A DNA stretch of 63,744 nt, the filler included, from Folioceros fuciformis (lineage: Eukaryota): assembly GCA_049999805.1 (NCBI GenBank). It is 11 parts of 11 records of this genome, joined end to end, with 100 filler letters (N's around TTAATTAATTAA, not from the genome) between each part and the next. Parts side by side here need not be neighbours in the genome. Positions count along the whole stretch, not along the records: positions 13,836 to 18,907 come from JBNGIO010001437.1; 10 more parts are not named here. One strand, written 5' to 3'. The notes under the pieces are model-generated. The model saw nothing but the letters and a program-made list of their open reading frames with translations, was not told the origin of the DNA and searched no databases. Made by a program: the position numbers and the translations under genes. Positions within the stretch are counted from its first letter, which is position 1, and every line of letters starts with the position of its first letter. Shown here piece by piece: positions 1 through 63,744 of this stretch.

Positions 1-297
1 CCTCAAGGTTTCATAACTGGGGGACAGTGGGAAGTACGACGGTCACGGTCGTCGTCACACAGTCTGATAATTTATTATATCCCGCAATACAGTATGCTTC
101 GATGGTTCACCGTCAACCGTCAAAAAAGATAATTGCATCTTCATCACTATCCAAGGATCCACTAAAGTTTCATAGGTCCACTTTTACACATGACTGAAAT
201 TCAAATATCTTGCAAAAAGAACCAGGCTATACGGGAGACCGAACCACTTATTGGGCATTGAATAAACTTACGGCCTCCAAATTGGAAATGTCGTCTG

Positions 298-2741
298 TCA
301 ATGTGTTAGCAACCGTGCAACACTCAGACAACTAAGAGCCAAGGATGAGCCCACCACAACTCCAAAAATGCTGCTCTTCACATCCATTGCCAAGGCTCGT
401 CGCAGAAGATTCCCTCCAAAAGCAGAATACAAACCCCCACAAGCTAAGATCATCCAATGATCAAGACCATCGTGGTCCATCCCAGCGAAAACCGCAAAAA
501 CAGCTGCCACTGGACCCGTGCATCCAGTCAACGTTACAATAAGTAGAGCAAACTGCCAGCTCGTAGTGGCACTGTACACTACTATAGCCACCGTTGCACC
601 CCTGGGAAGACCATTGAATGAGGCTGAAAGTAGCAGGTCCATATCCAGACCAGATGTTCTGAGGCTAGCTATTCCAAATAGCAGTCCATCCACAAGGGCA
701 TGAAAGGCTACCGTTGTTGACACCAGAAGAGCTTGCGTGGCTAGAGGTGATATCTTACCCGAGCCAAAACGCAACACCTCCCTCTTTTCACTTCTGGATT
801 CTCCCCTGCAAGAAGCAATAGCTTCCAGAACCCAAAAAACTGCACATCCAGAGCAGAGCCAAGCTATAACCAGAGGGACGCCAGATTGGCCACGCAGCAA
901 TAATTCTGCTGGGCTCCATGCTGCCACAACAAAGGCAGCCCCTGATCCAAGTCCTGGAAGAACAATGGGCGACATTCTCACCCAGCTTAACAATAGTATG
1001 CTAAAAGCACCTCCGATAAAAGGTCCCAACACAAGAAGCAAAGACGCCACTACAGCCCATCCATGTTCCCTGCTGATGCAAATGCAAGAGATCAGACAAC
1101 ACGTTGATACAACATTGTGCGAACAGCAGGATAGGGCATACTGCGGTGCTGCATGGCATAGTCCTTACTTTGGCATCTGATCATAGCCGACAAGTAGCGC
1201 ACTCAAGATCTCCATTAGTGCAACAGACGCCGTTGCAGCAGATCCTACATGGGAAGCATTTGCTTCCTACACAGAAGTCCTGGTCATCAGCAGGCACCCA
1301 AGACAACCTTACACAACCAAATCAGGAACACCAAGAAGACGCTAAGTTAGAACAACCACCTTCAAGCTAGCAGGGATAACTTCAGCAAAGACCATCCAAA
1401 TCATGCAGCCAGCTGCAAAACCAAGGCAGAATGGCAAGAGCTTGTGGAAGGCCTCTGCACATAAGAATGCTGGAACAGCCACTAGCGGCTGCAGTAAACA
1501 ATTTAGACACACCAATTAGCCGAGCACACCAAACTCTCGTGTCCTCTACAACTACTAAGAGAAGAGCAGCAACGGGTGTGGGGGGTTGGTTTGGTTGCTG
1601 ATGATCATTCCTGGTTCGCACCAACGTTCTGCAGCAATTTCCTTCACGTTGCTGATATGTGAGGCCTCAGAAACCACTGCTGACGGTGTTTTCAGATAAT
1701 CCCTTATGAGAACGGGTGAAGCAACATGCAGAAGCACTGGTAACCATCTCTGACCATCTTTTACACGTGTAAAATAGCACGAGAACTGACCTGTGGTAGG
1801 GATGTGAATATGCTCCAGATCAATGCTTTGCGAGCAGAGAGTCCTCGTGATGCCAGAACCATGCTTACAGCCAAACCCTCCGGGATATTGTGCACTGCAA
1901 TCGCAAGAGTGACCATCAGGCCCTGCCGAAGGCCATTAGGTCCTGCGAAGGACACTCCAACACCGGAACCCTCGCCAAACGAGTGCAGAGTCATAATTCC
2001 AACAACCAATACAACTTTCCTTGCATCGACTGCTTTGAGGTCAACAATCCTCATATCCTCGTAACCCTCCAACACCTGCAGAAAAAAGCACAAAGAAGTT
2101 AACCCCTCGCCACCTGTATGTGCGTCTAGAGGTTGGAGGTGAAACGGAGGAGATACACGCTGTGTAGATAATCTTGCTTCACCGTAAACCGTGAAACAAA
2201 CCTTTTGGCAGCACAGAATGAAGAGTCCACCCAGTAGAATCCCGAGCACGACCCAGGTTCCACCACCATACTTCTGCCCTTCCTGTATGAGATCAAAACT
2301 GGCAGCAGTCATCACCCCCGACGCAATTCCATTGCAAATACCCGCCCAGTGCGTCCGTAGCTCCATAAAGAAGAGAGGAAGCGCGCCAAGACCCGTTGCA
2401 GCTGCCATAGCCAAAGTGAGTAATGCAACCGTGAGAACGGGTACTTTTCTTGTTGTCGGCTTTCCTGTCAATTCTGTAGATCCTGTTAGGCCGCTCGGGG
2501 CACGCGTGACTTCTCCCATAGCTAATCGAAGGCCCGGGTCAGCGAGTCCCAGGCGATACAAGTCATCTTGAGACGTTGAAATCTGCCCCTTTCTTAACTG
2601 TGCGCCTCTCAGAAGATAATTGGCATGCATAGACTGTACAGGAGCTACCATATCAACCAGCACAACGACAATGCCGAAAAACAGAAGAGACATCTGCAAG
2701 GTGCAGCTCGTTCGCGTCCCATGAGCCATGATGAAAGACAA
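298..2741 (-). CDS. ZIP-family metal (zinc) transporter, At3g08650-like; exons approx 2741-2202, 2075-1791, 1488-1360, 1266-1169, 1069-298
   Basis: Motifs TLHSFGEGSGVGVSF, IAVHNIPEGLAVS and PLVAVPAFLCAEAF; GT-AG introns join the ORF pieces in frame; duplicated ZIP-like second half. Confidence 0.9.
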
Positions 2742-3593
2742 GCATCAGGTCGAGGCCGTAAACGATCGCCGATAGGGGTACTTCCTTCAAGCAAGAACAT
2801 GAGGACAGCTTTGAGTGTGAGGTCTGGGTGACGTGGGGAAGAAGTAGCAACCTACGAATGTATGTAGACTAAATCCTAGTAGCATCTAACGGATGTTTTT
2901 TTCTACCCACAAATCTAGTTCTGGACAGGTTAAAATGAAGTGAATTTCAGAAGTGCCAGCAGACCGCCGCGTCCGATCGAATGCTCCATTCCCGCAAATT
3001 GTTCGGGGTGCGCAGCCTGCGGAATGCTTGGTTGCTTTGGGCCATTCCGTCGGCTCGCGTAGCCTGATCCCCCATGTCGGCGTTATGGTTCCTTTCAGGC
3101 CGCTAACGTCACCCCATGACTGGGTTGCCTTCGGGAGTGAAAGGTGAAACGACGCAGAAGGGGAGTTGCATGCGCAGCAACTTCAGCTTACACATTCCAA
3201 TTGCTGCCTTTTGCCCTGCGGGCTGGCTGCATTGTGCCGGGATGATGGGTCATTACGCCCGCGTTGATGGACCGTATCCAGTGTTCCTTCCATTCCCTCA
3301 TACGGGCTGTCTTAACAAGTTTTATGATATCTCGTACATCCGCAGCTTTACAAGTGTGGCGCGTGCCTCTGGTCGGATGTCTGCCTGAGATAGAAGAGGA
3401 CCGCAGCACTTATTGAAAGTTTGTCGTAGCTGACATCATCAAGGAGAATACGAGTGTTAAGTCTGCATGAGCAGGATTTGTCACGTATGCATCATTTTGT
3501 CATGAAGCTGTGTGGAGTAGGTGGAGCCAGGTGAAAATCCTTCTCGCGGACGGGTGTCTGGTGTGGGGACCGACACCATAAAGCAAAGAGAAG

Positions 3594-5646
3594 ATGACCT
3601 CGTTGTGGGAAAAGGAGGGTTATCCCGAGTGGCAAGATTACTACTTTGTCTGCTACTTCGCTCTTGTATTCCCCTTTGCTCGGTATCTTTTGGACTGCTG
3701 CGTGTACCAGGTTAATCTGCCCTCACAAGTTTTACGATACTTGACTGCTGCCTGCTGCGTGTGTACTGTCACATACAAAATTTGTAGGCAACTATCCTTC
3801 GTAATATCTCCCGGCAGTAGTCAGGCACGATCTTCTGGCCCATCCATAGGGTCTCCGTGCAATTACGGTCCATGTCGGCTGCGGATGGTACCCAAACGCA
3901 AGACGCAGATCGATACCTAGCTCCGTAACTAACGTCTGGGTTATTGCAGCCTTGAAACCGGGACACCTTTTCCATGTATTGTCCTAACAGAAGCTCTCAT
4001 CCTATCCGGGTCCTCACGTTGCTTTGTCGTTTGTTGAAATGTGCAGAAGCTTTCAAAGAGGCTGCTCAACGCCAATGCAGACAATTACTCAAGGAAATTG
4101 GGCGGGGAGGTCACCCATAAAAATATGCCGAAATTTACAGAATCTGCATGGAAGCTGACGTACTACTTTGCAGCTGAACTTTACGCGCTATGTATTACTT
4201 ACAAAGAGCCTTGGTTTGGGAACACTCATGCATTTTTCCATGGCTGGCCGCACCAAACTATAAAGTACTTGTCATGCCTTTGCCATCAGTATCTGGTGCT
4301 ATTATGCTAAAATAGCTGAGTTAGTGCTGCTCTGAGAGGGATCAGAGGGAGAGTGGTTGTGGTGGAAGTAATCAGAACAGGGTGGATACAGTGTAAGTGA
4401 CATTTGCTTTGCTCTGTTTTTGACAAGGTTCCAGCTCAAGGTATTCTACACATTTCAGTGCGGCTTTTATATATACAGTGTTGTGGCTCTCTTTGTGTGG
4501 GAGACAAGGAGAAAAGACTTCTCTGTCATGATGACTCATCATATAGTCTCAATTTGGCTCATTGGCTTCTCCTACATCTCTGGGTATTTGGTTTTCTGGA
4601 GCAGTGAATTTGCCTCTGAGCTATCGGCTGTGCACTTAGAGATCGCTTTTATCTCTTAATTACCATCATTATTATGCTCTGTTTGTGGCCCAGGTTTTTT
4701 AGAATTGGATCAATTGTGCTGGCTCTGCATGACGTGAGCGACGTGTTTTTGGAGTCTGCAAAATTGCTGAAGTACAGTGGGCTAGACCTAGGTGCCAGTG
4801 TCTCGTTTTGCATGTTCGTTCTTTCATGGATTCTTCTCCGGCTCATCTACTTTCCTTTCTGGATTATTTGGAGCTCCAGGTTTGATGTCGCAAACTCTGA
4901 TATGTCTCCCATTCAGTTGCTATCTCAGCTTAGAGTCCCGAAAGGTAGCAGAAATACAGACCGGAGTATGACATGCAGTTAACTGTGCAGTACAGGTTAA
5001 GCTTGGTATTCCATGAAGAGCCACAGAACTACATCACATAGTCGATCGTTATGTAGGGATGATCTTTACGGAATTCACCATGAAGCATCATAAATTGCAG
5101 TTACAGTTGTAGGGCGGGTTTTTCATTGCCATTTTTAGGTCTCTTTGAGGTATTTCGAACAATACGAAAATGAAACCAGAACTTGGATGTCTTACCTGCA
5201 CGTCTCTTGTGAGCACATTTGAGTCTGAAACCATGCAGGCACAGTACATGTCATTGGTGCAGCGCCTGGTATGCCGTGATGACTTACATGGTATTGCTTT
5301 TGCTTCAGCTATCATGTTATCAAGTACCTAGATCGCACCAGCGCAAGGCACGTTCTGCTTTACTATGTCTTCAACACACTGCTCATCACACTATTGATGA
5401 TGCACATTTACTGGTGGGTCCTTATATATCGAATGTTGATTAAGCAACTAGAGAACAAGGGGACTGTTGGCGAAGACGTTCGATCAGGTACATGTGCTAG
5501 ACATGAAAATCTTAGCGTCTGCTTGCTGTTGACTTCTGTCTTATGAAATTTCCTGTCTGACGTTCGTCACGAATTTTCGCAAAGTCGTATTATTTTCATG
5601 ATAACTGATAGTTCGTGCTGTTGCAGATTCCGACCCTGAAGGCTGA
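3594..5646 (+). CDS. Ceramide synthase (LAG1/LOH family, TLC domain); exons 3594-3710, 4047-4264, 4428-4583, 4694-4879, 5309-5487, 5627-5646
   Basis: [30 protein letters not shown] (Lag1 motif), HIYWW and C-terminal EDVRSDSD; canonical splice sites in frame. Confidence 0.93.
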
Positions 5647-5949
5647 ACTCATTTGTTTCCTTGGGTCTCCTCCCTGTCTACCAAGAGGGACAATGTGGTC
5701 CTCTTGAAAGAAGTTTTCCAAGAATATCCAGGGTGCTCATCTTTAGAAGCTGGCTAGTTACATGGATTAGTGGGTGATGCATACCAATGGACTTGCTTGG
5801 GCCTGTGGGCTAAAAAAAAAAAGAAAAAGGTAATGTCTAGAATGAGATTTGCATTAGCACGATATTTCTGTGCGCTGCTGGCAGGCCGGGGCATCTTTTG
5901 TGTAACATGCGAGTGCGATGGTGTGGCTGATAGGCTAGAGTCCTGCTGA

Positions 5950-6049
5950 NNNNNNNNNNNNNNNNNNNNNNNNNNNNNNNNNNNNNNNNNNNNTTAATTA
6001 ATTAANNNNNNNNNNNNNNNNNNNNNNNNNNNNNNNNNNNNNNNNNNNN
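5950..6049. other. Artificial contig linker (44N-TTAATTAATTAA-44N); identical linkers at 8444, 13736, 18908, 25265, 28456, 41112, 48811, 53718, 62304
   Basis: Identical 100-bp spacer carrying a six-frame stop motif, ten times. Confidence 0.98.
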
Positions 6050-8443
6050 CATATACTAAGTGGGTTCATCCCTTCTTTTATGGACCTATGGGTGGCACTC
6101 TCATTTCGTGCCCAATATGGGATAAATGACCCCAACCAAACCCTACAATACTTCTTTTGCCCAACATAGCAAAGTCTAATAAGCTGTATATATATATTAA
6201 TCATAACCTTAATCACTCTTACCACTAATTAGTACAAACTCAATAAGCTGGATTAGCACTAATTAATATCAACGTTAATCATGCTTAACAGGCTCACCAC
6301 TGTAGGAGGCTGCACGGTGGTAGCAACAGTGCTATTAGCAATGGCCTATTGATGAGCTATGTGATTGTACAATGCAACGTGCTTGAACTTCACCCGGCTG
6401 ATTGCCTCACTCACACGTAGGCGGAAATCTCTCAACGACATAGTCCCAAGCGCTTGAGAGTTTTTGTGCCTACTTGATGGTCCTGACTCCATGGTATCAG
6501 ATCACTCCGAGAGGTCAGCTTTAGTCTGTCCTCCTTGTGCTGTTGAAATCACCAATGAATGGTCAGCACCATGGCCTCCACTATCCTGCCTCAAGTCACC
6601 AAAATCTGGTGCAACTGGATTGTGGGCCCGGTTAGCAAAAGGGGACCGACCAACTTGTGCCTGCAGCAGGTTGTTGCTGCTCAGCACCAGGATCTGCTCC
6701 CGCTGGGTCTCCTCCTAAAGACAGCCGTCGCCGTTGTGCTGGCCGCCTCCTCCTTGCAAAGACCCTAGCTAGCACATCCCTTGTCCTCAGTCGATAGCAT
6801 GGGCTACCTCCCTCCTTCTCAGAGGGCATTGCCCATGTAGACAGCATGCCAAAGATCAGCCACCAGCAAGGTAAGCAAGTGTGCTGCAAGGCAGCCTCCG
6901 AGAAAGAAAAAACCCCAGCCACATAATCAATATGAAACGCAAAATTCCTGAACACACCAACGCTGCAACTCTGATCCTTCTCCTCAGTAAGCAAAAAGGA
7001 CCTGGAATATCACTATCCTAGCACCTATGCTGCAACAAGGGAAGTGATGGCTGCAAATAGCCAATTTCCCCAACTGAACCCTAAGTGCCCAACCTCTCTA
7101 AGGCATTCAGTCCTTGGATTGCACTCGGAAGTAGACAAAAATGGCATCAACCGATTCGTCTCAACAAGACAAACACTCTAGTGTAAAAACCACCGAGGTG
7201 GCAACCGATCTATGGGGCGATCGATATGAACGCTGGAAGACTTGGGCAGCTTGTTGCAAATGAAATGCAGTTGCTTCTGCGGCACAATCAGGGCATGTGG
7301 GGGATGCTGCCTTGCTAGAGTTGCACGGCCGCCTCCACCAGCTCACTCGCCCGTGGATACATGACCTCCAAACACTAACCAAACTCGGCAGAGACCTCAC
7401 TCACATGCGAGGACTCAAAAATTCTAGTTGAGGGACTCACTCACACGTGAGCTCCAGCAATTGAAAGCAGTTGTCGAAGTAGACATGCTAGCACCGCTCA
7501 CGTGTACTATGGCACACTTCGGTGCAAATACGAATAAAAAGGGTTGCCCTCCACAGGCTACCTGGAGTTGGTAAATCCATGACCTACCGTAGCACCCACA
7601 CACATTGCAATCGTTCTAAGCCACATGCACACCAAAACCTTGCATTCCAATCAGAAATTCAGCAACATTCCCTTTCCACGAACTTTGACAACTCGTTGTT
7701 GCAGCTGCCATCGCTAGTCTTAGGGTCTTGGCCGCCATCATGAGCTAGCACCTCCCTCTCAGTGTGATGAGGCCACCACCTCGCATGATCCTTTGGCCGT
7801 TGCAGCAGCGGGCTGCATGATGTAGCCCACAAGCCACCTGCCAGGTTTGCAGCCCTGGTTCTAAAAATGACCTAAATGGCCTAATAACCTATCCTGATAA
7901 TGTGAGCTAAATAGCTTCATATGGGGTAAAATCTATTCCCAATGCTATTTCCGAATGGCCAAAATCACATATATAGCCAGCCTACCTCTAGGCTACTATA
8001 TATATTCTTGTAAAACAAGTCTGGTGCCATGACAGTCTCCAGGGTCGCCATCTTCTTGGAGCTCAAGAGTGCAAGAGGTCAATTTGCAAGTCTTATCTCT
8101 TTTGTTTGCTCCTTCTATGGCCCGCCATCCAAGCTCTATTACCAACACGGTGTTGAGATGTCACCCCCGCCATGCTCAAAATGAGGTTAAAACAAGTTAG
8201 TTGAAGCAAGATGCAGAATCCCAAAAATAAGAGCACTATAACAAGGCTCTTAAACTTAAATCAAAAGGAGAATTACAAAAACAATACAATACAAGTGAAG
8301 AGGGAGTTAGACTACATATTCTAAGTGGGTTCATCCCTTCTTTTATGGACCTATGGGTGGCACTCTCATTTCGTGCCCAATATGGGATAAATGACTCCAA
8401 ACCCTACAATACCTTTTTGCCTAACATAACAAAGTCTAATAAG
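6050..8443 (-). mobile_element. Short non-autonomous LTR retroelement (TRIM/LARD-like), both LTRs truncated by contig ends
   Basis: 6050-6182 is near-identical to 8315-8443. On the minus strand, PBS-like TGGTAATAGAGCTTGG at ~8129-8144; the 3' LTR starts TGTTAAGCATG at 6290; no long internal ORF. Confidence 0.7.
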
Positions 8444-8543
8444 NNNNNNNNNNNNNNNNNNNNNNNNNNNNNNNNNNNNNNNNNNNNTTAATTAATTAAN
8501 NNNNNNNNNNNNNNNNNNNNNNNNNNNNNNNNNNNNNNNNNNN

Positions 8544-8747
8544 CAAGAAGCTTCCTACAGATTAGCTTAAGCTAATCTAAACTAATGATACTTAACTAGA
8601 CACTAATCTTAGACTAAACACATTAGTCTAAGCACATTAGCTAGACACTAATCTTAGACTAAACATATTAGTCTAAGCACATTAACTAGACACTAATCTT
8701 AGACTAAACACATTAGCCTAAGCACATTGGGCTTTAATAACCCTACA
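8544..8747 (-). mobile_element. LTR (3' LTR, partial), same family as 49219-49497
   Basis: Near-identity to 49384-49497; minus-strand start TGTAGGG preceded by a purine-rich tract; internal ~46-bp unit triplicated. Confidence 0.75.
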
Positions 8748-8831
8748 CAACTCACTTAGTTCACTCGTCTCACTCGTTCAACCTTGCTCACACACTTACT
8801 CGATTTGAATTTTGGAATGCAGTAGTTAGTT

Positions 8832-9170
8832 CGGGGAATTGGGGAGGAGGAAACCTCCTGTGCCGCGGTTCTTGCGGATTCGTCCCCCTCACCACCAGCC
8901 ACGGAGCAGTGTTCTTGACTCCTTCTAGGAGCTTCTCACACACGCTACCGTCCTTGGCAGTGCGGGGATCTCAACTAGAAGGCAATTCTGCATACACACT
9001 CAAATTTTGGTCACGATGGATGACTCGGGGATTAGGGGAGGAGGAGACCTCCCATGCCACGGTTCTTACGGGTTCGTCCCCCTCACCACCAGCCGTGGAC
9101 CAATGCTCATGACTTCCCCTAGGAGCTTCTCATGCATGCTACCCTCCTTGGCTGTGCGGGGATCTCGACT
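8832..9170. repeat. Diverged direct duplication (~140 bp x2: 8832-8975, 9027-9170) in retroelement internal region
   Basis: ggggagga...ttcgtccccctcaccaccagcc...taggagcttctca...gtgcggggatctc repeated. Confidence 0.85.
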
Positions 9171-9529
9171 GGGGAGTGTCTCCAACATTGGCTGAATAGA
9201 GAGGCCCCAACAGGCCTCTTTGTACAAAGCGTTCAGAGCGGGAGTCACAGGTTGCCATAAAGTGTAGTCTAAAACGGTCAAGTTACAAAGTGCTTTTAAT
9301 TGCGAGCGGCATTAGGTCCAAGACAACATCTTCATCAAATCTTAACTAAGCTCTATTTTAAGATGCAATAAATTCTAGCCTATCTCAGCACCACGCACGC
9401 CTCCTATCTGCCCTTTGCGTCCTCCTTCCTCGGCTGCTAAACCCTCGGGCTCTCCTCCCCCTCTACTGGTCAAGCAAGTCTTTCCATAAAACCTCTACCT
9501 CGCTTTCACTAATGTCTGACTTCTCATGA

Positions 9530-10564
9530 CTAGGCATGGGTGGGGTCCGCCGGGAGCCTTCTCTCCTCCCGTGGTCGCCTATTGCTAAGGACCATCACGA
9601 GTTCCTCTTCCACCCAGGCTTGTGCCTCTTCCTCGGTGAGCTCCTCCAAAACCGCCTCCGAATAATAGGGGGTTAACTCCCACACCCGGAAGCAATAGGA
9701 GAAGCATCCCTTGCGGGTACTCACTTGCAAACGGTAGGCCCTGGTCCCTCCTATTCCCACACGCACATGGACAGTAAGGTTAAGTACATGGTCTCTATTC
9801 ACATAGAGGTCAAGAATATAAGACTCCTTATCCATGTGCTTTAATACAATCTGGCCTCCCACTGCAGATGAGGTGCTTACTCCCTCCTCCTGTGGGCTAC
9901 CCCTGACTACCTGTTCTCTGCTTTCCAAGGGAACTAGGGAGCCTCCTGTCCCTTTGGCTGCCGCCGTCTCCAGTCCGGTCCTCTTGGCACGGGTAAGCAT
10001 TCCAACCACCTCGGTAGCTGGTTCCACGACTATTGCTGCTTCCTCGACCATGGTAGGGCTTCCTTCTACCGGCGTTGTTTCTCTCCGACCGGTAGTAGCT
10101 TCCGCTACCTCGGTCGTGGACCTGCTGCTCCATTTGCCTTTCCCTTTCCCCTTGACTCTGCTTCGGGCCTCATCTCGTGCCCGTTTGTAACGGTCCGCGA
10201 GCTTCTGGACTTTCTTTACCGCGGCTATCTCTTGCTCATGCACCCGCAACAACTCCTACTGCACTTCTTGATTCGCTTCATGTACTTCCCTAACTTGGGT
10301 CATCAGCAGTTCCTGCTGATCCTTCATGGCCTGCACCTCTTCCCAGGCCCGACGTAATTCTTCCTGTACCTGTGCTTTCACTGCGCCCAGGGCCTGTTGG
10401 GCTTCCTCTAATTGTTCACATCGTTCAAATCGTTTACACCTGCCCTGGTGGCCAGATTGCGGGTTGGCTAGTGCCCTGCGCCCCTGCCCTCGCCGCAGGA
10501 TTGCAGCCGGGCTTTGGAGTGGCTGGCACCTCACCCTCGCCGCAAGACTGCGGCCGGTCTGCAC
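9530..10564 (-). mobile_element. Degenerate coiled-coil, Glu-rich ORF(s) within an LTR element internal region
   Basis: ORFs 10256-10564 and 9530-10252 are in one frame, split by a stop; they lie upstream of the 3' LTR at 8747; no recognisable domain. Confidence 0.4.
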
Positions 10565-11015
10565 CCACGCCTATGCACCTCGCTCTCACACCCAGGACTG
10601 CGACCGTGGTGTGCTTGCGCCCGCTGCTATCACACCCGAGTTGTGCCTATGCCCTCCACTCATAGCTAGGCTGTGCCCGCGCCCCGCCTTTGCGGCCGGA
10701 TTATGGCTAGGTGTGCCCCAATCTATCCTTGTTATCGGTACTCGCTGATGGCTTGTCTCTAACTCCTCCTCTCCTTCAACATTGCAAATATCTTCTCCTT
10801 ACACAATCTTAGCTCCAGCACTTCAGATCTTCAGCAACTTGTATCTTGCAACAAGCTTGCAAAGTTGACACTTCCAAGCTCAATCTAACCTTTCAACAAC
10901 TTGTATTCTTTCAATGAGCCTGCCTAGGAGCTGTAAGCTTGTAAGAGAAGTGTTTACCTCCTTCAGACACCACAAAATATCCTCACAATACTCACACCAC
11001 ACCACATTACACACA

Positions 11016-11496
11016 CATTAAACACTACATGATGGTGCTGCAGCTCTATTGTAAGAGTGAAGCGTTGCTTCCTTTAGTCACCACAAAATCTCCTCGTCCT
11101 GCATCCACACTTCTCAGAGTTGTAACTTGGCTTCTCTAATCCTAGATCAGGTCACATGATCTTGCACACTGCGCACACGCACACCTCAACCGGATTCCAA
11201 CAAGAGAATGCTCCCTCAAGAAAAAGCCTATTCCCAAAAAGCAAGAGAATATAAGCTTACAGCTGCAACAGACACCAATAAGCTAGGCTTTTATGCTTGC
11301 TACCTCAGACCTACTGCAGCCACATCCACACACCTAGTTGTGTGTCTATCTATTTGACTATATATTATATTATATTTTCTAATAATCTCCACTGAATATT
11401 TTTTAATTATTATTATACCATTTATTAGCATCACTTAATTATTAACTAATTAAATTTTGCATGCATCTAAGCGACAACACATAATCATGCTTGACA
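11016..11496 (-). mobile_element. LTR of a second element interrupting the Copia gag; second copy at 59631-60183
   Basis: Minus-strand start TGTCAAGCATG at 11496; long near-identity with 59631-60183. Confidence 0.7.
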
Positions 11497-12474
11497 CCTT
11501 TGCTAACATCTTAGAGCTAGCCTCCTCCCATGTCATAGTGTCTGGGGCTATCAGAAAATCTATGAACCCTGAACAGGCTTTGGGCATAGAACGATATAAA
11601 AACATCTTCTGTATGTCTTCTTGGATAGCAAAGTGCTCGTTAGCCGACGCTAGCGCTGTAAACAATTCGTGAAGGGTGTCGATGTGCTTTTGCAAATCGT
11701 CTCTGTCTGAATACTTCAATGTCACCACACGACAAAACAAGTGAAATAGTTCACCTACTCCCTTCTGGCCATATTTCTCATTGAGAAGATTCCAAATGTA
11801 CTCCATACCTTTGTCTAATTCTCCAACCTTCAACTGCACTGCCGTAGAGAGATTCGTATATAGGAGAGCTATACCGTTATGGTCCCTCCGCATCCACTCT
11901 CTCTGTGCTCGCCCCTCATCTTCGGGTTTCGGCTCTTTGCCCTCGGCAAATCCGTACGCATCCTCGGCCATCAGCAAAAATTTCATGGATCTTTTCCATA
12001 CATGGAACTCTGTTCCACCAAACACTCGCGGCCTCAAGGTCGTGGCGGTTACTGAGCCCCTTGCCATGGCAACTTCGTCCTCTCTTATCAAGTCTCGCAA
12101 TCAATGAACCATGATACCATGTAAGAAACAACTCAAACACAACAAGGCGTGGGCAACACGCAGGATCAACACAGTAAGCAGACACAAGTAGTGACAATGG
12201 ATGGTACACAAAATAGCACAACACGCAGGATCAACACAGTAAGCAGACACAAGTAGTGACAATGGATGGCACACAAAATAGCACCACTGACTTAGGCCGC
12301 TTAGGTGCTTAACTGGGCTCCACAATACCACACAATATGGTGCACAAGGTGCTCTATATACATAGGCCTTTGGGGGGAAAATATCAAGAAGGTAAGCCCT
12401 AGTCTCAATAGTGCAATATCCTAGTATATTCCTAATATGATTCGAGTAAGTTGCAGAGGATTGAATTTGTAACA
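11497..12474 (-). mobile_element. Ty1/Copia 5' end: LTR 12120-12474, PBS ~12106-12119, truncated gag
   Basis: LTR TGTTACA...TTACA with TATATA; PBS-like TGGTATCATGGTTC; gag N-terminus FGGTEFHVWKRSMKFLL (DUF4219/UBN2-like); 65-bp tandem duplication ~12153-12284. Confidence 0.8.
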
Positions 12475-13042
12475 AGCAACCTACGAGTGCACGGTTGGTC
12501 TTCATGGCTCTACGCCACCGGCAGTCTCCGCCCCCTGTCTAAGGCGGAGCGGATGGAGCTAGAGCTCTCGGAACCCGGCTAACGCTGGTTTAAAGCTCTC
12601 AGTCCCGCGCCAGTCCATGACCGCAGAGTATCCGTCTCCTCGACCTCCCGAACCTCTTTTCTTGACAGGCATTGGCGACATGAAATGGCACGTTGCAGGA
12701 GGCGTGAAGGAGATGACCACCGGTCACTAAACCCTAAACCTGATCGTCGGAGAGAATATTATACTCCAAAGTTTTAGAAAACACATTGTGGAATGGGTTG
12801 TCATATAGCTGCGAGAAGTTGGACAGCTATGGCATGGATCAGTCCATCCTGCAGTCATTCAGACAATGGGGGCCAGAATCGTACAGGTAGGAATAGTTCT
12901 TATTGGGCCAGGTTCAAAAAAACATTCCGAAGTTCACACAGTACCTAGACTGGCCCTCCATCCTTCATCAAAGCGTCAAAACGCCCTCGAAAACACATGC
13001 TGTGAACATACAATACTGGTGTACGGAACAGACGGATTCGAT

Positions 13043-13735
13043 CTAAGAAAGGGTAAAAAGGGCGCCCTTCAGTTTCACACCTTTTTCAGTGTCCTTCCCC
13101 TCGGGCACAATGGTGATCAGGAGCCTGGACGGTTTCTTGATGCCTAGCAGCTCTAAATTGGTAGAAACATCGAAGCTCACATTCACCCGGCGGTATTGGC
13201 CGACGTCACCGCCGATCTTACCCTCCGGAATGTTGTTGTAAGAGCCCACGAACTGAGGGATGGATTTGGGCGTACTGGCGTCTGCGCTTGGTAAGTTGAT
13301 GAAGACGGAGAAAGCCAATGACCCTTCTAGAGGTACCAACACTTCCTCCAGCGTCAGAGTTTTCAAAAGATCTTCGAAATCCAACTCCTTGAGCTCCGCT
13401 GGAACGGGCTCCGGACGCACCCGGACGGTAAAGGGCTTGTCTTCAGTGTCAGTATCCTTGTCCCCGCGCGATGCTCTGGAACCGAACTCACTGAAATCTT
13501 CAGGATTTCCCTGCGGCTTCGGGGTCTTGCGCAGCTTCTCCACAGCGCCCTTGGGGTCCTTGACGTAGTCCTTGATCAATGCCGCTCCTGCGTCCGCGTC
13601 TCCGAGCCCGTTGGCGACGTTCAGCACCGACCCGTAGTTGAGCCAGTCCTGGTCCTCCCGCACGACGGGGTAGTCATACCGCAGACTGTTCCTGGTGTCC
13701 AGCGTATCCCGCACAGTGATCTTCACCAGCTCCTT
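13043..13735 (-). CDS. PPO: Polyphenol oxidase C-terminal part (5' truncated by contig end)
   Basis: ITVRDTLDT..LRYDY...DWL (PPO1_DWL) and FSVFIN...FVGSYNNIP...RLLITIVP (PPO1_KFDV-like). Confidence 0.85.
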   Translation of the reverse strand, partial: KELVKITVRDTLDTRNSLRYDYPVVREDQDWLNYGSVLNVANGLGDADAGAALIKDYVKDPKGAVEKLRKTPKPQGNPEDFSEFGSRASRGDKDTDTEDKPFTVRVRPEPVPAELKELDFEDLLKTLTLEEVLVPLEGSLAFSVFINLPSADASTPKSIPQFVGSYNNIPEGKIGGDVGQYRRVNVSFDVSTNLELLGIKKPSRLLITIVPEGKDTEKGVKLKGALFTLS

Positions 13736-13836
13736 NNNNNNNNNNNNNNNNNNNNNNNNNNNNNNNNNNNNNNNNNNNNTTAATTAATTAANNNNNNNNN
13801 NNNNNNNNNNNNNNNNNNNNNNNNNNNNNNNNNNNT

Positions 13837-14010
13837 TCCAAGACTCCCCGTCGCGAGCGCGAGTCGTGGTGGAGAAAGTATGCAGACGATGTGCAACGAA
13901 GAGTGCGAGCTGCAGATCAAGAGAACTTGGCCACCAATGGATCCAAGAGCGCCTCTACCACTGAGCCTGGCAAGAGGTCACCCGGCGTCAGGCGAAATTC
14001 TAGAGGGTAG
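13837..14010 (+). CDS. Possible 3' end of an unidentified gene at contig start
   Basis: Open frame from the contig edge (SKTPRRERESWWRKYADD...RNSRG*). Confidence 0.25.
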   Translation, partial: SKTPRRERESWWRKYADDVQRRVRAADQENLATNGSKSASTTEPGKRSPGVRRNSRG

Positions 14011-14300
14011 GTGGCAATAGGAGCTGTTTATGTATCACCTACACTGGCGTCCATCGTCATTCTGTTAGCTTGCCGCGATAAATGTATTTCACCTAGGTAT
14101 TGCTTGAAGACTGTGGGCCGGAATATAAGCTGAGGTTGGAACCCACGCTTTACTTGACCGGCTCGCTCCTTGACCGGACTTTCGATGGTACTCATATGAC
14201 GACATTTGAGCGTTGTTCTTCGTAGGTCCACATGTCTACCCTAAGGTACCTACCTCCATTCCCCGTGTCGTGACTTGAGGATTGAGAAAGCTCGCTCTGG

Positions 14301-16924
14301 ATGTCCGAGTGCGAGCGGAGAAGGGCAGCGTGTCATGAGGTTGTCACGAACGGCGATGGCGTCGACGCGCTGCCGAAATTTCCGGTTGCGGAGCTGGAGA
14401 GTGTCGGCTTGAAGGCCAACCACGACAATATGGACCTGGCGCGCGGAGTCGGAGCCGAAGGCGGTAGCGGAGCAGGCAGGCCTGTGGTGGACAGCAATCG
14501 GGGATTTCCTCTGGACAAAATGTCTTTGGCGGAGCTGAAGGCACACGTCGAGACCAGGCTCAAGTCCGGAATCAGATTCAGCCACATTGCGGCCGGCTTG
14601 CGCGTGCATCGCAACACCCTGCGAAGGTATATGATGAAAGATGCCAGCTGGGGCGGAGTGTATGACAAGTCCCCGCTCACGGATGTGTTGGATCAACTCC
14701 GGGAGGTGGTTCCGTTGGAGGATAATGGCTCGTGCTGGGGTATTAGGAAGTGCCAAGCGGCGCTCCGGGCCACCAATCACAGGGTGTCCCGGCGCAAGGT
14801 CCGCGCTGCTCTCAATTCCCTCGACTCCGCTGCCCTGCAATCGCGCAGGGTGAAGCGCAAGGATGACTCCTCCCACTGTGAGTGGTGGCTTAGGGCCCCT
14901 CTTCGGGTTTTCTGTATGTGTTGTCTTGTGTCGCATTGATCACGATTCTGATAGTTTGTTAGGCTTCTGAAGGCGAGGGTGGGAGCGAAACTTTGGACGA
15001 AGGAAGAAGCAACTCTTGCACTGCGCCTGAAACAGGTGCCACGGAAAGTCTCTGTACTCTGGAATTCGACGCGCAGAGGCATTTTCTCCGGGAGGAACAA
15101 GAATCTGGGCGTGCCAGGAACGGTGATCAGGGGGCCTTGTGTTCCATCTTAGCAGTTGTTCCTGTCGGAGGGACAGGATTTGGACCGGGGGACGTCACTC
15201 AGCCTGTCGACCACGCGCAGGGGATCGTCGATAGCAGGATAACCGTATCTTGCAGTGGGAATGATGGGAGGGAGAGCATCTGCACAAGCACCCTGCCGGA
15301 AAACGATCTGCCGAGCGGAATCAACCGCGGACTATCACGCACGGTGGCACCGGTCAGGAGTGCTTTGTTTCGGGATGACGGGGGAGCAGACGAGGCCATG
15401 CTCCTCTCTGGAACTTGTGAAAGGCATACAGAAGGAGCTGTCGGTAGCGATCCGCAAGGTCGACAGGAGGCCTGTCTAAATCCCAGATGTTCAGAACAAT
15501 CTGGCAACAAGGATGTAGGTTTTCTCGGGGGCAGTGGCAATGCAAGCCTCTTGTTCCCTCCCAGCGTAGGAGATGTCGTCTGCATGTCAGCAGGTTGTGG
15601 ATACACCGATGCTCCAATTCTAAGATGCGGGCGGAGCTCCATAAACTTGAACAGCCGTGCCTGTGGTCTCGTAGATGCAGGTATTCAAGGGGATGATGCT
15701 TCTGCTTCAAAGGAAGTAGGGCCTCGTAATGCCGGGAACGGTGCTGGCACTGTAAGGAAAGGGTGGTTCCCTTACGCAGATGAGTTCAAGCTGAATGAGG
15801 AGGAAGGCTCACTTACGAGCAAAGCAATTCTAGAAAAGCTAGACTCGTTTCTTGTTGCAGGCCGTAGGAAGAGAATTGAAAGCGTTGTAGGTAACCGCAC
15901 GTATACCATCTGCATTGTGCTGGAAGGTTTGCTTGACCCCAGCCATGTGTCGTCGGTGTTCAAGTCTGCTGATGCGTTTGGAATCCAATCAGTGCACATG
16001 ATCTCCAGCTGCCAAAAGAACAGGTGCAGTTGCTTCTGATTACTTTTGTATGTAATATCAATATTGGAGAAGAGTAAGAGGGACTCCCCATAGATGGTTC
16101 TGTGGTTCTGCTGCTTTCATTGCTATATCGTTCTGGTATATGGTCTAACTTAAACGCTTCATTCAGGTCCAAGAAGCTGCGGAAATCTGTTGATAATGTA
16201 GAGAAGTGGTTAGATGTTGAAACGTGGGACTCTATCAGGGAGTGTATTACAACGCTTCGGACTCGCGGATATCGAATAGCGGTGACACATGTCGCAGCAG
16301 ACTCAGTTCAGCACCTACTTTCGTTTTAATCTGTTTGGAGTTGGAATTCTTCTATTTAAGTCCTAGTTAAGGACTCTGCTCCAATGTCGAACGCCTTTTC
16401 ATTGTTGACATGAGTTTCTTACGTGCGAAAGTTATCTTGCAGATTTCAATACATGACATGGACTGGTCTATACCCACAGCCGTAATTCTAGGCAACGAAA
16501 GCAGGTAGGTAGACCTGATGGCCTCTCCTTTCAAACTTTTGGAAGTTCATCATTAAAATAACTGTTAAAAGTTTACCATTAAGATGGTCGTTATTTATAC
16601 GCAGGGGCCCAAGTCATGAGGCAATACTGTCCTCAGACATACGCTGCAGCATACCCATGGTCGGGATGGAAGATGCATTGAGTGTGTCTGTTATCGCTGG
16701 GATAGTTATGCAACACTCAGTTCGAAGCCGACTTACAAAATTCGTGAGTGCCTTTCAGCTTTGTACTTCGGAAGTACACCATACAAAACCTCTGAGCGAT
16801 GTTGCCGCGTGCCGTGTATGAGTGAAATTTTTCTGTGGACTTCTTCCAGGGCGTTCAAGGAGATCTGATGCAGAGAGAGCAACAAATACTGGCGGCAGAA
16901 TTTTGTATGAGGCACGGCCGATAG
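14301..16924 (+). CDS. SpoU/TrmH-family (SPOUT) RNA methyltransferase-like protein, At5g15390-like, with long N-terminal extension; SPOUT exons ..16023, 16167-16305, 16443-16504, 16605-16743, 16850-16924
   Basis: RIESVVGNRTYTICIVLEGL, EKWLDVE, DMDWSIPTAVILGNESRG, CSIPMVGM, GDL..EQQILAAEF.MRH; GT-AG introns in frame. The join to ORF 14301 is inferred. Confidence 0.8.
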
Positions 16925-17451
16925 TACATCTAATTCGCACGTACGTGCGTGTGTGTATATTCTTGTTCAACATCAAACACCTCGCTGTTCAAATTCGTTG
17001 CCACATGATATTACCACTCAAACAGTATACACCGGGACTCCCACGATGTAACCCCTTGCCCAAATGTTCTGATCCCGGTAGCCACGGTCACAGAGCCGAG
17101 AACATAGGGTGCGTTGTCCTCATCGCTGGTACGCACTAGCAGACACAAGCACTGTTTTACAGGTACATGTGCATAACGAATATGCGTAGCTCAATAATGG
17201 AATAAGCTTAACCTCATATACTTCCCCTGCGGGCCCCTGCCCAACCGACAACGGAATCGCTCCCTCCTTGAAAATCGGAAGTTTCATTTAACAGACCCGC
17301 AAATATCCTTTGACTAGAGTCCCTGACGCCCCGCTAGCGCTCAATTGACGAGACGATCCACTGGACGCCCTCTATCCCCAAATGCCATGATAGAGGACGT
17401 CTATCCAGTCCACACTATGGCATAAATCCTCCCTCCGACCAAGTAACAAGT

Positions 17452-18907
17452 TCAACCATTAGTCATCAAGTCAGAAATGAGCTTGGAGTGAGGACGGTCC
17501 CATGCACAAGGCACTGTCAACTCTGCTCCAAGTTGTCTGTCCAATTCAAGTGCTGCTTCCATAGCATCATATACAAGCTCGTCTCCATCTTCTGCAAGAA
17601 GAGCAGTGTCCTTCAGATCATCAGTTGTCCCCTCCGCATGAAGATTCAGGGAGTCAGGTGATCCCTTACAGTACTGAGCATAGTGGACACTTGCTTCACT
17701 ATCTTCGAGACTTTCTGCGGCAAGCATGTTGGAATACTGTTTATGGTTTCCTGAAACAATCATGTATATGTCTTCTACGTAAGGAAAAGCAGGGGACGAC
17801 AACCAATCAAATTGTGGAGCCGAACGATCCATAGTGGTCTTTTGCAGAGCAGTCTGCGTAGACTCCGGAACCAGCTGTGTGCTAGGATCTTCAAGCTTAC
17901 GCTGCCCAAACAGCCAGTTGGGACTTTTTAGCTGGACTTCTGCAGCATCAGTCCCAGAAACTCCAGCTGGAGTACCGGGCTTCACCTCAACGTCACTGAA
18001 CATCCGCACGTTTTTTATTGTGCCACTTGCTGGCAAAAGCTTGTCAAAGGAGGTGAGTTTAGGCCGGTGGAAGTCCTCTTCGTGAGCTGACAACGTGGGT
18101 ATCCCGCGAAGGGGATTATGCTGCAAAGTCACCCGTTGCTGTGCAGCATTCCCAGTTTCATCCCGTGAAGAGTCATCCTGACAACCTCCAACATGAAGGT
18201 AGTAGTCAGAATCTAGCTCCCAAAGGGCTGGTTTCCCTTCTTGTGGTTGAAAAAGACCTAGAAAAAGATTCATCGCATCCTGCTTTTCACCATCAGTGTA
18301 CGCATTGCTGTAATATCGTTTGATGGACTTGAGAAACTCCTGAGACTGAGTAGTGGCCTTCCACTTCCCCTGTCTCTCGGGAAAGACAGTGTTGTGAGCC
18401 TCAGATCCGCCATACTGGAGAGCTAGAACATCACCCATATTTCGATACATGTCCATCAATGCATCAGCAACCTCACTGTCAGGGTCCACTTTTTGCACGT
18501 GAGACAACTGCAACGCATAGAGCTGGCGGCCAAGGGCAGCCAAACCATATGCATACTGTGCAACATTTGTACGATCTAGGCAGTCGATGCAATTTGTCCG
18601 CAAAACCCCACTCTGGAGCCTGGGTTCCCTTCCTTCAGGCAAACGTTCTTCCTCTTGATTCCCATAAGTCTTAGAAGTTGAGCGAGTGACGCTGCTGCTG
18701 CTGCTGCTAGGCAAGCCCACAGTATCCAACGCAGAAGAAGAAGAACGTCCAAAGTCCGTGAATGGCATCGTAGATCTTTGCAACGCGGCATCCTTGGCTA
18801 GAGCTGTCAAGCGCTGATGCTGCATCCGCTGCCTGGACGCGGACAGCTTGCCCGTGTAGAAAATTCCTGTCAAATCAAGAGCCTCACCTGCAACAGCATC
18901 CAGGACA
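17452..18907 (-). CDS. SAC-domain phosphoinositide phosphatase (FIG4/SAC1-5 type), 5' truncated
   Basis: Catalytic LRTNCIDCLDRTNVAQ, GDVLALQYGGSEAHN, KRYYSNAYTDGEKQDAMNLFLG; open up to the contig edge. Confidence 0.93.
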
Positions 18908-19984
18908 NNNNNNNNNNNNNNNNNNNNNNNNNNNNNNNNNNNNNNNNNNNNTTAATTAATTAANNNNNNNNNNNNNNNNNNNNNNNNNNNNNNNNNNNNN
19001 NNNNNNNCATAAATAAATCTATGTTCCAGGTTCATTGAAGAGTGCTTTATCTTATGAATCGTGGCAGTGATTTTGATATTTTTATTATTTTAAAGATATT
19101 CCTTGTCTATGTTAAACTTGTGGCTCAACTTCAAACTTGGTCATAGCTAATTTCTAATAGAAGACTTTTATCCTTTTAGGGCAAGGTGAGCTAGTAGTTC
19201 ATCCATCCTTAGTGGACTCTAACAGAATTGTTATTTGTGTTGTTTTCCTTCTTCTATTTCTTCTCCTACTTCAACAATTGAAGGTAGATACATATACAAT
19301 GTGACAACTCATAATGTAGGGCTTTTACTACTAGCCATGCCATGTTGCAATTCTAGGTCTCGGATAAGTAGGAATAAAAAATTATTATCGATATCATTAT
19401 ATGTAAATTAATGTAAAAAAATCTACTATATTTATTTATTAGGTAGAAGTATAAATATTAAAATAAAATTTAAAAGATAAAATTAAAATATTATATATTA
19501 TTTAAGTATATAAAGAGCTTGTTTTTTTTTCCTTTTTTTTGTGCGATGGAACTTGGGACTTGGGACCTGGTAGATATGCTTGGTAGAAGTTTGATGAAGG
19601 ATGCGAAATCCTTATAAATGCATGCTGTTTTAATCTTTACAGATTTTGTCCATCCAGCCCGGAGTGCTAAAGCGAAATGGAACTAGATCATTTTAAGAGA
19701 AATGAACTTATATATCACCATGTATATTATAAAAGCTGAAGCTTACGACGTTTTGGCTGGTGTTGCCAGGGTAAGTGTATGAGGAAAATTGGGGGATGTG
19801 TTTGAGCAGAGTTTGTGCAGGAGGATGTGTTTGAGCACAATCGTGTGGCACATGATACGAAGGAAATTGAACAGGCTGTCCCGGTCCGGTCTTGCACCGC
19901 GACACAGCTGACACGGATGCCCGCAATTGTTGTTGATCCGACTTAATCACACAGGTTTGGAGTTTCTTGCCTGACTGCCGGGGC

Positions 19985-22900
19985 ATGGCCGCTTCTGCCT
20001 GGCAGGCACGGGCCGCACAGTCGTTGGGCATGCAAACGACGCTGGCAGATATGCAGCACGGGAACGGGAGCAGTGCAGGACAAACGCCGGTGCATGGGCA
20101 TCTGCGCCCTCAGTTTGGTGCGTCATCCGTCACCTTCACAGAGACACCAGCTACATCTTGCAGAGATTTCAGTGACATGAGCACAAATTCCCTATCATCA
20201 CCTAATCAGCAGTCTCTGGTTGCTGGCGCATCATTGTCCCCTGGTTCTGCTTCTCATGCGTCTCAGGGGCCAGGACAACCTGCGCTACCACCTGGTCAGC
20301 CGATTGCGGCTCCTGCCCAAGCGCAGAGAGCTTCCGGGCAGCCATCAATGCCCCCGGGCCAGGCCACCCCTGGGTCTGGGCACCCGGCGTCAGTAAGGCT
20401 CTCACCTGCTGCTCCTGCTGCTGCTGCTTTGATGATGAGGGCAGGGCAGGGCAGGGCAGGCTAGGCCAGGCCAGGGCTCACTGGACTCCACGCCGAAAAG
20501 GATACTAATATGTGATTTTACGGTTGCAGGGATTCTCGGCGGCGACTGTGCAGCCGGGTATGTACAGTCGTCCAAACCAAGCTGGTTCATATCTTCCGCC
20601 ATCCGGAGCTTTTTTGGGAAATAGATGGTCTACTCTGCAGGCAATTCAACCAGGGGCTACTTCTGCAGCCGTAGGTGCCCGGACCTCCGCAGACACTGTG
20701 ATAGCGGGATCAGGTTCGGCATCCTTGCCCCCTACAGCTCCGCTGGGTGTTGGAATAACTCAGTCCTCGGGAGCTGCTTCTGGACCGTCTCCGTCTCAGT
20801 CCTCTTTTCCGAATTATCCCCCTGCCAATCCCCTAGGTCCTCCTCACATTCCTCCGTGGATATTGAATCAGCAGCCGGCAGGGCAACCACAGCCTTATCT
20901 CCCGTTCGGACCCTACCCAGGATACCAGATGCCTTTCAATAGGCCTTCACGGCAACCAGGTCCATACCAAGAAAGTCCTTCAAGTTTACTTCCTTCCCAG
21001 GGTAAACTATCTCATGCAGGGGTGCCCCTTAATTGCCCCAATGCTTGGGGGAGCCAACCGGCTCCTGGTACGACAACCTCGACTTCTGTCCAGCATGGAC
21101 GAAAGGATGTCACGACTGTTTCTTCTGTCACTGCCTGTGCACCTGGCCTGGCTTCTCAACTCCCATCAAGCTCTGCAGCTCCAAGTCCGGATGAACACAG
21201 TGATATCATTAATGACCTCAGCGCAGATGTAGAAAATGGCATATCTATCGAGCAGGTTTCCCCTGCAGGCAAGGATAGGTCTCTTGAAGCTCAGAGTCTT
21301 GAGGAGGAATGGTCTGCACACAGGACAGCAGATGGTAGAGTTTATTATTACAACTCAGTCTCAGGGGATTCTACGTATGAAAAACCGGCAGGCTTCACGG
21401 GGGAGGTACGTGTGGTTTGCATTCATCTTAACCACTTCCTGCACTGTCCTCATCTTGGCAAGCTCTTGTATGTATTGTTGATTTTTTCTTCTTCTAATGG
21501 TTTCCGTATGAAACTTTCTAGCTACTTTGAAACTTATTCATGGACTATGTGCAGGTGGATAAAGTAACAGCCCAGCCTACGCCAGTGTCATGGTGATTAA
21601 TCGCACTTCGTTTTTTCTCTGGCCTGGATTCGGAAGTGCTAATTTTTCAAACAATTTTTGTCAAGAAAGTAGGGCTTGATTTGACCGCTCATCTTTGGCA
21701 AGAGAAAGCAAGGGACAGTAACATGGATGTGAATCTGTTGGAGTTGTAGGGAAGATGTCAGCCATGAAGGTTGTAGATTGTATTCCTCTCCCATGGTTGG
21801 CATGTTTCTGTGTCTTTAAGCCTGAGTGTTGTTCGTAGCGTTTTCAAAACAGGCGTCTTGGTGACCATTCTGCTGTGAATACACAGCCTTTTTGAGTGTT
21901 GAACTGATGGTGGTCATATGCCCGTTGGTGCGCTTTCACGTACCCTGCTGAACTTTCTGTAATGGGGCTCTCCATTTGTTTGCAGGGAGCGGATAGCAGG
22001 GACAGACTGGGCGCTTGTCAACACAAATGACTCAAAGAAGTACTACTTTAATACCAGAAGTCAGGTGTGCTTCCAAGAACGCTGTGAATAATATGGACAC
22101 TGATGGTTTTTTCACCTTCCAGTTCATCTGCATAGTTCTGTATGGGCGAAGGATTCTCCCCTTCTTGTTGTTAGAGTGGTTCTTGTAGGTCAACACCATC
22201 TATTCTGAAACTTAGATGGTTCATCCCTAGGTTACTAGTTGGCAGATACCACAAGAGGTAGCACAGTTGCGAAAAGATCAAGCGGAAGAAGTTTCCTCAA
22301 GGCGGGCCTCTGAAGCAGGGGTGGCTTTGGTGGCTGCATCTGAGAAGAACAATGTATCCTTTAGTCTCAACGTGCCCGCAGCTGCATCAGGAGGGCGTGA
22401 GGCTGTTGGACACAAAGGAGTTGTAACAGCCATGGGATCATCAGCTCTTGACCTTATTAAGAAAAAACTACAAGACGTAGGATCTCCTGTTGCGATGAAT
22501 CCCATAGCAGGCACAAATGGTACTTCGGCGCCAGAGGTCCACAGTTCAAAAGCACTAGTGGTGGAATCTGGCAAAGAGAAGTCAGCATCATCAGATAGTT
22601 CTTCTGACAGTGATGACGAGGACCCTGGTCCAACAAAGGAGGAACGCATTGTACAATTCAAGGTGCGCATGCTGCCAAGACAACACTGAAAATTTCTGAT
22701 GGGATACTGAATCTCTGGAAAGGTGCCTGTTTCCATAGTGTGCTCCTTGTGGCAACACCATAATGACCCTGATAAGTTGGGTTTGCTTCCATAGGACATG
22801 CTCAAAGAAAAAGGGGTTGCACCCTTTTCGAAGTGGGAGAAGGAGCTGCCGAAAATAATTTTTGATGTTCGTTTCAAGGTATTACTATGTTCTAGGGTGT

Positions 22901-25245
22901 TCTCCGGAATTCCAATCACTGACAGTGGTATGAGACACTAACCCATTTGCTCGCACTTTCAGGCGATACCAAGCTACACTGAACGTCGCTCAATATTCGA
23001 GCATTATGTAAGAACTCGAGCAGATGAGGAGCGCAAGGAGAAACGGGCTGCTCAGAAAGCTGCCATTAAAGGCTTCAAACTTCTTTTGGATGAAGCAGCA
23101 AAGGTGGTTATAAGATCTGAACTGGAAAAGGGCTGCTCTTGGTGATGACTGCGAACATGCTGTAGGTGCATCATAGTGTTCTCTGGTACGTGTCAGTCTG
23201 CAGGGAGCTCAATCTGTTGTTAGGTTCAAGAGCCGGCTTTGCTTTGCGCTTGTTAAAGTTCACATTTTCTTGGGTAGTCAATAGCTTCTCATTTTGCAAT
23301 GATGCCTCTTCTAGTCCTTATGGGTCAAATGAAGATGGATGATGAGGTTAAGCTCGATTGTTGGTTTACCGCCAACATCTGGTAGGTAGCTCTTCTGGGT
23401 TTTTTTGACACTGCAATCTGCCTACGGCAAGGAGGAGAACAATTATAATGCTTGGTAGTGGGTGATAGTTTGTGCCAAGCCACACACAACCGTCATCACA
23501 GCCTGATGGACTGCATTCTGCCGACCGATGCAGTGAACGCCGTTACTAATCTTGCGATATTTTGGCTGTGGATGCAGGAAATGAACCATGCCACAGAATA
23601 CGAAAGTTTTGCGAAGGTGTGGAGTGGTGACCCAAGGTTTCAGGCTCTGGACCGGAAGGATCGGGAGGCTTTGCTTCAGGAGAGGTGCGCATCACCCCCC
23701 AGCTAGATCTACCTGGGTCAAGGGTCCTTCCAATCACTGTCAGGGATGAGCTTGAGAAGGGACTAAGCTTGCAATATGGAGACTTATAGTCAGAGTTAGG
23801 TGACAGCCATTTTCAGGATTGAAGAACCCGAGCAAATGGACTATGGCATCGCGCCAACTACCATTTGCTGGGCAGTCTGAGTCAGTATTGGCTATTTGTT
23901 GGTTCTTGAAGTTTCTTACCAGCCAGTTGTGTGGATGGCTGACATTGGTTGCTTAATGTTATGTGGTTGATAAGACATGTCGCATACCAAGGTGAATCCT
24001 GTCATACTTTGCGATTCGCCGAGGCATATATGACTACAGGTATAGTTCCTGTCTTTTATCACCGTTCTAGTGTCTCAACCCGTGCCATGAGCTAATACAA
24101 TCTGAGTGGGGCTTCGAGCCTGACGGGGACATGTTGAATGGATAATCTGGTCTGCTGGGCAACCCTTGACCTTTGCTTGCGTGCTTGTTCTGGACCATTC
24201 TTGAAATCAGGGATCCGGTCCATGGTGTTTTCACTCTCATGCCTGTCGACACTCCTGGTTTGCGTGCTATGGGGACCATTCTGACAGCGATTTAAAGTAT
24301 TGTGTGTTGGAATTTTTGTTGATTTAGAGTTTTGCCCCTGCGGAAAGCCGAAGAGGAAAGAGTGAAGTCTGAGCTTGCAGCTGCTGCTACTGGCTTCAAG
24401 GCCATGCTTCTTGAAAAGGGAGGGGATATCAACACTGGCACTAGGTGGTCCAAGGTATGGAGTTCATGACGGTGGAACGCGACGGATTGCCTTTTTTTCT
24501 TTGTAGTTTACCCGTATTCAGTGAGGAAGGATTCGCCTGATGTAGGTTAAGGACAGTCTGCGTAATGACCCAAGGTGCAGAGCAGTAAAGCGAGAAGATA
24601 GAGAGGTTCTGTTTAACGCATATGTAGGGGAGTTGCGTGCTGCTGAACAGGAGAGTGAGAGGGCTGCGAAGTTGAAAAGGGACGAGGAGGTGAGCAACCA
24701 CTCACAGGCGCTTGTCCTTTCTGTAAAACTTTGCAGTTTCCGATGAGTCATGTCCGTGGATGCTGAGCTTACATGCTTCCATTTTAGATCCATTGCTCTA
24801 CCGGCGTCTACTGACAGTGTTGCGTGCTTAATTATATTCGTCTCCCTGGCATTTGGTGACACTCCGACTTGGTGGCTTTCAGGAAAAGCTAAAAGAGAGG
24901 GATCGCGAGTTGCGTAAGAGGAAGGAGCGTGAGGAACAAGAGGTAGAAAGAGTCAGGTCCAAGGCACGGCGGAAAGAAGCAATCAGTGGGTTTCAAACTC
25001 TTCTTACGGAAAAAATCAAGGATCCTGAGGTGATATTATCGTTAAGGTGCACGACTACTGTTTCGTGGCAGGTGTAAGTGGGATCATCCTCTTAAGGCCC
25101 TTCAATTGCGCTTGTCTGACAGGCGTCATGGACAGAAGCGAGACAGAAATTGGGTAAGGATCCTCAAGGCCGCGCATCGAATCCCGAGCTCGATTTCGGA
25201 GAGCGAGAGAGGCTGTTCCGAGAGCACGTAAATGACCTCTATGTG
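19985..25245 (+). CDS. PRP40C: Pre-mRNA-processing protein 40C (TCERG1-like; WW + FF domains), 3' truncated; about 12 exons
   Basis: WW1 WSAHRTADGRVYYYNSVSGDSTYEKP, WW2 TDWALVNTNDSKKYYFN, SSALDLIKKKLQ, FF domains MLKEKGVAPFSKWEKELPKIIFD.RF and DPRFQALDRKDRE. Confidence 0.92.
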
Positions 25246-26024
25246 GTATCACTCTCCCCCCACCNNNNNNNNNNNNNNNNNNNNNNNNNNNNNNNNNNNN
25301 NNNNNNNNTTAATTAATTAANNNNNNNNNNNNNNNNNNNNNNNNNNNNNNNNNNNNNNNNNNNNTATTAGCGCAACGCAGACATCAACCCACACAAAGGG
25401 TTGAGAAAGATCCTCGACAGGTTGCAGATTTCCTCAAGAACCTTGATCAACAGACACAAGATTTAGGGGGTTCGCCAACCAAGTCGGGATCAGACCACCC
25501 TGGGCCCCAAACACCTCCGCTGCCAGAGAGCATCGACCAGGGCGAACGGGCAAGCTCAGCACCCCAGATGCAAATCGGCGCGACGCACCTCACGCCCCTC
25601 GCCGAGACCGACCCAGACGTCTCCCCATTGGGCTTCCTGCTGAACCCCTTCACGCTGCCGGGACACGACGGTTAGTAATGGCCCACCTGGACCCTAAAAC
25701 TCCAGGGCTTACTCTTTCGGCCTGCCCTCTCAGAAATAACACAAATATGCATTATTTCCCCATCCGCTCCTAATAGGCCGGACTAGTTCCCCTTCACCTT
25801 CAGTTGCACTCATGCTGAAGGCATCAGTGGCGAAGCCTTCAACTGGGCGCAGCATCCAGATGCCATCCGCCTAATGACACCCGAGCTCCGTGCCCAGCTA
25901 GTCTCCGCCACCTACGTCCCAACATTAGCCGCTAAGGGAATGAGCGTCTAATAACAGGAGTTACATGCATGCCTACCTCCCTGTACCACTGTAGCCATAG
26001 CTCCCCAGGTCGCCGTAGACGTAC

Positions 26025-26994
26025 ATGGTCACTCCTGCACAACTGAACTCTCTCATTAGCGGTCTTCAACGGCTCTCCCTACACACACTTGTCAAGACTC
26101 CAGTCATGGCAGCACCATCAAGCACACCTACATTTGCCTCAGATTTCAAGGAGGAGGATAGGTTTAAGGGGTCAAGCTACAATGTATGGAGAGTCAGGAT
26201 GAAGGCCACCTTGCAGGCCAGGGGAGTCTGGACCGTTGCCGACGGATCCTACCCTAAACCCGATCCCAACACTAGTCTTGCCCCCATAGCCGATGAAGCT
26301 ACAACGACAGTATAATCATCCTGAACATACATCAGCTAGGCCCCTTGAGCCACTGCCTGTAGGTCTGCAAAGGAGAAGGCCGCGTTGCAGCAAGAACACT
26401 CTTTCATAGGCACAGCAACACTGCTCGTCTCACACCGACCCCTGAGCTCTGGAAGACAGGCCTCCACAAGGCGACCCCAGCCGCAAAGCAATAACACCGC
26501 CCCGGCACCATTCAGCAGCACCAGCCGCGCACTATGAGCTCCATAGGGCCGCCAGCCACTCGCAGCTCGGACCTCCTCAAGACGGTGCATAGGCTCCACC
26601 GCCCACAGCCATGAACCCTCAACCTTGCACTCGAAGAATGAGGCAGCACCCTGCCCTACGCCCAGGTCATTCCGAGTATGGCGGCGCATGCCCCAAACCT
26701 AATACCGTTAGCGTCTGGTTTAAGAGGAGGTGTTAGAGATACTTAGTACTTATAACTATATTTAGGTATAAGTGCTAGATAAACACAGGCGAAACGGTAC
26801 GTCTGTTGAGGGTAGAATAGTTAGGTAGATAAACTGCTATTTAAGCAGGAACATCAACGAAAAACTTTGATCTCTTTTATTATTCAAATGTAAGACACAA
26901 AAAACTATTCTAAGAATCGCTATGCTCCCTAATCGCTTTTTTCTGACTCACTCTTGCGCTTTGTTCTCACTCACTCTTGCCTTGCTTAGTAACA
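26025..26994 (+). mobile_element. Internally deleted Copia element: gag fragment 26025-26315, PPT ~26722-26730, LTR 26731-26994
   Basis: FKGSSYNVWRVRMKATLQARGVW gag motif; AAGAGGAGG followed by TGTTA...TAACA. Confidence 0.7.
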
Positions 26995-27294
26995 CTCGAA
27001 ACCACAAGATAATAATACATTAAAAGTAGAAAAACAAAAAAAGGATAAAATTACTAAATTTCTAAACCCCGCCATGATGAAGCTCCATACCCATGGTATT
27101 TGAAGAAATCGAACATCATTAGAAAACCCTAATCCTAATAGCTACTCTAAACATAGCGGAGACACCACACTCACTACATCCAAAGGACTTATACTACACC
27201 TTCTAAATGTAAGTACTCTACTGACCAAGGGCCTTACTCTACACCCTCGAGATTTGCTCTACTATGCTCCCTACTAGCCATGGCTTTATGTCCT

Positions 27295-27438
27295 TGTAAC
27301 ATGTGCATATGTATAGAAGTAGAGAAATAGTAATTACCTAAGTAGGTGTATAGAGTACTTGTACTTTGTAACAGTGTGCATACGTATGGAAGTAGAGAAA
27401 TAGTAATCACCTAAGTAGGTGTATAGAGTACTTGTACT
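27295..27438. repeat. ~72-bp tandem duplication
   Basis: tgtaaca(g)tgtgcata..gtat.gaagtagagaaatagtaat.acctaagtaggtgtatagagtacttgtactt x2. Confidence 0.85.
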
Positions 27439-27895
27439 TACTCCACCACATCACTGCTCATTGCCCAAGTTGCATCACCGCTCAAGCTTCGTTACCCCAT
27501 CTACTCCACCACTTCATAGCTCTCCTCTCGTGCTCCATCCCGATTGCCACTCCCACTCCAACTTCCACTCCACCACTCCCCTCTTATGCTCCATCAACAT
27601 TGCCGCTTCCACTCTTACCACTCCCGAATACTCACAAAATAATTAGGGGTAACTAAACAAGATTGAAAACACCTCTCAAAAAGCTTTCATGTGCATTGCG
27701 TTGAAGTGTTATGCTTTCTATCTAAAAAAGGTAATGGTCATTAGCCAACAACTATATTTCTCCTGCTCTATGTTTGTAGCAAGCACGATTATCATGAGCG
27801 CCCTGATTTCATTACTTATTGTTCGACCAAGTCAACTTCAATGTTCTAAGACAATTTGGCCGAGCCAAGTTGTCTCCTTCTAGCACCGCTTATTT

Positions 27896-28455
27896 TGCAT
27901 ACTTCTAATGAGTCCATCCTCTGCATACTTCCAATGAGTTTGCATACTTCCAATGAGTCTGTGTACTTCTAATAAGTCTGCATACTTTAAATAGGTAGTC
28001 TACATACTTCCAATGAGTCCATCTTCTGCATTCTTCCAATGAGTCTCTATACTTCTAATAAGTCTGCATGCTTCGAATGAGTAGTCTGCATACTTCCAAT
28101 GAGTCCATCTTCTGCATTCTTCCAATGAGTCCATCTTCTGCATTCTTCCAATGAGTCCATCTTCTGCATTCTTCCAATGAGTCCATCTTCTGCATTCTTC
28201 CAATGAGTCTCTATACTTCTAATAAGTCTGCATGCTTCGAATGAGTAGTCTGCATACTTCCAGTGAGTCCATCTTCTGCATACTTCCAATAAATCTCTAT
28301 ACTTCTAATAAGTCTGTATACTTTGAATGAGTAGTCTGCATACTTCCAATGAGTTAATGTTTAGCATATTTCCAATGAGTTAATGTTTAGCATACTTTCA
28401 ATGATTCCATGTTTAGCATGCTTTTGATGAGTCGATGTTCAACATACTTCCGATG
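27896..28455. repeat. Minisatellite built on an xCTTCCAATGAGT core with higher-order structure (19-26-bp variants)
   Basis: Runs of ttcttccaatgagtccatcttctgca interleaved with recurrent variant blocks. Confidence 0.92.
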
Positions 28456-28555
28456 NNNNNNNNNNNNNNNNNNNNNNNNNNNNNNNNNNNNNNNNNNNNT
28501 TAATTAATTAANNNNNNNNNNNNNNNNNNNNNNNNNNNNNNNNNNNNNNNNNNNN

Positions 28556-29899
28556 GGGCAGCTGAAGGCCGTGACCGGGGTCGGGCTGGTGTCGGATGTG
28601 TTTGACGAGGAGAAGCTGGAGAGTTTGCGAGGATCTACTGCCATTGGGCATGTGAGGTATGCCACGGCAGGGGGATCCTTGCCGGAGAACGTGCAGCCGT
28701 TCTTGCGTGTGTGCAGGTTTGGTGCGGTAGCTGTGGCGCACAATGGGAACCTCGTGAATGGGAAGGAATTGCGGGACAGGTTGGAGGAAGCCGGCTCGAT
28801 TTTCAAGAGCTCGTCCGACACCGAGGTGGTGCTGCATCTCATGGCCAAGTCCTCGCAGCAGCATTTCCTGGCACGGGTGGTGGAATCATGCGAGCAGCTG
28901 GAAGGCGCGTATTGCATGTTGTTCTTGACGGAGGACCAGCTGGTTGCGGTGCGAGATCCTTACGGCTTCCGGCCTTTGGTGATGGGAAGAGACGAGAGTG
29001 GAGCTGTGTATTTTGCGTCAGAGACATGCGCGCTGGACATGATCGGAGCTACGTACGAGAGGGAGGTGGATCCGGGAGAAGTGGTGGTGGTGGACAAGGA
29101 TGGAGTTAGCTCGTCTTACCTCACAGCGAAGCGGGAGCGGAAGTCTTGCGTTTTCGAGCTCATTTACTTCTCGTCATCGGTGTCCAGGGTGTTCGGCAGA
29201 TCCGTCTACCAGGCTAGACTAGGGTTTGGACGGATTTTGGCAGAGGAGAGTCCAGTGGAGTGTGATGTGGTGATTGCGGTTCCCGACTCAGGTGTGGCTG
29301 CAGCCATCGGGTACGCCAGCAAGGCGGGAGTCCCCTTCCAGCAGGGGCTGACGCGTTCGCATTACGTGGGCAGGACTTTCATCGAGCCAACCCCGCGGCT
29401 CAGAGACCTGGCAGTGAGGATGAAGCTCTCTCCGGTGAAGGAGGTCTTGGCAGGGAAGAGAGTGGTTGTGGTGGACGACTCCGTTGTGAGAGGCACAACT
29501 TCAAGTAAGATTGTGAGGATGATCAGAGAGGCTGGGGCATCTGAGGTGCACATGAGGATTGCAAGTCCGCCAGTTATCGCATCGTGCTATTATGGGGTGG
29601 ATACCCCGAATCGTGAAGAGCTCATCTCTTACAGGCTCAATATCGAGGACACCAGGAAACAAATAGGGGCGGACAGCTTGGCCTTCTTGCCCCTGCACAG
29701 GCTGAAGGATCACCTTGGCGATGAACATTCTTCTTTCTGCTTTGCCTGCTTTTCTGGCGACTACCCTGTGCTCACAACAGCTATGGTTGAGAGGGAAGCT
29801 CGTTACAAGTCTGCCACGGTGGTTGGGGAACATGATCATGAGTCTCATGTTCCCCTAAGACTGCCGGCTTATCGGATCTTGGCAGCTTCGACCTCTTAA
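28556..29899 (+). CDS. purF: Amidophosphoribosyltransferase (glutamine PRPP amidotransferase), 5' truncated
   Basis: IGHVRYATAG, AHNGNLVN, SDTEV, RDPYGFRPL, VPDSG, VVVDDSVVRGTT, CYYGVDTP, C-terminal CFACFSGDYP. Confidence 0.96.
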   Translation, partial: GQLKAVTGVGLVSDVFDEEKLESLRGSTAIGHVRYATAGGSLPENVQPFLRVCRFGAVAVAHNGNLVNGKELRDRLEEAGSIFKSSSDTEVVLHLMAKSSQQHFLARVVESCEQLEGAYCMLFLTEDQLVAVRDPYGFRPLVMGRDESGAVYFASETCALDMIGATYEREVDPGEVVVVDKDGVSSSYLTAKRERKSCVFELIYFSSSVSRVFGRSVYQARLGFGRILAEESPVECDVVIAVPDSGVAAAIGYASKAGVPFQQGLTRSHYVGRTFIEPTPRLRDLAVRMKLSPVKEVLAGKRVVVVDDSVVRGTTSSKIVRMIREAGASEVHMRIASPPVIASCYYGVDTPNREELISYRLNIEDTRKQIGADSLAFLPLHRLKDHLGDEHSSFCFACFSGDYPVLTTAMVEREARYKSATVVGEHDHESHVPLRLPAYRILAASTS

Positions 29900-29976
29900 C
29901 AATCAGCCGACCAGGGGGGGCTGGTGAAATCGTCTCTGCTGACAGCTTCGACCTCTTAGCAATCAGCCGACCAGGG
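29883..29976. repeat. ~60-bp tandem duplication spanning the purF stop codon
   Basis: cagcttcgacctctta.caatcagccgaccaggg twice. Confidence 0.85.
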
Positions 29977-30719
29977 CTGGAGAAACCGTTTCTGCTGATC
30001 CTGTCTCACGGTTGTACTTTTCTCGAATCTATAGGCCGACAGAACGGATGTGCCCGGAACTGGCATACCACGGCGGACCAAGGGGCTGGCATTTAATTGT
30101 TTTATCATATTCTCATTTTTTCATGAAGTATCTTGGGATATCTGTATTCGACTTATGAGGGGGTTGAGTTGAGGCGGTCCGTTCCTAGACCACCTTTGCT
30201 TTTGTTTCCGTTCCCGTTCGGGGAGTGGAGCACACACACAAATCCGCTTGGCAGGCAAAACCAAATATCATAAACACGAACACAAGCTCATTGAAGTAGC
30301 ACTCCTAGGGGCAAAACCAAAAACACGAACACAAGCTCATAGGGATAGACTCTCCCTCCCCAGGGATACCAGTATATTCTACCTCGATTCTCGGATTCAT
30401 GGTCCTTGGTCCTCCAAACAAAGAGGTCATTCCATTCCAGCAAACAGGACACATAAAGCAATACAACATAGGAACTTCAGGATTTCTGTCAAAGATTGAG
30501 GTCTGGCTTTAGGCTTGCCAGCAATTTAGAGTTGAGTTCGGATTCGGACCTGACACGTCCAATGACGAAGCTAATTTCGTAGCCCTTTCCTTGATTTCGT
30601 CCTGCTGGTGCATCGTGAAGAAAGGCCTATGGTTTGGACTTCAAAGCTGTTCGATGCGAACTTGTCAACTCCCTGGTCGGTGAAGGCTTCGATGTGCGCA
30701 ATGGAACTTGTTTGCCTCA

Positions 30720-33240
30720 TCAAATTTTTTGGTTCTTAGTCACTTCAGTTGGGAACTTGGTTTCCACTTTCTTGTCAGGGATGCTCCCAATCCGTGGTTC
30801 TGGGCAGCACCACTCTCCGATTTGCCTTCGGAAGATGATCGCCAGGATCACGAGTACTAATACAGATACGCCGGCCCCCACAGCCCCTGCTACATAGTGA
30901 CCTGTCCTCTTGCGTGCCAGAGGCGGGGCTGGGATCCCTCCACATGAAGAGCAGCACGCCACGTCTGTGAATCCATTCTGCCGATCTGTCTGGAGACAAA
31001 TTCCGGTGGAGGACCCACTGCCACAGGTGCTGGATGGGTCGGGTGCCTGCAGACAGGAGCTGTCAGGGAGTGTGTGTGGGCACAAGGGTGCATGCTCAGT
31101 TCTCCTTTGAGAAGTGCGCTTACAGGAAGTGCGCATGACAGACTAGCGCCTGAAGCAGCAGGGTTTGTAACCACTACCCCACCGCTCCTGCTCTGCAAGC
31201 CAGTATCGATCGAGCCTTGAAGCAGAAGACTGAGGGATGACTTTTGGACCTCGATGCCTGCGACTCCAATCAACTCCAGGCCATCGCTTGTCATAACTGC
31301 AGTGAAGCTGGATGAGACCTTCCATCACCGTGGATCAAGAAGGAAGGGCCTGGCGTGGAAATGCAAGTACCTGGGTACGTGACTTCGATGACCGGACCCA
31401 GTCCGTCGTAGTCGGTGTATTTCCCTTGCCAGTAGGGCTTAGGAAAAGCTGCTATGTGGGCTCGAGCAAAGAAAGAAAACAGAGATCGGATTCCAAACAG
31501 AGGATTTTGCAGGTTGGCTACTACCTCGTAAGAACCTCCTACGGCGCACGCAATCTTTGTGAGATTGGCCATGGCTGAAGGGCTTGCTACTCCAACGCTG
31601 TACATGAGGACTTTCACCTGTTGCTTCACAATCTCTTGGACGACGGGATGTAGCTCCTCCACATTGACATGGTTCCCAAAGTTTCCATCCGTCAAAACCA
31701 CCACCACCTGTCGTAGATGGTGTCGGAGTGAGACTTCTCCCGGAAAAGAGAGTATCGACAAACGAAGTCCAACCTTCTGGTTAGTGCAGAAACTGTCGTC
31801 GGGGAATCATTGCCTTGATTGCATCTGGTGGGGCTGGTGCAAGCAGAGCTAGCGCTGAAGATAATCCAGCAGTGTAATTGGCTGCTGCTTGGTTGCTGGA
31901 CACCTCTAGTCCGTCCACGGCCTGGATCAGACTGAGCAGTTCTGCGCTGCTCTGATCCAATCCTGTGGGTGGAACAGAGAACTGGAGGCACAGGCGCAGG
32001 AAAAATTATGCGGGAAGTTTATCACAGTGATCCTAGCTATAACACTGCTTCAGTAACCATGAAATGTGAGAGCTTGCCTTGACACCCAACTGGACCGCTG
32101 TGTTATTGCCGTCGAAGGTGATCACGGAAGCTTCATCTGCTGATATCAGTGTGTTCAACAGATTCATAGCAGTGGTTTGGCAGATCTGCAGATATGACGA
32201 CGCCGTAGTGACTGCTCCCTGTATCCCTTGCATGGAGTAACTGGAGTCCATTAGGATGACAAGACTCTTCTTTACACCAATACCTCCATTGTACCTGCTC
32301 AACGTAAAGGCAAAGCCATGTTACAGGTGATTCAGGCTTGGTGCAACTCCCTACTCCTTTGGAAACATTTATAGACTGCTTCCTTACCAGGGCCGTTGTC
32401 TCACATCATAAATGTTGCAATTTGGCACAGCCTAGGTATCAAACCAGCCCAATTGCACGATGAGATCTTAGCGACCTGAAGAGGGCAAGAGTGAAAGGGC
32501 TTGGCAGAGGGTTGTCATGTGCCATCTCACCCTGCCAGGATAGAAGCGATGGGCACCTTCCACGGTTCCCAGGGCATAGTTGAAAAACTCCGTACCCTTT
32601 CTGCTAGAGTCCACGGACTTGAAGACACTGTCATCCAGCACACGCTGAGAGCAGATGGCATTCTTAACTTCCGGAGGAAGTCCTCCTATGTTGCTAATAG
32701 GTGCCCTGTCCTTGAAGGATTAGCATGGGTGGGCTGGTGAACGAAAGATTCCAAGACACGCAACCTCGGATCTCACCTCACATAACTCCTCTCGTAGGTC
32801 ACCAACCCATAGTTGCAAACAACGCCATTCCCATCTTTGCAACTTGTGTTGTTCATGATGGAAGCACACACCAGATTGCGAAGGTCCCCCTGCACATAAT
32901 CGCAAGCTCCTCTGGAGCAATTTTGCGGGGAATCACATGCTGCCACAAGCTCTGCAGTCTCCACAGCCCACACAGAACCCCCCCCAGTCAGCAAGTGAAC
33001 TCCTGCTCAGAGTTGCTGCTAGTACGTGACGCATGCCGAATCTCGCTTACCGCAGGTATTTTCATGATTTGTTCTAGCCTGTGCGGCTATTAGCTGCACC
33101 TCCTGCTCCTTCTCATTTAAAAATGCGTCGATGCCAGAAGAACTGGCCGAAGGGCTAGGGACTTGTCCACCAGCGCGCAGGCAACCACAACACGTGAGCA
33201 CCAGGTATACCCATATCAAGCTTGCTGACCGTGTAGCCAT
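30720..33240 (-). CDS. alpha2delta/CACHD1-like type-I membrane protein (signal peptide, Cys-rich N-terminus, split dCache with inserted VWA, TM helix); about 9 exons
   Basis: GTVEGAHRFYPG, YDVRQRP|WY, KSLVILMDSSYSM (MIDAS), VVVLTDG, YWQGKYTDYDGLGPVIEVTYP, LIGVAGIEV, TM YVAGAVGAGVSVLVLVILAIIF. Confidence 0.85.
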
Positions 33241-34205
33241 AGCCCAGTTCTCAGAAGATGAGTCCGAATTGTCTCCAACAAGCGCACACGGTTGAAGTTC
33301 TCACTCCTCCAATCTCACCAACAGCACAGTGTCCAATTAGACGAGATCAAGTCAATCCGTTCTTTCATGTGGAGTGCTGGACACGTCAACTGACATGCTT
33401 ATTTCACTGGTAGGAGACGTGAAAAAGAAGATAGCAAGAGCAATCCACCCAAGAAACAGGAAATAACCTTGATGAGGGACGCCCTCCGTTCTTCCCTATA
33501 TTGTAGCTGACTAGAGAAGGATTAATTGGAGAGTAATTACGAAAGCTTCGCCAATGGTCAACTCTCCGCAGTGTTGCCTTGAACATTGTGGATTTGTGTT
33601 CACGGAATAGAGACCGTGCAGTGTTGAGGCCAGCCTCTCCTTTCTTCTGGTTCATGGGGTCCTACCCCAGACCGTACAATAAACCGTGTGAGCTCCTGCC
33701 GGAGAAGCAAGTATCTGCGGCTGCACCCACCAAGGTATGCGCATTCTTGCTCCTGCTGAAAGTGGACGACACGATATCCGGGTTTGCGGATTTAGAGCTG
33801 AGCACCTTGTCGATTGGATTGAATGTTGATCTGCCACTTTCTTGCGTTCATCCTTTTTTGAGTGCTGTGGTAGGAAAGAATTTGATGGGGCTTCAACGTC
33901 CACCAAGGCTATCTGCGAGAGAGATTCGTGCCAGTCGTGCAACAGAAGATGGAGAAATGTTGACGACGTGATCGTTATTGCTCAGGAAGAATCACTTCAG
34001 CCAAACCGGGACATGGGTCCCGACCAATCGACGCCTGCAGGAGCTAGTGTGGCCGGGACAGGGAGCTTAACGGGGGTCGCCATGATGCCCCTGAACCAAA
34101 GAGGGAATCCAGTTTGGGCTGGGCTTGGGAAACGAGATTGAAAAATCTGAAAGTGTCTACTCAAGATACGCTGGGATGAGGAGGCGGGGCGAGGAAAACC
34201 CCGAC

Positions 34206-36098
34206 TCAGAGCTGGAAAGCAGATGCTCTACCCTCAGGACCCTGCATCGTGTGTGGGAGCGAAGGAAGAGCGTTCTCGCCGTGGCAAATGGCAATACCTA
34301 GATAGATGACTTCGATGGCGGGTCCCAGACCGTCGTAGTCGGCGTATTTCCCTTGTCCCTTTGCGACATCGGCTCGAGCATGGAAGGCAAGGAGAGATCG
34401 CACTCCTATGAGAGGATTTTGCGGGTTGCCTACCCTCCCACGGTGCACGCAATCTGTGTGAGATAGGCCATGACTGATGAGCTTGATATTCCAACACTGT
34501 ACATGAGGTCTTTCACCTGTTGCTTCCCAAGTTCTTCGAGGACGGGATTCTGCTCTTTCACATTGACCTGGTCCTCGGGATTTCCATCCGTCAACACTTA
34601 TCATCACCTGTTGCACAAGATTCAGCAGTCAGAATTCTACCACTAAGGAGGGTACCGGTATCCTGACCTTTGTCAAGCGTAAAAGCCGTCTGGTGTAGGA
34701 TCATAGCCTTGATCGCATCTTGTGGTGCTGCGTCAAGACGAGAGAGAGCAGTAACAAGCCCAGCATTATAATTGGTCGCTCCTTGGGTGCTGGAGACGTG
34801 TAGACTTTCCACGGACTGGATCAGGTCGAGCAGTTGCGTGCTGTCCAGATCTTGACCTGTGGGTAGAACAGTGAGGTGGATCCACCGAGGTGGTAAGAAT
34901 CTTTCGCACAGCCTATGGTGTAAACACAGAGGGCTGAGTAAACGTGCAATGTGAGAGCTGGCCTTTGCACCCAACTTTATCGCGGTGTTACTGCCGTCGA
35001 AGATAAGCACTGAATCTTCATCTGTTGCTATAAGTGTGCTCAACAGCTTGACAGCAGTGGTCTGGGAGACCCGCAGAAATGACGACGCAGTAGTGACTGC
35101 TCCCTGTATCCCTCCCATGGAATACATTGAGTCCGTTAGAATTACAAGACTCTTCGTCACACCAATGCCTGCATTGTACCTGTCCAACGTAGTGGCATAC
35201 CCACGTTGAAGGTGGCACTAACTCAGGCGCGACCCACTGCCCTTAGAAGCATATCCAGACTCATTGCTTACCAGGGCCGTTGTCTCACATCGTAATTGTC
35301 GCAACCTGCCACAGCCAGAGAAGAAAACCATCCCAGGATGAGGTGCTGCAAGAGGCCAACTGTGAAAGGGTTTTACGAGGCCTTCTGCGGTAAGTAATAC
35401 CGCCAGGATAGAAGCGAAGGAGACCTTCTACGCTGCCCAGGCCGTAGCTGAAAACTCAGTACCTGTTCAGCGAGGCTCTAGAAACTTGAAGACATTGTCA
35501 TCCAGCACATGCTGAGAGCAGGTGGCATGCTTGACTTCGGGAGGAACTCCACCTAAGTTTTGAATGGGTAGTACCCTATACATATTTGCTCAGCATGGAT
35601 GCTCTGGTGAACCTTTGACCCTGGGGTACGTAACCTCGGATCTCACCTCACATAACTCCTGTCGTATGAAACCAACCCATACTTGCACACAGCGCCATTC
35701 CCATCTTGGCAACCTGTGTGGTTCATGATAGTCGCATACGCCACATTTCCTCGGTCCCCCAACACTTATTGGCAAGCTCCCCTGGAACGATTTTGCAGGG
35801 AACCGCATGTTGTCACCAGCTCTGCATTCTCCACAGTCCACACAAAACTCCCCAGTCAGCAAGAAAACTCTTTCACACGGTGCAGCTAAGTACCATGTCT
35901 CAATCTCGCTTACCGCAGGTCTTTCCATGGTTTTCTCCAGCCTGTTGCGCTATCATCTGCACCTGCTCATCCTTCTCATCCAAGAATGCGCCAATGGCAC
36001 GCAGACTGGCAGATGAGCTGGGAACTTGCCAACCAGCAAAAAAGCTCCAGCAATTTATGAGAACCAGGTAGTACACCAACATCCACCTTGCTGGCCAT
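34206..36098 (-). pseudogene. Tandem pseudogenised paralog of the alpha2delta-like gene
   Basis: Exon-by-exon similarity to 30720-33240; in-frame TAA in exon 2 (~35766-35768); frameshifts/deletions near 34300-34600; no TM exon. Confidence 0.85.
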
Positions 36099-36313
36099 TC
36101 AATATTTATATGCACAAAAGCACAAAAGCTCACAAGGTTCTTATCCCACGTTTTGGTTGACCAACTGCTTGAACGCATTCACATCCCTGCAAAGCTTTTC
36201 ATACTGCGATAATCAGGCAACTAGGAAAGCTTGATTGAGAGTATTGTATTCCATTCAACATCTCTACCAAGAAAAGTTTGCCCCATGCGTCGGACTTTGT
36301 GCCCATTCAGCAT

Positions 36314-38251
36314 CTACTGAACAAGACTAGAAGCTAAAGGTCCCGGAAGAACATTGAAACTCATGGTATAGATTGCAGAGTCGACAGATTGAATACCGTT
36401 TTCGGATTTAGGACAAGATCGGAAGTTGGGATAGCTCTTGTAGATGATGGAATCGCTCTTCAATCCGTAGTCCAGCGCAGAGCTGTTGTTGAAACTTGCC
36501 TTCGTTAAGTCAAAAATGGTGATGTAGTCTATCGTGTTCAACAAAGGCACCGTTGTCAAGGAATTGCAGCTCAAAAAAGTGGGTGTATTTCTCCGCTTTC
36601 GTGGTGAGATTATGGTTAATTGAACTGCATTATTGGTTGGAAGTCCAGAGCAATTGCCGGTTATGCTAGCATTAGGAGCAATACCGTCATCGGGATTGCA
36701 AGGGATATCCCCCACTTCGGTTTCTTCACATATGCTGTCCAACCAGGGATAAGTCTGCATAGATCAACCACATATTATGATATAGGGTTAGATAATGCAT
36801 GCATTTATCATGTCATCTTACATGCTTTGGAAATAGAGCTGCTGACCATTTTGCCTGCATCCTTGCTTAATGTTTGAAGGCAAAGCAAAGGGGTAGAAAG
36901 CATTGGAGGAGGTACCTTTTGAAATATTGGGGTAGAGTAATTGGATTGACGAACTTGTTCCCAGGTGCGAGCGGGCTCTTGCAAGCAGTTGTTGGAGAAG
37001 TAGTTTTGGCAGCTGATCCAGCCAGGGAGATTGGCTTGAATGACGATCACGCTGGAGATGTTATTCTTGTGCCCAGTGTTGAGCTTCACTCCAGACGTAA
37101 GGTTGAAGCAGACACCTCCATCGATGGTGATTCCTGAAGAGGCCCAATCCAAGTAAAAGCATTGTACCAGGGCTCCAGTGGCATAGTTGCAAGAGAGGTA
37201 GTTTCCCGGGTTGAGCCAGTGTGTGCTGAAGTAGATAGCAGACGAGTCGTCCTCCACAGGGTGCTCATAATCTGCGTGGATGAAGTTGTTGATAAGGCTG
37301 TTGAGCATGCAGTCCCCGGCGTTCATGCTTCTCCTCTCTCCACACTCGATGCCAGTGAAATACTGCAGGAGGCAGGCAAGGGGGACGGAAGTCACAATCC
37401 GTAGAGGAGATACACAACGAACCCAATTAATGTACAGGGTCCAGGGACGGAGGATTGCCTGGTTGACAAGCTCGTTGTTGGCAACGGTTACCCCGACTGT
37501 GAATCGGTTGAGAAGCACACCTGTCTCGCCCCCTTCGATTCTTGAGTTGGAGAGGGTGATCAAGGATTTAACCAGGTTTGGGCCGTCTCCCACGTACGCA
37601 AATCTGACCGCAGCTCTGTCATCCGAGACAGTGGTGATCTGAAGGGAGTCGAACAATGCTTGGGTGGCTTGAAAGACATCCAATCTGCCAAACACTGCCA
37701 GCAGTTTACGACTTCACATCTCAGTATCTAGCAGGAAAGCTGGACAACGGACACTGAAAAATCAGCGATTGTACAAGGACTATCCAAGGCGCCACAGGAG
37801 AGACGTGTGTACCTGAAGCCTGGACTATCTGGATCCCCCAGGAGCTGTGGACAAGGATAGCCGGGCAATACGTGATGGAGGAGAGGTACGTGGACAGGGG
37901 CAAGGCCAGCGGACAAGGCTTTGGAGAGCTCTGGGCCAAGTTGATGCTGATGCTGACATCGTGGATCCATATGTTGGAGGTGCGAGAGATGGTGAGAGCA
38001 GGAAATCCATCAGACCGTGTTGTCAAAGAGAACCGAGACCCCTGCTCGGACGTGATGATAGTGCAGGCGAAGGAGGGCCCGGAGATGTTGAGAGGCGCGC
38101 TCAGGACGATGTCGTTCTGAAGCACGAAACGCACAGTTTGCTTGCTGGGATGACTCTGACGGCCATCGAAATCGGAGGAGGAGAAGCATGGAATGGTAAC
38201 TTCAATTTCGGAGCACGGTCCCCCTGCATCACCGACCCAGACAAGCAATAG
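36314..38251 (-). CDS. Right-handed parallel beta-helix (pectin-lyase-like fold) protein, spliced; N-terminus interrupted by an in-frame TGA
   Basis: PbH1-like repeats DDSSAIYF..NPGNYLSCN, CFYLDWASSGITIDGGVC, GVKLNTGHKNNISS; ORFs 37721-38248, 36808-37695 and 36314-36760 linkable by short introns. Confidence 0.6.
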
Positions 38252-39212
38252 TCAGAGCAATTCGGTCCAAATGGAGTATAATAGACTAAGTTCTTCATTC
38301 TTCTTCTTCTTCTGCCCTTCATGCATCTCGGTCGGTTACAACATCCTGCATTTCACTTTCCACACGAGAGCATGACAAGCATGTACCAGCCGCAGAGATC
38401 AAAAGAGACGTGTCCATGAGCAGCACGACTGCAATTCCGTAGGCAGCTAGCAACAAACCCATCCTTCCTGTCAAGATGGTGCCCTATAGGACTGGAGCGT
38501 CAGAATGGCTTGACAGGCCGGGGGCTCACAAGATCTTAAGTAGATCTACAGAGGGGCCCTTAGGATCACGTTGCAAATTGGTGCCGACCAGACCTGGCAT
38601 CCAGCGAGGCAACTCCTCAAGGAAAGCATGGTTCCAGAGCTGGAGGGAAGAAAGCCTCATATGAAACTCGGATCATTCGTCTCAATTTGACCATCTGCAA
38701 GGATCTCGAGCGAAAAATTCACGCTTCTTTAAGCCCGTTTGCCCGCGACACGCAACATTATTGGTTCCAGACAAGAACAGCTTTGACGGGCGTTCACCTT
38801 CTTCGTCTTCTTTGAAGCCAAGAGAAAAAATGTGAAAATACGTATGTGCAGTAACATTATTGCACTAGACTACGCCTGTTTCCTCTGACAAACACATCTG
38901 CAACATAAGTTCACAGGTGTCTCTTCCAGACAAGCGTTGGGCGCGGACAGCTGACATTTATCATGCTGAATTCGCGTTAAGCAACCAGCCAGCATAGACG
39001 AGGGTGAGGAAACGTTGTGGCTACCATGACGGGCATCTTTGGTTGAAACGCAAGTTGTAAAGTCTGTGTGTCGAACGAAGTACGAGGCAGAAACCGCCAA
39101 CATCATAATAGAATGCACGGAAGTTCCTTACTTTGTTATCAGTATTGAACCGACAAGTACCTTGTTATCAGTATTGAACCGACAAGTTTGTCATAGCAAA
39201 AGCCAGTACAAA

Positions 39213-41111
39213 CTAGTCATCCACGCGTTTGGATGTCTGATTTGAAGCTGGCGGGGGAGGTCTGTAGAAAGGAGAGGACGGAAAATTGGATCTAAACTGA
39301 GTTTGATAGTTGGGAGGGTACCGAAACTGAGGAGATTTAGTCCCGGACTGAGAGGATTGATAGCCTGCAGGTGGAACTAGCGTGGTGGGCCGATAAGGAG
39401 CAGGGAGGAGACGTTGCTCTTGCGGCCCTGCTTCGGTGTCGAAAACATCAAACATCAGGCGTCGGACTTCAGGTCTCCCATACACGATATATCCCAGGCC
39501 ATGAATGGCCTGTTGTACCCCGGAGGTGGTGAGGTTCCGCAACCTTCGACATCTCTCAAACACCAAAATCCTCTCATCACTGTAAACGACGTGTCGCCCC
39601 AGCTTCTTGTCCCTCAACAACCGCCCACAGACCCTGTTCATCAAAAGCCTGCGGTGCTTGACCCCCAGCCACTCCCCAGGCCCATCCAAGTGCTTCATCA
39701 GAAGCTTTTCAGCCATGATAACATCCTGCCACAGCCAAACGGTGGGTGGATTGCACATGATATGGCAAGCACATGAAAATAGTAGAGTATGAAACCGTGA
39801 GCTGGGCTGCTAGGGGCTCACCATCACACGAGACCCCAATAATTCTAGCCGCTCGTTACAGAAGCGGGGATGTTCAAACTTGTATTTCGATGGATGTAGG
39901 AAGCAGAGCTGGAATCAGACAAATGAAGAATATATCAGTAACAGGTGGGTATCATGACTTATGACCTGGTCCTGTAGACTCAGACCACAGTAATCTTGAT
40001 TGCAGCATGCCCCTGGACCAAAACAACCGACCTGAAGTCCAAGGTCCACCTCAAGATTTCTGGCCTTCGATGCTTCCGTTGTATCCCCGGGTGAAGGAGG
40101 TCGTGGATAGCCCAGCACTTTCTTCACAAACCCGAGGCTCTCTTCTTCCCATAAGCTACCTCTAAACCGGTGCATGCCAGGAGGGACGCAAGCTCTGAAG
40201 AGACGTGGTTCGGCAAAGAGGGAGTCCGCTGGTGGCTGCAGCCGAACAAGACTTGAAACATGAGCCTATGGCACAGGGGACATGAAAATTCAAGCCTAAG
40301 GGTTTACCCAGAAATACTTGAACCCACAAGCTACCTCGTAGAATGCAATATCTTGCCAAGAGAGTTTTCTTTCAAGCTCTGGAGATACGAAGTCGATATC
40401 CTCCAATCTGCTCCTAGGCTTCGGCTGGCAAGGCTTTGCGTAGGGATCCATTCCAAAGACCTCAAAGAGTACACGGTACACCTCTCCCATGCCCAGAGTC
40501 AAATACAACGCACCCATCAGTGCAGAGAAAGTGGACCTGGAGAAAGCGACATACAAGAGCCACCAAAGAGAGTCGTCAGTCACCACCTAACGTCCAACAT
40601 CACACCTCACGAGCTTAGCTGCAGGTGAAACGAAGGAGCACACTGGATGCCAACCAGCAAGGACAACAAACACCGTGTTCACTGAACGCAATCCGAACAG
40701 CAAACAACTCCTCGTACATCCAGGACTCACTTAATAGGAGGCTCCCGATCTTTCCTCTTCAGCCTGTCAATGTCCTCAGCCTCCGGGAAAATGAGCCGGT
40801 CCATGGAAGCTGCCTTGATCCATTCCGGCAGAAACTTCTTCCCGGTGAGCAAATACGTCCGATCCCGGGTGCACCCAGTTGTCTCCTTCGGAAACATCTG
40901 TAGAAGTAGCTCTGTCAAAGCCATTTCCACTACATGCTGCCCGAGAAATGCGAGCCTGGTATGCCCATTGCGCACATAGAAAGCCTTTTTGTACCTGACA
41001 GTGCCCTCATGCTGGAACGCCAGGTACAGCAAAGTCTCCAGGTGCGCAAGCGGGCTCCCCTCACCCGGATTCTCCATCCCCTCCAACGGATACCCTAACG
41101 CATCCTTGAGC
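39213..41111 (-). CDS. RNC1: RNase III-like plastid group II intron splicing factor RNC1, 5' truncated
   Basis: RLAFLGQHVVEMAL, EVYRVLFEVFGMDP, FRACVPPGMHRFRG, HRRLLMN, YGRPEVRRLMFDVFD; GT-AG introns. Confidence 0.9.
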
Positions 41112-41211
41112 NNNNNNNNNNNNNNNNNNNNNNNNNNNNNNNNNNNNNNNNNNNNTTAATTAATTAANNNNNNNNNNNNNNNNNNNNNNNNNNNNNNNNN
41201 NNNNNNNNNNN

Positions 41212-41470
41212 GTGGTAGGTAGGCCTTTTGTTATTTCACATCATGACATTTTGGGAGGAGTAGGTAGTTTTTGAAAATGATATTCGTAGGGTAGAGTACC
41301 TCTTTTTGCCTTTGGCTCTAATGGGGTTGTTGCTCCAATCTTTGGAGTAGACGGGACTTTCCATCTCTTTTTCAATCATAGAAAATACCTCCTTTCTTGC
41401 CAATGTCATTGACTCGTTGTAGAGTGCTACAATACATGAAAGAGGAAGACCAAGCCCATTTTTCCTGGAA
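41212..41470. repeat. Dispersed repeat family (other copies ~50241-50420 and inverted ~57841-57885)
   Basis: ggtaggtagg.cttttgttatt..aca..atgacattttgggag shared; ctacaatacatgaaag.ggaagaccaa matches the reverse complement at 57841. Confidence 0.7.
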
Positions 41471-41659
41471 TCTATCATGTATTTTTTCATATTCGTCGAA
41501 GGTGCTCTTCCGTGATCAAGTGTGTTCTCCTATTATCTACCCTATATTTTTTCATGTTCCTCCAAGGTGTTCTTCCGCGACCAAGTGTGTTGGTGAGGTA
41601 TGGAGTTTGAATAGGTTTTTGCTCTTCAGCCTTTTGCTCGATCGTGAACTCGATCATGA

Positions 41660-41762
41660 ACTTTCCTCCATGAGTCTTCCCCACAAGCCTTTCCTCCATA
41701 AGTCTTCCCCACGAGACTTTCCTCCATGAGTCTTCTCCACAAACCTTTCCTCCAAGAGTCTT
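41660..41762. repeat. ~28-bp tandem repeat x4
   Basis: ctttcctccatgagtcttccccaca units. Confidence 0.85.
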
Positions 41763-42189
41763 CGTCACGAGTAGGACGATTTTCAAACCTCATATCAAAT
41801 GTAATCTCAAGCACATGGCTTCCACCTCATGATAACTATGATCTTAAGTATATGGCTTCCACTCACTACGTGGCTTTTGAAAGTCTATGTTTCACAGTTA
41901 AGCATGCTCAGCTCCATGGCCTTCAACTTGTTATGCAAAATTTCTCGACTTCTTTTGTCGTTGACACTTCCGAGCCGACCACCCTCCTACACAAATATTT
42001 CTCCCAAAACACCTTTTCCCTTTTGGTTGAGTTGTTTGCCCCTAGCTCTGATGCCAAGTGTGGCCAAACAATATACCCATGACATTCACCTTACTGGACA
42101 ACACCTTGGAGTTTGGGCACCATTTGGCTTTGTAACCCACAAGTATGTTGTTGAATTTAGGGGTGGCTTGATATTAGATCAATATTTGC

Positions 42190-45100
42190 AGAGGAGGTTG
42201 TTCAAGCCTTAAAATCCTTGCCAAGGAATAAGTCGCCAGGACATGACGGCATCCCGCCAAAATTCCTTCTCTAGGGCTAGGAATTTATTGAACCACTTTT
42301 TATGGAGGCTGTGCATTTGATGTGGGAGGAAGTTACTATGGGCAAGTGGTTTAACTTGGGAGTTATCTCCCTATTACCCAAGTAGGGTGCGAGCCTTTTG
42401 ATCTCTAATTGGTGGCCTATCACTCTACTTACCACAACGTACAAGGTTCTGGCAAAGGTACTCGCTAACAGAATCAAACCTTTCGTGGATGAATGCATAG
42501 AGGAGGAACAAAGGGGCTTCATACAAAATAGATGCATTTTGGACAATCTTCTGCTTTTGCGCAAAGCCAAGTTTAACGCCCTCACCCTGGGTAAGCCTGT
42601 TGTCTTTATCTCATTGGATTTTTACAAGGCGTACGACTCTGTAGAATGGCACTTTTTGTGGAGGTGCCTCCGGAGCTTTGGCTTCGGAAATAACTTCTGT
42701 CGGTGGGTGGGCATCTTATGCGAAGACACAAGAGCCAAGGTCGTTGTCAACGGGGCTTTCAAGGAGGGGTTTGCCATTTCCCACTCCGTACATCAAGGCT
42801 GCCCATTGGCACCCTTCCTGTTCATCATCGTTACTGATTTTCTTCTAAGGGTTGTTAAACAACACGTACAGATTGAAGGTCTGACCCTCCCAGACGGGTC
42901 CCAGCTACAGATATCAACCTTTGCGGATGATACGCTCGTTTTCTCCTCTGCCGCGAAGACGTTTTTTCAAGCTCTTCTTCATCAGGTATAGGTCTTTGGG
43001 ATTCTCTTTGGTTGGAAGGTAAATTGGAGCAAGACCTGAATGATGTGTACTAACCTGGAGGGGGAAGTTCTTGAATGCATCAAGCATATTAGCAGAGTCC
43101 AGGCTGGATCATCTCATAAGTATCTAGGTCTACCATTCCAGGAATCGGAGGAAAATGAAGCAATTGGCAAATTTGTATGCCTCAGGTTTATTCGGAAAGC
43201 CTCAAGCTTAATGCTCTTAGATCTTAATTAGCTGGTAGGCTGGTGGTGACTAACCATATCTTGTCGGCATCCCTGTGGTATTACCTTTTCTTATGGGCTC
43301 CCACGAGGATGGAGATTTAAAAGCTGTAACAGATGATTGCAAGTTTCGTATGGGGTAGGTCACCAGAGTTGGTAATGTCACCTCATAAAGTGGCGTGGAC
43401 TCATGTCATCCAACCTTTGACGCGTAGGGGGCCTGGGACTGGTCGACTCCTTGAGGAAGATGAAGGCCTTACATGCGCAATGGGTAGTTAAAGCTGGAGA
43501 CCCAACTCGCTACCCATGGAAAAGCCTTCTTAGGTAGATCCTCAAGTGTACGCAAGCGTTCCACAAAGAGGAAGGTCGCTAAACACCACGGAGTGCTCCC
43601 CTCTATTCAGATTCATTTGGAACAGTTACCTAGAAGTCAAGTTATTGCTTATGCTATCCTCTCCTACAAACACGAATGATGTCTTAGGCATCCCTCTACA
43701 AGGTTTTCAGAGGTTGTGGACACTAGATTTTATTTCCCATATTTTGTGTTCGCAAATCTTTGGGGCTACAGGTCGCCGAGGAGTGTACCAACTTGGACTC
43801 TTATGGAACAGAGCTGAGGGCTGCTGGAGAGAGGTGGAGGAGGTCCGAGAGACATTGTCAAGCCATGTTGATTAATTAGGGTATCTAATTAATCAAAGAG
43901 ATATAATTAGGCTAATCGTATGTAATTAGTCTAACTATATGATTAGGTAGATGAGGGATAGCCAGGTAGGGAACGTGTGACCCGTTTAGGGTTTAGAACC
44001 ATCATTGTGTGAAATGGTGGAGAGGTTTCGAGCGTGGGCGGCATGGCGACGATGAGGGAGAGGAGGACTGGGGGTAACGGCCAAGAGCAGCGTGACAGAC
44101 AAGTGCCGACCTTCTAGGCTCAGTCCCGCAATTGTTAGAAGTTCTCTCGTTGAGCCTAAGCCTGCGGTCAAGGTAGCTAGCCAAGGAACTGCTTGTGAAT
44201 CCACTGCTCAAAAATCAGAGTGAAAGCATTGATGGGTTGCATTGCGGTGTGAGCATGTGTGACTAACAACCTGAGCGTGCCACGCCGGGGCTAGGTGGAG
44301 AACTTACCACGACTCGCAAACCCAACCGCTGTGCTTGTAGGATTGAGATTTGGCTCACAAACCTCGGAGCTCAGGCAGGCAAGTTCACAAGTGTCGTGGT
44401 GCTCCGTCGCGGGCATCAGCACGACGTCAGTGGACGACAGCGCTGGACGGTGAGCTGAGTCACTCAGCTCAAGTGTCAGGGGAATTCCAGCAAGATGTGG
44501 TGTCCCATCGTGGGCATCGAGGTAGTGCCAAAGGAATCCCAGCAAGCTATAGTGTCCCATCGCGGGCATCGAGGTAGTGCCAGTGCTGGACAGTGAGCTG
44601 AGGCACTCAGCTCAAGCGCCAGAGGAATCCCAGCGAACCGTGGTGTCCCGTCATGGGCATCGGGGTAGAGCCAGTGCTGGACAGTGAGCTGAGGCACTCA
44701 ACTCAAGCACCAGATGAATCCCAGCAAGCTATGTGACCCATCGCGCATACCAGGGCAGCGTCGGTGCATGGAGGTACTGAGCAGCGGGTTGGTGGACAAC
44801 AGCGGATGGATGTGTGTGTGAGTGCTAGAAGCCGGGAGGGAGAGACTCAGTGAGCGCAAGCTGAGACTGTACATGGACTCGGACCGAACCGACTGTGGGG
44901 AAGCCGCTCACGGAGCTGAGGAGGTGACTGTACAATCTGTGATTTGTAGGTGAAGGACACCCAGGTGAGCCCGAACCTGTCCAGTCGTGAGCTGGAGCCG
45001 GGGATCACGACGCAGTGCCAGGATCATGACATTGTGCTTGGATTTCGATGGGGTGCTTGTCACACTATGCCTGGCTCGTGGCGTGGTGTCTGGATCGTGA

Positions 45101-46959
45101 AGCTTTGCTTGGACTGTGACGCTGTGCCTGGACCTCAACACTGAGCTTGGATCGTAGCGCTGGCCTAGCCTGGGCAGGCTATGAGCAGGGAAGGGGACTT
45201 GAGCCATAGACAAAGCTGTGAGGGCAGGGCCAAGCACTGCCAACGCTGTTTGTGGAGGACATCAGCGGGGTCAAAATCAACAGTTGCGAGGCTTTCGTGG
45301 GGACACCGACATAGGCAGTTTTGTGTGTTGGACGATTGAGGGTCAGTCAGTTGATGCAGACAACTGCTCTTGCTGGACGTCACTGGAACATGTCGTGAGG
45401 CTATGTGATGAAGTTTTTGTATGAGATGCCACTTCGGATCAGGAGTGGCAAGGACTACTATTTTGTTTTTGATGGACGTTCCATTTGCCTTACGGTCACA
45501 TTTATGACCACTAGACTAGCTAGAAAGTGAGTGCTCAGAATTTAGCTCATTCACACAATCCTGGTGATTGTTAGTCAATTGATCAAGCTTACGCTGTTTA
45601 GCACAACAACATTTGGCATCCTGGTTCGTCACATCTGTTTAATATTTACCTAGTTGCAGGAGGGGATGAATGGGGTGATAAAGCAGGCCTTGCTACATAA
45701 GTCGAAGGTGGCCGAGGAGGCTTGGGTGGCGTATAGTTTGGTTAGTTGGGAGGGAATCTCAGACACCGAAGACTAGGAAGCTCCATTCGAGTTGGACCGG
45801 GCGTTCCTCATTGGCACGCAAGAAGGCAACGATGGCCCTCGATCCTTTAAGGTGGCTTCAGCGGAGGGACTCTTGGAGAAGCAAGGACGGAGAGACCGTC
45901 AGCTCCTTTGACTTTCTCTATGCCCCATCGTAGTATTGACAAGTGCCTCACGAGCAGGAAAGTGGCGTACCCAAGAAGAACAAAGTGCTCTCTCATCCCC
46001 TAAAAGCAAGCCTCCGTCCTAGTATTGGTTCTGTCTGGAGGAGAACTGGCAACTGACCTTGCGACCTGACCTCTTGCGTTGGCCGAAGTGGCCAGGTGGC
46101 CAATAGGGGAACTCTCGGTCCTTCTTTGACTTTCTAACGGTGGACATCTATCACTAGCTAGTTCGCTCACAACAAGCTAGGCAACGTCGACCAATGGCCA
46201 CACGGTGGAAGTTGTCAGTCCAGTGCCAAAAGGAAGCTCTTCGACTCCTTTGGTCGGCTGCCGAAATCCCCCCCAAGGTCAGAGGCATGGTTTGGTGCCT
46301 TTTTTAGGCGTGCTTGCCTAATGCCGACTGCTGGGATGGCCTGTTAGTAGTGGCGGGGGAGGATGTGTGCAGACTGTGCAGCTGCGGGGCCCCCCACAAA
46401 AGCCAACATATATTCTTCCACTGCGAATTTGCACCCGAGGTATGGCAAGAGGTGGAGGGCTGGCTACAAGGGCTCTTCCCCTTGGCCAATCCGGTTCCGA
46501 CTAAGCAATCTGCCCTATTCGGGTTAGATCCAACTTTCGGTCACCCACTAGTGGCGAATCAATGGTGGGTCTTGGTGTGGAGCTCTTGCATTTTTGGCCT
46601 ATGGAATAATTGAACAGCAGTCGTATACGGCGGGAGGACCTCACTTTCCACTAAGGCTAAGGCGCTAGCATGGCGTATTTGGGAGCAAGTACTTATTGTC
46701 GCGGAAAGCCTCATCTCCTCAAAAATTTAAGAAGAAGGACTAGGTTATGGCCGGCTTTCTACGGCCCGGCCGGGAATCTTCATGGAACCACATGTGTTCT
46801 TGGGGAAGGTAATCAAGAGGGAGGATGGTTACGCCTTGTGTCTGGACTTTCCTTTAAGCATATTGTGACTATCAATAGGATCTCGACTCAATCTATGTAG
46901 TCTCCAAGTAAAATTTTGCCTATTTTATCTTATTCCTTTTCGCCAGAAAAAAAAAAAAA
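42190..46959 (+). mobile_element. Degenerate L1-clade LINE ORF2 (RT, zf-RVT), 5' truncated, with poly(A) tail; split by an insertion at 43856-45608
   Basis: NKSPGHDG, WPITLLTTTYKVLAK, LDFYKAYDSVEW, QGCPLAPFLF, FADD, HKYLGLP, C..C....HIFFHC; A-run ~46946-46958; many stops. Confidence 0.9.
43856..45608 (+). mobile_element. Solo-LTR-like insertion (1.75 kb) nested in the LINE
   Basis: TGTCAAG...CACAACA termini with a 4-bp ACAT duplication; internal tandem repeats ~44440-44760. Confidence 0.7.
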
Positions 46960-48349
46960 TTCCAATGTTTTGGGCTTTATCGTTGACCACCAAGGTGAGA
47001 TGCCAGATGCAATCATATGCTTTATTAATATCCATGCCACTGGTATATCATGGAGATGGTCATCAAACACAAAACTAAACAGTTGAAACTACATATAACA
47101 CAATTTTCAAAGACTATATATTATTGCATGCCTATCATATATGAGCACCTACAGCATATCGTACCAAGTACTTATATGCTACTTATATGCCACTTGTTTG
47201 TCCTGAAGGTTGCATCCATACCTGCAATGATTGAATTGTGACCTCGCATAAGCATCATAATTTTGAACTCCTAGCACAAAGTTAACTAGGGTTCAGGTGG
47301 CTAACCCTAAACTAAAGTTTGTTGGGTTTGTTGGCTAGGTGAGCGATACAAAACAAGGTCTTTATTCTCATCATTGCAAAGCCGCACACTATCAAGGTCA
47401 TTCTCATGGAGCTCATAAACCTTATATTTCACTTCCTTTTAAATGTTGTAAATGTCCTTTGGTATTAGAAAATCATCTAGCTATAGCTCCACTTGGGATC
47501 TACATGTCTTCTTGCTAGCACATACATTTCATAGTCCAGCATTATTTAATGGCTACTTACTTGGCTTAACAACTTGTTTAAACACAATGTCATTTGATAA
47601 CATAAAGAAATCCAAACATTTTTTACGGTGGTTGCCAACACTCACCATCTTTTTACCATGACAAATCTCTCCTTTCATGTCAATGTCTTCCCATGATAAA
47701 TCTCTCCTTTCATGTCTATGTCTTCCCATAACGAATCTATCCTTTCACATCTATGTTTTCTTATGACAAAAGCTTACATATTGTAAATCAATTTGGTAGG
47801 CAAGAGAAACTATGAAATGAAATTGGTACCCACCTTTTTAGATACCATTCTACACTTCTTTGAGGACCTTGCTTAGGCTTTGAACTTAGATTCACAAAGG
47901 GCTTGTTTGCAGCTTGTCGTGCATCATTTAGTACGTAAGAATAGTAATAAGTAATATATTGATAAACCTGCGTAATAATATGTACACATTGGAGTGAAGT
48001 TTCTAACGAGATGTTAGGCTCCTCTCTTACTAACAAATCAAGTAGCCTATTCCATAGGAAGTATGCCAAATTTACCTCTTGGGTAGAAAACTTCCCTCTA
48101 AATGTTATTACGAGTAAGATAATTGATCCTATTAAACAATAATAAGATAATTATTAGACAAGCTTAATAGTGGCTATTAAGGACTCATTAATTTAGTTAG
48201 CTTAATTAGTGGCTATTAAGGGTCCACTCATTTAATTGACTTACTAAAATAATTATCCTACGGGGAGAGAAGTTCCTATGAAGGTGTGTGCAAAATGAAG
48301 AGAGAAGCTCTTATGAGGGTGTGTGCAATTGAAGTCCTCTTCACATTAT

Positions 48350-48515
48350 GAACTTGAGATAGGATGTTGCGAGTTTTCAAACTCTAAAACATATTCATGG
48401 CGCACATTGATAAGAAGCTTGAGGTAGGATGTTGCAAGTTTTCGAACCCTAAAACATAATCATAGTGCACATTGACAATGAAGCTTGAGGTAGGATGTTG
48501 CAAGTTTTCGAACCT
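48350..48515. repeat. ~65-bp tandem repeat x2.5
   Basis: cttgag.taggatgttgc.agttttc units. Confidence 0.8.
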
Positions 48516-48910
48516 GTGGAGGCAAAACCCCGGGCACTAATTGCCGAAGGGTCCCACCTTTAGTGGCCACACTTATCCCACTGTCGTTGAGACATTGGGT
48601 TTCGTTCCCACGAAGGAGCGATGGGGTTCCTTGCTGCTGTGGATGGAGGGTCGGACTTGATCGACTCGATGATGGATTCGAGGGCTCCCCTCCAGCTCCG
48701 ATCAGGCGTAGGACAGGCCTCGCTGTCCGGCGGTCAGCTGCACCTCTCTCGGTGCCCACAAACTCACTCCAGTCACTACAACGACTCTAACCTCTCAGAT
48801 CTGCGTCTTCNNNNNNNNNNNNNNNNNNNNNNNNNNNNNNNNNNNNNNNNNNNNTTAATTAATTAANNNNNNNNNNNNNNNNNNNNNNNNNNNNNNNNNN
48901 NNNNNNNNNN

Positions 48911-49497
48911 CGTCCGCGGCGCTCCGCACCCGTGCGCGCTGGCTGGCTAGGCGCCCTGTGTGCTCGAGGCGCCTTATGCGCCCGTGTCCGCTCGTCCTCC
49001 TGTGGCTAGGCGCTTGGGGCATGGTGTCGCCTCGCTCCTGGGGCACACCCAACTCTAGCTTCCTCTCCGAGCTAGAACACCTTGCACCCCATACCGCACC
49101 TTGGTGGCACTCCACCTAGATGCCCATGTTCACAGCCTTGTGCACCGTCTTCGCAGTAGCGAGAGCCATTAACCTTGCTCCACAATCCAAGTTCCACAGC
49201 CTAAGCTCTGATACCACTTGAAGGATCGCTCCTAGAGCTAGATGGTGAAGAAGGAGAGGAGGAGGCAAGGAGGAGAGGAGAAAGAGAGGTCACACTCTCA
49301 CAATGAGCCTCAATAGCAAGGGAGCTCAAAGGGGTATTTGTACCCTCTAGAAGAGCTTCCTAGGAAGCTTCAGAAGAAGCGCACAAGAAGCTTCCTACAG
49401 ATTAGCTTAAGCTAATCTAAACTAATGGTACTTAACTAAACATTAATCTTAGATTATACACATTAGTCTAAGTACATTGGGCTTTAATCACCCTACA
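48911..49497 (-). mobile_element. LTR retrotransposon 5' end: LTR 49219-49497, tRNA-iMet PBS 49205-49216
   Basis: gctctgatacca is the reverse complement of TGGTATCAGAGC and lies next to the LTR (TGTAGGG...TTCA). Confidence 0.85.
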
Positions 49498-50061
49498 TTC
49501 CCGGGAGACCAGGCCTCCATCAGCACCGGGATAGATCCTCGAAATGACACCGTTGTTTGCAAGAGGGTCTGGGCTCCAGCTGCCTCGTCGCACTTAATTT
49601 GAAAAGAACCATCTGCCTTTCAAGAAGACATACGTGGAGGGACAGCCCGTTACTTGTACCACCCAGTCCTCCAATTCCCCCACTATAGGAAGACCTCCAG
49701 ATAGCAGCCTCCCCATGACCGAACTGGCAGCAAGATTGTCCTCCTGGTTTTGGAAATATCTCGCTTTAGTGAGAACGTCTGCCAGGGGACGAAGCTGCAA
49801 ACCTAAGCCTTCTTTTGCTGATCCCAAGGCATAATCTTGAGTGGTGTCCGCCCGAACTTGTCCTTAAGCAAAGTCCACCTCAGGTATCCGTACCTGCGAG
49901 TCTTTCTCCATTGTGGCTTTTGTCCGGGTAGCATCAAGAAGATTAGATTCCGTCAACTCCGCATTTTTTCCCCGCACCTTCTGTTTATTAGCACACAAAC
50001 CGACCACTGCCGCCCGTGTGCCACCTGTTGAGCCCCCTATGGGAGGGCTCAATGCCTCCAT
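49498..50061 (-). mobile_element. Degenerate LINE ORF1-like fragment (DUF4283-like)
   Basis: VMGRLLSG..P....LEDWV......YVFLKGRWFF pattern; broken ORFs. Confidence 0.45.
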
Positions 50062-51195
50062 TGAGCCATCGAGCTAGCACCTTCCCGGTGCCCCCTCCAT
50101 CGCTATCTCGCATGCCGTCCTACTACCGACCGCGTCTTAAGAGTCTATCCGGGAGACAAAAACCCTATGCAACGAGCATAGGCCAATGCGGTTTTTAGAA
50201 CAGCAAAAAGCCCGAGTCAAGTGGCTTCTTCGACACCGATGGTAGGTAGGTCTTTTGTTATTCCACAATATGACATTTTGGGAGCATTAGGTAGTTTTTG
50301 AGAATGATATTCTAAGGGGCTAGTACCCTTTTGGCCTTTGGCTTTCCTCGATGTTCCTCTAACCTATGGAATAGATGAAATTTTTTTTTTCTTTTTTTCA
50401 AGAATAGAAAATATCTTTTTGAGGTAGATTGGTTTATCTCATCTATTTTTTTTCATTAATATGTATTTATTTTATTACTTATATGAATACTTTTTAAATT
50501 ATCTATTTGAAGTACAAAAATACAGGAAAAAAAGGAATCACAGCCTACTTTGAGTGGGGAAAAGGTGACTCCTTGTAGGTAGTTGCTTGGGTGAGAAAGT
50601 TTTCTGTGCAGAATTGACTAAAAAACTAGTAATAATAAATCATAACTCATCCCCACTTCCTAAAATTTCCTTATACTTTCCGAGACTGCGGACTCTTCCG
50701 TTCTCGTGGTTAGTGCTACGACCCGCATCAAATTTTGCAGAACATAGAAAATTTGTCCATCTCAACGCCTTCTTCACAACTCGAATTACAGCCAGACAAC
50801 CCAGGGTTGGTCAGGGGATCGGTGTGAGAGACGTCAATCATATGACTGAAGGCTTCAACAGCTGACATCCTGACCCTCCCGATAACATAAATTAAGGCTG
50901 ATGCACCCACAAGTGCTGCATTACTTCTCAAGAACCAGACTCGTACACACCACAATCAGGAGATGTTTCACCACCACTCCCACCTTAGAATCTGTGAAAA
51001 AGTTATGGAAGCTAAGAGTGTCCACTACAGTACAGTTGTCTACAAAAGACCTACAGAATAGGAGCTTTTATTTCAGTTGGAAGTACAACACTGACATGCA
51101 ATGCAAAATAATGCTTTCAATTTGCAGGTCATCTCTGCAGGGATGTCACGGCTTGAACTCAAGCAGACTGCAAAATTACAGCCCATGCTCCACAC

Positions 51196-53415
51196 TCAAT
51201 TCGATTTCTTGTCTGTAGTCACACCCACAGCCACATTACTCACCTGCAAGAACCAAGAGCACTTCAGCACACGCCTGTCGCAATTCCGGTGGCAATGCAT
51301 AGAGTGAGCCATACGAAATTAAGCCAAACAAAGACATCAATCTCAGCGTACCAGCTTTCCAGAATCATCCATCGTCATTGGGTTCTCCACAACCACCGTT
51401 TGATTTTGTGCCTAAAAGTCAAACAGTACACACCAGAAGGAAGTTAAATGGTCATGGACGTGAATCGTTCGCAACAATGTGTTTATGACAAGCTCCCGCA
51501 TGTTTCAAGGAGCTTGATTTCCTGTGGCAACATAAGACTACACTGGAGATAGACAAGGGACAATGGCGACAAATCGTTCACTCTCGAGATGTCAGCATGT
51601 ACCAAGCGTGCATCCCAGTCCAAACTGGGCTTCGTACATGTTGTAAACTACGGAGCATCAGATTTGATGCGTCTGCAACAAGGTCAACCATGCTGCCAAC
51701 ATGCAGGAAGCATCCCCAATCGCTTGCAGGCACAATGGAGAGTACAAGAGATCAGACTACAATACGACCGTGGAGTACACAAATTTAAACCACCTACCTG
51801 CAAACTGCCCTGGGTAGGAGATGACACATGTGGCCTTGTGCTGCCTGCAGGCATTCGCAGCGATCCCATCTGGCACACACAACTACAGTTCACCCACTGC
51901 TCCGGAAAACCCCCCTTACTCAGTCTTGTGCACCATAATTTCTCGACTGCTATGCATCGTACTACAGCAAAGCTGCTCTCAAACATAAAGAAAACGCTTC
52001 GTGGTTTGCAATCTCACGACAGTATACAAGCATTTGAACAAGGAATGCACAACGGAGGAGCTGTAAGTAGCAAACACACCGCAAGTGTAGTCACAAACTG
52101 GCAAATTGCACACTTCACAGATTGAGCCCCATATGCATACATGAGGGTCATGCCGCACCCTCCACAATTGATATGGGCAACATGATTTGCTGCTGCAGGA
52201 CAAAAACAGAAAAGCCTTAGCTTTTTGCCCTTCAGGCTAGGCTTACATAATGGAGCAAGCGAGATGGACTTGTTGGAGAAATAAGTTATTCTCAGAGATC
52301 ATACCCTCCATGGCCAGGTTCACTGTATTGCAGCATGAACACTGCACACTTGATGCACCACGGACGTACATCAGCAAGGTTCGACAGCCACCACAGACAA
52401 GTTGTGCCATTTCAGCTCCTGCAACAGCGAGGTATCCCATTACACAAGAGGAGGCCCCACAACACAGGACTGAGCTAGCAGACGTTCAAGCCCTCACCCA
52501 GGAGCAGTTCCTACGCTTTTCACATAAATGCTTGCCTCATGGCAACTATGCCACGAGAGCTGGAATGTGTAGGCCGAACCGGCTTCAGCAATCAACTACA
52601 AACATATACATCGATGCCATTGTCTGTTCTACAGCAGCTGCAGTGCTGGTCGGAAAGTAATTCCAAGCAGCATACACACAGACGGGACACCTGAGTATCA
52701 AACACGAAATAGTGCAGCCAGCTGCCGCTGATCTCACGAGGTAGTTCCATAGAGGATCAATCAATGGTGAAAACACTTGTTCAAGTAGAGGGTTTGGTAT
52801 CATCCAAAAAACGTAAACAATGAGGAAGGCAAACAGACCATGAGCCGGAACCGCCGTGACAAAGCTGCAGAGAGCACATCTGACATTATTCGCCCCCTGA
52901 GGATACACCAGCAGTGTCCTACAACCACTGCATATCAGTTGACCTTGAGTACCTGCAAATTCCAGAATAAGACATCAGAACAGACATTAGAACTGCTGGA
53001 GATAGACCAGGCCCACGAAGTTTCTTCACACCTCCATGTCCTCATCAACAGAGTAGAGTACCGAAGCACCACAGGCATCACCACACATCACGCCGCAGTC
53101 ATCATCCTAGTGAAGAAGCCCCCCTCGTTGTCCTCACTGCCAACAAGGTAATTGGCCGTCGGCTCTGGACGCAACTCTAGAAGCTACTTTGCCCCTAGGG
53201 CTGCTCTGAAATAGCCTCAAGTCCTCACTTAAAACACCAGCCCGACTGACTAACAGCAACACAATTGACCAGGGCCTGACACAACCAGGTGATGCATAGG
53301 ACCATGTGTTGGCATGCCAGAGATTCAGACGGCAGGGTTTCGGAGGGGAAGAACCGGGAGGCGGGAGGTGGAACTGATGCTGTTGAGCCGGATAGGGTGC
53401 TAGTGGTACGGGCAT
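51196..53415 (-). CDS. LOL1: LSD1-family zinc-finger protein (LOL1/LSD1-like), 7 exons
   Basis: MPVPLAPYP start; three CxxC..LLxY..GA..VxCxxC fingers; C-terminus [27 protein letters not shown]. Confidence 0.9.
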
Positions 53416-53847
53416 TGATGATCTCCTGTACTTGATGCCACGAACGCTCGTTCGCTCGTGTGGTCGTGTCGAGGCACAAGGTCAGGTGAAGAGAGACGCC
53501 GTCATTGGCTTCCCCAATCCCCTGTGATGCGCAGGCCAAAGAGTGAAGAACGCGTTAATCAGATGAACCCGCAGTGGCAGCAGCAGCAACAGCAGCGGCA
53601 GTGCCCACAACCTGGGAGACAACGCTTGCGTACCGGCGCTGTCGTCCCTGGCCAAGCGGGTGAGATAGGCGTTTATCCTCGTAATTTCAAATCACTTCGG
53701 AGCCCCCTCTCCCATTCNNNNNNNNNNNNNNNNNNNNNNNNNNNNNNNNNNNNNNNNNNNNTTAATTAATTAANNNNNNNNNNNNNNNNNNNNNNNNNNN
53801 NNNNNNNNNNNNNNNNNTGGATGGTGGTCATGGTGTGTGCTCGCCAG

Positions 53848-54477
53848 ATCCCGGAGCTCCGCCAGGATATTGTAATTCCGGATTACTGCAACCTCGCCGG
53901 TGGCAGCCTGCAGTCTATCAATGCATGGTTCGGCCCCAGCGGCACCGTCACTCCCTTGCACTATGATCCTGTGCACAATCTCCTGGCCCAGGTAACGCGC
54001 CTGCATGCGGGCCTCACTTGTCTGTCCGTGTGTCGTTTGGGAGAGCTGTGAAAGACGAATCAAGGAGCTGGCTGGCAGGTCGTGGGGAGCAAGTACGTGA
54101 GGCTGTATCCGTCCACGGTGTCCAGCGAGCTCTACCCATACCAAGAGCCGATGCTTCAGAATTCGAGTCAGGTACTTGTCGGGCAATCTCCCCTCGCCCT
54201 CGCCCTGCCTGTCGTGCTTGGAGTAACTTCCGGGGTGACTGCTTTGGCTCACCTGCAGGTGGATCTCGATAACCCGGACTACGACAAGTTTAGCGCCGCC
54301 AAGGATTTGCCCTTCGTGGAGTGCATTTTGGAGCCTGGTGATATGTTGTACGTACCCCCCAAGTGGTGGCACTACGTTAGGTCATTAAGTGTCAGCTTCT
54401 CGGTCAGCTTTTGGTGGGCTGTAGAAGTGGAGGAGCAAGTAAAAGCAGATGATCATGCTCCCCCATCACAGGAGTAG
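53848..54477 (+). CDS. JMJ30: JmjC protein JMJ30/JMJD5 (KDM8-like) C-terminus, 5' truncated; exons ~53848-53990, 54079-54170, 54259-54477
   Basis: [61 protein letters not shown]. Confidence 0.92.
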
Positions 54478-54778
54478 ATGAGACCACGGATGCTGGCAAC
54501 AAGGAAAACGTCCGGACCCGTAAGCGCTTCCGCACGCCACATGTACAGTCAGACCGCTTTTGACAATCATGCATGGACCGTGTCCAGCACTACCCGCGTC
54601 ATGGTCTCTCACTCTCTCAAATGAGTAGTCTGACTGTACTGCGGAGGTAGCAGTGCCCATGAGTTCTCTCCTACCATGGCCATTCTCGTCTCCCGGTGCA
54701 ACAATCCTGGAACGCTCATCTTCCCGATGGCCTGTCAACTCGCCTCAGATGCGTGCTTGATGCTTGGTGCTGAGCTTG

Positions 54779-57262
54779 ATGTTTCATGTGGCAACGCAGA
54801 TGGGTGTGGACTCCATTGCCGCTGGTCCCGGGCTGTTAGCCCACAAGGGAGGCATCCCAGTCTCTCTAGGGGATTGTCCGGCTGCGCGACAAGAAAAGGG
54901 CTTCGATTCGTGGCAGAAGGTGGAGCTGCAGATGAGGGATCAGGCTGCTGCCCTGACCACATCCCACTGGAGCGTGCCGGATTCTCCCGCCAAGTCTGCA
55001 GCGTGGTCAGTGGGCATGACGGCCGAAACTGTGAGCAGGTTATGTCACCAGGGTCTGGAGATGGAGTCTGTCGTTGAGGCTCTGGGACTTTTGGTAGAGA
55101 AGGACTGTCCAACCTCCCAGTCTCTGTTTTATACGGTGCTCAAGAAGTGTGTGGCTCACAGGGATTTGGTTCTTGGCCGTAGGGTACACGCTCTGGCTGT
55201 GAAAGTGGGTTGTGAGTCGGACACTTTCTTGTGCAACCACATCATGAGGCTGTATACTGGCCATGGCAGGTTGCAAGACGCTATGGATGTGTTCCACATG
55301 GTTGCCACACCTGATGCCTTCTCCTGGTCTGCCATCATTTCTGCTCATGTTAAGGAGGGGCAAGATAAGCAGGCCATACAACTGTACCATCGGATGCGCA
55401 GGTCAGGTGTGAAGCCGGATGGCCATGTGTTTGTGGCAGCGCTTCAGGCTTGTGCCAGGGGACGAGACTTGGATACTGGGCAGCAGGTCCATGCTGATGT
55501 GTTGGCCAGTGGGTTGGAGACTAGTTTGTTTGTCTCCAGCTGCTTGGTGGACATGTATGCAAAGTGCGGCAGCTTGGAAGACGCCCAGAGAGTGTTTCAT
55601 GCCCTTCCTCGGAAGGACGTGGTGACTTGGAATGCTATGATAGCAGGATACTCCCAGCAGGGCAAGGGGAAGGAATCCCTTCGTCTCCACGAGGCTATGC
55701 AAGAAGAAGGCATTGTTGCACTTGATGCCGTCACAATTACGTGCCTTTTGCAGGCATGTGCAAGCGTGGGCACTGCAGCTCTGGAGAAGGGGAGGCAGCT
55801 TCATGCACGAATCAGAGAACAAGGACGTCCTTTGGCTGATGTGTTTGTAGCCAGCAGCTTGGTCAACATGTATGCCAAGTGCGGCAGCTTGGAGGAAGCC
55901 CGGGATGTGTTTGATGAACTCCGTCAGAAAAATGTGGTGACATGGAGTGCAATGATAGCAGGATATTCGCAGCATGGCATGGGGCTCGAAGCCCTTCGTC
56001 TCTACAAAGCCATGCAAGAAGACGGCATGATTGTACCCAATGCTGTCACATTTGTGTGCCTCCTACAGTCTTGTGCAACAGTGGGCACCCCAGCTTTGGA
56101 GACGGGCAAGGAGATTCACGCACAAATCACGGAACAAGGACTGCAAGCTGACGTGTTTCCAGGGGGCGCTCTGGTAAACATGTATGCAAAGTGCGGCAGC
56201 ATCCAGGATGCTCGGGCGGTGTTCGATGGACTTCCTCACAAAGATGTGGTGACGTGGACTGCTCTGATAGCAGGCTATTCCCAGCAGGGCATGAGTCTGG
56301 AAGCCTTGAATCTCTACAAGGCTATGGGTGGAGAGGGCATGGTTCCACCTGATGCTGTGACATTTGGATGCCTCCTGCAGGCCTGTGCGAGTGTGGCAGC
56401 CTTGCATCTGGGCAGGCAGCTTCATGCGCAGATCAAAGACGCAGGCCTTCAACTCGATGGCGCTATTGGCAACAGTTTGGTAAACATGTATGCAAAGTCA
56501 GGGAGCATGGCTGAAGCACAACATGTGTTTGATGCCATGCCTGAAAGAGATGTCGTCACCTGGAGTGCTCTGATCGCTGGCTACACACGTCAAGGAGCCA
56601 GTGAAGTAGTCTTTGACTTGTATCACCGAATGATACAAGCTGGCATTCAGCCGGCTGCCATCACGCTGCTCAGCGTACTAACAGTCTGCAGCCATGCGGG
56701 TCTAGTGCACAAGGGGCAAGAGTACTTCGAGTCCATGACCGGACAATACGGTATCACCCCAACTGTGGAGCACTACGCATGCATGGTGGATCTCCTAGGT
56801 CGAGCAGGCAGACTAGATGAATCACTAGCTCTGGTATGTGCCATGCCTGTACAGCCTAATGCTGCAGTTTGGCACGCTCTGTTGGGTGCCTGTCAAAAGT
56901 GGAACAACGTGGAGTTGGGATGCCGTGCTTTTGATGAAGCAATTAAGCTAGACAAGAAAGATGCTGCAGCATATGTGTTGATGTCCAATATATACACCGG
57001 TGCCCAGATGTGGAAGCAGGCACAGGAGATGCAGGTAAGGAGAACGGGGATCCAAGCATGGAAGCAACCAGGCCAGAGCTGGTGGACAGACACGGATGGC
57101 GTGGTGCATAGTTTTTTGGTCAGAGATCAGAAGCACCCCGAGAGTGGCGACATATACATCAAGTTGCAACAGCTTCTTTCCTCAATGAACAAAGCAGGAT
57201 CCTATGTTCCGCATCTGGACCCGTTCGAGGAGTTCCCTGAGGATTGGGGTTGCAGAAGCTAG
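54779..57262 (+). CDS. PLS-class PPR protein with E1/E2 and a truncated WW-type DYW start (E+); putative organellar RNA-editing factor
   Basis: Intronless; repeated LVNMYAKCGS..A..VFD / DVVTW.AMIAGY triplets; EHYACMVDLLGRAG; AAYVLMSNIY; KQPGQSWWTD; stop before HSE. Confidence 0.95.
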   Translation: MFHVATQMGVDSIAAGPGLLAHKGGIPVSLGDCPAARQEKGFDSWQKVELQMRDQAAALTTSHWSVPDSPAKSAAWSVGMTAETVSRLCHQGLEMESVVEALGLLVEKDCPTSQSLFYTVLKKCVAHRDLVLGRRVHALAVKVGCESDTFLCNHIMRLYTGHGRLQDAMDVFHMVATPDAFSWSAIISAHVKEGQDKQAIQLYHRMRRSGVKPDGHVFVAALQACARGRDLDTGQQVHADVLASGLETSLFVSSCLVDMYAKCGSLEDAQRVFHALPRKDVVTWNAMIAGYSQQGKGKESLRLHEAMQEEGIVALDAVTITCLLQACASVGTAALEKGRQLHARIREQGRPLADVFVASSLVNMYAKCGSLEEARDVFDELRQKNVVTWSAMIAGYSQHGMGLEALRLYKAMQEDGMIVPNAVTFVCLLQSCATVGTPALETGKEIHAQITEQGLQADVFPGGALVNMYAKCGSIQDARAVFDGLPHKDVVTWTALIAGYSQQGMSLEALNLYKAMGGEGMVPPDAVTFGCLLQACASVAALHLGRQLHAQIKDAGLQLDGAIGNSLVNMYAKSGSMAEAQHVFDAMPERDVVTWSALIAGYTRQGASEVVFDLYHRMIQAGIQPAAITLLSVLTVCSHAGLVHKGQEYFESMTGQYGITPTVEHYACMVDLLGRAGRLDESLALVCAMPVQPNAAVWHALLGACQKWNNVELGCRAFDEAIKLDKKDAAAYVLMSNIYTGAQMWKQAQEMQVRRTGIQAWKQPGQSWWTDTDGVVHSFLVRDQKHPESGDIYIKLQQLLSSMNKAGSYVPHLDPFEEFPEDWGCRS

Positions 57263-59630
57263 ATGAGATCATCGGGGAATGGAAAGCTCCAATAGCTTCA
57301 CGGTTCGTGTGGCTTCCACCGTCCTTCAGCAGTAAAGTAGCCCACGGATATTTCGACGACATGTTGAAGTTTCAGTACGTACTTGGATCATCGGTCCGTT
57401 TGTATTTCGCTGAGGGTCGTGGCACCTCCATCATTCACTCACCAGTTCCTTGTCTGCTCTCACACCGCAGTTTGTGCGCCTCGTGTATGTGGCGACGCAT
57501 GTTTAAGGCATGCTGTAAGAAATCTCAACATTCAACAGAACCCAACACAACCGAAAAGGACAAAAAAACGAACCCCATAGCTGTCAGACCTCTAGTTGCG
57601 GATCGCCAAGGTATTCTAACCGAATATAAGGTACAAGCGAGATATCCGTGGGCTTTCATGTATCGTGGTCATGGGTCCTCCTCCATTATCACCTTAGCCT
57701 AGATTTATTTTCTCCGCGGGATAGAACTAGTGTACAATCAAGTCTTAGTCAATTTATTGTGTTATTTATGTTCCTTATAATTTAGAGGAAATAAATTTTA
57801 CATGAGAATTGATATCACTTAGCAATAAAATAAGTTCAGATCAGGAAAAATAGGGTTGGTCTTCCCCTTTCATGTATTGTAGTATCTTTCTTTTGTTTTT
57901 CAGCAAAGAGTTCATATTGGTTATATTGTAGCAAAAGGAGACTACAACATTGAGGGCTATATTGTAGCAAAAGAAGACAGGGACATTGAGGGCTAGCCCT
58001 TGTGCGACGCAAAATCTAAAAACTTCAAGTATCACCTCACCTATGATGGTCCAAAAGGAGGAAGGGTCTACCTACCACTCTTGTCTTTGATGCCACCTCT
58101 CCTACCACTGTCATTGTCTTCTAAATAGCATAAGCCAATGCTCGTTCTAATGAGTACTAGAGTTGGCAAGAGGTGCCCTACAACTACAATTTGAAATACA
58201 CTTAATGTGTTCGACATTTAGCCACAGATAGACATCATTTCTAAAAACTACCATACAAGTTCAAACATCCCATAGTATCCTTCAACACAAACACAAGTTC
58301 TTCAGAGTTTGCCTCTGAATCTATGACTATATCCACATCCTTCAATCTCTGGTCTTCCGTATCATCTGCCTGGGACACATTTGGAGTGTCTCCAAGTTTT
58401 CGTAGTTAACCATACAAGTGTTCGTTACATCAATAACACAATGAAACAGAAAGCTCAATATAGAAAAGACAATAGCAGGATCTTCCTATAGCACGGGTGT
58501 GCCAGTCTACTGCAGCACTCCTACAACTCGGATGCGCCTGAAAATAAAGTTTTCAAGTCTGAGTGCGTTGGTAGACTAGTGCACTCGTATAGTTAAGTGA
58601 ATATATTAAGGAAGTTTTCAAGTCAGGGTGTGCCGGTAGACCGGTGCACTCCTGCATTTAAGTGAATATGTGAAAGAAGTTTTCAAATATATGAGAAAGA
58701 AGTTTTCAAGAATGAAAACAAAGTTTTGGAATTATGAATTAAGAGCCAGGTTTGAACTCACAATGTCTTACATTTAAGCTAAGTACCAATTGCTACACAC
58801 CATTTCCTATGTTTAATGTACATAACAACCTCTACAATATTTCCTATGTTCGTATGTTTCACAACTATTTTTAAAGTATATAAATGCTCATTAAATGCAT
58901 AGGCCTAGGGGCGAGTATGACAATCTACCGATGCACTCTTGAAGAAAATATTCAAAATAAAAAACCATGGAATATTGATACTGTACCTCTAATACAAATT
59001 TGCGATTTTATCAAGGCATGTCTCATGCAACTAGGAACATCATTCCCATCATGTAATTGGATAGTTTCATACACTTTTTTTGTTGTAACACACCCATAAT
59101 TTTGCTATTTTCCATTGCCATCATGAAGACATGGAAGTACGACATCAAATTTTTATAGTTCATTTCTGCATGTTGCATAGAAAACTCATAGAATCATGGA
59201 TATGTGCCACAAAAATTACACAATAATTTCTGAAGCCTGATATGGCGGAATCCGACCGTTAGGCATAGATCATGTTATATGGTTGAATGTTTGAGTTTTA
59301 GGGTTCATACTACACTACAATGAGCTTTGGTCAATGCTATATATCAACCGACAATAATGGCAAAAGAGATGGCGTGAGCCACTCCAATGGTAAGTAGACT
59401 CTTCATCCTTCCAAACCATGATATCTTAGGTATTTTTGGTAGTTTGGACCGTAATATCTTAGGTGATGATCAGCTTTAGGGGCTTGCCATAGTTACATAG
59501 TCACCTCTTGTAGTTTGTCTCATCTCTTTAAGCTTAAATGGGTTTCCAGTCTTGCTTTTCTCAAGTAATTATTGTTATGGTGTGCCACTAAACATTGCAC
59601 TCATGCATGGTTCATTAGGTAACAATACTT

Positions 59631-60183
59631 ACACTACACCACATTACACACACATTAAATACTGCATGATGATGGTGCAGAACACTACATAATGGTGCTA
59701 CATGATGATGGTGCAGAACACTACATAATGGTGCTGCAGCTCTATAAAGAGTGAAGCATTTGCTTCGTTCAGACACCATAAAATCTTCTCTACCTCTACT
59801 GCATCCACACTTCTCAAAGTTGTAACGATTGGGTCACATGATCTTGCATACTGCGCACACGCACACCTCAGTCCGATTTCCAACTAGATAATGCTCCCTC
59901 AAGAGAAAACCTATTCTCAAAAAGCAAGAGAATACAAGCTTACAACTGTAGCAAACACCGCTAAGCTAGTCTTTTATGCCTACTACCTAAGACCTGTTGC
60001 AGTCACTTCCACACATCTAGTTGTGTGTCTATTTAGTCAACTTTATATTATATTATATTTTCTAATAATCTCTACTAAATAATTATTAATAACTATTAAT
60101 GTCATTTATCAGCATCACTTAATTATTAACTAATTACTATTTACATGCATCTAAGCGACAACACACAACAGTCATGCTTGACA
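59631..60183 (-). mobile_element. LTR fragment, copy of 11016-11496
   Basis: Long near-identity, including the TGTCAAGCATG terminus; local 35-bp duplication ~59665-59735. Confidence 0.75.
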
Positions 60184-60572
60184 TTACAAAGACTATACTT
60201 CCAAAAGAGTGAGGAGAAAATATATTAATTAACTATAATATTAATTATGAAGAGAAGTAATATTACTTGACTATAATATTATTAGTAGAGGGGTGCACAT
60301 TGGCCAAGATCAATGAATATACTTTAATGCAAGTTAGACATAGCTTCATTCCCCTTGATATCAACCCTTATAAAAGGCACATTCTAAGCATTCTCCAAGT
60401 TTTGTAAGACTTGTGCCAAGGCGTTCTTTAAGTTTCTTACAACTTATGCCAAGCCATTCTGATAGTTCCTTAAGGCTTGTGCCAAGGCTTTCCATAGTAG
60501 GAAGAAAGGAGTTGGTGTCTCTCTATCTTATATGTTGTTTGATAAATCGCAGAGAAACTCATGCCATTTTTT

Positions 60573-60770
60573 TTCAAAATGCAAGTGCTAGCAACATCTC
60601 GAAGGGTTGGGGCTGTAGGATTTTATGAACAAACTCATGAAATTTTTGTCAAAATGCAAGTGCGAGTAGCATCTTGAAGGGTCGATGGATTTTAGGGACA
60701 AACTCATGAAGTTTTTGTCAAAATACAAGTGTTAGTAGCATCTCAAAGGATTGGGGTTGTAGGATTTTGC
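60573..60770. repeat. ~70-bp tandem repeat x3
   Basis: aaactcatg...tttt.tcaaaat.caagtg..ag.a.catct..aagg units. Confidence 0.75.
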
Positions 60771-61570
60771 TACTTACTATGAATTTCAACATAAAATTTA
60801 CTAAGGCAAAGGGAAGGAGAAGAGGCTAGTATTGTTCACCTGCCTCATAGTGGTTCTCTTTCTCTTATCTGGCGATCAAGCCATTGCCAATCTTGTAAAG
60901 ATAAGTTTGCAACTGATTGTACGCCATTAATTACAAACAATGATGAGTATTTATTAAAAATAAAAAATACATATAGCAGCAAGTTCAATATCTAATCAAG
61001 TGCCTACTAAATATTAAAATGATCATTGCCTTCCTGCCTTGAGGCAACCCAACCTATTACCAACTACCAACAAGCTAAGTAAGTTGGCCTTTTGTTCATC
61101 CTCTTCTTGGTTTCCAAATATGAGCCCTTGGCCACTATAGTCAAAGGCCAGCCATGGCGCATGAGAAGGTTTGGAAAAATATACTCACATATGCAAGGGT
61201 TGAGCTACAATAATATGACAATTTCTTACCATAAAATGAACAGGTGGTTACGAAGTCAAGATTGATAAAGACCTTCAGTAAGGGACCCAGTTGATTTAGA
61301 TATTGTGGGTGAAAACTGTGAGTTCATAAGTTTCATTAGAAACATAGGTGGGAGCCAACTATGTAGGAGCTTCATGGTTGATGGTGAAGGTTTGACAAAC
61401 AAGATCATAAAGGGGGAGGATAAGAAAACTGTCATTGATATGCTGAAGATAAATAATGCGACATGTTTTGTTAGCTAAAGATGACCTTCCATATGTTTCT
61501 ATAGTAGAAGATTATGTTCCACATCTTGTTACATCTACTGCTAAGTAGACACTATATGCGAAGATGCATA

Positions 61571-61652
61571 TTAAGTCTTCTCGAAAGGGGGTACAAAAGA
61601 GTCCAAAAGAATTAAGTCTTCTCGAAAGGGGGTACAAAAGAGTCCAAAAGAA
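61571..61652. repeat. ~42-bp tandem duplication
   Basis: ttaagtcttctcgaaagggggtacaaaagagtccaaaagaa x2. Confidence 0.85.
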
Positions 61653-62403
61653 TCCAAAAGTGATGACGATGACTAAAGACCAAACTACGAGGTGTAGGTG
61701 AAGGCCTTAATGAAGAGGCCGCCAAGTGAACCATGTGGTTTTATAGTTTGTGGATTAAAGAAGGAATAGTTCTCAATTGGAACACTAGGTTAAGATAGAC
61801 TCAAGGATAGACAAAGGATTCTCAACTGGAACACAAAGGTTCCAGAAGGGTTGAAGGGTTACAGGCAATGGATCCACAATTAGAGGATAAAAAGAAAAAA
61901 AAAAGATTTTAGTGCAGAGACTGAATAGACAATCCTTCGTCTAAATTTATTGTGACATTGAATAATATTTTGTAGGTAGGTAGGTGTATGATGGGCTGTG
62001 GAAACATGTCACAAGAAGCTTCTCCGTAACCATAAGGTGAGCAGCTGGGCGTCGCATAATCATCTGTTAGGAAGCGGCTGAGCTACGGTCCACCTTCCCT
62101 TGAGTCCAAAACGGTAGCTCTTTGCTGCAAAGCGTTACCCTAGTAAGAGGTGGCACTGAGAGCTGATGGAGTCGGAGCCAGTCTGCCGCTGCTTGGATAC
62201 AGCTATGCGCGTTCGGTGGTGTTGCATCCCGCCGGCCTAGGCTAGGCACGGGCTGCTCCGTTCTAACCCTTTGTGTGTGTGTGTGCCTTGAGCTGCCATG
62301 TCGNNNNNNNNNNNNNNNNNNNNNNNNNNNNNNNNNNNNNNNNNNNNTTAATTAATTAANNNNNNNNNNNNNNNNNNNNNNNNNNNNNNNNNNNNNNNNN
62401 NNN

Positions 62404-63371
62404 TCCTGTCACACGTAAAGGATATGTTGAGAAAAACATTTGAAATGACAAACAGTGGTGATCTAATTTTCTGCCTAGGGATACAAGTGCTTCGAGTTCG
62501 ATCAGAGGGGCTTCTCATTATCCATCAACACAAATATGTTGCTGAGATCTTACACAAATTCAACATGGGACAAGCTCATCCTTCTTCTACTCCAGGCTCT
62601 GTAGGAGCTAAACTTACTCGATCTGAGTGTCCTGTCACAGATGCTGACCGCTTGGACATGCAGGATGTCCCCTATCGACAGGCTATTGGCTGTTTACTTT
62701 TCGTCAGCAACTGGACGCGCCCTGATATCCAACATTCCGTTGGTACAGTGTCCCAATTCTTAGATAACCCTGGTCGTGCTCATTGGACTGCTGTAAAACG
62801 TATTTTTCGTTACCTCAAAGACTCGCCCTACATTGGACTCTGCTATAGACGAGGAGCACACCAGACCCCTCAGCTCACTCTTGAAGGGCTTACTGACGCT
62901 GATTGGGCCTCGGATAGTGACTCCCGTAAGAGTTTGTCCACCTATACTTTCCTCCTCGCCCAAGCTTCTATCAACTGGAGCTGCAAAAAGCAGACCAATA
63001 TAGCCCTGTCAAGCACTGAAGCCGAATACAAATCCCTTACTGATGCTACTAAGGAAGTGGAATGGGAGCGGTCTTTTTCACATGACCTTGGGCAAATGCA
63101 GGATGGCCCTACTCACCTCTACTGTGACAATCAATCAGCCATCGCCCTTGTTGCCAATCCCCGCTTCCACGCTCGGACGAAACATATTGAAGTCCATCAT
63201 CACTATATTAGAGATGCTGCTGCGAGGGGGTTAGTTAAAATTCTCTACATGCCTACTGAGAATAACACAGTAGACATCCTAACAAAGGCCCTACCAAAGG
63301 ATAAACATCAGAAGCATATGCAGGCACTTGGGCTAATAAACTTTCAATCCTATTTCAAACCCGCAGCTTAA
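62404..63371 (+). mobile_element. Ty1/Copia pol C-terminus (RT end + RNase H)
   Basis: PYRQAIGCL....TRPDI, TDADWA, SSTEAEY, LYCDNQSAI, HARTKHIEVHHHYIR, DILTKAL. Confidence 0.95.
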
Positions 63372-63744
63372 CCTACTGCAAACAAGACTTACGGGTGAGG
63401 CCTGTGTCCTTAGTATTGTGGAATGTAGCTCTTCCTTCTGTGCTCTTATTTGCGTGCCATCAGGCGACATGGAGGGTTAGCTACCAAAACACTGCAACAG
63501 TTTGAAAAATAGGTCAGGTGGATCAACCCTCGAAGTTAATCCAATCACCTGTACGCTGGTTTTCCCCGATTGCTGCCTCTTCTTCTTGCAATATTTTCAG
63601 CAGCCCAAGCAGTCTATGTGCCTCCTGTAGCAGCCTCATCAAACTGGTCTCATCGCCAGTATCTGCTGGGAGCTCTTCTTCTCTCCGGGTTTCGCCCATC
63701 ACAAGGTCACGTTGAACAACACTTTCCAGCCGCCAACCCTTAAG

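Follow-up and report, generated by a model that had tools for sequence, protein, structure and literature searches.

Structure of the locus and its transcript

The locus lies on the plus strand of a stretch of 63,744 nucleotides of Folioceros fuciformis DNA (GenBank assembly GCA_049999805.1, filler letters included), which is called the window here. It carries a single spliced frame of 680 codons, counted from the first ATG at 14301; we state this gene structure with high confidence. The product consists of an unconserved N-terminus (residues 1-73), a basic module with two HTH units (residues 74-186), an acidic linker (residues 193-445) and a TrmH-like SPOUT domain (residues 446-680). The features are:

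14249..14300, plus strand: 5' leader, from the first base of the contig to the first ATG; no ATG before 14301
14301..14877, plus strand: coding part of exon 1, residues 1-192 plus base 1 of codon 193
14520..14858, plus strand: conserved DNA-binding module of transposase origin, residues 74-186, made up of two three-helix units
14878..14972, plus strand: intron 1, 95 nt, GTGAGT...AG; joint seen in the X1 contig
14973..15730, plus strand: first part of exon 2, acidic linker rich in Gly, Ser and Cys, residues 193-445
15731..16023, plus strand: last part of exon 2, start of the TrmH-like region and SPOUT motif 1 (His517, Lys523)
16024..16166, plus strand: intron 2, 143 nt, GT..AG
16167..16305, plus strand: exon 3, SPOUT domain, from the X1 contig
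16306..16442, plus strand: intron 3, 137 nt, GT..AG
16443..16504, plus strand: exon 4, SPOUT motif 2, GNE with Glu608
16505..16604, plus strand: intron 4, 100 nt, GT..AG
16605..16743, plus strand: exon 5, SPOUT motif 3, ALSVSV versus SLNVSV in solved enzymes
16744..16849, plus strand: intron 5, 106 nt, GT..AG; joint 16743>16850, letters between its two sides not known
16850..16924, plus strand: coding end of exon 6, residues 657-680 followed by the TAG stop

The splice structure is read from a 2021-nt contig of the public run X1, i.e., one run from one study whose identification as RNA is a guess; the runs X2 and X3 placed no contigs here. Positions 14249-14877 are joined to 14973 and four further GT..AG introns follow; the blocks covered are 14249-14877, 14973-16020, 16164-16305, 16443-16500 and 16601-16744, without extra letters. 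At the first junction exactly 95 nt with GT..AG ends are skipped, and all five introns are spliced out at canonical GT..AG sites. The frame is continuous across this junction; a transposase-derived domain is spliced in frame onto host exons, as in host-transposase fusion genes. The earlier note had proposed two in-frame splice routes. Arithmetically both keep the frame; 14877>14973 is seen in the contig, 14849>14963 is not. Both ORFs reside on one spliced contig, and the possibility of separate transcripts raised in that note was not borne out, with the limit that a short-read assembly does not by itself prove the HTH 5' part and the SPOUT 3' exons to be on the same molecules. The RNA contig runs past the stop to at least 17400. 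A separate 165-nt contig (16715-16879) keeps intron 5 unspliced.

Upstream of ATG 14301 an in-frame stop is located at 14283-14285, and the stop-to-stop ORF covers 14286..14939. ATG 14301 is the sole ATG within 14249-14320; its context is weak with a T at -3. From here the frame reads exactly as quoted in the earlier note, including the HTH-like peptides FSHIAAGLRVHRNTLRRYM and WGIRKCQAALRATNHRVSRRKVRAALNSLDSAALQSRR. Exon 1 has no stop in 192 codons, as against 5 and 6 stops in the other frames, and was stop-free by chance in 0.0016 of 20,000 mononucleotide shuffles. The linker stretch 14975-15637 has no stop in 221 codons, as against 6 and 7 in the other frames, and is stop-free in 5e-5 of mononucleotide shuffles. 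The open frames of exon 1 and of the linker are longer than expected by chance.

As had been remarked before, there is no ATG near the start of the frame formerly termed ORF 14993 (the stop-to-stop ORF 14963..16039); the first in-frame ATG of exon 2 is at 15398, corresponding to Met335. This raises the question whether one locus gives rise to two products, the usual SPOUT protein, translated from Met335 via a downstream transcription start, and an HTH exon which is confined to a minority isoform or acts as a long upstream frame. A start at Met335 would result in 346 aa, compared with 320 aa for a fern SpoU protein whose homology begins only at residue 446, and contigs reveal neither starts nor isoform proportions; the contig start at 14249 is not a mapped transcription start. 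Yet exon 2 is open for 141 codons ahead of Met335, a frame which continues that of exon 1 across the junction seen in the contig, and the X1 contig tables list neither joints nor loose ends which hint at an alternative 5' end. We regard two separate products as quite improbable.

Probable derivation of the DNA-binding module from a transposon

Residues 82-188 align with positions 92-193 of the 369 positions of the NCBIfam profile transpos_IS3 (E 1.9e-5, 24.1 bits), collinear with the profile region just before the catalytic core. Residues 140-169 match Pfam HTH_21 (E 0.0095), and the module matches the IS481 profile (E 0.034). These matches uphold the HTH and transposase assignment of the earlier note. 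An N-terminal HTH region ahead of the core, collinear with IS3/IS481-type transposases, is thus present with scores under the curated cut-offs (24.1 versus 160 bits for transpos_IS3 and 16.6 versus 28.1 bits for HTH_21; IS481 is also below), as is expected because the module is a fragment.

A HMMER search in 1.84 billion protein representatives resulted in 15 hits at E<=1e-3, with matches spanning query residues ~71-190. One of them, P0006, was excluded; it is a 1613 aa repeat protein with ten repeats matching query residues 114-140 only. The 14 short relatives were kept. Seven of these extend to the sequence PM.LW[HSA].D[CS], and three more clusters do so via longer members (10 of 14). PM.LW[HA].D[CS] is the start of IS3EU/GingerRoot DDE cores and comprises the motif of the first catalytic Asp. 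In supplement part 12 of PMC10045372, 13 of 14 IS3EU cores begin with W[HS].D, and all five untruncated Selaginella (SL_GR) GingerRoot cores begin with LW[HA]MDSYDKL; two AD_GR rows of that part are cut off ahead of the motif. Of the family members, 3/15 match transpos_IS3 and 2/15 transpos_IS481. Further, identical copies of certain relatives are present on 15 and 19 contigs, a behaviour expected of repeated elements. One close relative of the module is a hornwort transcript; for GingerRoot, the available portion of PMC6839031 reports DDE reads in 18 Bryopsida and 3 Lycopodiopsida. The likeness to IS3-type transposases claimed initially is upheld, with a correction as to kinship: the closest sequences are GingerRoot-like ones from plants or the environment, not specifically those of fungi or animals. 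A scan of metagenomes with P0009 gave 29 loci with matches only within query residues 22-135 (E 6e-6 to 1e-3), which were not used.

The module retains every nearly invariant position of its family. Its predicted pI is 10.7 (residues 74-192). The AlphaFold2 model has six helices, with pLDDT values of 91-96 in the blocks covering residues 71-140 and 81-95 in those covering residues 141-180. No match at E<=0.001 came out of a Foldseek search of the PDB with the module, which ranked the IstA transposase, Pax5 and Tc3 highest (E 0.27-0.6). The VIA-align wide search reached a middling best Z of 6.4, to generic winged-helix/HTH domains. The DNA-binding domain of SETMAR (7s03) appeared as a weak Foldseek row. 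Leads from the protein atlas were eukaryotic clusters of short hypothetical proteins, some with HTH families (score 0.92).

Generic structural matches, profile scores under the family cut-offs and the fact that our searches retrieved no full-length transposase with the N-terminus of the module are what one would expect of an old host HTH family which shares with IS3 transposases just the HTH fold. Against such a descent speak the clusters of 10 of 14 relatives, which run directly into the DDE core opening of IS3EU and Selaginella GingerRoot elements, the collinearity of the IS3 match with the region just before the core, and identical relatives on up to 19 contigs. We consider a host origin of the HTH units highly improbable and assign the origin of the module to a GingerRoot/IS3EU-type transposon with high confidence.

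Compared with one relative, P0003, 103 of 129 residues are identical (80%), and the conservation begins sharply at Met74. Judged from sequence, these two properties may be taken as a hint, the sole one, of domestication, i.e., of selection and function.

Transposon parts not found at the locus

The homology of the module to its relatives ends near residue 186. A DDE core start of the type [LV]W[HA].D was not found at the locus: an HMM built from the tails of 11 relatives aligns residues 171-186 only. Equally, there is no rve-type match in P0001 or P0002, and none of the 23 other ORFs of at least 60 aa between 14031 and 17658 matches any Pfam family at E<=0.01, in agreement with the initial observation that no DDE core follows. 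A DDE relic in intron 1 was considered and rejected; in the MAFFT alignment the peptide obtained by translating through intron 1 falls beneath the PM.LWH.DC motif of the relatives, and the segment HMM did not align this peptide.

IS3EU/GingerRoot elements are described in the accessible part of PMC10045372 as having TA..TA terminal inverted repeats and a 6-bp target site duplication. Between 13836 and 15800 we found three short imperfect inverted pairs, none of which flanks exon 1; to the left the search was bounded by an N gap at ~13784-13835. The window contains one copy of the module, a second one was not found in it.

Longer proteins which carry the module were found neither from the alignment of the relatives nor from P0001, which is weak evidence, and the HMMER hits contained just the spurious P0006; thus no fused ortholog is known.

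The linker and the SPOUT domain

Relatives of the 253-residue linker were not detectable. A search with the exon 2 ORF retrieved the fern SpoU protein only; the organism of P0003 yielded no hit. The acidic linker is probably disordered; the AlphaFold2 single-sequence model of the exon 2 ORF has a mean pLDDT of 33.8, a value which does not separate a disordered linker from a decayed DDE fold.

The C-terminal part contains the three SpoU motifs in order and is similar to TrmH overall. The best profile is TrmH NF008295 (E 3e-5 with exon 2 alone). The fern SpoU protein P0019 (320 aa) is 48% identical over 163 residues, with the blastp homology starting at residue 446, and itself matches TrmH at 2.1e-20. 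Phmmer connects the domain to 1v2x with E 8.9e-4 for motif 1 and 1.9e-3 for motif 3. Since the domain is spread across five exons, exon 2 alone scores just 14.2 bits against Pfam SpoU_methylase (cut-off 29.7); exon 3 alone gave nothing meaningful against solved structures. The best solved relatives of the domain are TrmH enzymes.

In Thermus TrmH, Asn35, Arg41, Glu124, Ser150 and Asn152 are essential, and their substitution nearly abolishes activity; Arg41 forms the catalytic centre and the enzyme is a dimer (PMC5372735, in the passages at hand). When the motifs are aligned with 1v2x, 7edc, 2i6d and 1gz0, four of the five residues are seen to be replaced: N35H (His517), R41K (Lys523), S150A (Ala634) and N152S (Ser636). 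N, R, S and N are kept at these positions in all four solved enzymes, and motif 3 reads ALSVSV here versus SLNVSV in all four alignments. Motif 1 of the fern protein still has N and R. Glu608, the counterpart of Glu124, is retained, an equivalence which rests on an ungapped extension across the exon border. The SPOUT domain therefore is probably weakened catalytically, as far as residues at the active site are a guide. The earlier note had named a SPOUT methyltransferase as partner: the TrmH type holds, and with four of five residues for catalysis lost an ordinary methyltransferase is probably not at hand.

Replacement of the catalytic residues is equally compatible with a gene in decay and with a new function. 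This leads to another view of the locus, a young, selectively neutral chimeric transcript in which a transposon remnant provides promoter and first exon for a decaying TrmH paralogue, and in which the frame is open through recency and the product is functionless. The four replaced TrmH residues agree with it, as do residues 1-73 and the linker, both without relatives, a fused protein that was not found elsewhere in the searches for longer relatives, and a GC content at third codon positions of 0.756 in the HTH part versus 0.49 in the SPOUT part, expected of parts with different origin. However, 680 codons are free of stops, the 221 linker codons being open so rarely in shuffled sequence; five introns are all removed at canonical sites; and the module keeps the nearly invariant positions, folds confidently and is 80% identical to P0003 from Met74 onward. 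On balance, neutrality appears unlikely to us. Were the gene neutral, the locus would still show cleanly how exon capture looks at an early stage.

A proposal for origin and mode of action

The fusion of a transposase DNA-binding module to a SPOUT fold, as first read, is supported. We consider it probable that the locus represents an expressed fusion gene of host and transposase parts in a land plant, whose product is probably a DNA-binding protein with a weakened SPOUT domain. As to its origin, we infer that a GingerRoot/IS3EU-type DNA transposon inserted 5' of a TrmH-family (SpoU, SPOUT) gene. The first coding exon of the element would have been the bipartite HTH DNA-binding region which precedes the DDE core. 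Splicing would then have joined this captured exon, with its GTGAGT donor at position 14878, to the upstream region of the host gene, where position 14972 serves as acceptor, and the DDE core and the ends of the element presumably have been lost since.

The mode of action, that of a DNA-binding, dimerising regulator, is proposed with low confidence. The HTH module would bind DNA, most plausibly sequences resembling the termini of the parent transposon family. Because the SPOUT fold works as a dimer, the SPOUT domain would serve for dimerisation and perhaps for binding of RNA; a normal Gm18-type 2'-O-methylation would not be expected, since Lys stands in place of the catalytic Arg and three further essential residues differ. 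Combined, DNA binding by the HTH units and SPOUT dimerisation would yield a bivalent regulator which binds DNA, similar to repressors that are truncated transposases.

A bolder and rather doubtful version may be formulated: a seedless land-plant lineage keeps a GingerRoot/IS3EU HTH tethered to a TrmH-derived pseudo-methyltransferase as a nuclear, sequence-specific regulator, with the SPOUT knot as a platform for dimerisation or RNA binding. Such a protein might act as a repressor of GingerRoot-type elements, or bring RNA to the relics of such elements. If true, this would be the first case of co-option of an IS3EU/GingerRoot gene and, in plants, the first reuse of a SPOUT domain outside RNA modification; among the titles listed for the literature on domesticated IS3EU, none deals with a co-opted IS3EU/GingerRoot derivative. 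Recognition of the ends of the parent element by the HTH units and reuse of the SPOUT domain as a non-catalytic module are open to direct test.

Comparison with known systems

OrfA of the IS3 family and the KP repressor of the P element are DNA-binding N-terminal parts of transposases which lack the catalytic core and are encoded by the elements. The likeness, a DNA-binding transposase part without core, is the basis of the proposed mode of action. Here, in contrast, a host gene harbours this part, and the SPOUT domain would provide the dimerisation. In SETMAR a SET methyltransferase, which acts on lysine in proteins, is fused to a mariner transposase; the transposase is C-terminal and retains its catalytic domain. 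Both proteins combine a domain of methyltransferase fold with a transposase HTH DNA-binding domain in one spliced product. They differ in that the transposase part of the present protein is N-terminal and limited to DNA binding, and in that its partner has the fold of a TrmH-like RNA 2'-O-methyltransferase with altered residues.

With the tRNA Gm18 2'-O-methyltransferase TrmH (SpoU) from Thermus thermophilus (1v2x) and Aquifex (1zjr) the protein shares three collinear SPOUT motifs. Unlike TrmH it has His, Lys, Ala and Ser in place of Asn35, Arg41, Ser150 and Asn152, and an N-terminal extension of 445 residues with the HTH module. The IS3EU/GingerRoot superfamily, reported from mosses and lycophytes (PMC10045372 and PMC6839031, in the excerpts used), has, before the first catalytic Asp, a part which the N-terminal region of the protein resembles, and relatives of the module carry LW[HA].D[SC]. 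Measured against the elements described in these excerpts, the locus is without DDE core, TA..TA termini and 6-bp duplication, and without a second copy in the window; it is a fragment, not an element.

New regulators are known to arise when host genes capture exons for the DNA-binding part of transposases. Such cases have been described so far mainly in vertebrates, where host-transposase fusion genes arose via transposase capture (Cosby et al., bioRxiv 10.1101/2020.05.07.082677, in the sections available). As in those fusions, a transposase domain, here its DNA-binding part, is spliced to host exons to generate a new protein architecture. The differences from the vertebrate fusions covered there are a land-plant host, a donor of IS3EU/GingerRoot type and an unusual partner, i.e., a SPOUT RNA-methyltransferase fold with changed catalytic residues. 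The locus thus represents a plant case of exon capture with direct splice evidence.

A single spliced RNA carries both parts

Among three sequencing runs from one study only X1, a public run, contains the stretch (0.80 of the sampled words); its library type is a guess, 'RNA?', and none of the runs with the stretch is on record as RNA. Within 13840-17400, X1 yields a contig of 2021 nt with zero differing letters that covers 14249-14877, 14973-16020, 16164-16305, 16443-16500, and 16601-16744; an additional X1 joint connects 16743 with 16850. Each of the five skipped segments begins with GT and finishes with AG. Because five canonical introns are removed, the X1 sequence is cDNA-derived here. 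The HTH and SPOUT ORFs share one spliced RNA contig and are joined in frame, which speaks against separate transcripts. The earlier note had proposed two splice routes, of which 14877>14973 is seen in X1 and 14849>14963 was not seen. This splice evidence comes from one run of one study, and contigs, which are not molecules, map neither the transcription start nor isoform proportions.

Exons (boundaries placed on the sequence) and downstream frame of the fusion gene
14301-14877, plus strand, exon 1, coding part
14973-16023, plus strand, exon 2
16167-16305, plus strand, exon 3
16443-16504, plus strand, exon 4
16605-16743, plus strand, exon 5
16850-16924, plus strand, exon 6
14963..16039, downstream stop-to-stop ORF, first in-frame ATG at 15398 (residue 335 of the spliced product)

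Joined by coordinates, exons 1-6 yield a single frame of 680 codons; intron 1 splits codon 193. Intron 5 is present unspliced in a 165-nt X1 contig (16715-16879), beside the spliced joint 16743>16850. This could be a retained intron, pre-mRNA or DNA carry-over. A separate, deeper X1 contig of 1002 nt (13840-14157) runs off the left end of the examined stretch and stops 91 nt before 14249; either a close neighbour gene starts or ends here, or the contig belongs to the same longer RNA as the fusion contig.

The peptides quoted in the earlier note match the ORF from ATG 14301 exactly. This is the sole ATG between 14249 and 14320, and a stop lies in frame 5' of it at 14283-14285. The exon 1 frame has no stop in 192 codons, the other frames have 5 and 6 (stop-free fraction 0.0016 of 20,000 shuffles). 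Likewise, the frame at 14975-15637 has none in 221 codons compared to 6 and 7 (stop-free shuffles 5e-5). Exon 1 and linker frames are open more than chance allows. The ATG at 14301 has T at -3, Met74 (ATG 14520) has A at -3, and Met44 (ATG 14430) has A at -3 and G at +4. Because of the T at -3, and because similarity to the closest relative sets in near Met74, these contexts suggest that the true start could be Met74 or Met44. As the earlier note said, no ATG lies near the start of the SPOUT ORF. The ATG at 15398 would permit a separate SPOUT product from Met335; the open frame continues upstream of it on the same spliced contig, and such a product is improbable.

The HTH module is of transposase type

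HMMER against 1.84 billion representative proteins returned 15 matches at E<=1e-3. A 1613-residue repeat protein was excluded since only query residues 114-140 matched. The 14 retained relatives, one a hornwort transcript, are short proteins of 102-311 aa whose alignment spans residues about 71-190. Some recur without change on 15 and 19 contigs from metagenomes, which is expected of repeated elements. In seven of the 14 the alignment continues directly into [YF]..v..PM..W[HSA].D[CS]; longer members of three more clusters possess the same motif, i.e., 10 of 14 clusters. The remaining four, P0003, P0011, P0014, and P0015, end before it. In supplement part 12 of Kojima and Bao (2023; PMC10045372) the DDE core opens with this motif: 13 of 14 IS3EU cores start W[HS].D and, in GingerRoot, LW[HA]MDSYDKL opens each of the five Selaginella (SL_GR) cores that are not truncated; two AD_GR rows stop short of the motif. 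A different core start is seen in Ginger2 and in bacterial IS3. The paper puts the first catalytic Asp of these families at a distance of 100-300 residues from the N-terminus and merges IS3EU with GingerRoot. GingerRoot DDE reads have been reported from 18 Bryopsida and 3 Lycopodiopsida (excerpt of PMC6839031).

The transposase likeness proposed in the earlier note is borne out by profile matches, every score being under the curated whole-protein cut-off. NCBIfam transpos_IS3 aligns residues 82-188 with profile positions 92-193 of 369 (E 1.9e-5, 24.1 bits, cut-off 160). This profile is matched by 3 of 15 family members (best 1.4e-7), transpos_IS481 by two of 15 (best 1.1e-7), and Pfam HTH_21 by four of 15 (residues 140-169 here, E 0.0095).

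AlphaFold2, using the 15-sequence alignment, predicts six helices in two three-helix units, unstructured before residue 60 and after 190, with block-mean pLDDT of 91-96 at residues 71-140 and 81-95 at 141-180. The module is basic, with a pI of 10.7 for residues 74-192. Foldseek gave no match at E<=0.001; the top rows were IstA transposase, Pax5, and Tc3 DNA-binding domains (E 0.27-0.6). The best VIA-align matches, DNA binders of the winged-helix and HTH kinds, do not exceed Z 6.4. Structure searches with the predicted model thus match only generically. Such generic matches and sub-cut-off scores leave some room for a module of non-transposon origin; with the core-start motif directly following in the relatives, this is highly improbable. 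Judged from homology, the N-terminal module derives from an IS3EU/GingerRoot-type transposase.

Nine relatives from genomic or metagenomic gene calls (P0008, P0009, P0010, P0012, P0016, P0021, P0022, P0026, and P0028) lose all likeness directly after W[H].D[CV], which suggests that this transposase family has a conserved intron just 3' of the first catalytic Asp. The hornwort transcript P0004 continues past the motif as DSWGKL, cf. GingerRoot DSYDKL.

A fragment, not an element

The homology gives out at about residue 186, six residues short of the donor site. In the intron 1 read-through, an HMM built on the core-start segment of the relatives did not find the motif. The absence of a DDE core after the HTH part, asserted previously, was confirmed: none of 23 other ORFs of at least 60 aa in 14031-17658 has a Pfam match at E<=0.01. 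No terminal repeats were found flanking the exon, and tblastn of 16 family proteins matched the window only at 14490-14873. Because motif, DDE core, terminal repeats, and a second window copy are all absent, the locus is a fragment of an element.

The closest relative P0003, on a 13.9-kb contig, is identical in 103 of 129 residues. Its alignment starts a few residues before Met74, upstream of which there is no significant similarity, and it lacks the core-start motif just as the fusion gene does. This pattern would fit a truncated exon that both share and that is under constraint. Searches for longer proteins with the module found none, and the exon-2 ORF search matched only a fern SpoU protein; the evidence from these searches leans slightly against wide conservation of the fusion. 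A neutral young chimera would agree with this, less so with the P0003 pattern and the open frames, and is unlikely, yet to be reckoned with. The HTH part (14520-14876) has a third-position GC of 0.756, compared to 0.49 in the SPOUT part (15638-16021) and 0.52 in the linker, a contrast which fits parts of different origin in what are small samples.

The SPOUT partner and the linker

Similarity to the fern protein (P0019) is 48% over 163 residues, from residue 446. The top profile is TrmH NF008295, and the fern protein's best solved relatives are the TrmH enzymes 1zjr, 1v2x, and 7edc. In an exon-wise alignment His517 and Lys523 of motif 1 occupy the positions of Asn and Arg in four of four aligned solved SpoU enzymes, and motif 3 reads ALSVSV versus SLNVSV in all four. 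In Thermus numbering the changes are N35H, R41K, S150A, and N152S; Glu608 apparently preserves Glu124, judging by ungapped extension across the exon border. The Hori review (excerpt, PMC5372735) lists the same five TrmH residues, substitution of which nearly abolishes activity; TrmH is a dimer, and its catalytic centre, Arg41, is contributed by the partner subunit. The fern protein, in contrast, keeps the motif 1 Asn and Arg. The motif changes are not assembly errors relative to X1 because the X1 RNA contig has no differing letter.

Linker residues 193-445 (14975-15730) are acidic (pI 4.5) and Gly/Ser-rich with 13 Cys, among them two C-x4-C pairs (360/365 and 396/401). Neither relatives nor a family match were found for the linker, and its single-sequence fold was uninformative.

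Neighbourhood

The window is land-plant DNA.

Other features of the window
301-2744, minus strand, ZIP transporter exons
11453-12100, minus strand; 42386-42988, plus strand; 62352-63368, plus strand: retroelement remnants (copia-type gag, RVT_1, sub-threshold RVT_2)
13043..13783, minus strand, polyphenol-oxidase ORF, PPO1_DWL (middle) and PPO1_KFDV (C-terminal), domain match
17455-18906, minus strand, open frame of 484 aa without a Pfam match at E<=0.001, convergent with the fusion gene
20509-21564, plus strand, ORF with WW domain
28508-29896, plus strand, amidophosphoribosyltransferase-like ORF, GATase_7 and Pribosyltran
54761-57259, plus strand, PPR protein, 833 aa, uninterrupted, E and E+ motifs, domain match

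The polyphenol-oxidase gene runs into the N gap at about 13784-13835, its tyrosinase part being absent from the window. The PPR protein is of the kind linked to organellar RNA editing factors. A C..DCLDRTN stretch in the 484-aa frame may resemble SAC-domain phosphatases. An X1 contig starting at 16850 extends to at least 17400, and therefore the 3' ends of this gene and the fusion gene may overlap.

A probable origin and a possible function

In the literature searched, PMC10045372 being covered in supplement part 12, no co-opted IS3EU/GingerRoot gene was found, and the GingerRoot paper (PMC6839031) does not mention domestication.

Starting from the established transcript, frame, homology, predicted fold, and motif changes, we infer that a GingerRoot/IS3EU element probably integrated 5' of a TrmH-family gene. 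Splicing into the upstream region of the host gene would then have captured the first exon of the element while the remainder decayed. The bipartite HTH would bind DNA, plausibly at sites like the ends of the parent family, and the SPOUT domain might serve in dimerisation, and perhaps in binding RNA, instead of carrying out ordinary methylation. By analogy with IS3-family OrfA and the P-element KP repressor, the protein could work in the manner of a truncated-transposase regulator. The gene falls into an already recognised class, the host-transposase fusion genes (excerpt of Cosby et al.).

What the first reader, a model, noticed from the sequence alone, without database searches (positions are those of the whole stretch)
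30720..33240. alpha2delta/CACHD1-like membrane protein with a near-intact amino-acid-binding dCache pocket in a non-flowering plant
Seen: splicing gives a signal peptide, then GTVEGAHRFYPG, YDVRQRPWY (split by intron 32387-32295), a VWA domain with DSSYS and LTDG, then KYTDYDGLGPVIEVTYP, GVAGIEV, a Cys-rich stalk, one TM helix and a short tail. Known: this is the layout of animal Cav alpha2delta subunits, whose Leu/gabapentin pocket is the dCache_1AA motif YxxxxRxW...YxD...D (alpha2delta-1 YDVRRRPWY). Land plants lack canonical Cav alpha1 channels. Here Y, R, W, Y and D are kept and the last Asp is Glu. Inference: a channel-independent extracellular amino-acid or ligand sensor, possibly with shifted specificity, of a kind not typical of angiosperms.
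Basis: partly seen in the sequence, partly recalled or inferred. Interest (0 to 1): 0.85.

Follow-up and report, generated by a model that had tools for sequence, protein, structure and literature searches.

The report
Plant Cache-VWA receptor-like membrane protein
An expressed gene of a non-flowering land plant encodes a half-size relative of the animal calcium-channel subunit alpha2delta; this protein family is already reported from such plants, and this copy has a Glu where the amino-acid pocket normally has its key Asp.

Summary
A 9-exon minus-strand gene (CDS 33240-30720, 601 aa) is real. All 8 introns, including 32295-32387 inside YDVRQRPW|Y, appear as exon-exon joints in transcript contigs of coded run X1. 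The protein has a signal peptide, a long helix, a Cys-rich insert, one Cache module split by a VWA domain, a Cys-rich stalk, one TM helix and a 35-aa tail.

A profile of its relatives plus four window exons hits alpha2delta-1 at E=1.6e-35. An AlphaFold model of a Selaginella relative matches alpha2delta-1 (Z 29) and CACHD1 (Z 24.8).

It is not an alpha2delta or CACHD1 orthologue. It has no second dCache domain and belongs to a land-plant Cache-VWA family found in liverworts, mosses, lycophytes, Psilotum, Ginkgo and Cryptomeria. Some members carry a kinase.

Gumerov et al. 2022 already reported such proteins in non-angiosperm Archaeplastida. The amino-acid motif is Y188, R193, W195, Y420 plus E451 in place of Asp. 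Asp is kept in 13 of 14 full-length relatives, and the two closest fragments have Val. Ligand binding is therefore plausible but unproven.

Verdict: a new member of a known kind, of moderate interest.

The parts
30396..33461 (-). Transcribed span of the gene as covered by X1 contigs (5'UTR to about 33461, 3'UTR to about 30396)
   Evidence: table 8: record 2 covers 33051-33461; record 1 covers 30396-31045, 31123-31296 and 31371-31706
33051..33240 (-). Exon 1: ATG at 33240, signal peptide (MATRSASLIWVYLVLTCCGCLRAGG), start of the long N-terminal helix
   Evidence: the first in-frame ATG after a stop
32777..32951 (-). Exon 2: Cys-rich insert (Cys 69, 75, 80, 92, 101, 109), cysteines aligned with relatives
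32531..32705 (-). Exon 3: first part of the Cache module, including GTVEGAHRFYPG
32388..32431 (-). Exon 4: N-part of the amino-acid motif. Y188 (32410-32408), R193 (32395-32393), first two bases of W195
32078..32294 (-). Exon 5: completes W195, then Y196 (32293-32291); start of the VWA domain with MIDAS D211-S-S213-Y-S215 (32248-32234); ends at a GC donor
   Evidence: (VWA_2 18 bits, below threshold for the piece)
31814..31981 (-). Exon 6: middle of the VWA domain with MIDAS Thr304 (ANYTAGL); ends at a GC donor
   Evidence: (CT..GC joint)
31371..31707 (-). Exon 7: end of the VWA domain (VLTDG, D330), then return to the Cache module. Y420 (31419-31417), D422 (31413-31411), VIEVTYP strand
   Evidence: (VWA 17.4 bits for the piece)
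31124..31296 (-). Exon 8: last Cache strand LIGVAGIEV with E451 (31252-31250) at the Asp position of the motif; linker
   Evidence: (record 1 lies here with 0 other letters)
30720..31046 (-). Exon 9: Cys-rich stalk (C501, C510, CC524-525, C528), TM helix residues 544-566 (about 30896-30828), 35-aa tail with CC573-574, stop TGA 30722-30720
34261..36096 (-). Tandem pseudogene copy (B) of the same gene. 72% nucleotide identity over 1914 bp, in-frame stops in the exon-2 and exon-3 equivalents, a frameshift in the exon-7 equivalent, no exon-8 or exon-9 equivalents
   Evidence: weak and mostly unspliced transcript cover

Best explanation
The gene encodes a kinase-less member of the land-plant Cache-VWA receptor family. 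This family is homologous to the first Cache plus VWA core of animal alpha2delta and CACHD1.

Shown: it is transcribed and spliced as modelled. It is a type I membrane protein by sequence. Its ectodomain holds one Cache (PAS-like) module with a VWA domain inserted between the two halves of the amino-acid motif. By sequence, the VWA carries a complete MIDAS (D211-x-S213-x-S215, T304, D330).

Inferred mechanism: it works at the cell surface as a sensor or adaptor. A small ligand with a carboxylate would sit in the Cache pocket. The carboxylate end would be held by Y188, R193 and W195. The other end would face Y420 and E451. The Glu-for-Asp change and His174 (at the position of alpha2delta-1 Ala217) should alter which ligands fit. 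The MIDAS would bind an acidic residue of a partner protein. The 35-aa tail has no signalling domain, so any signal must pass through a partner. The most likely partner is a receptor kinase, possibly a Cache-VWA kinase paralogue of the kind seen in liverworts and mosses. It is not a Cav channel.
For: - Splicing and expression: 8 of 8 introns are seen as joints, and the contig depths are 94 and 36.
- Family membership: 38 relatives at E<=1e-3 among 1.84 billion representatives with exon 7 alone. The spliced protein aligns end to end with relatives; the best hit is 35.8% identity over 519 aa, E 7e-93.
- Homology to alpha2delta-1: profile E 1.6e-35. The 13 best PDB sequences are all alpha2delta-1, followed by the bacterial amino-acid receptors PctB and PctA at about 1e-5.
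- Fold: an AF2 model of relative P0024 (pLDDT 73.5, pTM 0.75) matches alpha2delta-1 with Foldseek E 6e-20. VIA gives Z 29.0 over 415 residues, CACHD1 Z 24.8 over 390 residues, and VWA-only hits Z about 20 over about 180 residues.
- Motif columns: R 15/15, W 15/15 and Y420-equivalent 15/15 in relatives, and the window protein keeps all of them.
- The complete MIDAS is read from the sequence.
- Kinase-bearing relatives: P0013, P0046, P0047 and P0055. The window protein groups with the liverwort kinase forms at 90/93 support.
- No kinase in the window (best tblastn E 1.8). The stop codon lies inside the transcript contig.
- Embryophytes lack four-domain Cav channels (PMC5824947, passages).
Against: - No binding or localisation data exist for any plant member. 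Searches found no such paper.
- The key Asp is Glu here. Asp is kept in 13 of 14 full-length relatives and in 19 of 22 relatives with a residue at that column, none of them Glu. The two closest relatives (47% identity) have Val, which suggests relaxed or changed constraint in this sub-lineage.
- D173A and D173N abolish binding in PctA. D-to-E was not reported in the text I read.
- The structure model is of a relative only 29% identical, not of this protein.
- No partner has been identified, and the organism's genome could not be searched.
- Signal peptide, topology and MIDAS function are read from sequence only.
Confidence: 0.5

Rival explanations
1. It is a MIDAS-centred partner-binding or adhesion protein. 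The VWA domain is the working part and binds a wall, matrix or membrane protein through the metal site. The Cache pocket in this copy no longer senses amino acids and serves only as scaffold.
For: - In the alignment, only the window protein shows all five MIDAS residues; 0 of 15 relatives do, though the Thr column is not securely aligned.
- The pocket Asp is replaced here and is Val in the two closest relatives.
- D173N is a loss-of-function change in PctA.
- In alpha2delta the MIDAS, not the pocket, makes the main contact with the partner (PMC9901441, passage).
Against: - Y188, R193, W195, Y196, Y420 and D422 are all retained, which argues that the pocket is still under constraint.
- Glu keeps the carboxylate that Asn and Ala lack.
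Confidence: 0.3
2. It is an auxiliary or trafficking subunit of a plant cation channel other than Cav (for example a GLR, CNGC or other channel). It would act as alpha2delta does for Cav, with the Cache pocket tuning trafficking.
For: - Homology to alpha2delta-1 and CACHD1.
- A complete MIDAS as in alpha2delta-1 and -2, where it is needed for channel enhancement (PMC9901441, passage).
Against: - Embryophytes lack four-domain channels.
- The second dCache_1 and the delta part are absent.
- Close relatives are receptor kinases, which points to receptor signalling rather than channel support.
- CACHD1 itself also acts with FZD5/LRP6 (entry titles only).
- No channel gene lies in the window.
Confidence: 0.1
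3. It is a young duplicate on its way to decay and has no function of its own.
For: - A tandem copy next to it is already a pseudogene.
- The otherwise conserved Asp is changed.
- At least two further expressed paralogues exist (contigs at 90-95% likeness over 31397-31450).
Against: - The 601-codon frame is intact across 9 exons.
- All 8 introns are spliced, and contig depth is higher than over the pseudogene.
- The ectodomain cysteines align with relatives.
- The MIDAS and 6 of 7 pocket positions are kept.
Confidence: 0.05

Closest known systems
Land-plant Cache-VWA proteins without a kinase. Examples: Selaginella moellendorffii LOC9633548 (P0024) and relatives, one of which NCBI names 'voltage-dependent calcium channel subunit alpha-2/delta-4 isoform X2' (P0041); Sphagnum (P0048); Marchantia (P0015, P0050); Psilotum (P0054)
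   Same: Same overall layout and length (541-765 aa): signal peptide, helix, Cys-rich insert, Cache split by VWA, Cys-rich stalk, TM helix, short tail. They align collinearly. The exon-7 boundary recurs as ORF ends '...YPG' in many fragments.
   Different: Only 27-33% identical. They carry Asp (Thr in Sphagnum) where the window protein has Glu. In the alignment most lack a full MIDAS.
Cache-VWA receptor kinases of bryophytes: Riccia fluitans R1flu_023753 (P0013), R. sorocarpa (P0046), Marchantia paleacea Mapa_014331 (P0047), Physcomitrium patens XP_024368103/4 (P0055, P0056; named 'THESEUS 1' by NCBI)
   Same: These are the closest full-length ectodomains (34-36% identity, E to 7e-93). They group with the window protein at 90/93 support. 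This is the Streptophyta kinase form mentioned by Gumerov et al. 2022.
   Different: They carry a cytoplasmic Ser/Thr kinase (Pkinase E 1.3e-46 in P0013). The window gene ends 35 aa after the TM helix, and no kinase lies in the window.
Animal alpha2delta-1 (CACNA2D1; PDB 6jp5, 7vfs, 8fd7 and others)
   Same: Homologous over alpha2delta-1 residues 160-503 (VWA_N, VWA and post-VWA Cache), E 1.6e-35. The VWA insertion point is the same. Rabbit-numbered Y238, R243, W245, Y246, Y452, D454 and D493 align with Y188, R193, W195, Y196, Y420, D422 and E451. The MIDAS is complete.
   Different: The window protein has no second dCache_1 (VGCC_alpha2) and no delta or GPI part, and is about half the length. 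It has Glu for D493. It has no Cav partner in land plants. The alpha2delta clade is metazoan only.
CACHD1 (PDB 9eq6, 8s7c)
   Same: Type I membrane protein with a Cache-VWA core. Fold match Z 24.8 over 390 residues.
   Different: CACHD1 has two dCache_1 domains and keeps the amino-acid motif in the second one. The window protein has only the first-type module.
Bacterial dCache_1AA chemoreceptors (PctA, PctB, PctC; PDB 5t65, 5lt9, 5ltv)
   Same: Same N-part motif YxxxxRxWY (profile hits at 1.4e-5 to 8e-5), and the same logic of carboxylate- and amine-binding halves.
   Different: The bacterial proteins have no VWA insertion, have two PAS-like modules, and carry cytoplasmic signalling domains. 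Their Asp173 is essential, whereas the window protein has Glu.

Membership tests
Eukaryotic Cache-VWA proteins (single Cache domain with VWA insertion; Gumerov et al. 2022) | VWA domain inserted inside the Cache ligand-binding module, between YxxxxRxWY and Y...D | tested here: met
   Order in the spliced protein: Y188..Y196, MIDAS 211-330, Y420, E451. The same register appears in the profile alignment to alpha2delta-1.
Eukaryotic Cache-VWA proteins (single Cache domain with VWA insertion; Gumerov et al. 2022) | Detectable homology and fold of the Cache+VWA core | tested here: met
   Family profile including 4 window exons against alpha2delta-1, E 1.6e-35. Model of relative P0024 against alpha2delta-1, Z 29.0 over 415 aa. 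The window protein itself could only be tested through alignment to relatives (E 7e-93).
dCache_1AA (amino-acid motif of Gumerov et al. 2022) | N-part: Y121, R126, W128 (YxxxxRxW) | tested here: met
   IYDVRQRPWY gives Y188, R193, W195.
dCache_1AA (amino-acid motif of Gumerov et al. 2022) | C-part: Y144 followed 27-34 residues later by D173 | tested here: not met
   Y420 is present, but the residue 30 positions on is E451, not Asp. Asp is kept in 13 of 14 full-length relatives. Whether Glu is among the tolerated variants of their Dataset S1 could not be seen, because supplements are closed.
dCache_1 (double Cache, Pfam PF02743) | Two PAS-like modules (membrane-distal and membrane-proximal) | tested here: inconclusive
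   The AF2 model of relative P0024 shows one module, then a disordered stalk after residue 470. The window protein has only about 40 residues between the last Cache strand and the Cys-rich stalk. Pfam dCache_1 is below threshold in P0013 (21.7 against 45 bits) but is listed as precomputed for P0047.
alpha2delta subunits of Cav channels | Second dCache_1 (VGCC_alpha2) and delta segment; about 1100 aa | tested here: not met
   601 aa. The match to alpha2delta-1 covers only residues 160-503. No VGCC_alpha2 hit in the exons or the relatives.
alpha2delta subunits of Cav channels | Partner Cav alpha1 channel present in the organism | not testable with these tools
   No genome is held for this window. 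The literature states that embryophytes lack four-domain channels (PMC5824947, passages).
VWA domain with MIDAS | DxSxS ... T ... D metal-site residues | tested here: met
   D211, S213, S215, T304 and D330 are read from the sequence and the alignment. Pfam VWA and VWA_2 are below threshold on single exons (18 and 17.4 bits) and above threshold in relative P0024 (45.4 bits). Metal binding was not tested.
Plant receptor-like kinases (Cache-VWA RLK form) | Cytoplasmic protein kinase domain | tested here: not met
   The stop codon lies 35 aa after the TM helix, inside transcript contig record 1. tblastn with the P0013 kinase against the window gives a best E of 1.8.

The most novel reading that the evidence does not exclude
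Non-seed and gymnosperm plants may keep an ancient cell-surface system for sensing extracellular amino acids or related amine-carboxylates. It would be built on the same Cache pocket as the gabapentin site of alpha2delta. It would run through Cache-VWA receptor kinases together with kinase-less receptor-like proteins such as this one, and it was lost in flowering plants. In this copy the Glu-for-Asp change (with His174) would retune the pocket to a different ligand, making it a naturally re-specified member.
Probability: 0.2. Interest if true: 0.6.

Novelty: new member of a known kind. Interest (0 to 1): 0.3.

Why it matters
The calls confirm that the drug-binding module of the human alpha2delta subunit has an expressed, spliced relative in a land plant that has no Cav channels. 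That plant relative sits beside receptor-kinase forms of the same ectodomain.

No plant member has a known ligand or phenotype in the papers I could search. The family is therefore a testable candidate for extracellular amino-acid or metabolite sensing in bryophytes, lycophytes, ferns and gymnosperms.

The existence of the class in non-angiosperm plants is already published (Gumerov et al. 2022), so this gene adds a divergent member rather than a new kind. It is at most 36% identical to any protein found here, has a unique Glu at the key Asp, and has a full MIDAS.

Tried and rejected
- my first hand-placed exons gave a broken frame. I replaced them with the model.
- Alternative junction (GT donor at 32085 with acceptor at 31962) instead of the GC donor at 32077: rejected, because the contig joint is 31981|32078 with CT..GC ends.
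- Pfam on 8 single exons gave only sub-threshold VWA_2 and VWA hits and no VWA_N or dCache hit. The pieces are too short.
- word-based homologue search with exon 7, lengths 'longer', found none among 84 candidates.
- phmmer of exon 7 and exon 5 alone against the PDB gave no alpha2delta hit. Only the family profile did.
- no RNA holder is listed on record. X1 is 'RNA?' by guess. X2 and X3 laid nothing.
- no genome is held for this window. The search for Cav-like, GLR or kinase paralogues in the organism could not be run.
- no Rfam family in the window.
- no earlier notes on this genome or sequence; only three notes on Asgard archaeal Cache-VWA proteins.
- literature searches for plant Cache-VWA function found nothing relevant., 'dCache_1' with 'land plants', returned 0 papers.
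- residue names were not found in PMC9901441 under those spellings.
- no kinase-like sequence in the window.
- The whole spliced protein could not be passed to the Pfam, PDB, structure-prediction or atlas tools, because joined sequences are not to be typed. Domain and fold evidence for the full protein is therefore indirect, through single exons, relatives and in-box alignments.
- The coordinates of the model were not available to me, so I did not check the pocket geometry of the relative.
Full report
**Observation.** The finding's coordinates are exactly the coding span of a minus-strand gene. From the raw sequence I built a 9-exon model: 33240-33051, 32951-32777, 32705-32531, 32431-32388, 32294-32078, 31981-31814, 31707-31371, 31296-31124 and 31046-30720. 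It has 1806 nt and 601 codons. Two donors are GC rather than GT (AAG|GCAAGC at 32077 and AAG|GCAATG at 31813), so the model needed outside support.

One public run, coded X1, holds 65% of the sampled words of 30600-33400. When its contigs were laid on 30200-36500, 8 of the 10 joints listed were exactly the 8 introns of the model. The skips were 77, 74, 106, 96, 93, 99, 71 and 99 bases. All had CT..AC ends on the plus strand, or CT..GC for the two GC-AG introns. The run is labelled only 'RNA? (a guess)' and is not on record as RNA, but exon-exon joints argue for cDNA. The contigs extend to about 33461 (5'UTR) and about 30396 (3'UTR), and the stop codon lies inside a contig. The contig over exon 8 has no differing letters, so the Glu codon at 31252-31250 is the same in that run.

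**What the protein looks like.** The order is as follows:
- signal-peptide-like N-terminus
- a helix-forming stretch
- a Cys-rich insert
- GTVEGAHRFYPG
- IYDVRQRPWY (Y188, R193, W195, Y196)
- a VWA domain with D211-S-S213-Y-S215, T304 and D330
- PYWQGKYTDYDGLGPVIEVTYP (Y420, D422)
- LIGVAGIEV (E451)
- a linker and a Cys-rich stalk
- one hydrophobic helix (residues 544-566)
- a 35-aa tail with a CC pair

It also has 22 cysteines and 6 N-glycosylation sequons. Single exons give only sub-threshold Pfam VWA hits. I could not pass the spliced protein to the family, PDB or folding tools, because joined sequences are not to be typed. The evidence below therefore comes from single exons, from relatives and from in-box alignments.

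**Relatives.** The word-based search with exon 7 found nothing. The exhaustive HMMER search of 1.84 billion representatives found 38 proteins at E<=1e-3, of which 7 were at E<=1e-10. Many are ORF fragments ending '...YPG', which is the exon-7 boundary, so that boundary is widely shared.

Full-length relatives have the same layout. Some end shortly after the TM helix (P0024, P0015, P0048, P0054). Others continue into a Ser/Thr kinase (P0013: Pkinase E 1.3e-46). Names given by sources place the family in:
- Selaginella moellendorffii
- Riccia fluitans and R. sorocarpa
- Marchantia paleacea and M. polymorpha
- Sphagnum
- Physcomitrium patens
- Psilotum nudum
- Ginkgo biloba
- Cryptomeria japonica

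None of the named hits is a flowering plant. NCBI already names one Selaginella member 'voltage-dependent calcium channel subunit alpha-2/delta-4 isoform X2'.

The spliced window protein aligns end to end with these relatives. The best hit is P0046, with 35.8% identity over 519 aa and E 7e-93. It is at most 36% identical to any full-length protein found. The closest fragments (P0001, P0051, unnamed) are about 47% identical. In a maximum-likelihood tree of 15 ectodomains it groups with the liverwort kinase forms (ultrafast bootstrap 90, SH-aLRT 93, not a starred branch). No kinase-like sequence is in the window (best tblastn E 1.8).

**Relation to alpha2delta and CACHD1.** A profile of six relatives plus four window exons (A2) was searched against all PDB sequences. 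It gives alpha2delta-1 as the 13 best distinct sequences (E 1.6e-35 to 8.9e-35), covering alpha2delta-1 residues 160-503. Next come an inter-alpha-trypsin-inhibitor VWA (1.2e-5) and the bacterial amino-acid chemoreceptors PctB and PctA (1.4e-5 to 8.7e-5).

In the printed alignment, YDVRRRPWY, VYLDA and GVMGVDV of alpha2delta-1 fall on the family columns. These correspond, through, to Y188, R193, W195, Y196, Y420, D422 and E451 of the window protein. Counting along the rabbit chain, the alpha2delta-1 residues are Y238, R243, W245, Y246, Y452, D454 and D493.

An AlphaFold model of the Selaginella relative P0024 was built with a 33-row alignment (mean pLDDT 73.5, pTM 0.75, confident over about 100-465). 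It shows a long N-terminal helix, one PAS-like module interrupted by the VWA, a disordered stalk and a TM helix. Foldseek ranks alpha2delta-1 chains 1-11 (E 6.2e-20 to 4.9e-18) and CACHD1 at ranks 12 and 14. VIA-align gives alpha2delta-1 Z 29.0 (415 residues, rmsd 5.0) and CACHD1 Z 24.8 (390 residues). VWA-only matches reach Z about 20 over about 180 residues.

The homology claim is therefore sound. But the protein corresponds only to the first Cache+VWA part. There is no second dCache_1, no delta part, and apparently no membrane-proximal PAS module. The last point rests on the model of a relative 29% identical and on the short linker in the window protein.

**What is already known.** Gumerov et al. 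2022 (PMC8915833) define the amino-acid motif as Y121, R126 and W128 plus Y144 and D173 in PctA numbering. I read sections 5 and 12 in full and other passages; the supplements were not visible. The paper shows that the motif is split by the VWA in alpha2delta. It reports dCache_1AA proteins in Archaeplastida but in no angiosperm. It describes proteins with a single dCache_1 carrying the VWA in many non-vertebrate eukaryotes, and a kinase fusion in some Streptophyta. It states that the alpha2delta cluster is metazoan only.

D173A abolishes binding in PctA, and D173N, found in about 6% of motif holders, is a loss of function. Embryophytes lack four-domain voltage-gated channels (PMC5824947, passages). 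Three literature searches found no paper on the function of a plant member.

**The pocket in this copy.** Among 15 full-length relatives:
- Arg, Trp and the Y420-equivalent are invariant (15/15 each).
- The first Tyr is Y in 10 and F in 5.
- The Asp position is D in 13 of the 14 that have a residue, and T in Sphagnum.

Over all 35 relatives including fragments, the Asp position is D in 19 of the 22 with a residue and never E. The two closest relatives have Val there, and six other checked relatives have Asp. So the window protein keeps six of the seven pocket positions but changes the most critical one. Its nearest kin have lost that residue altogether. Glu keeps a carboxylate, unlike the inactive Asn and Ala variants, but it is one carbon longer.

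There is one further inference. The position of alpha2delta-1 Ala217 is His174 here and mostly Phe, Leu, Met or Trp in the plant relatives (read from the blocks). A Phe at that position in alpha2delta-3 and -4 is said to exclude bulky ligands (PMC9901441, passages). A small or different ligand is therefore more likely than Leu or gabapentin.

In the alignment the window protein is the only one with all five MIDAS residues. The Thr column is not securely aligned.

**Most likely function.** This is a kinase-less receptor-like member of the plant Cache-VWA family at the cell surface. It would sense a small carboxylate-bearing ligand in the Cache pocket and/or bind a partner through the MIDAS, and it would signal through a partner kinase. 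Membership in the family is shown. Topology, metal site and pocket are read from sequence. Ligand, partner and output are inferred.

The rivals are a MIDAS-centred binding protein with a dead pocket, an auxiliary subunit of a non-Cav channel, and a decaying duplicate. The last is unlikely given the intact frame, complete splicing and retained residues.

**Setting.** The window is from a land plant. It holds an intronless PLS-type PPR gene with E and E+ motifs at 54761-57262. It also has short introns, a copia-type element and an amidophosphoribosyltransferase gene convergent with this gene. 'Non-flowering' fits the family's reported and observed distribution but was not shown directly. Directly upstream lies a tandem pseudogene copy.

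**Verdict.** This is a new and divergent member of a known kind. Interest is moderate because the class and its absence from angiosperms are already in print, while the function of any plant member remains open.

Noticed in passing
window 34261-36096 (minus strand): Tandem pseudogene of the same gene. It has 72% nucleotide identity over 1914 bp, in-frame stops in the exon-2 and exon-3 equivalents, a frameshift in the exon-7 equivalent, and no equivalents of exons 8-9. It keeps YDVRQRPW and both GC donor sites, so the GC donors predate the duplication.
   Followed up: partly
window 31813-31812 and 32077-32076 (minus strand): Two of the gene's 8 introns use GC-AG splice sites (AAG|GCAATG and AAG|GCAAGC). 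Both are confirmed by contig joints with CT..GC ends.
   Followed up: yes
window 33468-35208: Low-depth X1 contigs cover the spacer and the pseudogene without splicing (record 5, 33984-35208). One joint with GT..AG ends on the plus strand skips about 33733-33983. This suggests a plus-strand, antisense or intergenic spliced transcript.
   Followed up: no
window 31397-31450: Two further X1 contigs (depth about 88-90) match this stretch at 90-95% likeness. Their loose ends continue as a spliced '...VIEVTYPV' junction. At least two close paralogues are therefore expressed elsewhere in the genome.
   Followed up: no
window 54761-57262 (plus strand): An intronless 833-aa PLS-class pentatricopeptide-repeat protein with E motif (1.8e-11) and E+ motif (3e-4). 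This is the organelle RNA-editing factor type typical of land plants.
   Followed up: partly
window 28556-29899 (plus strand): An amidophosphoribosyltransferase (purF-like: GATase_7 2.6e-23, Pribosyltran 1.5e-8) convergent with the Cache-VWA gene. Its start is hidden by a masked N run.
   Followed up: partly
window 1761-2744 (minus), 62406-63371 (plus), and 20 N runs: A ZIP metal transporter ORF (1.8e-12) and a copia-type reverse transcriptase remnant (RVT_2, below threshold), both. There are also ten pairs of 44-base N runs spread through the window.
   Followed up: no
P0055/P0056 (Physcomitrium patens) and P0041 (Selaginella): The database names of relatives look misleading. The moss Cache-VWA kinase is named 'receptor-like protein kinase THESEUS 1', and a Selaginella kinase-less member is named 'calcium channel subunit alpha-2/delta-4'.
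   Followed up: no
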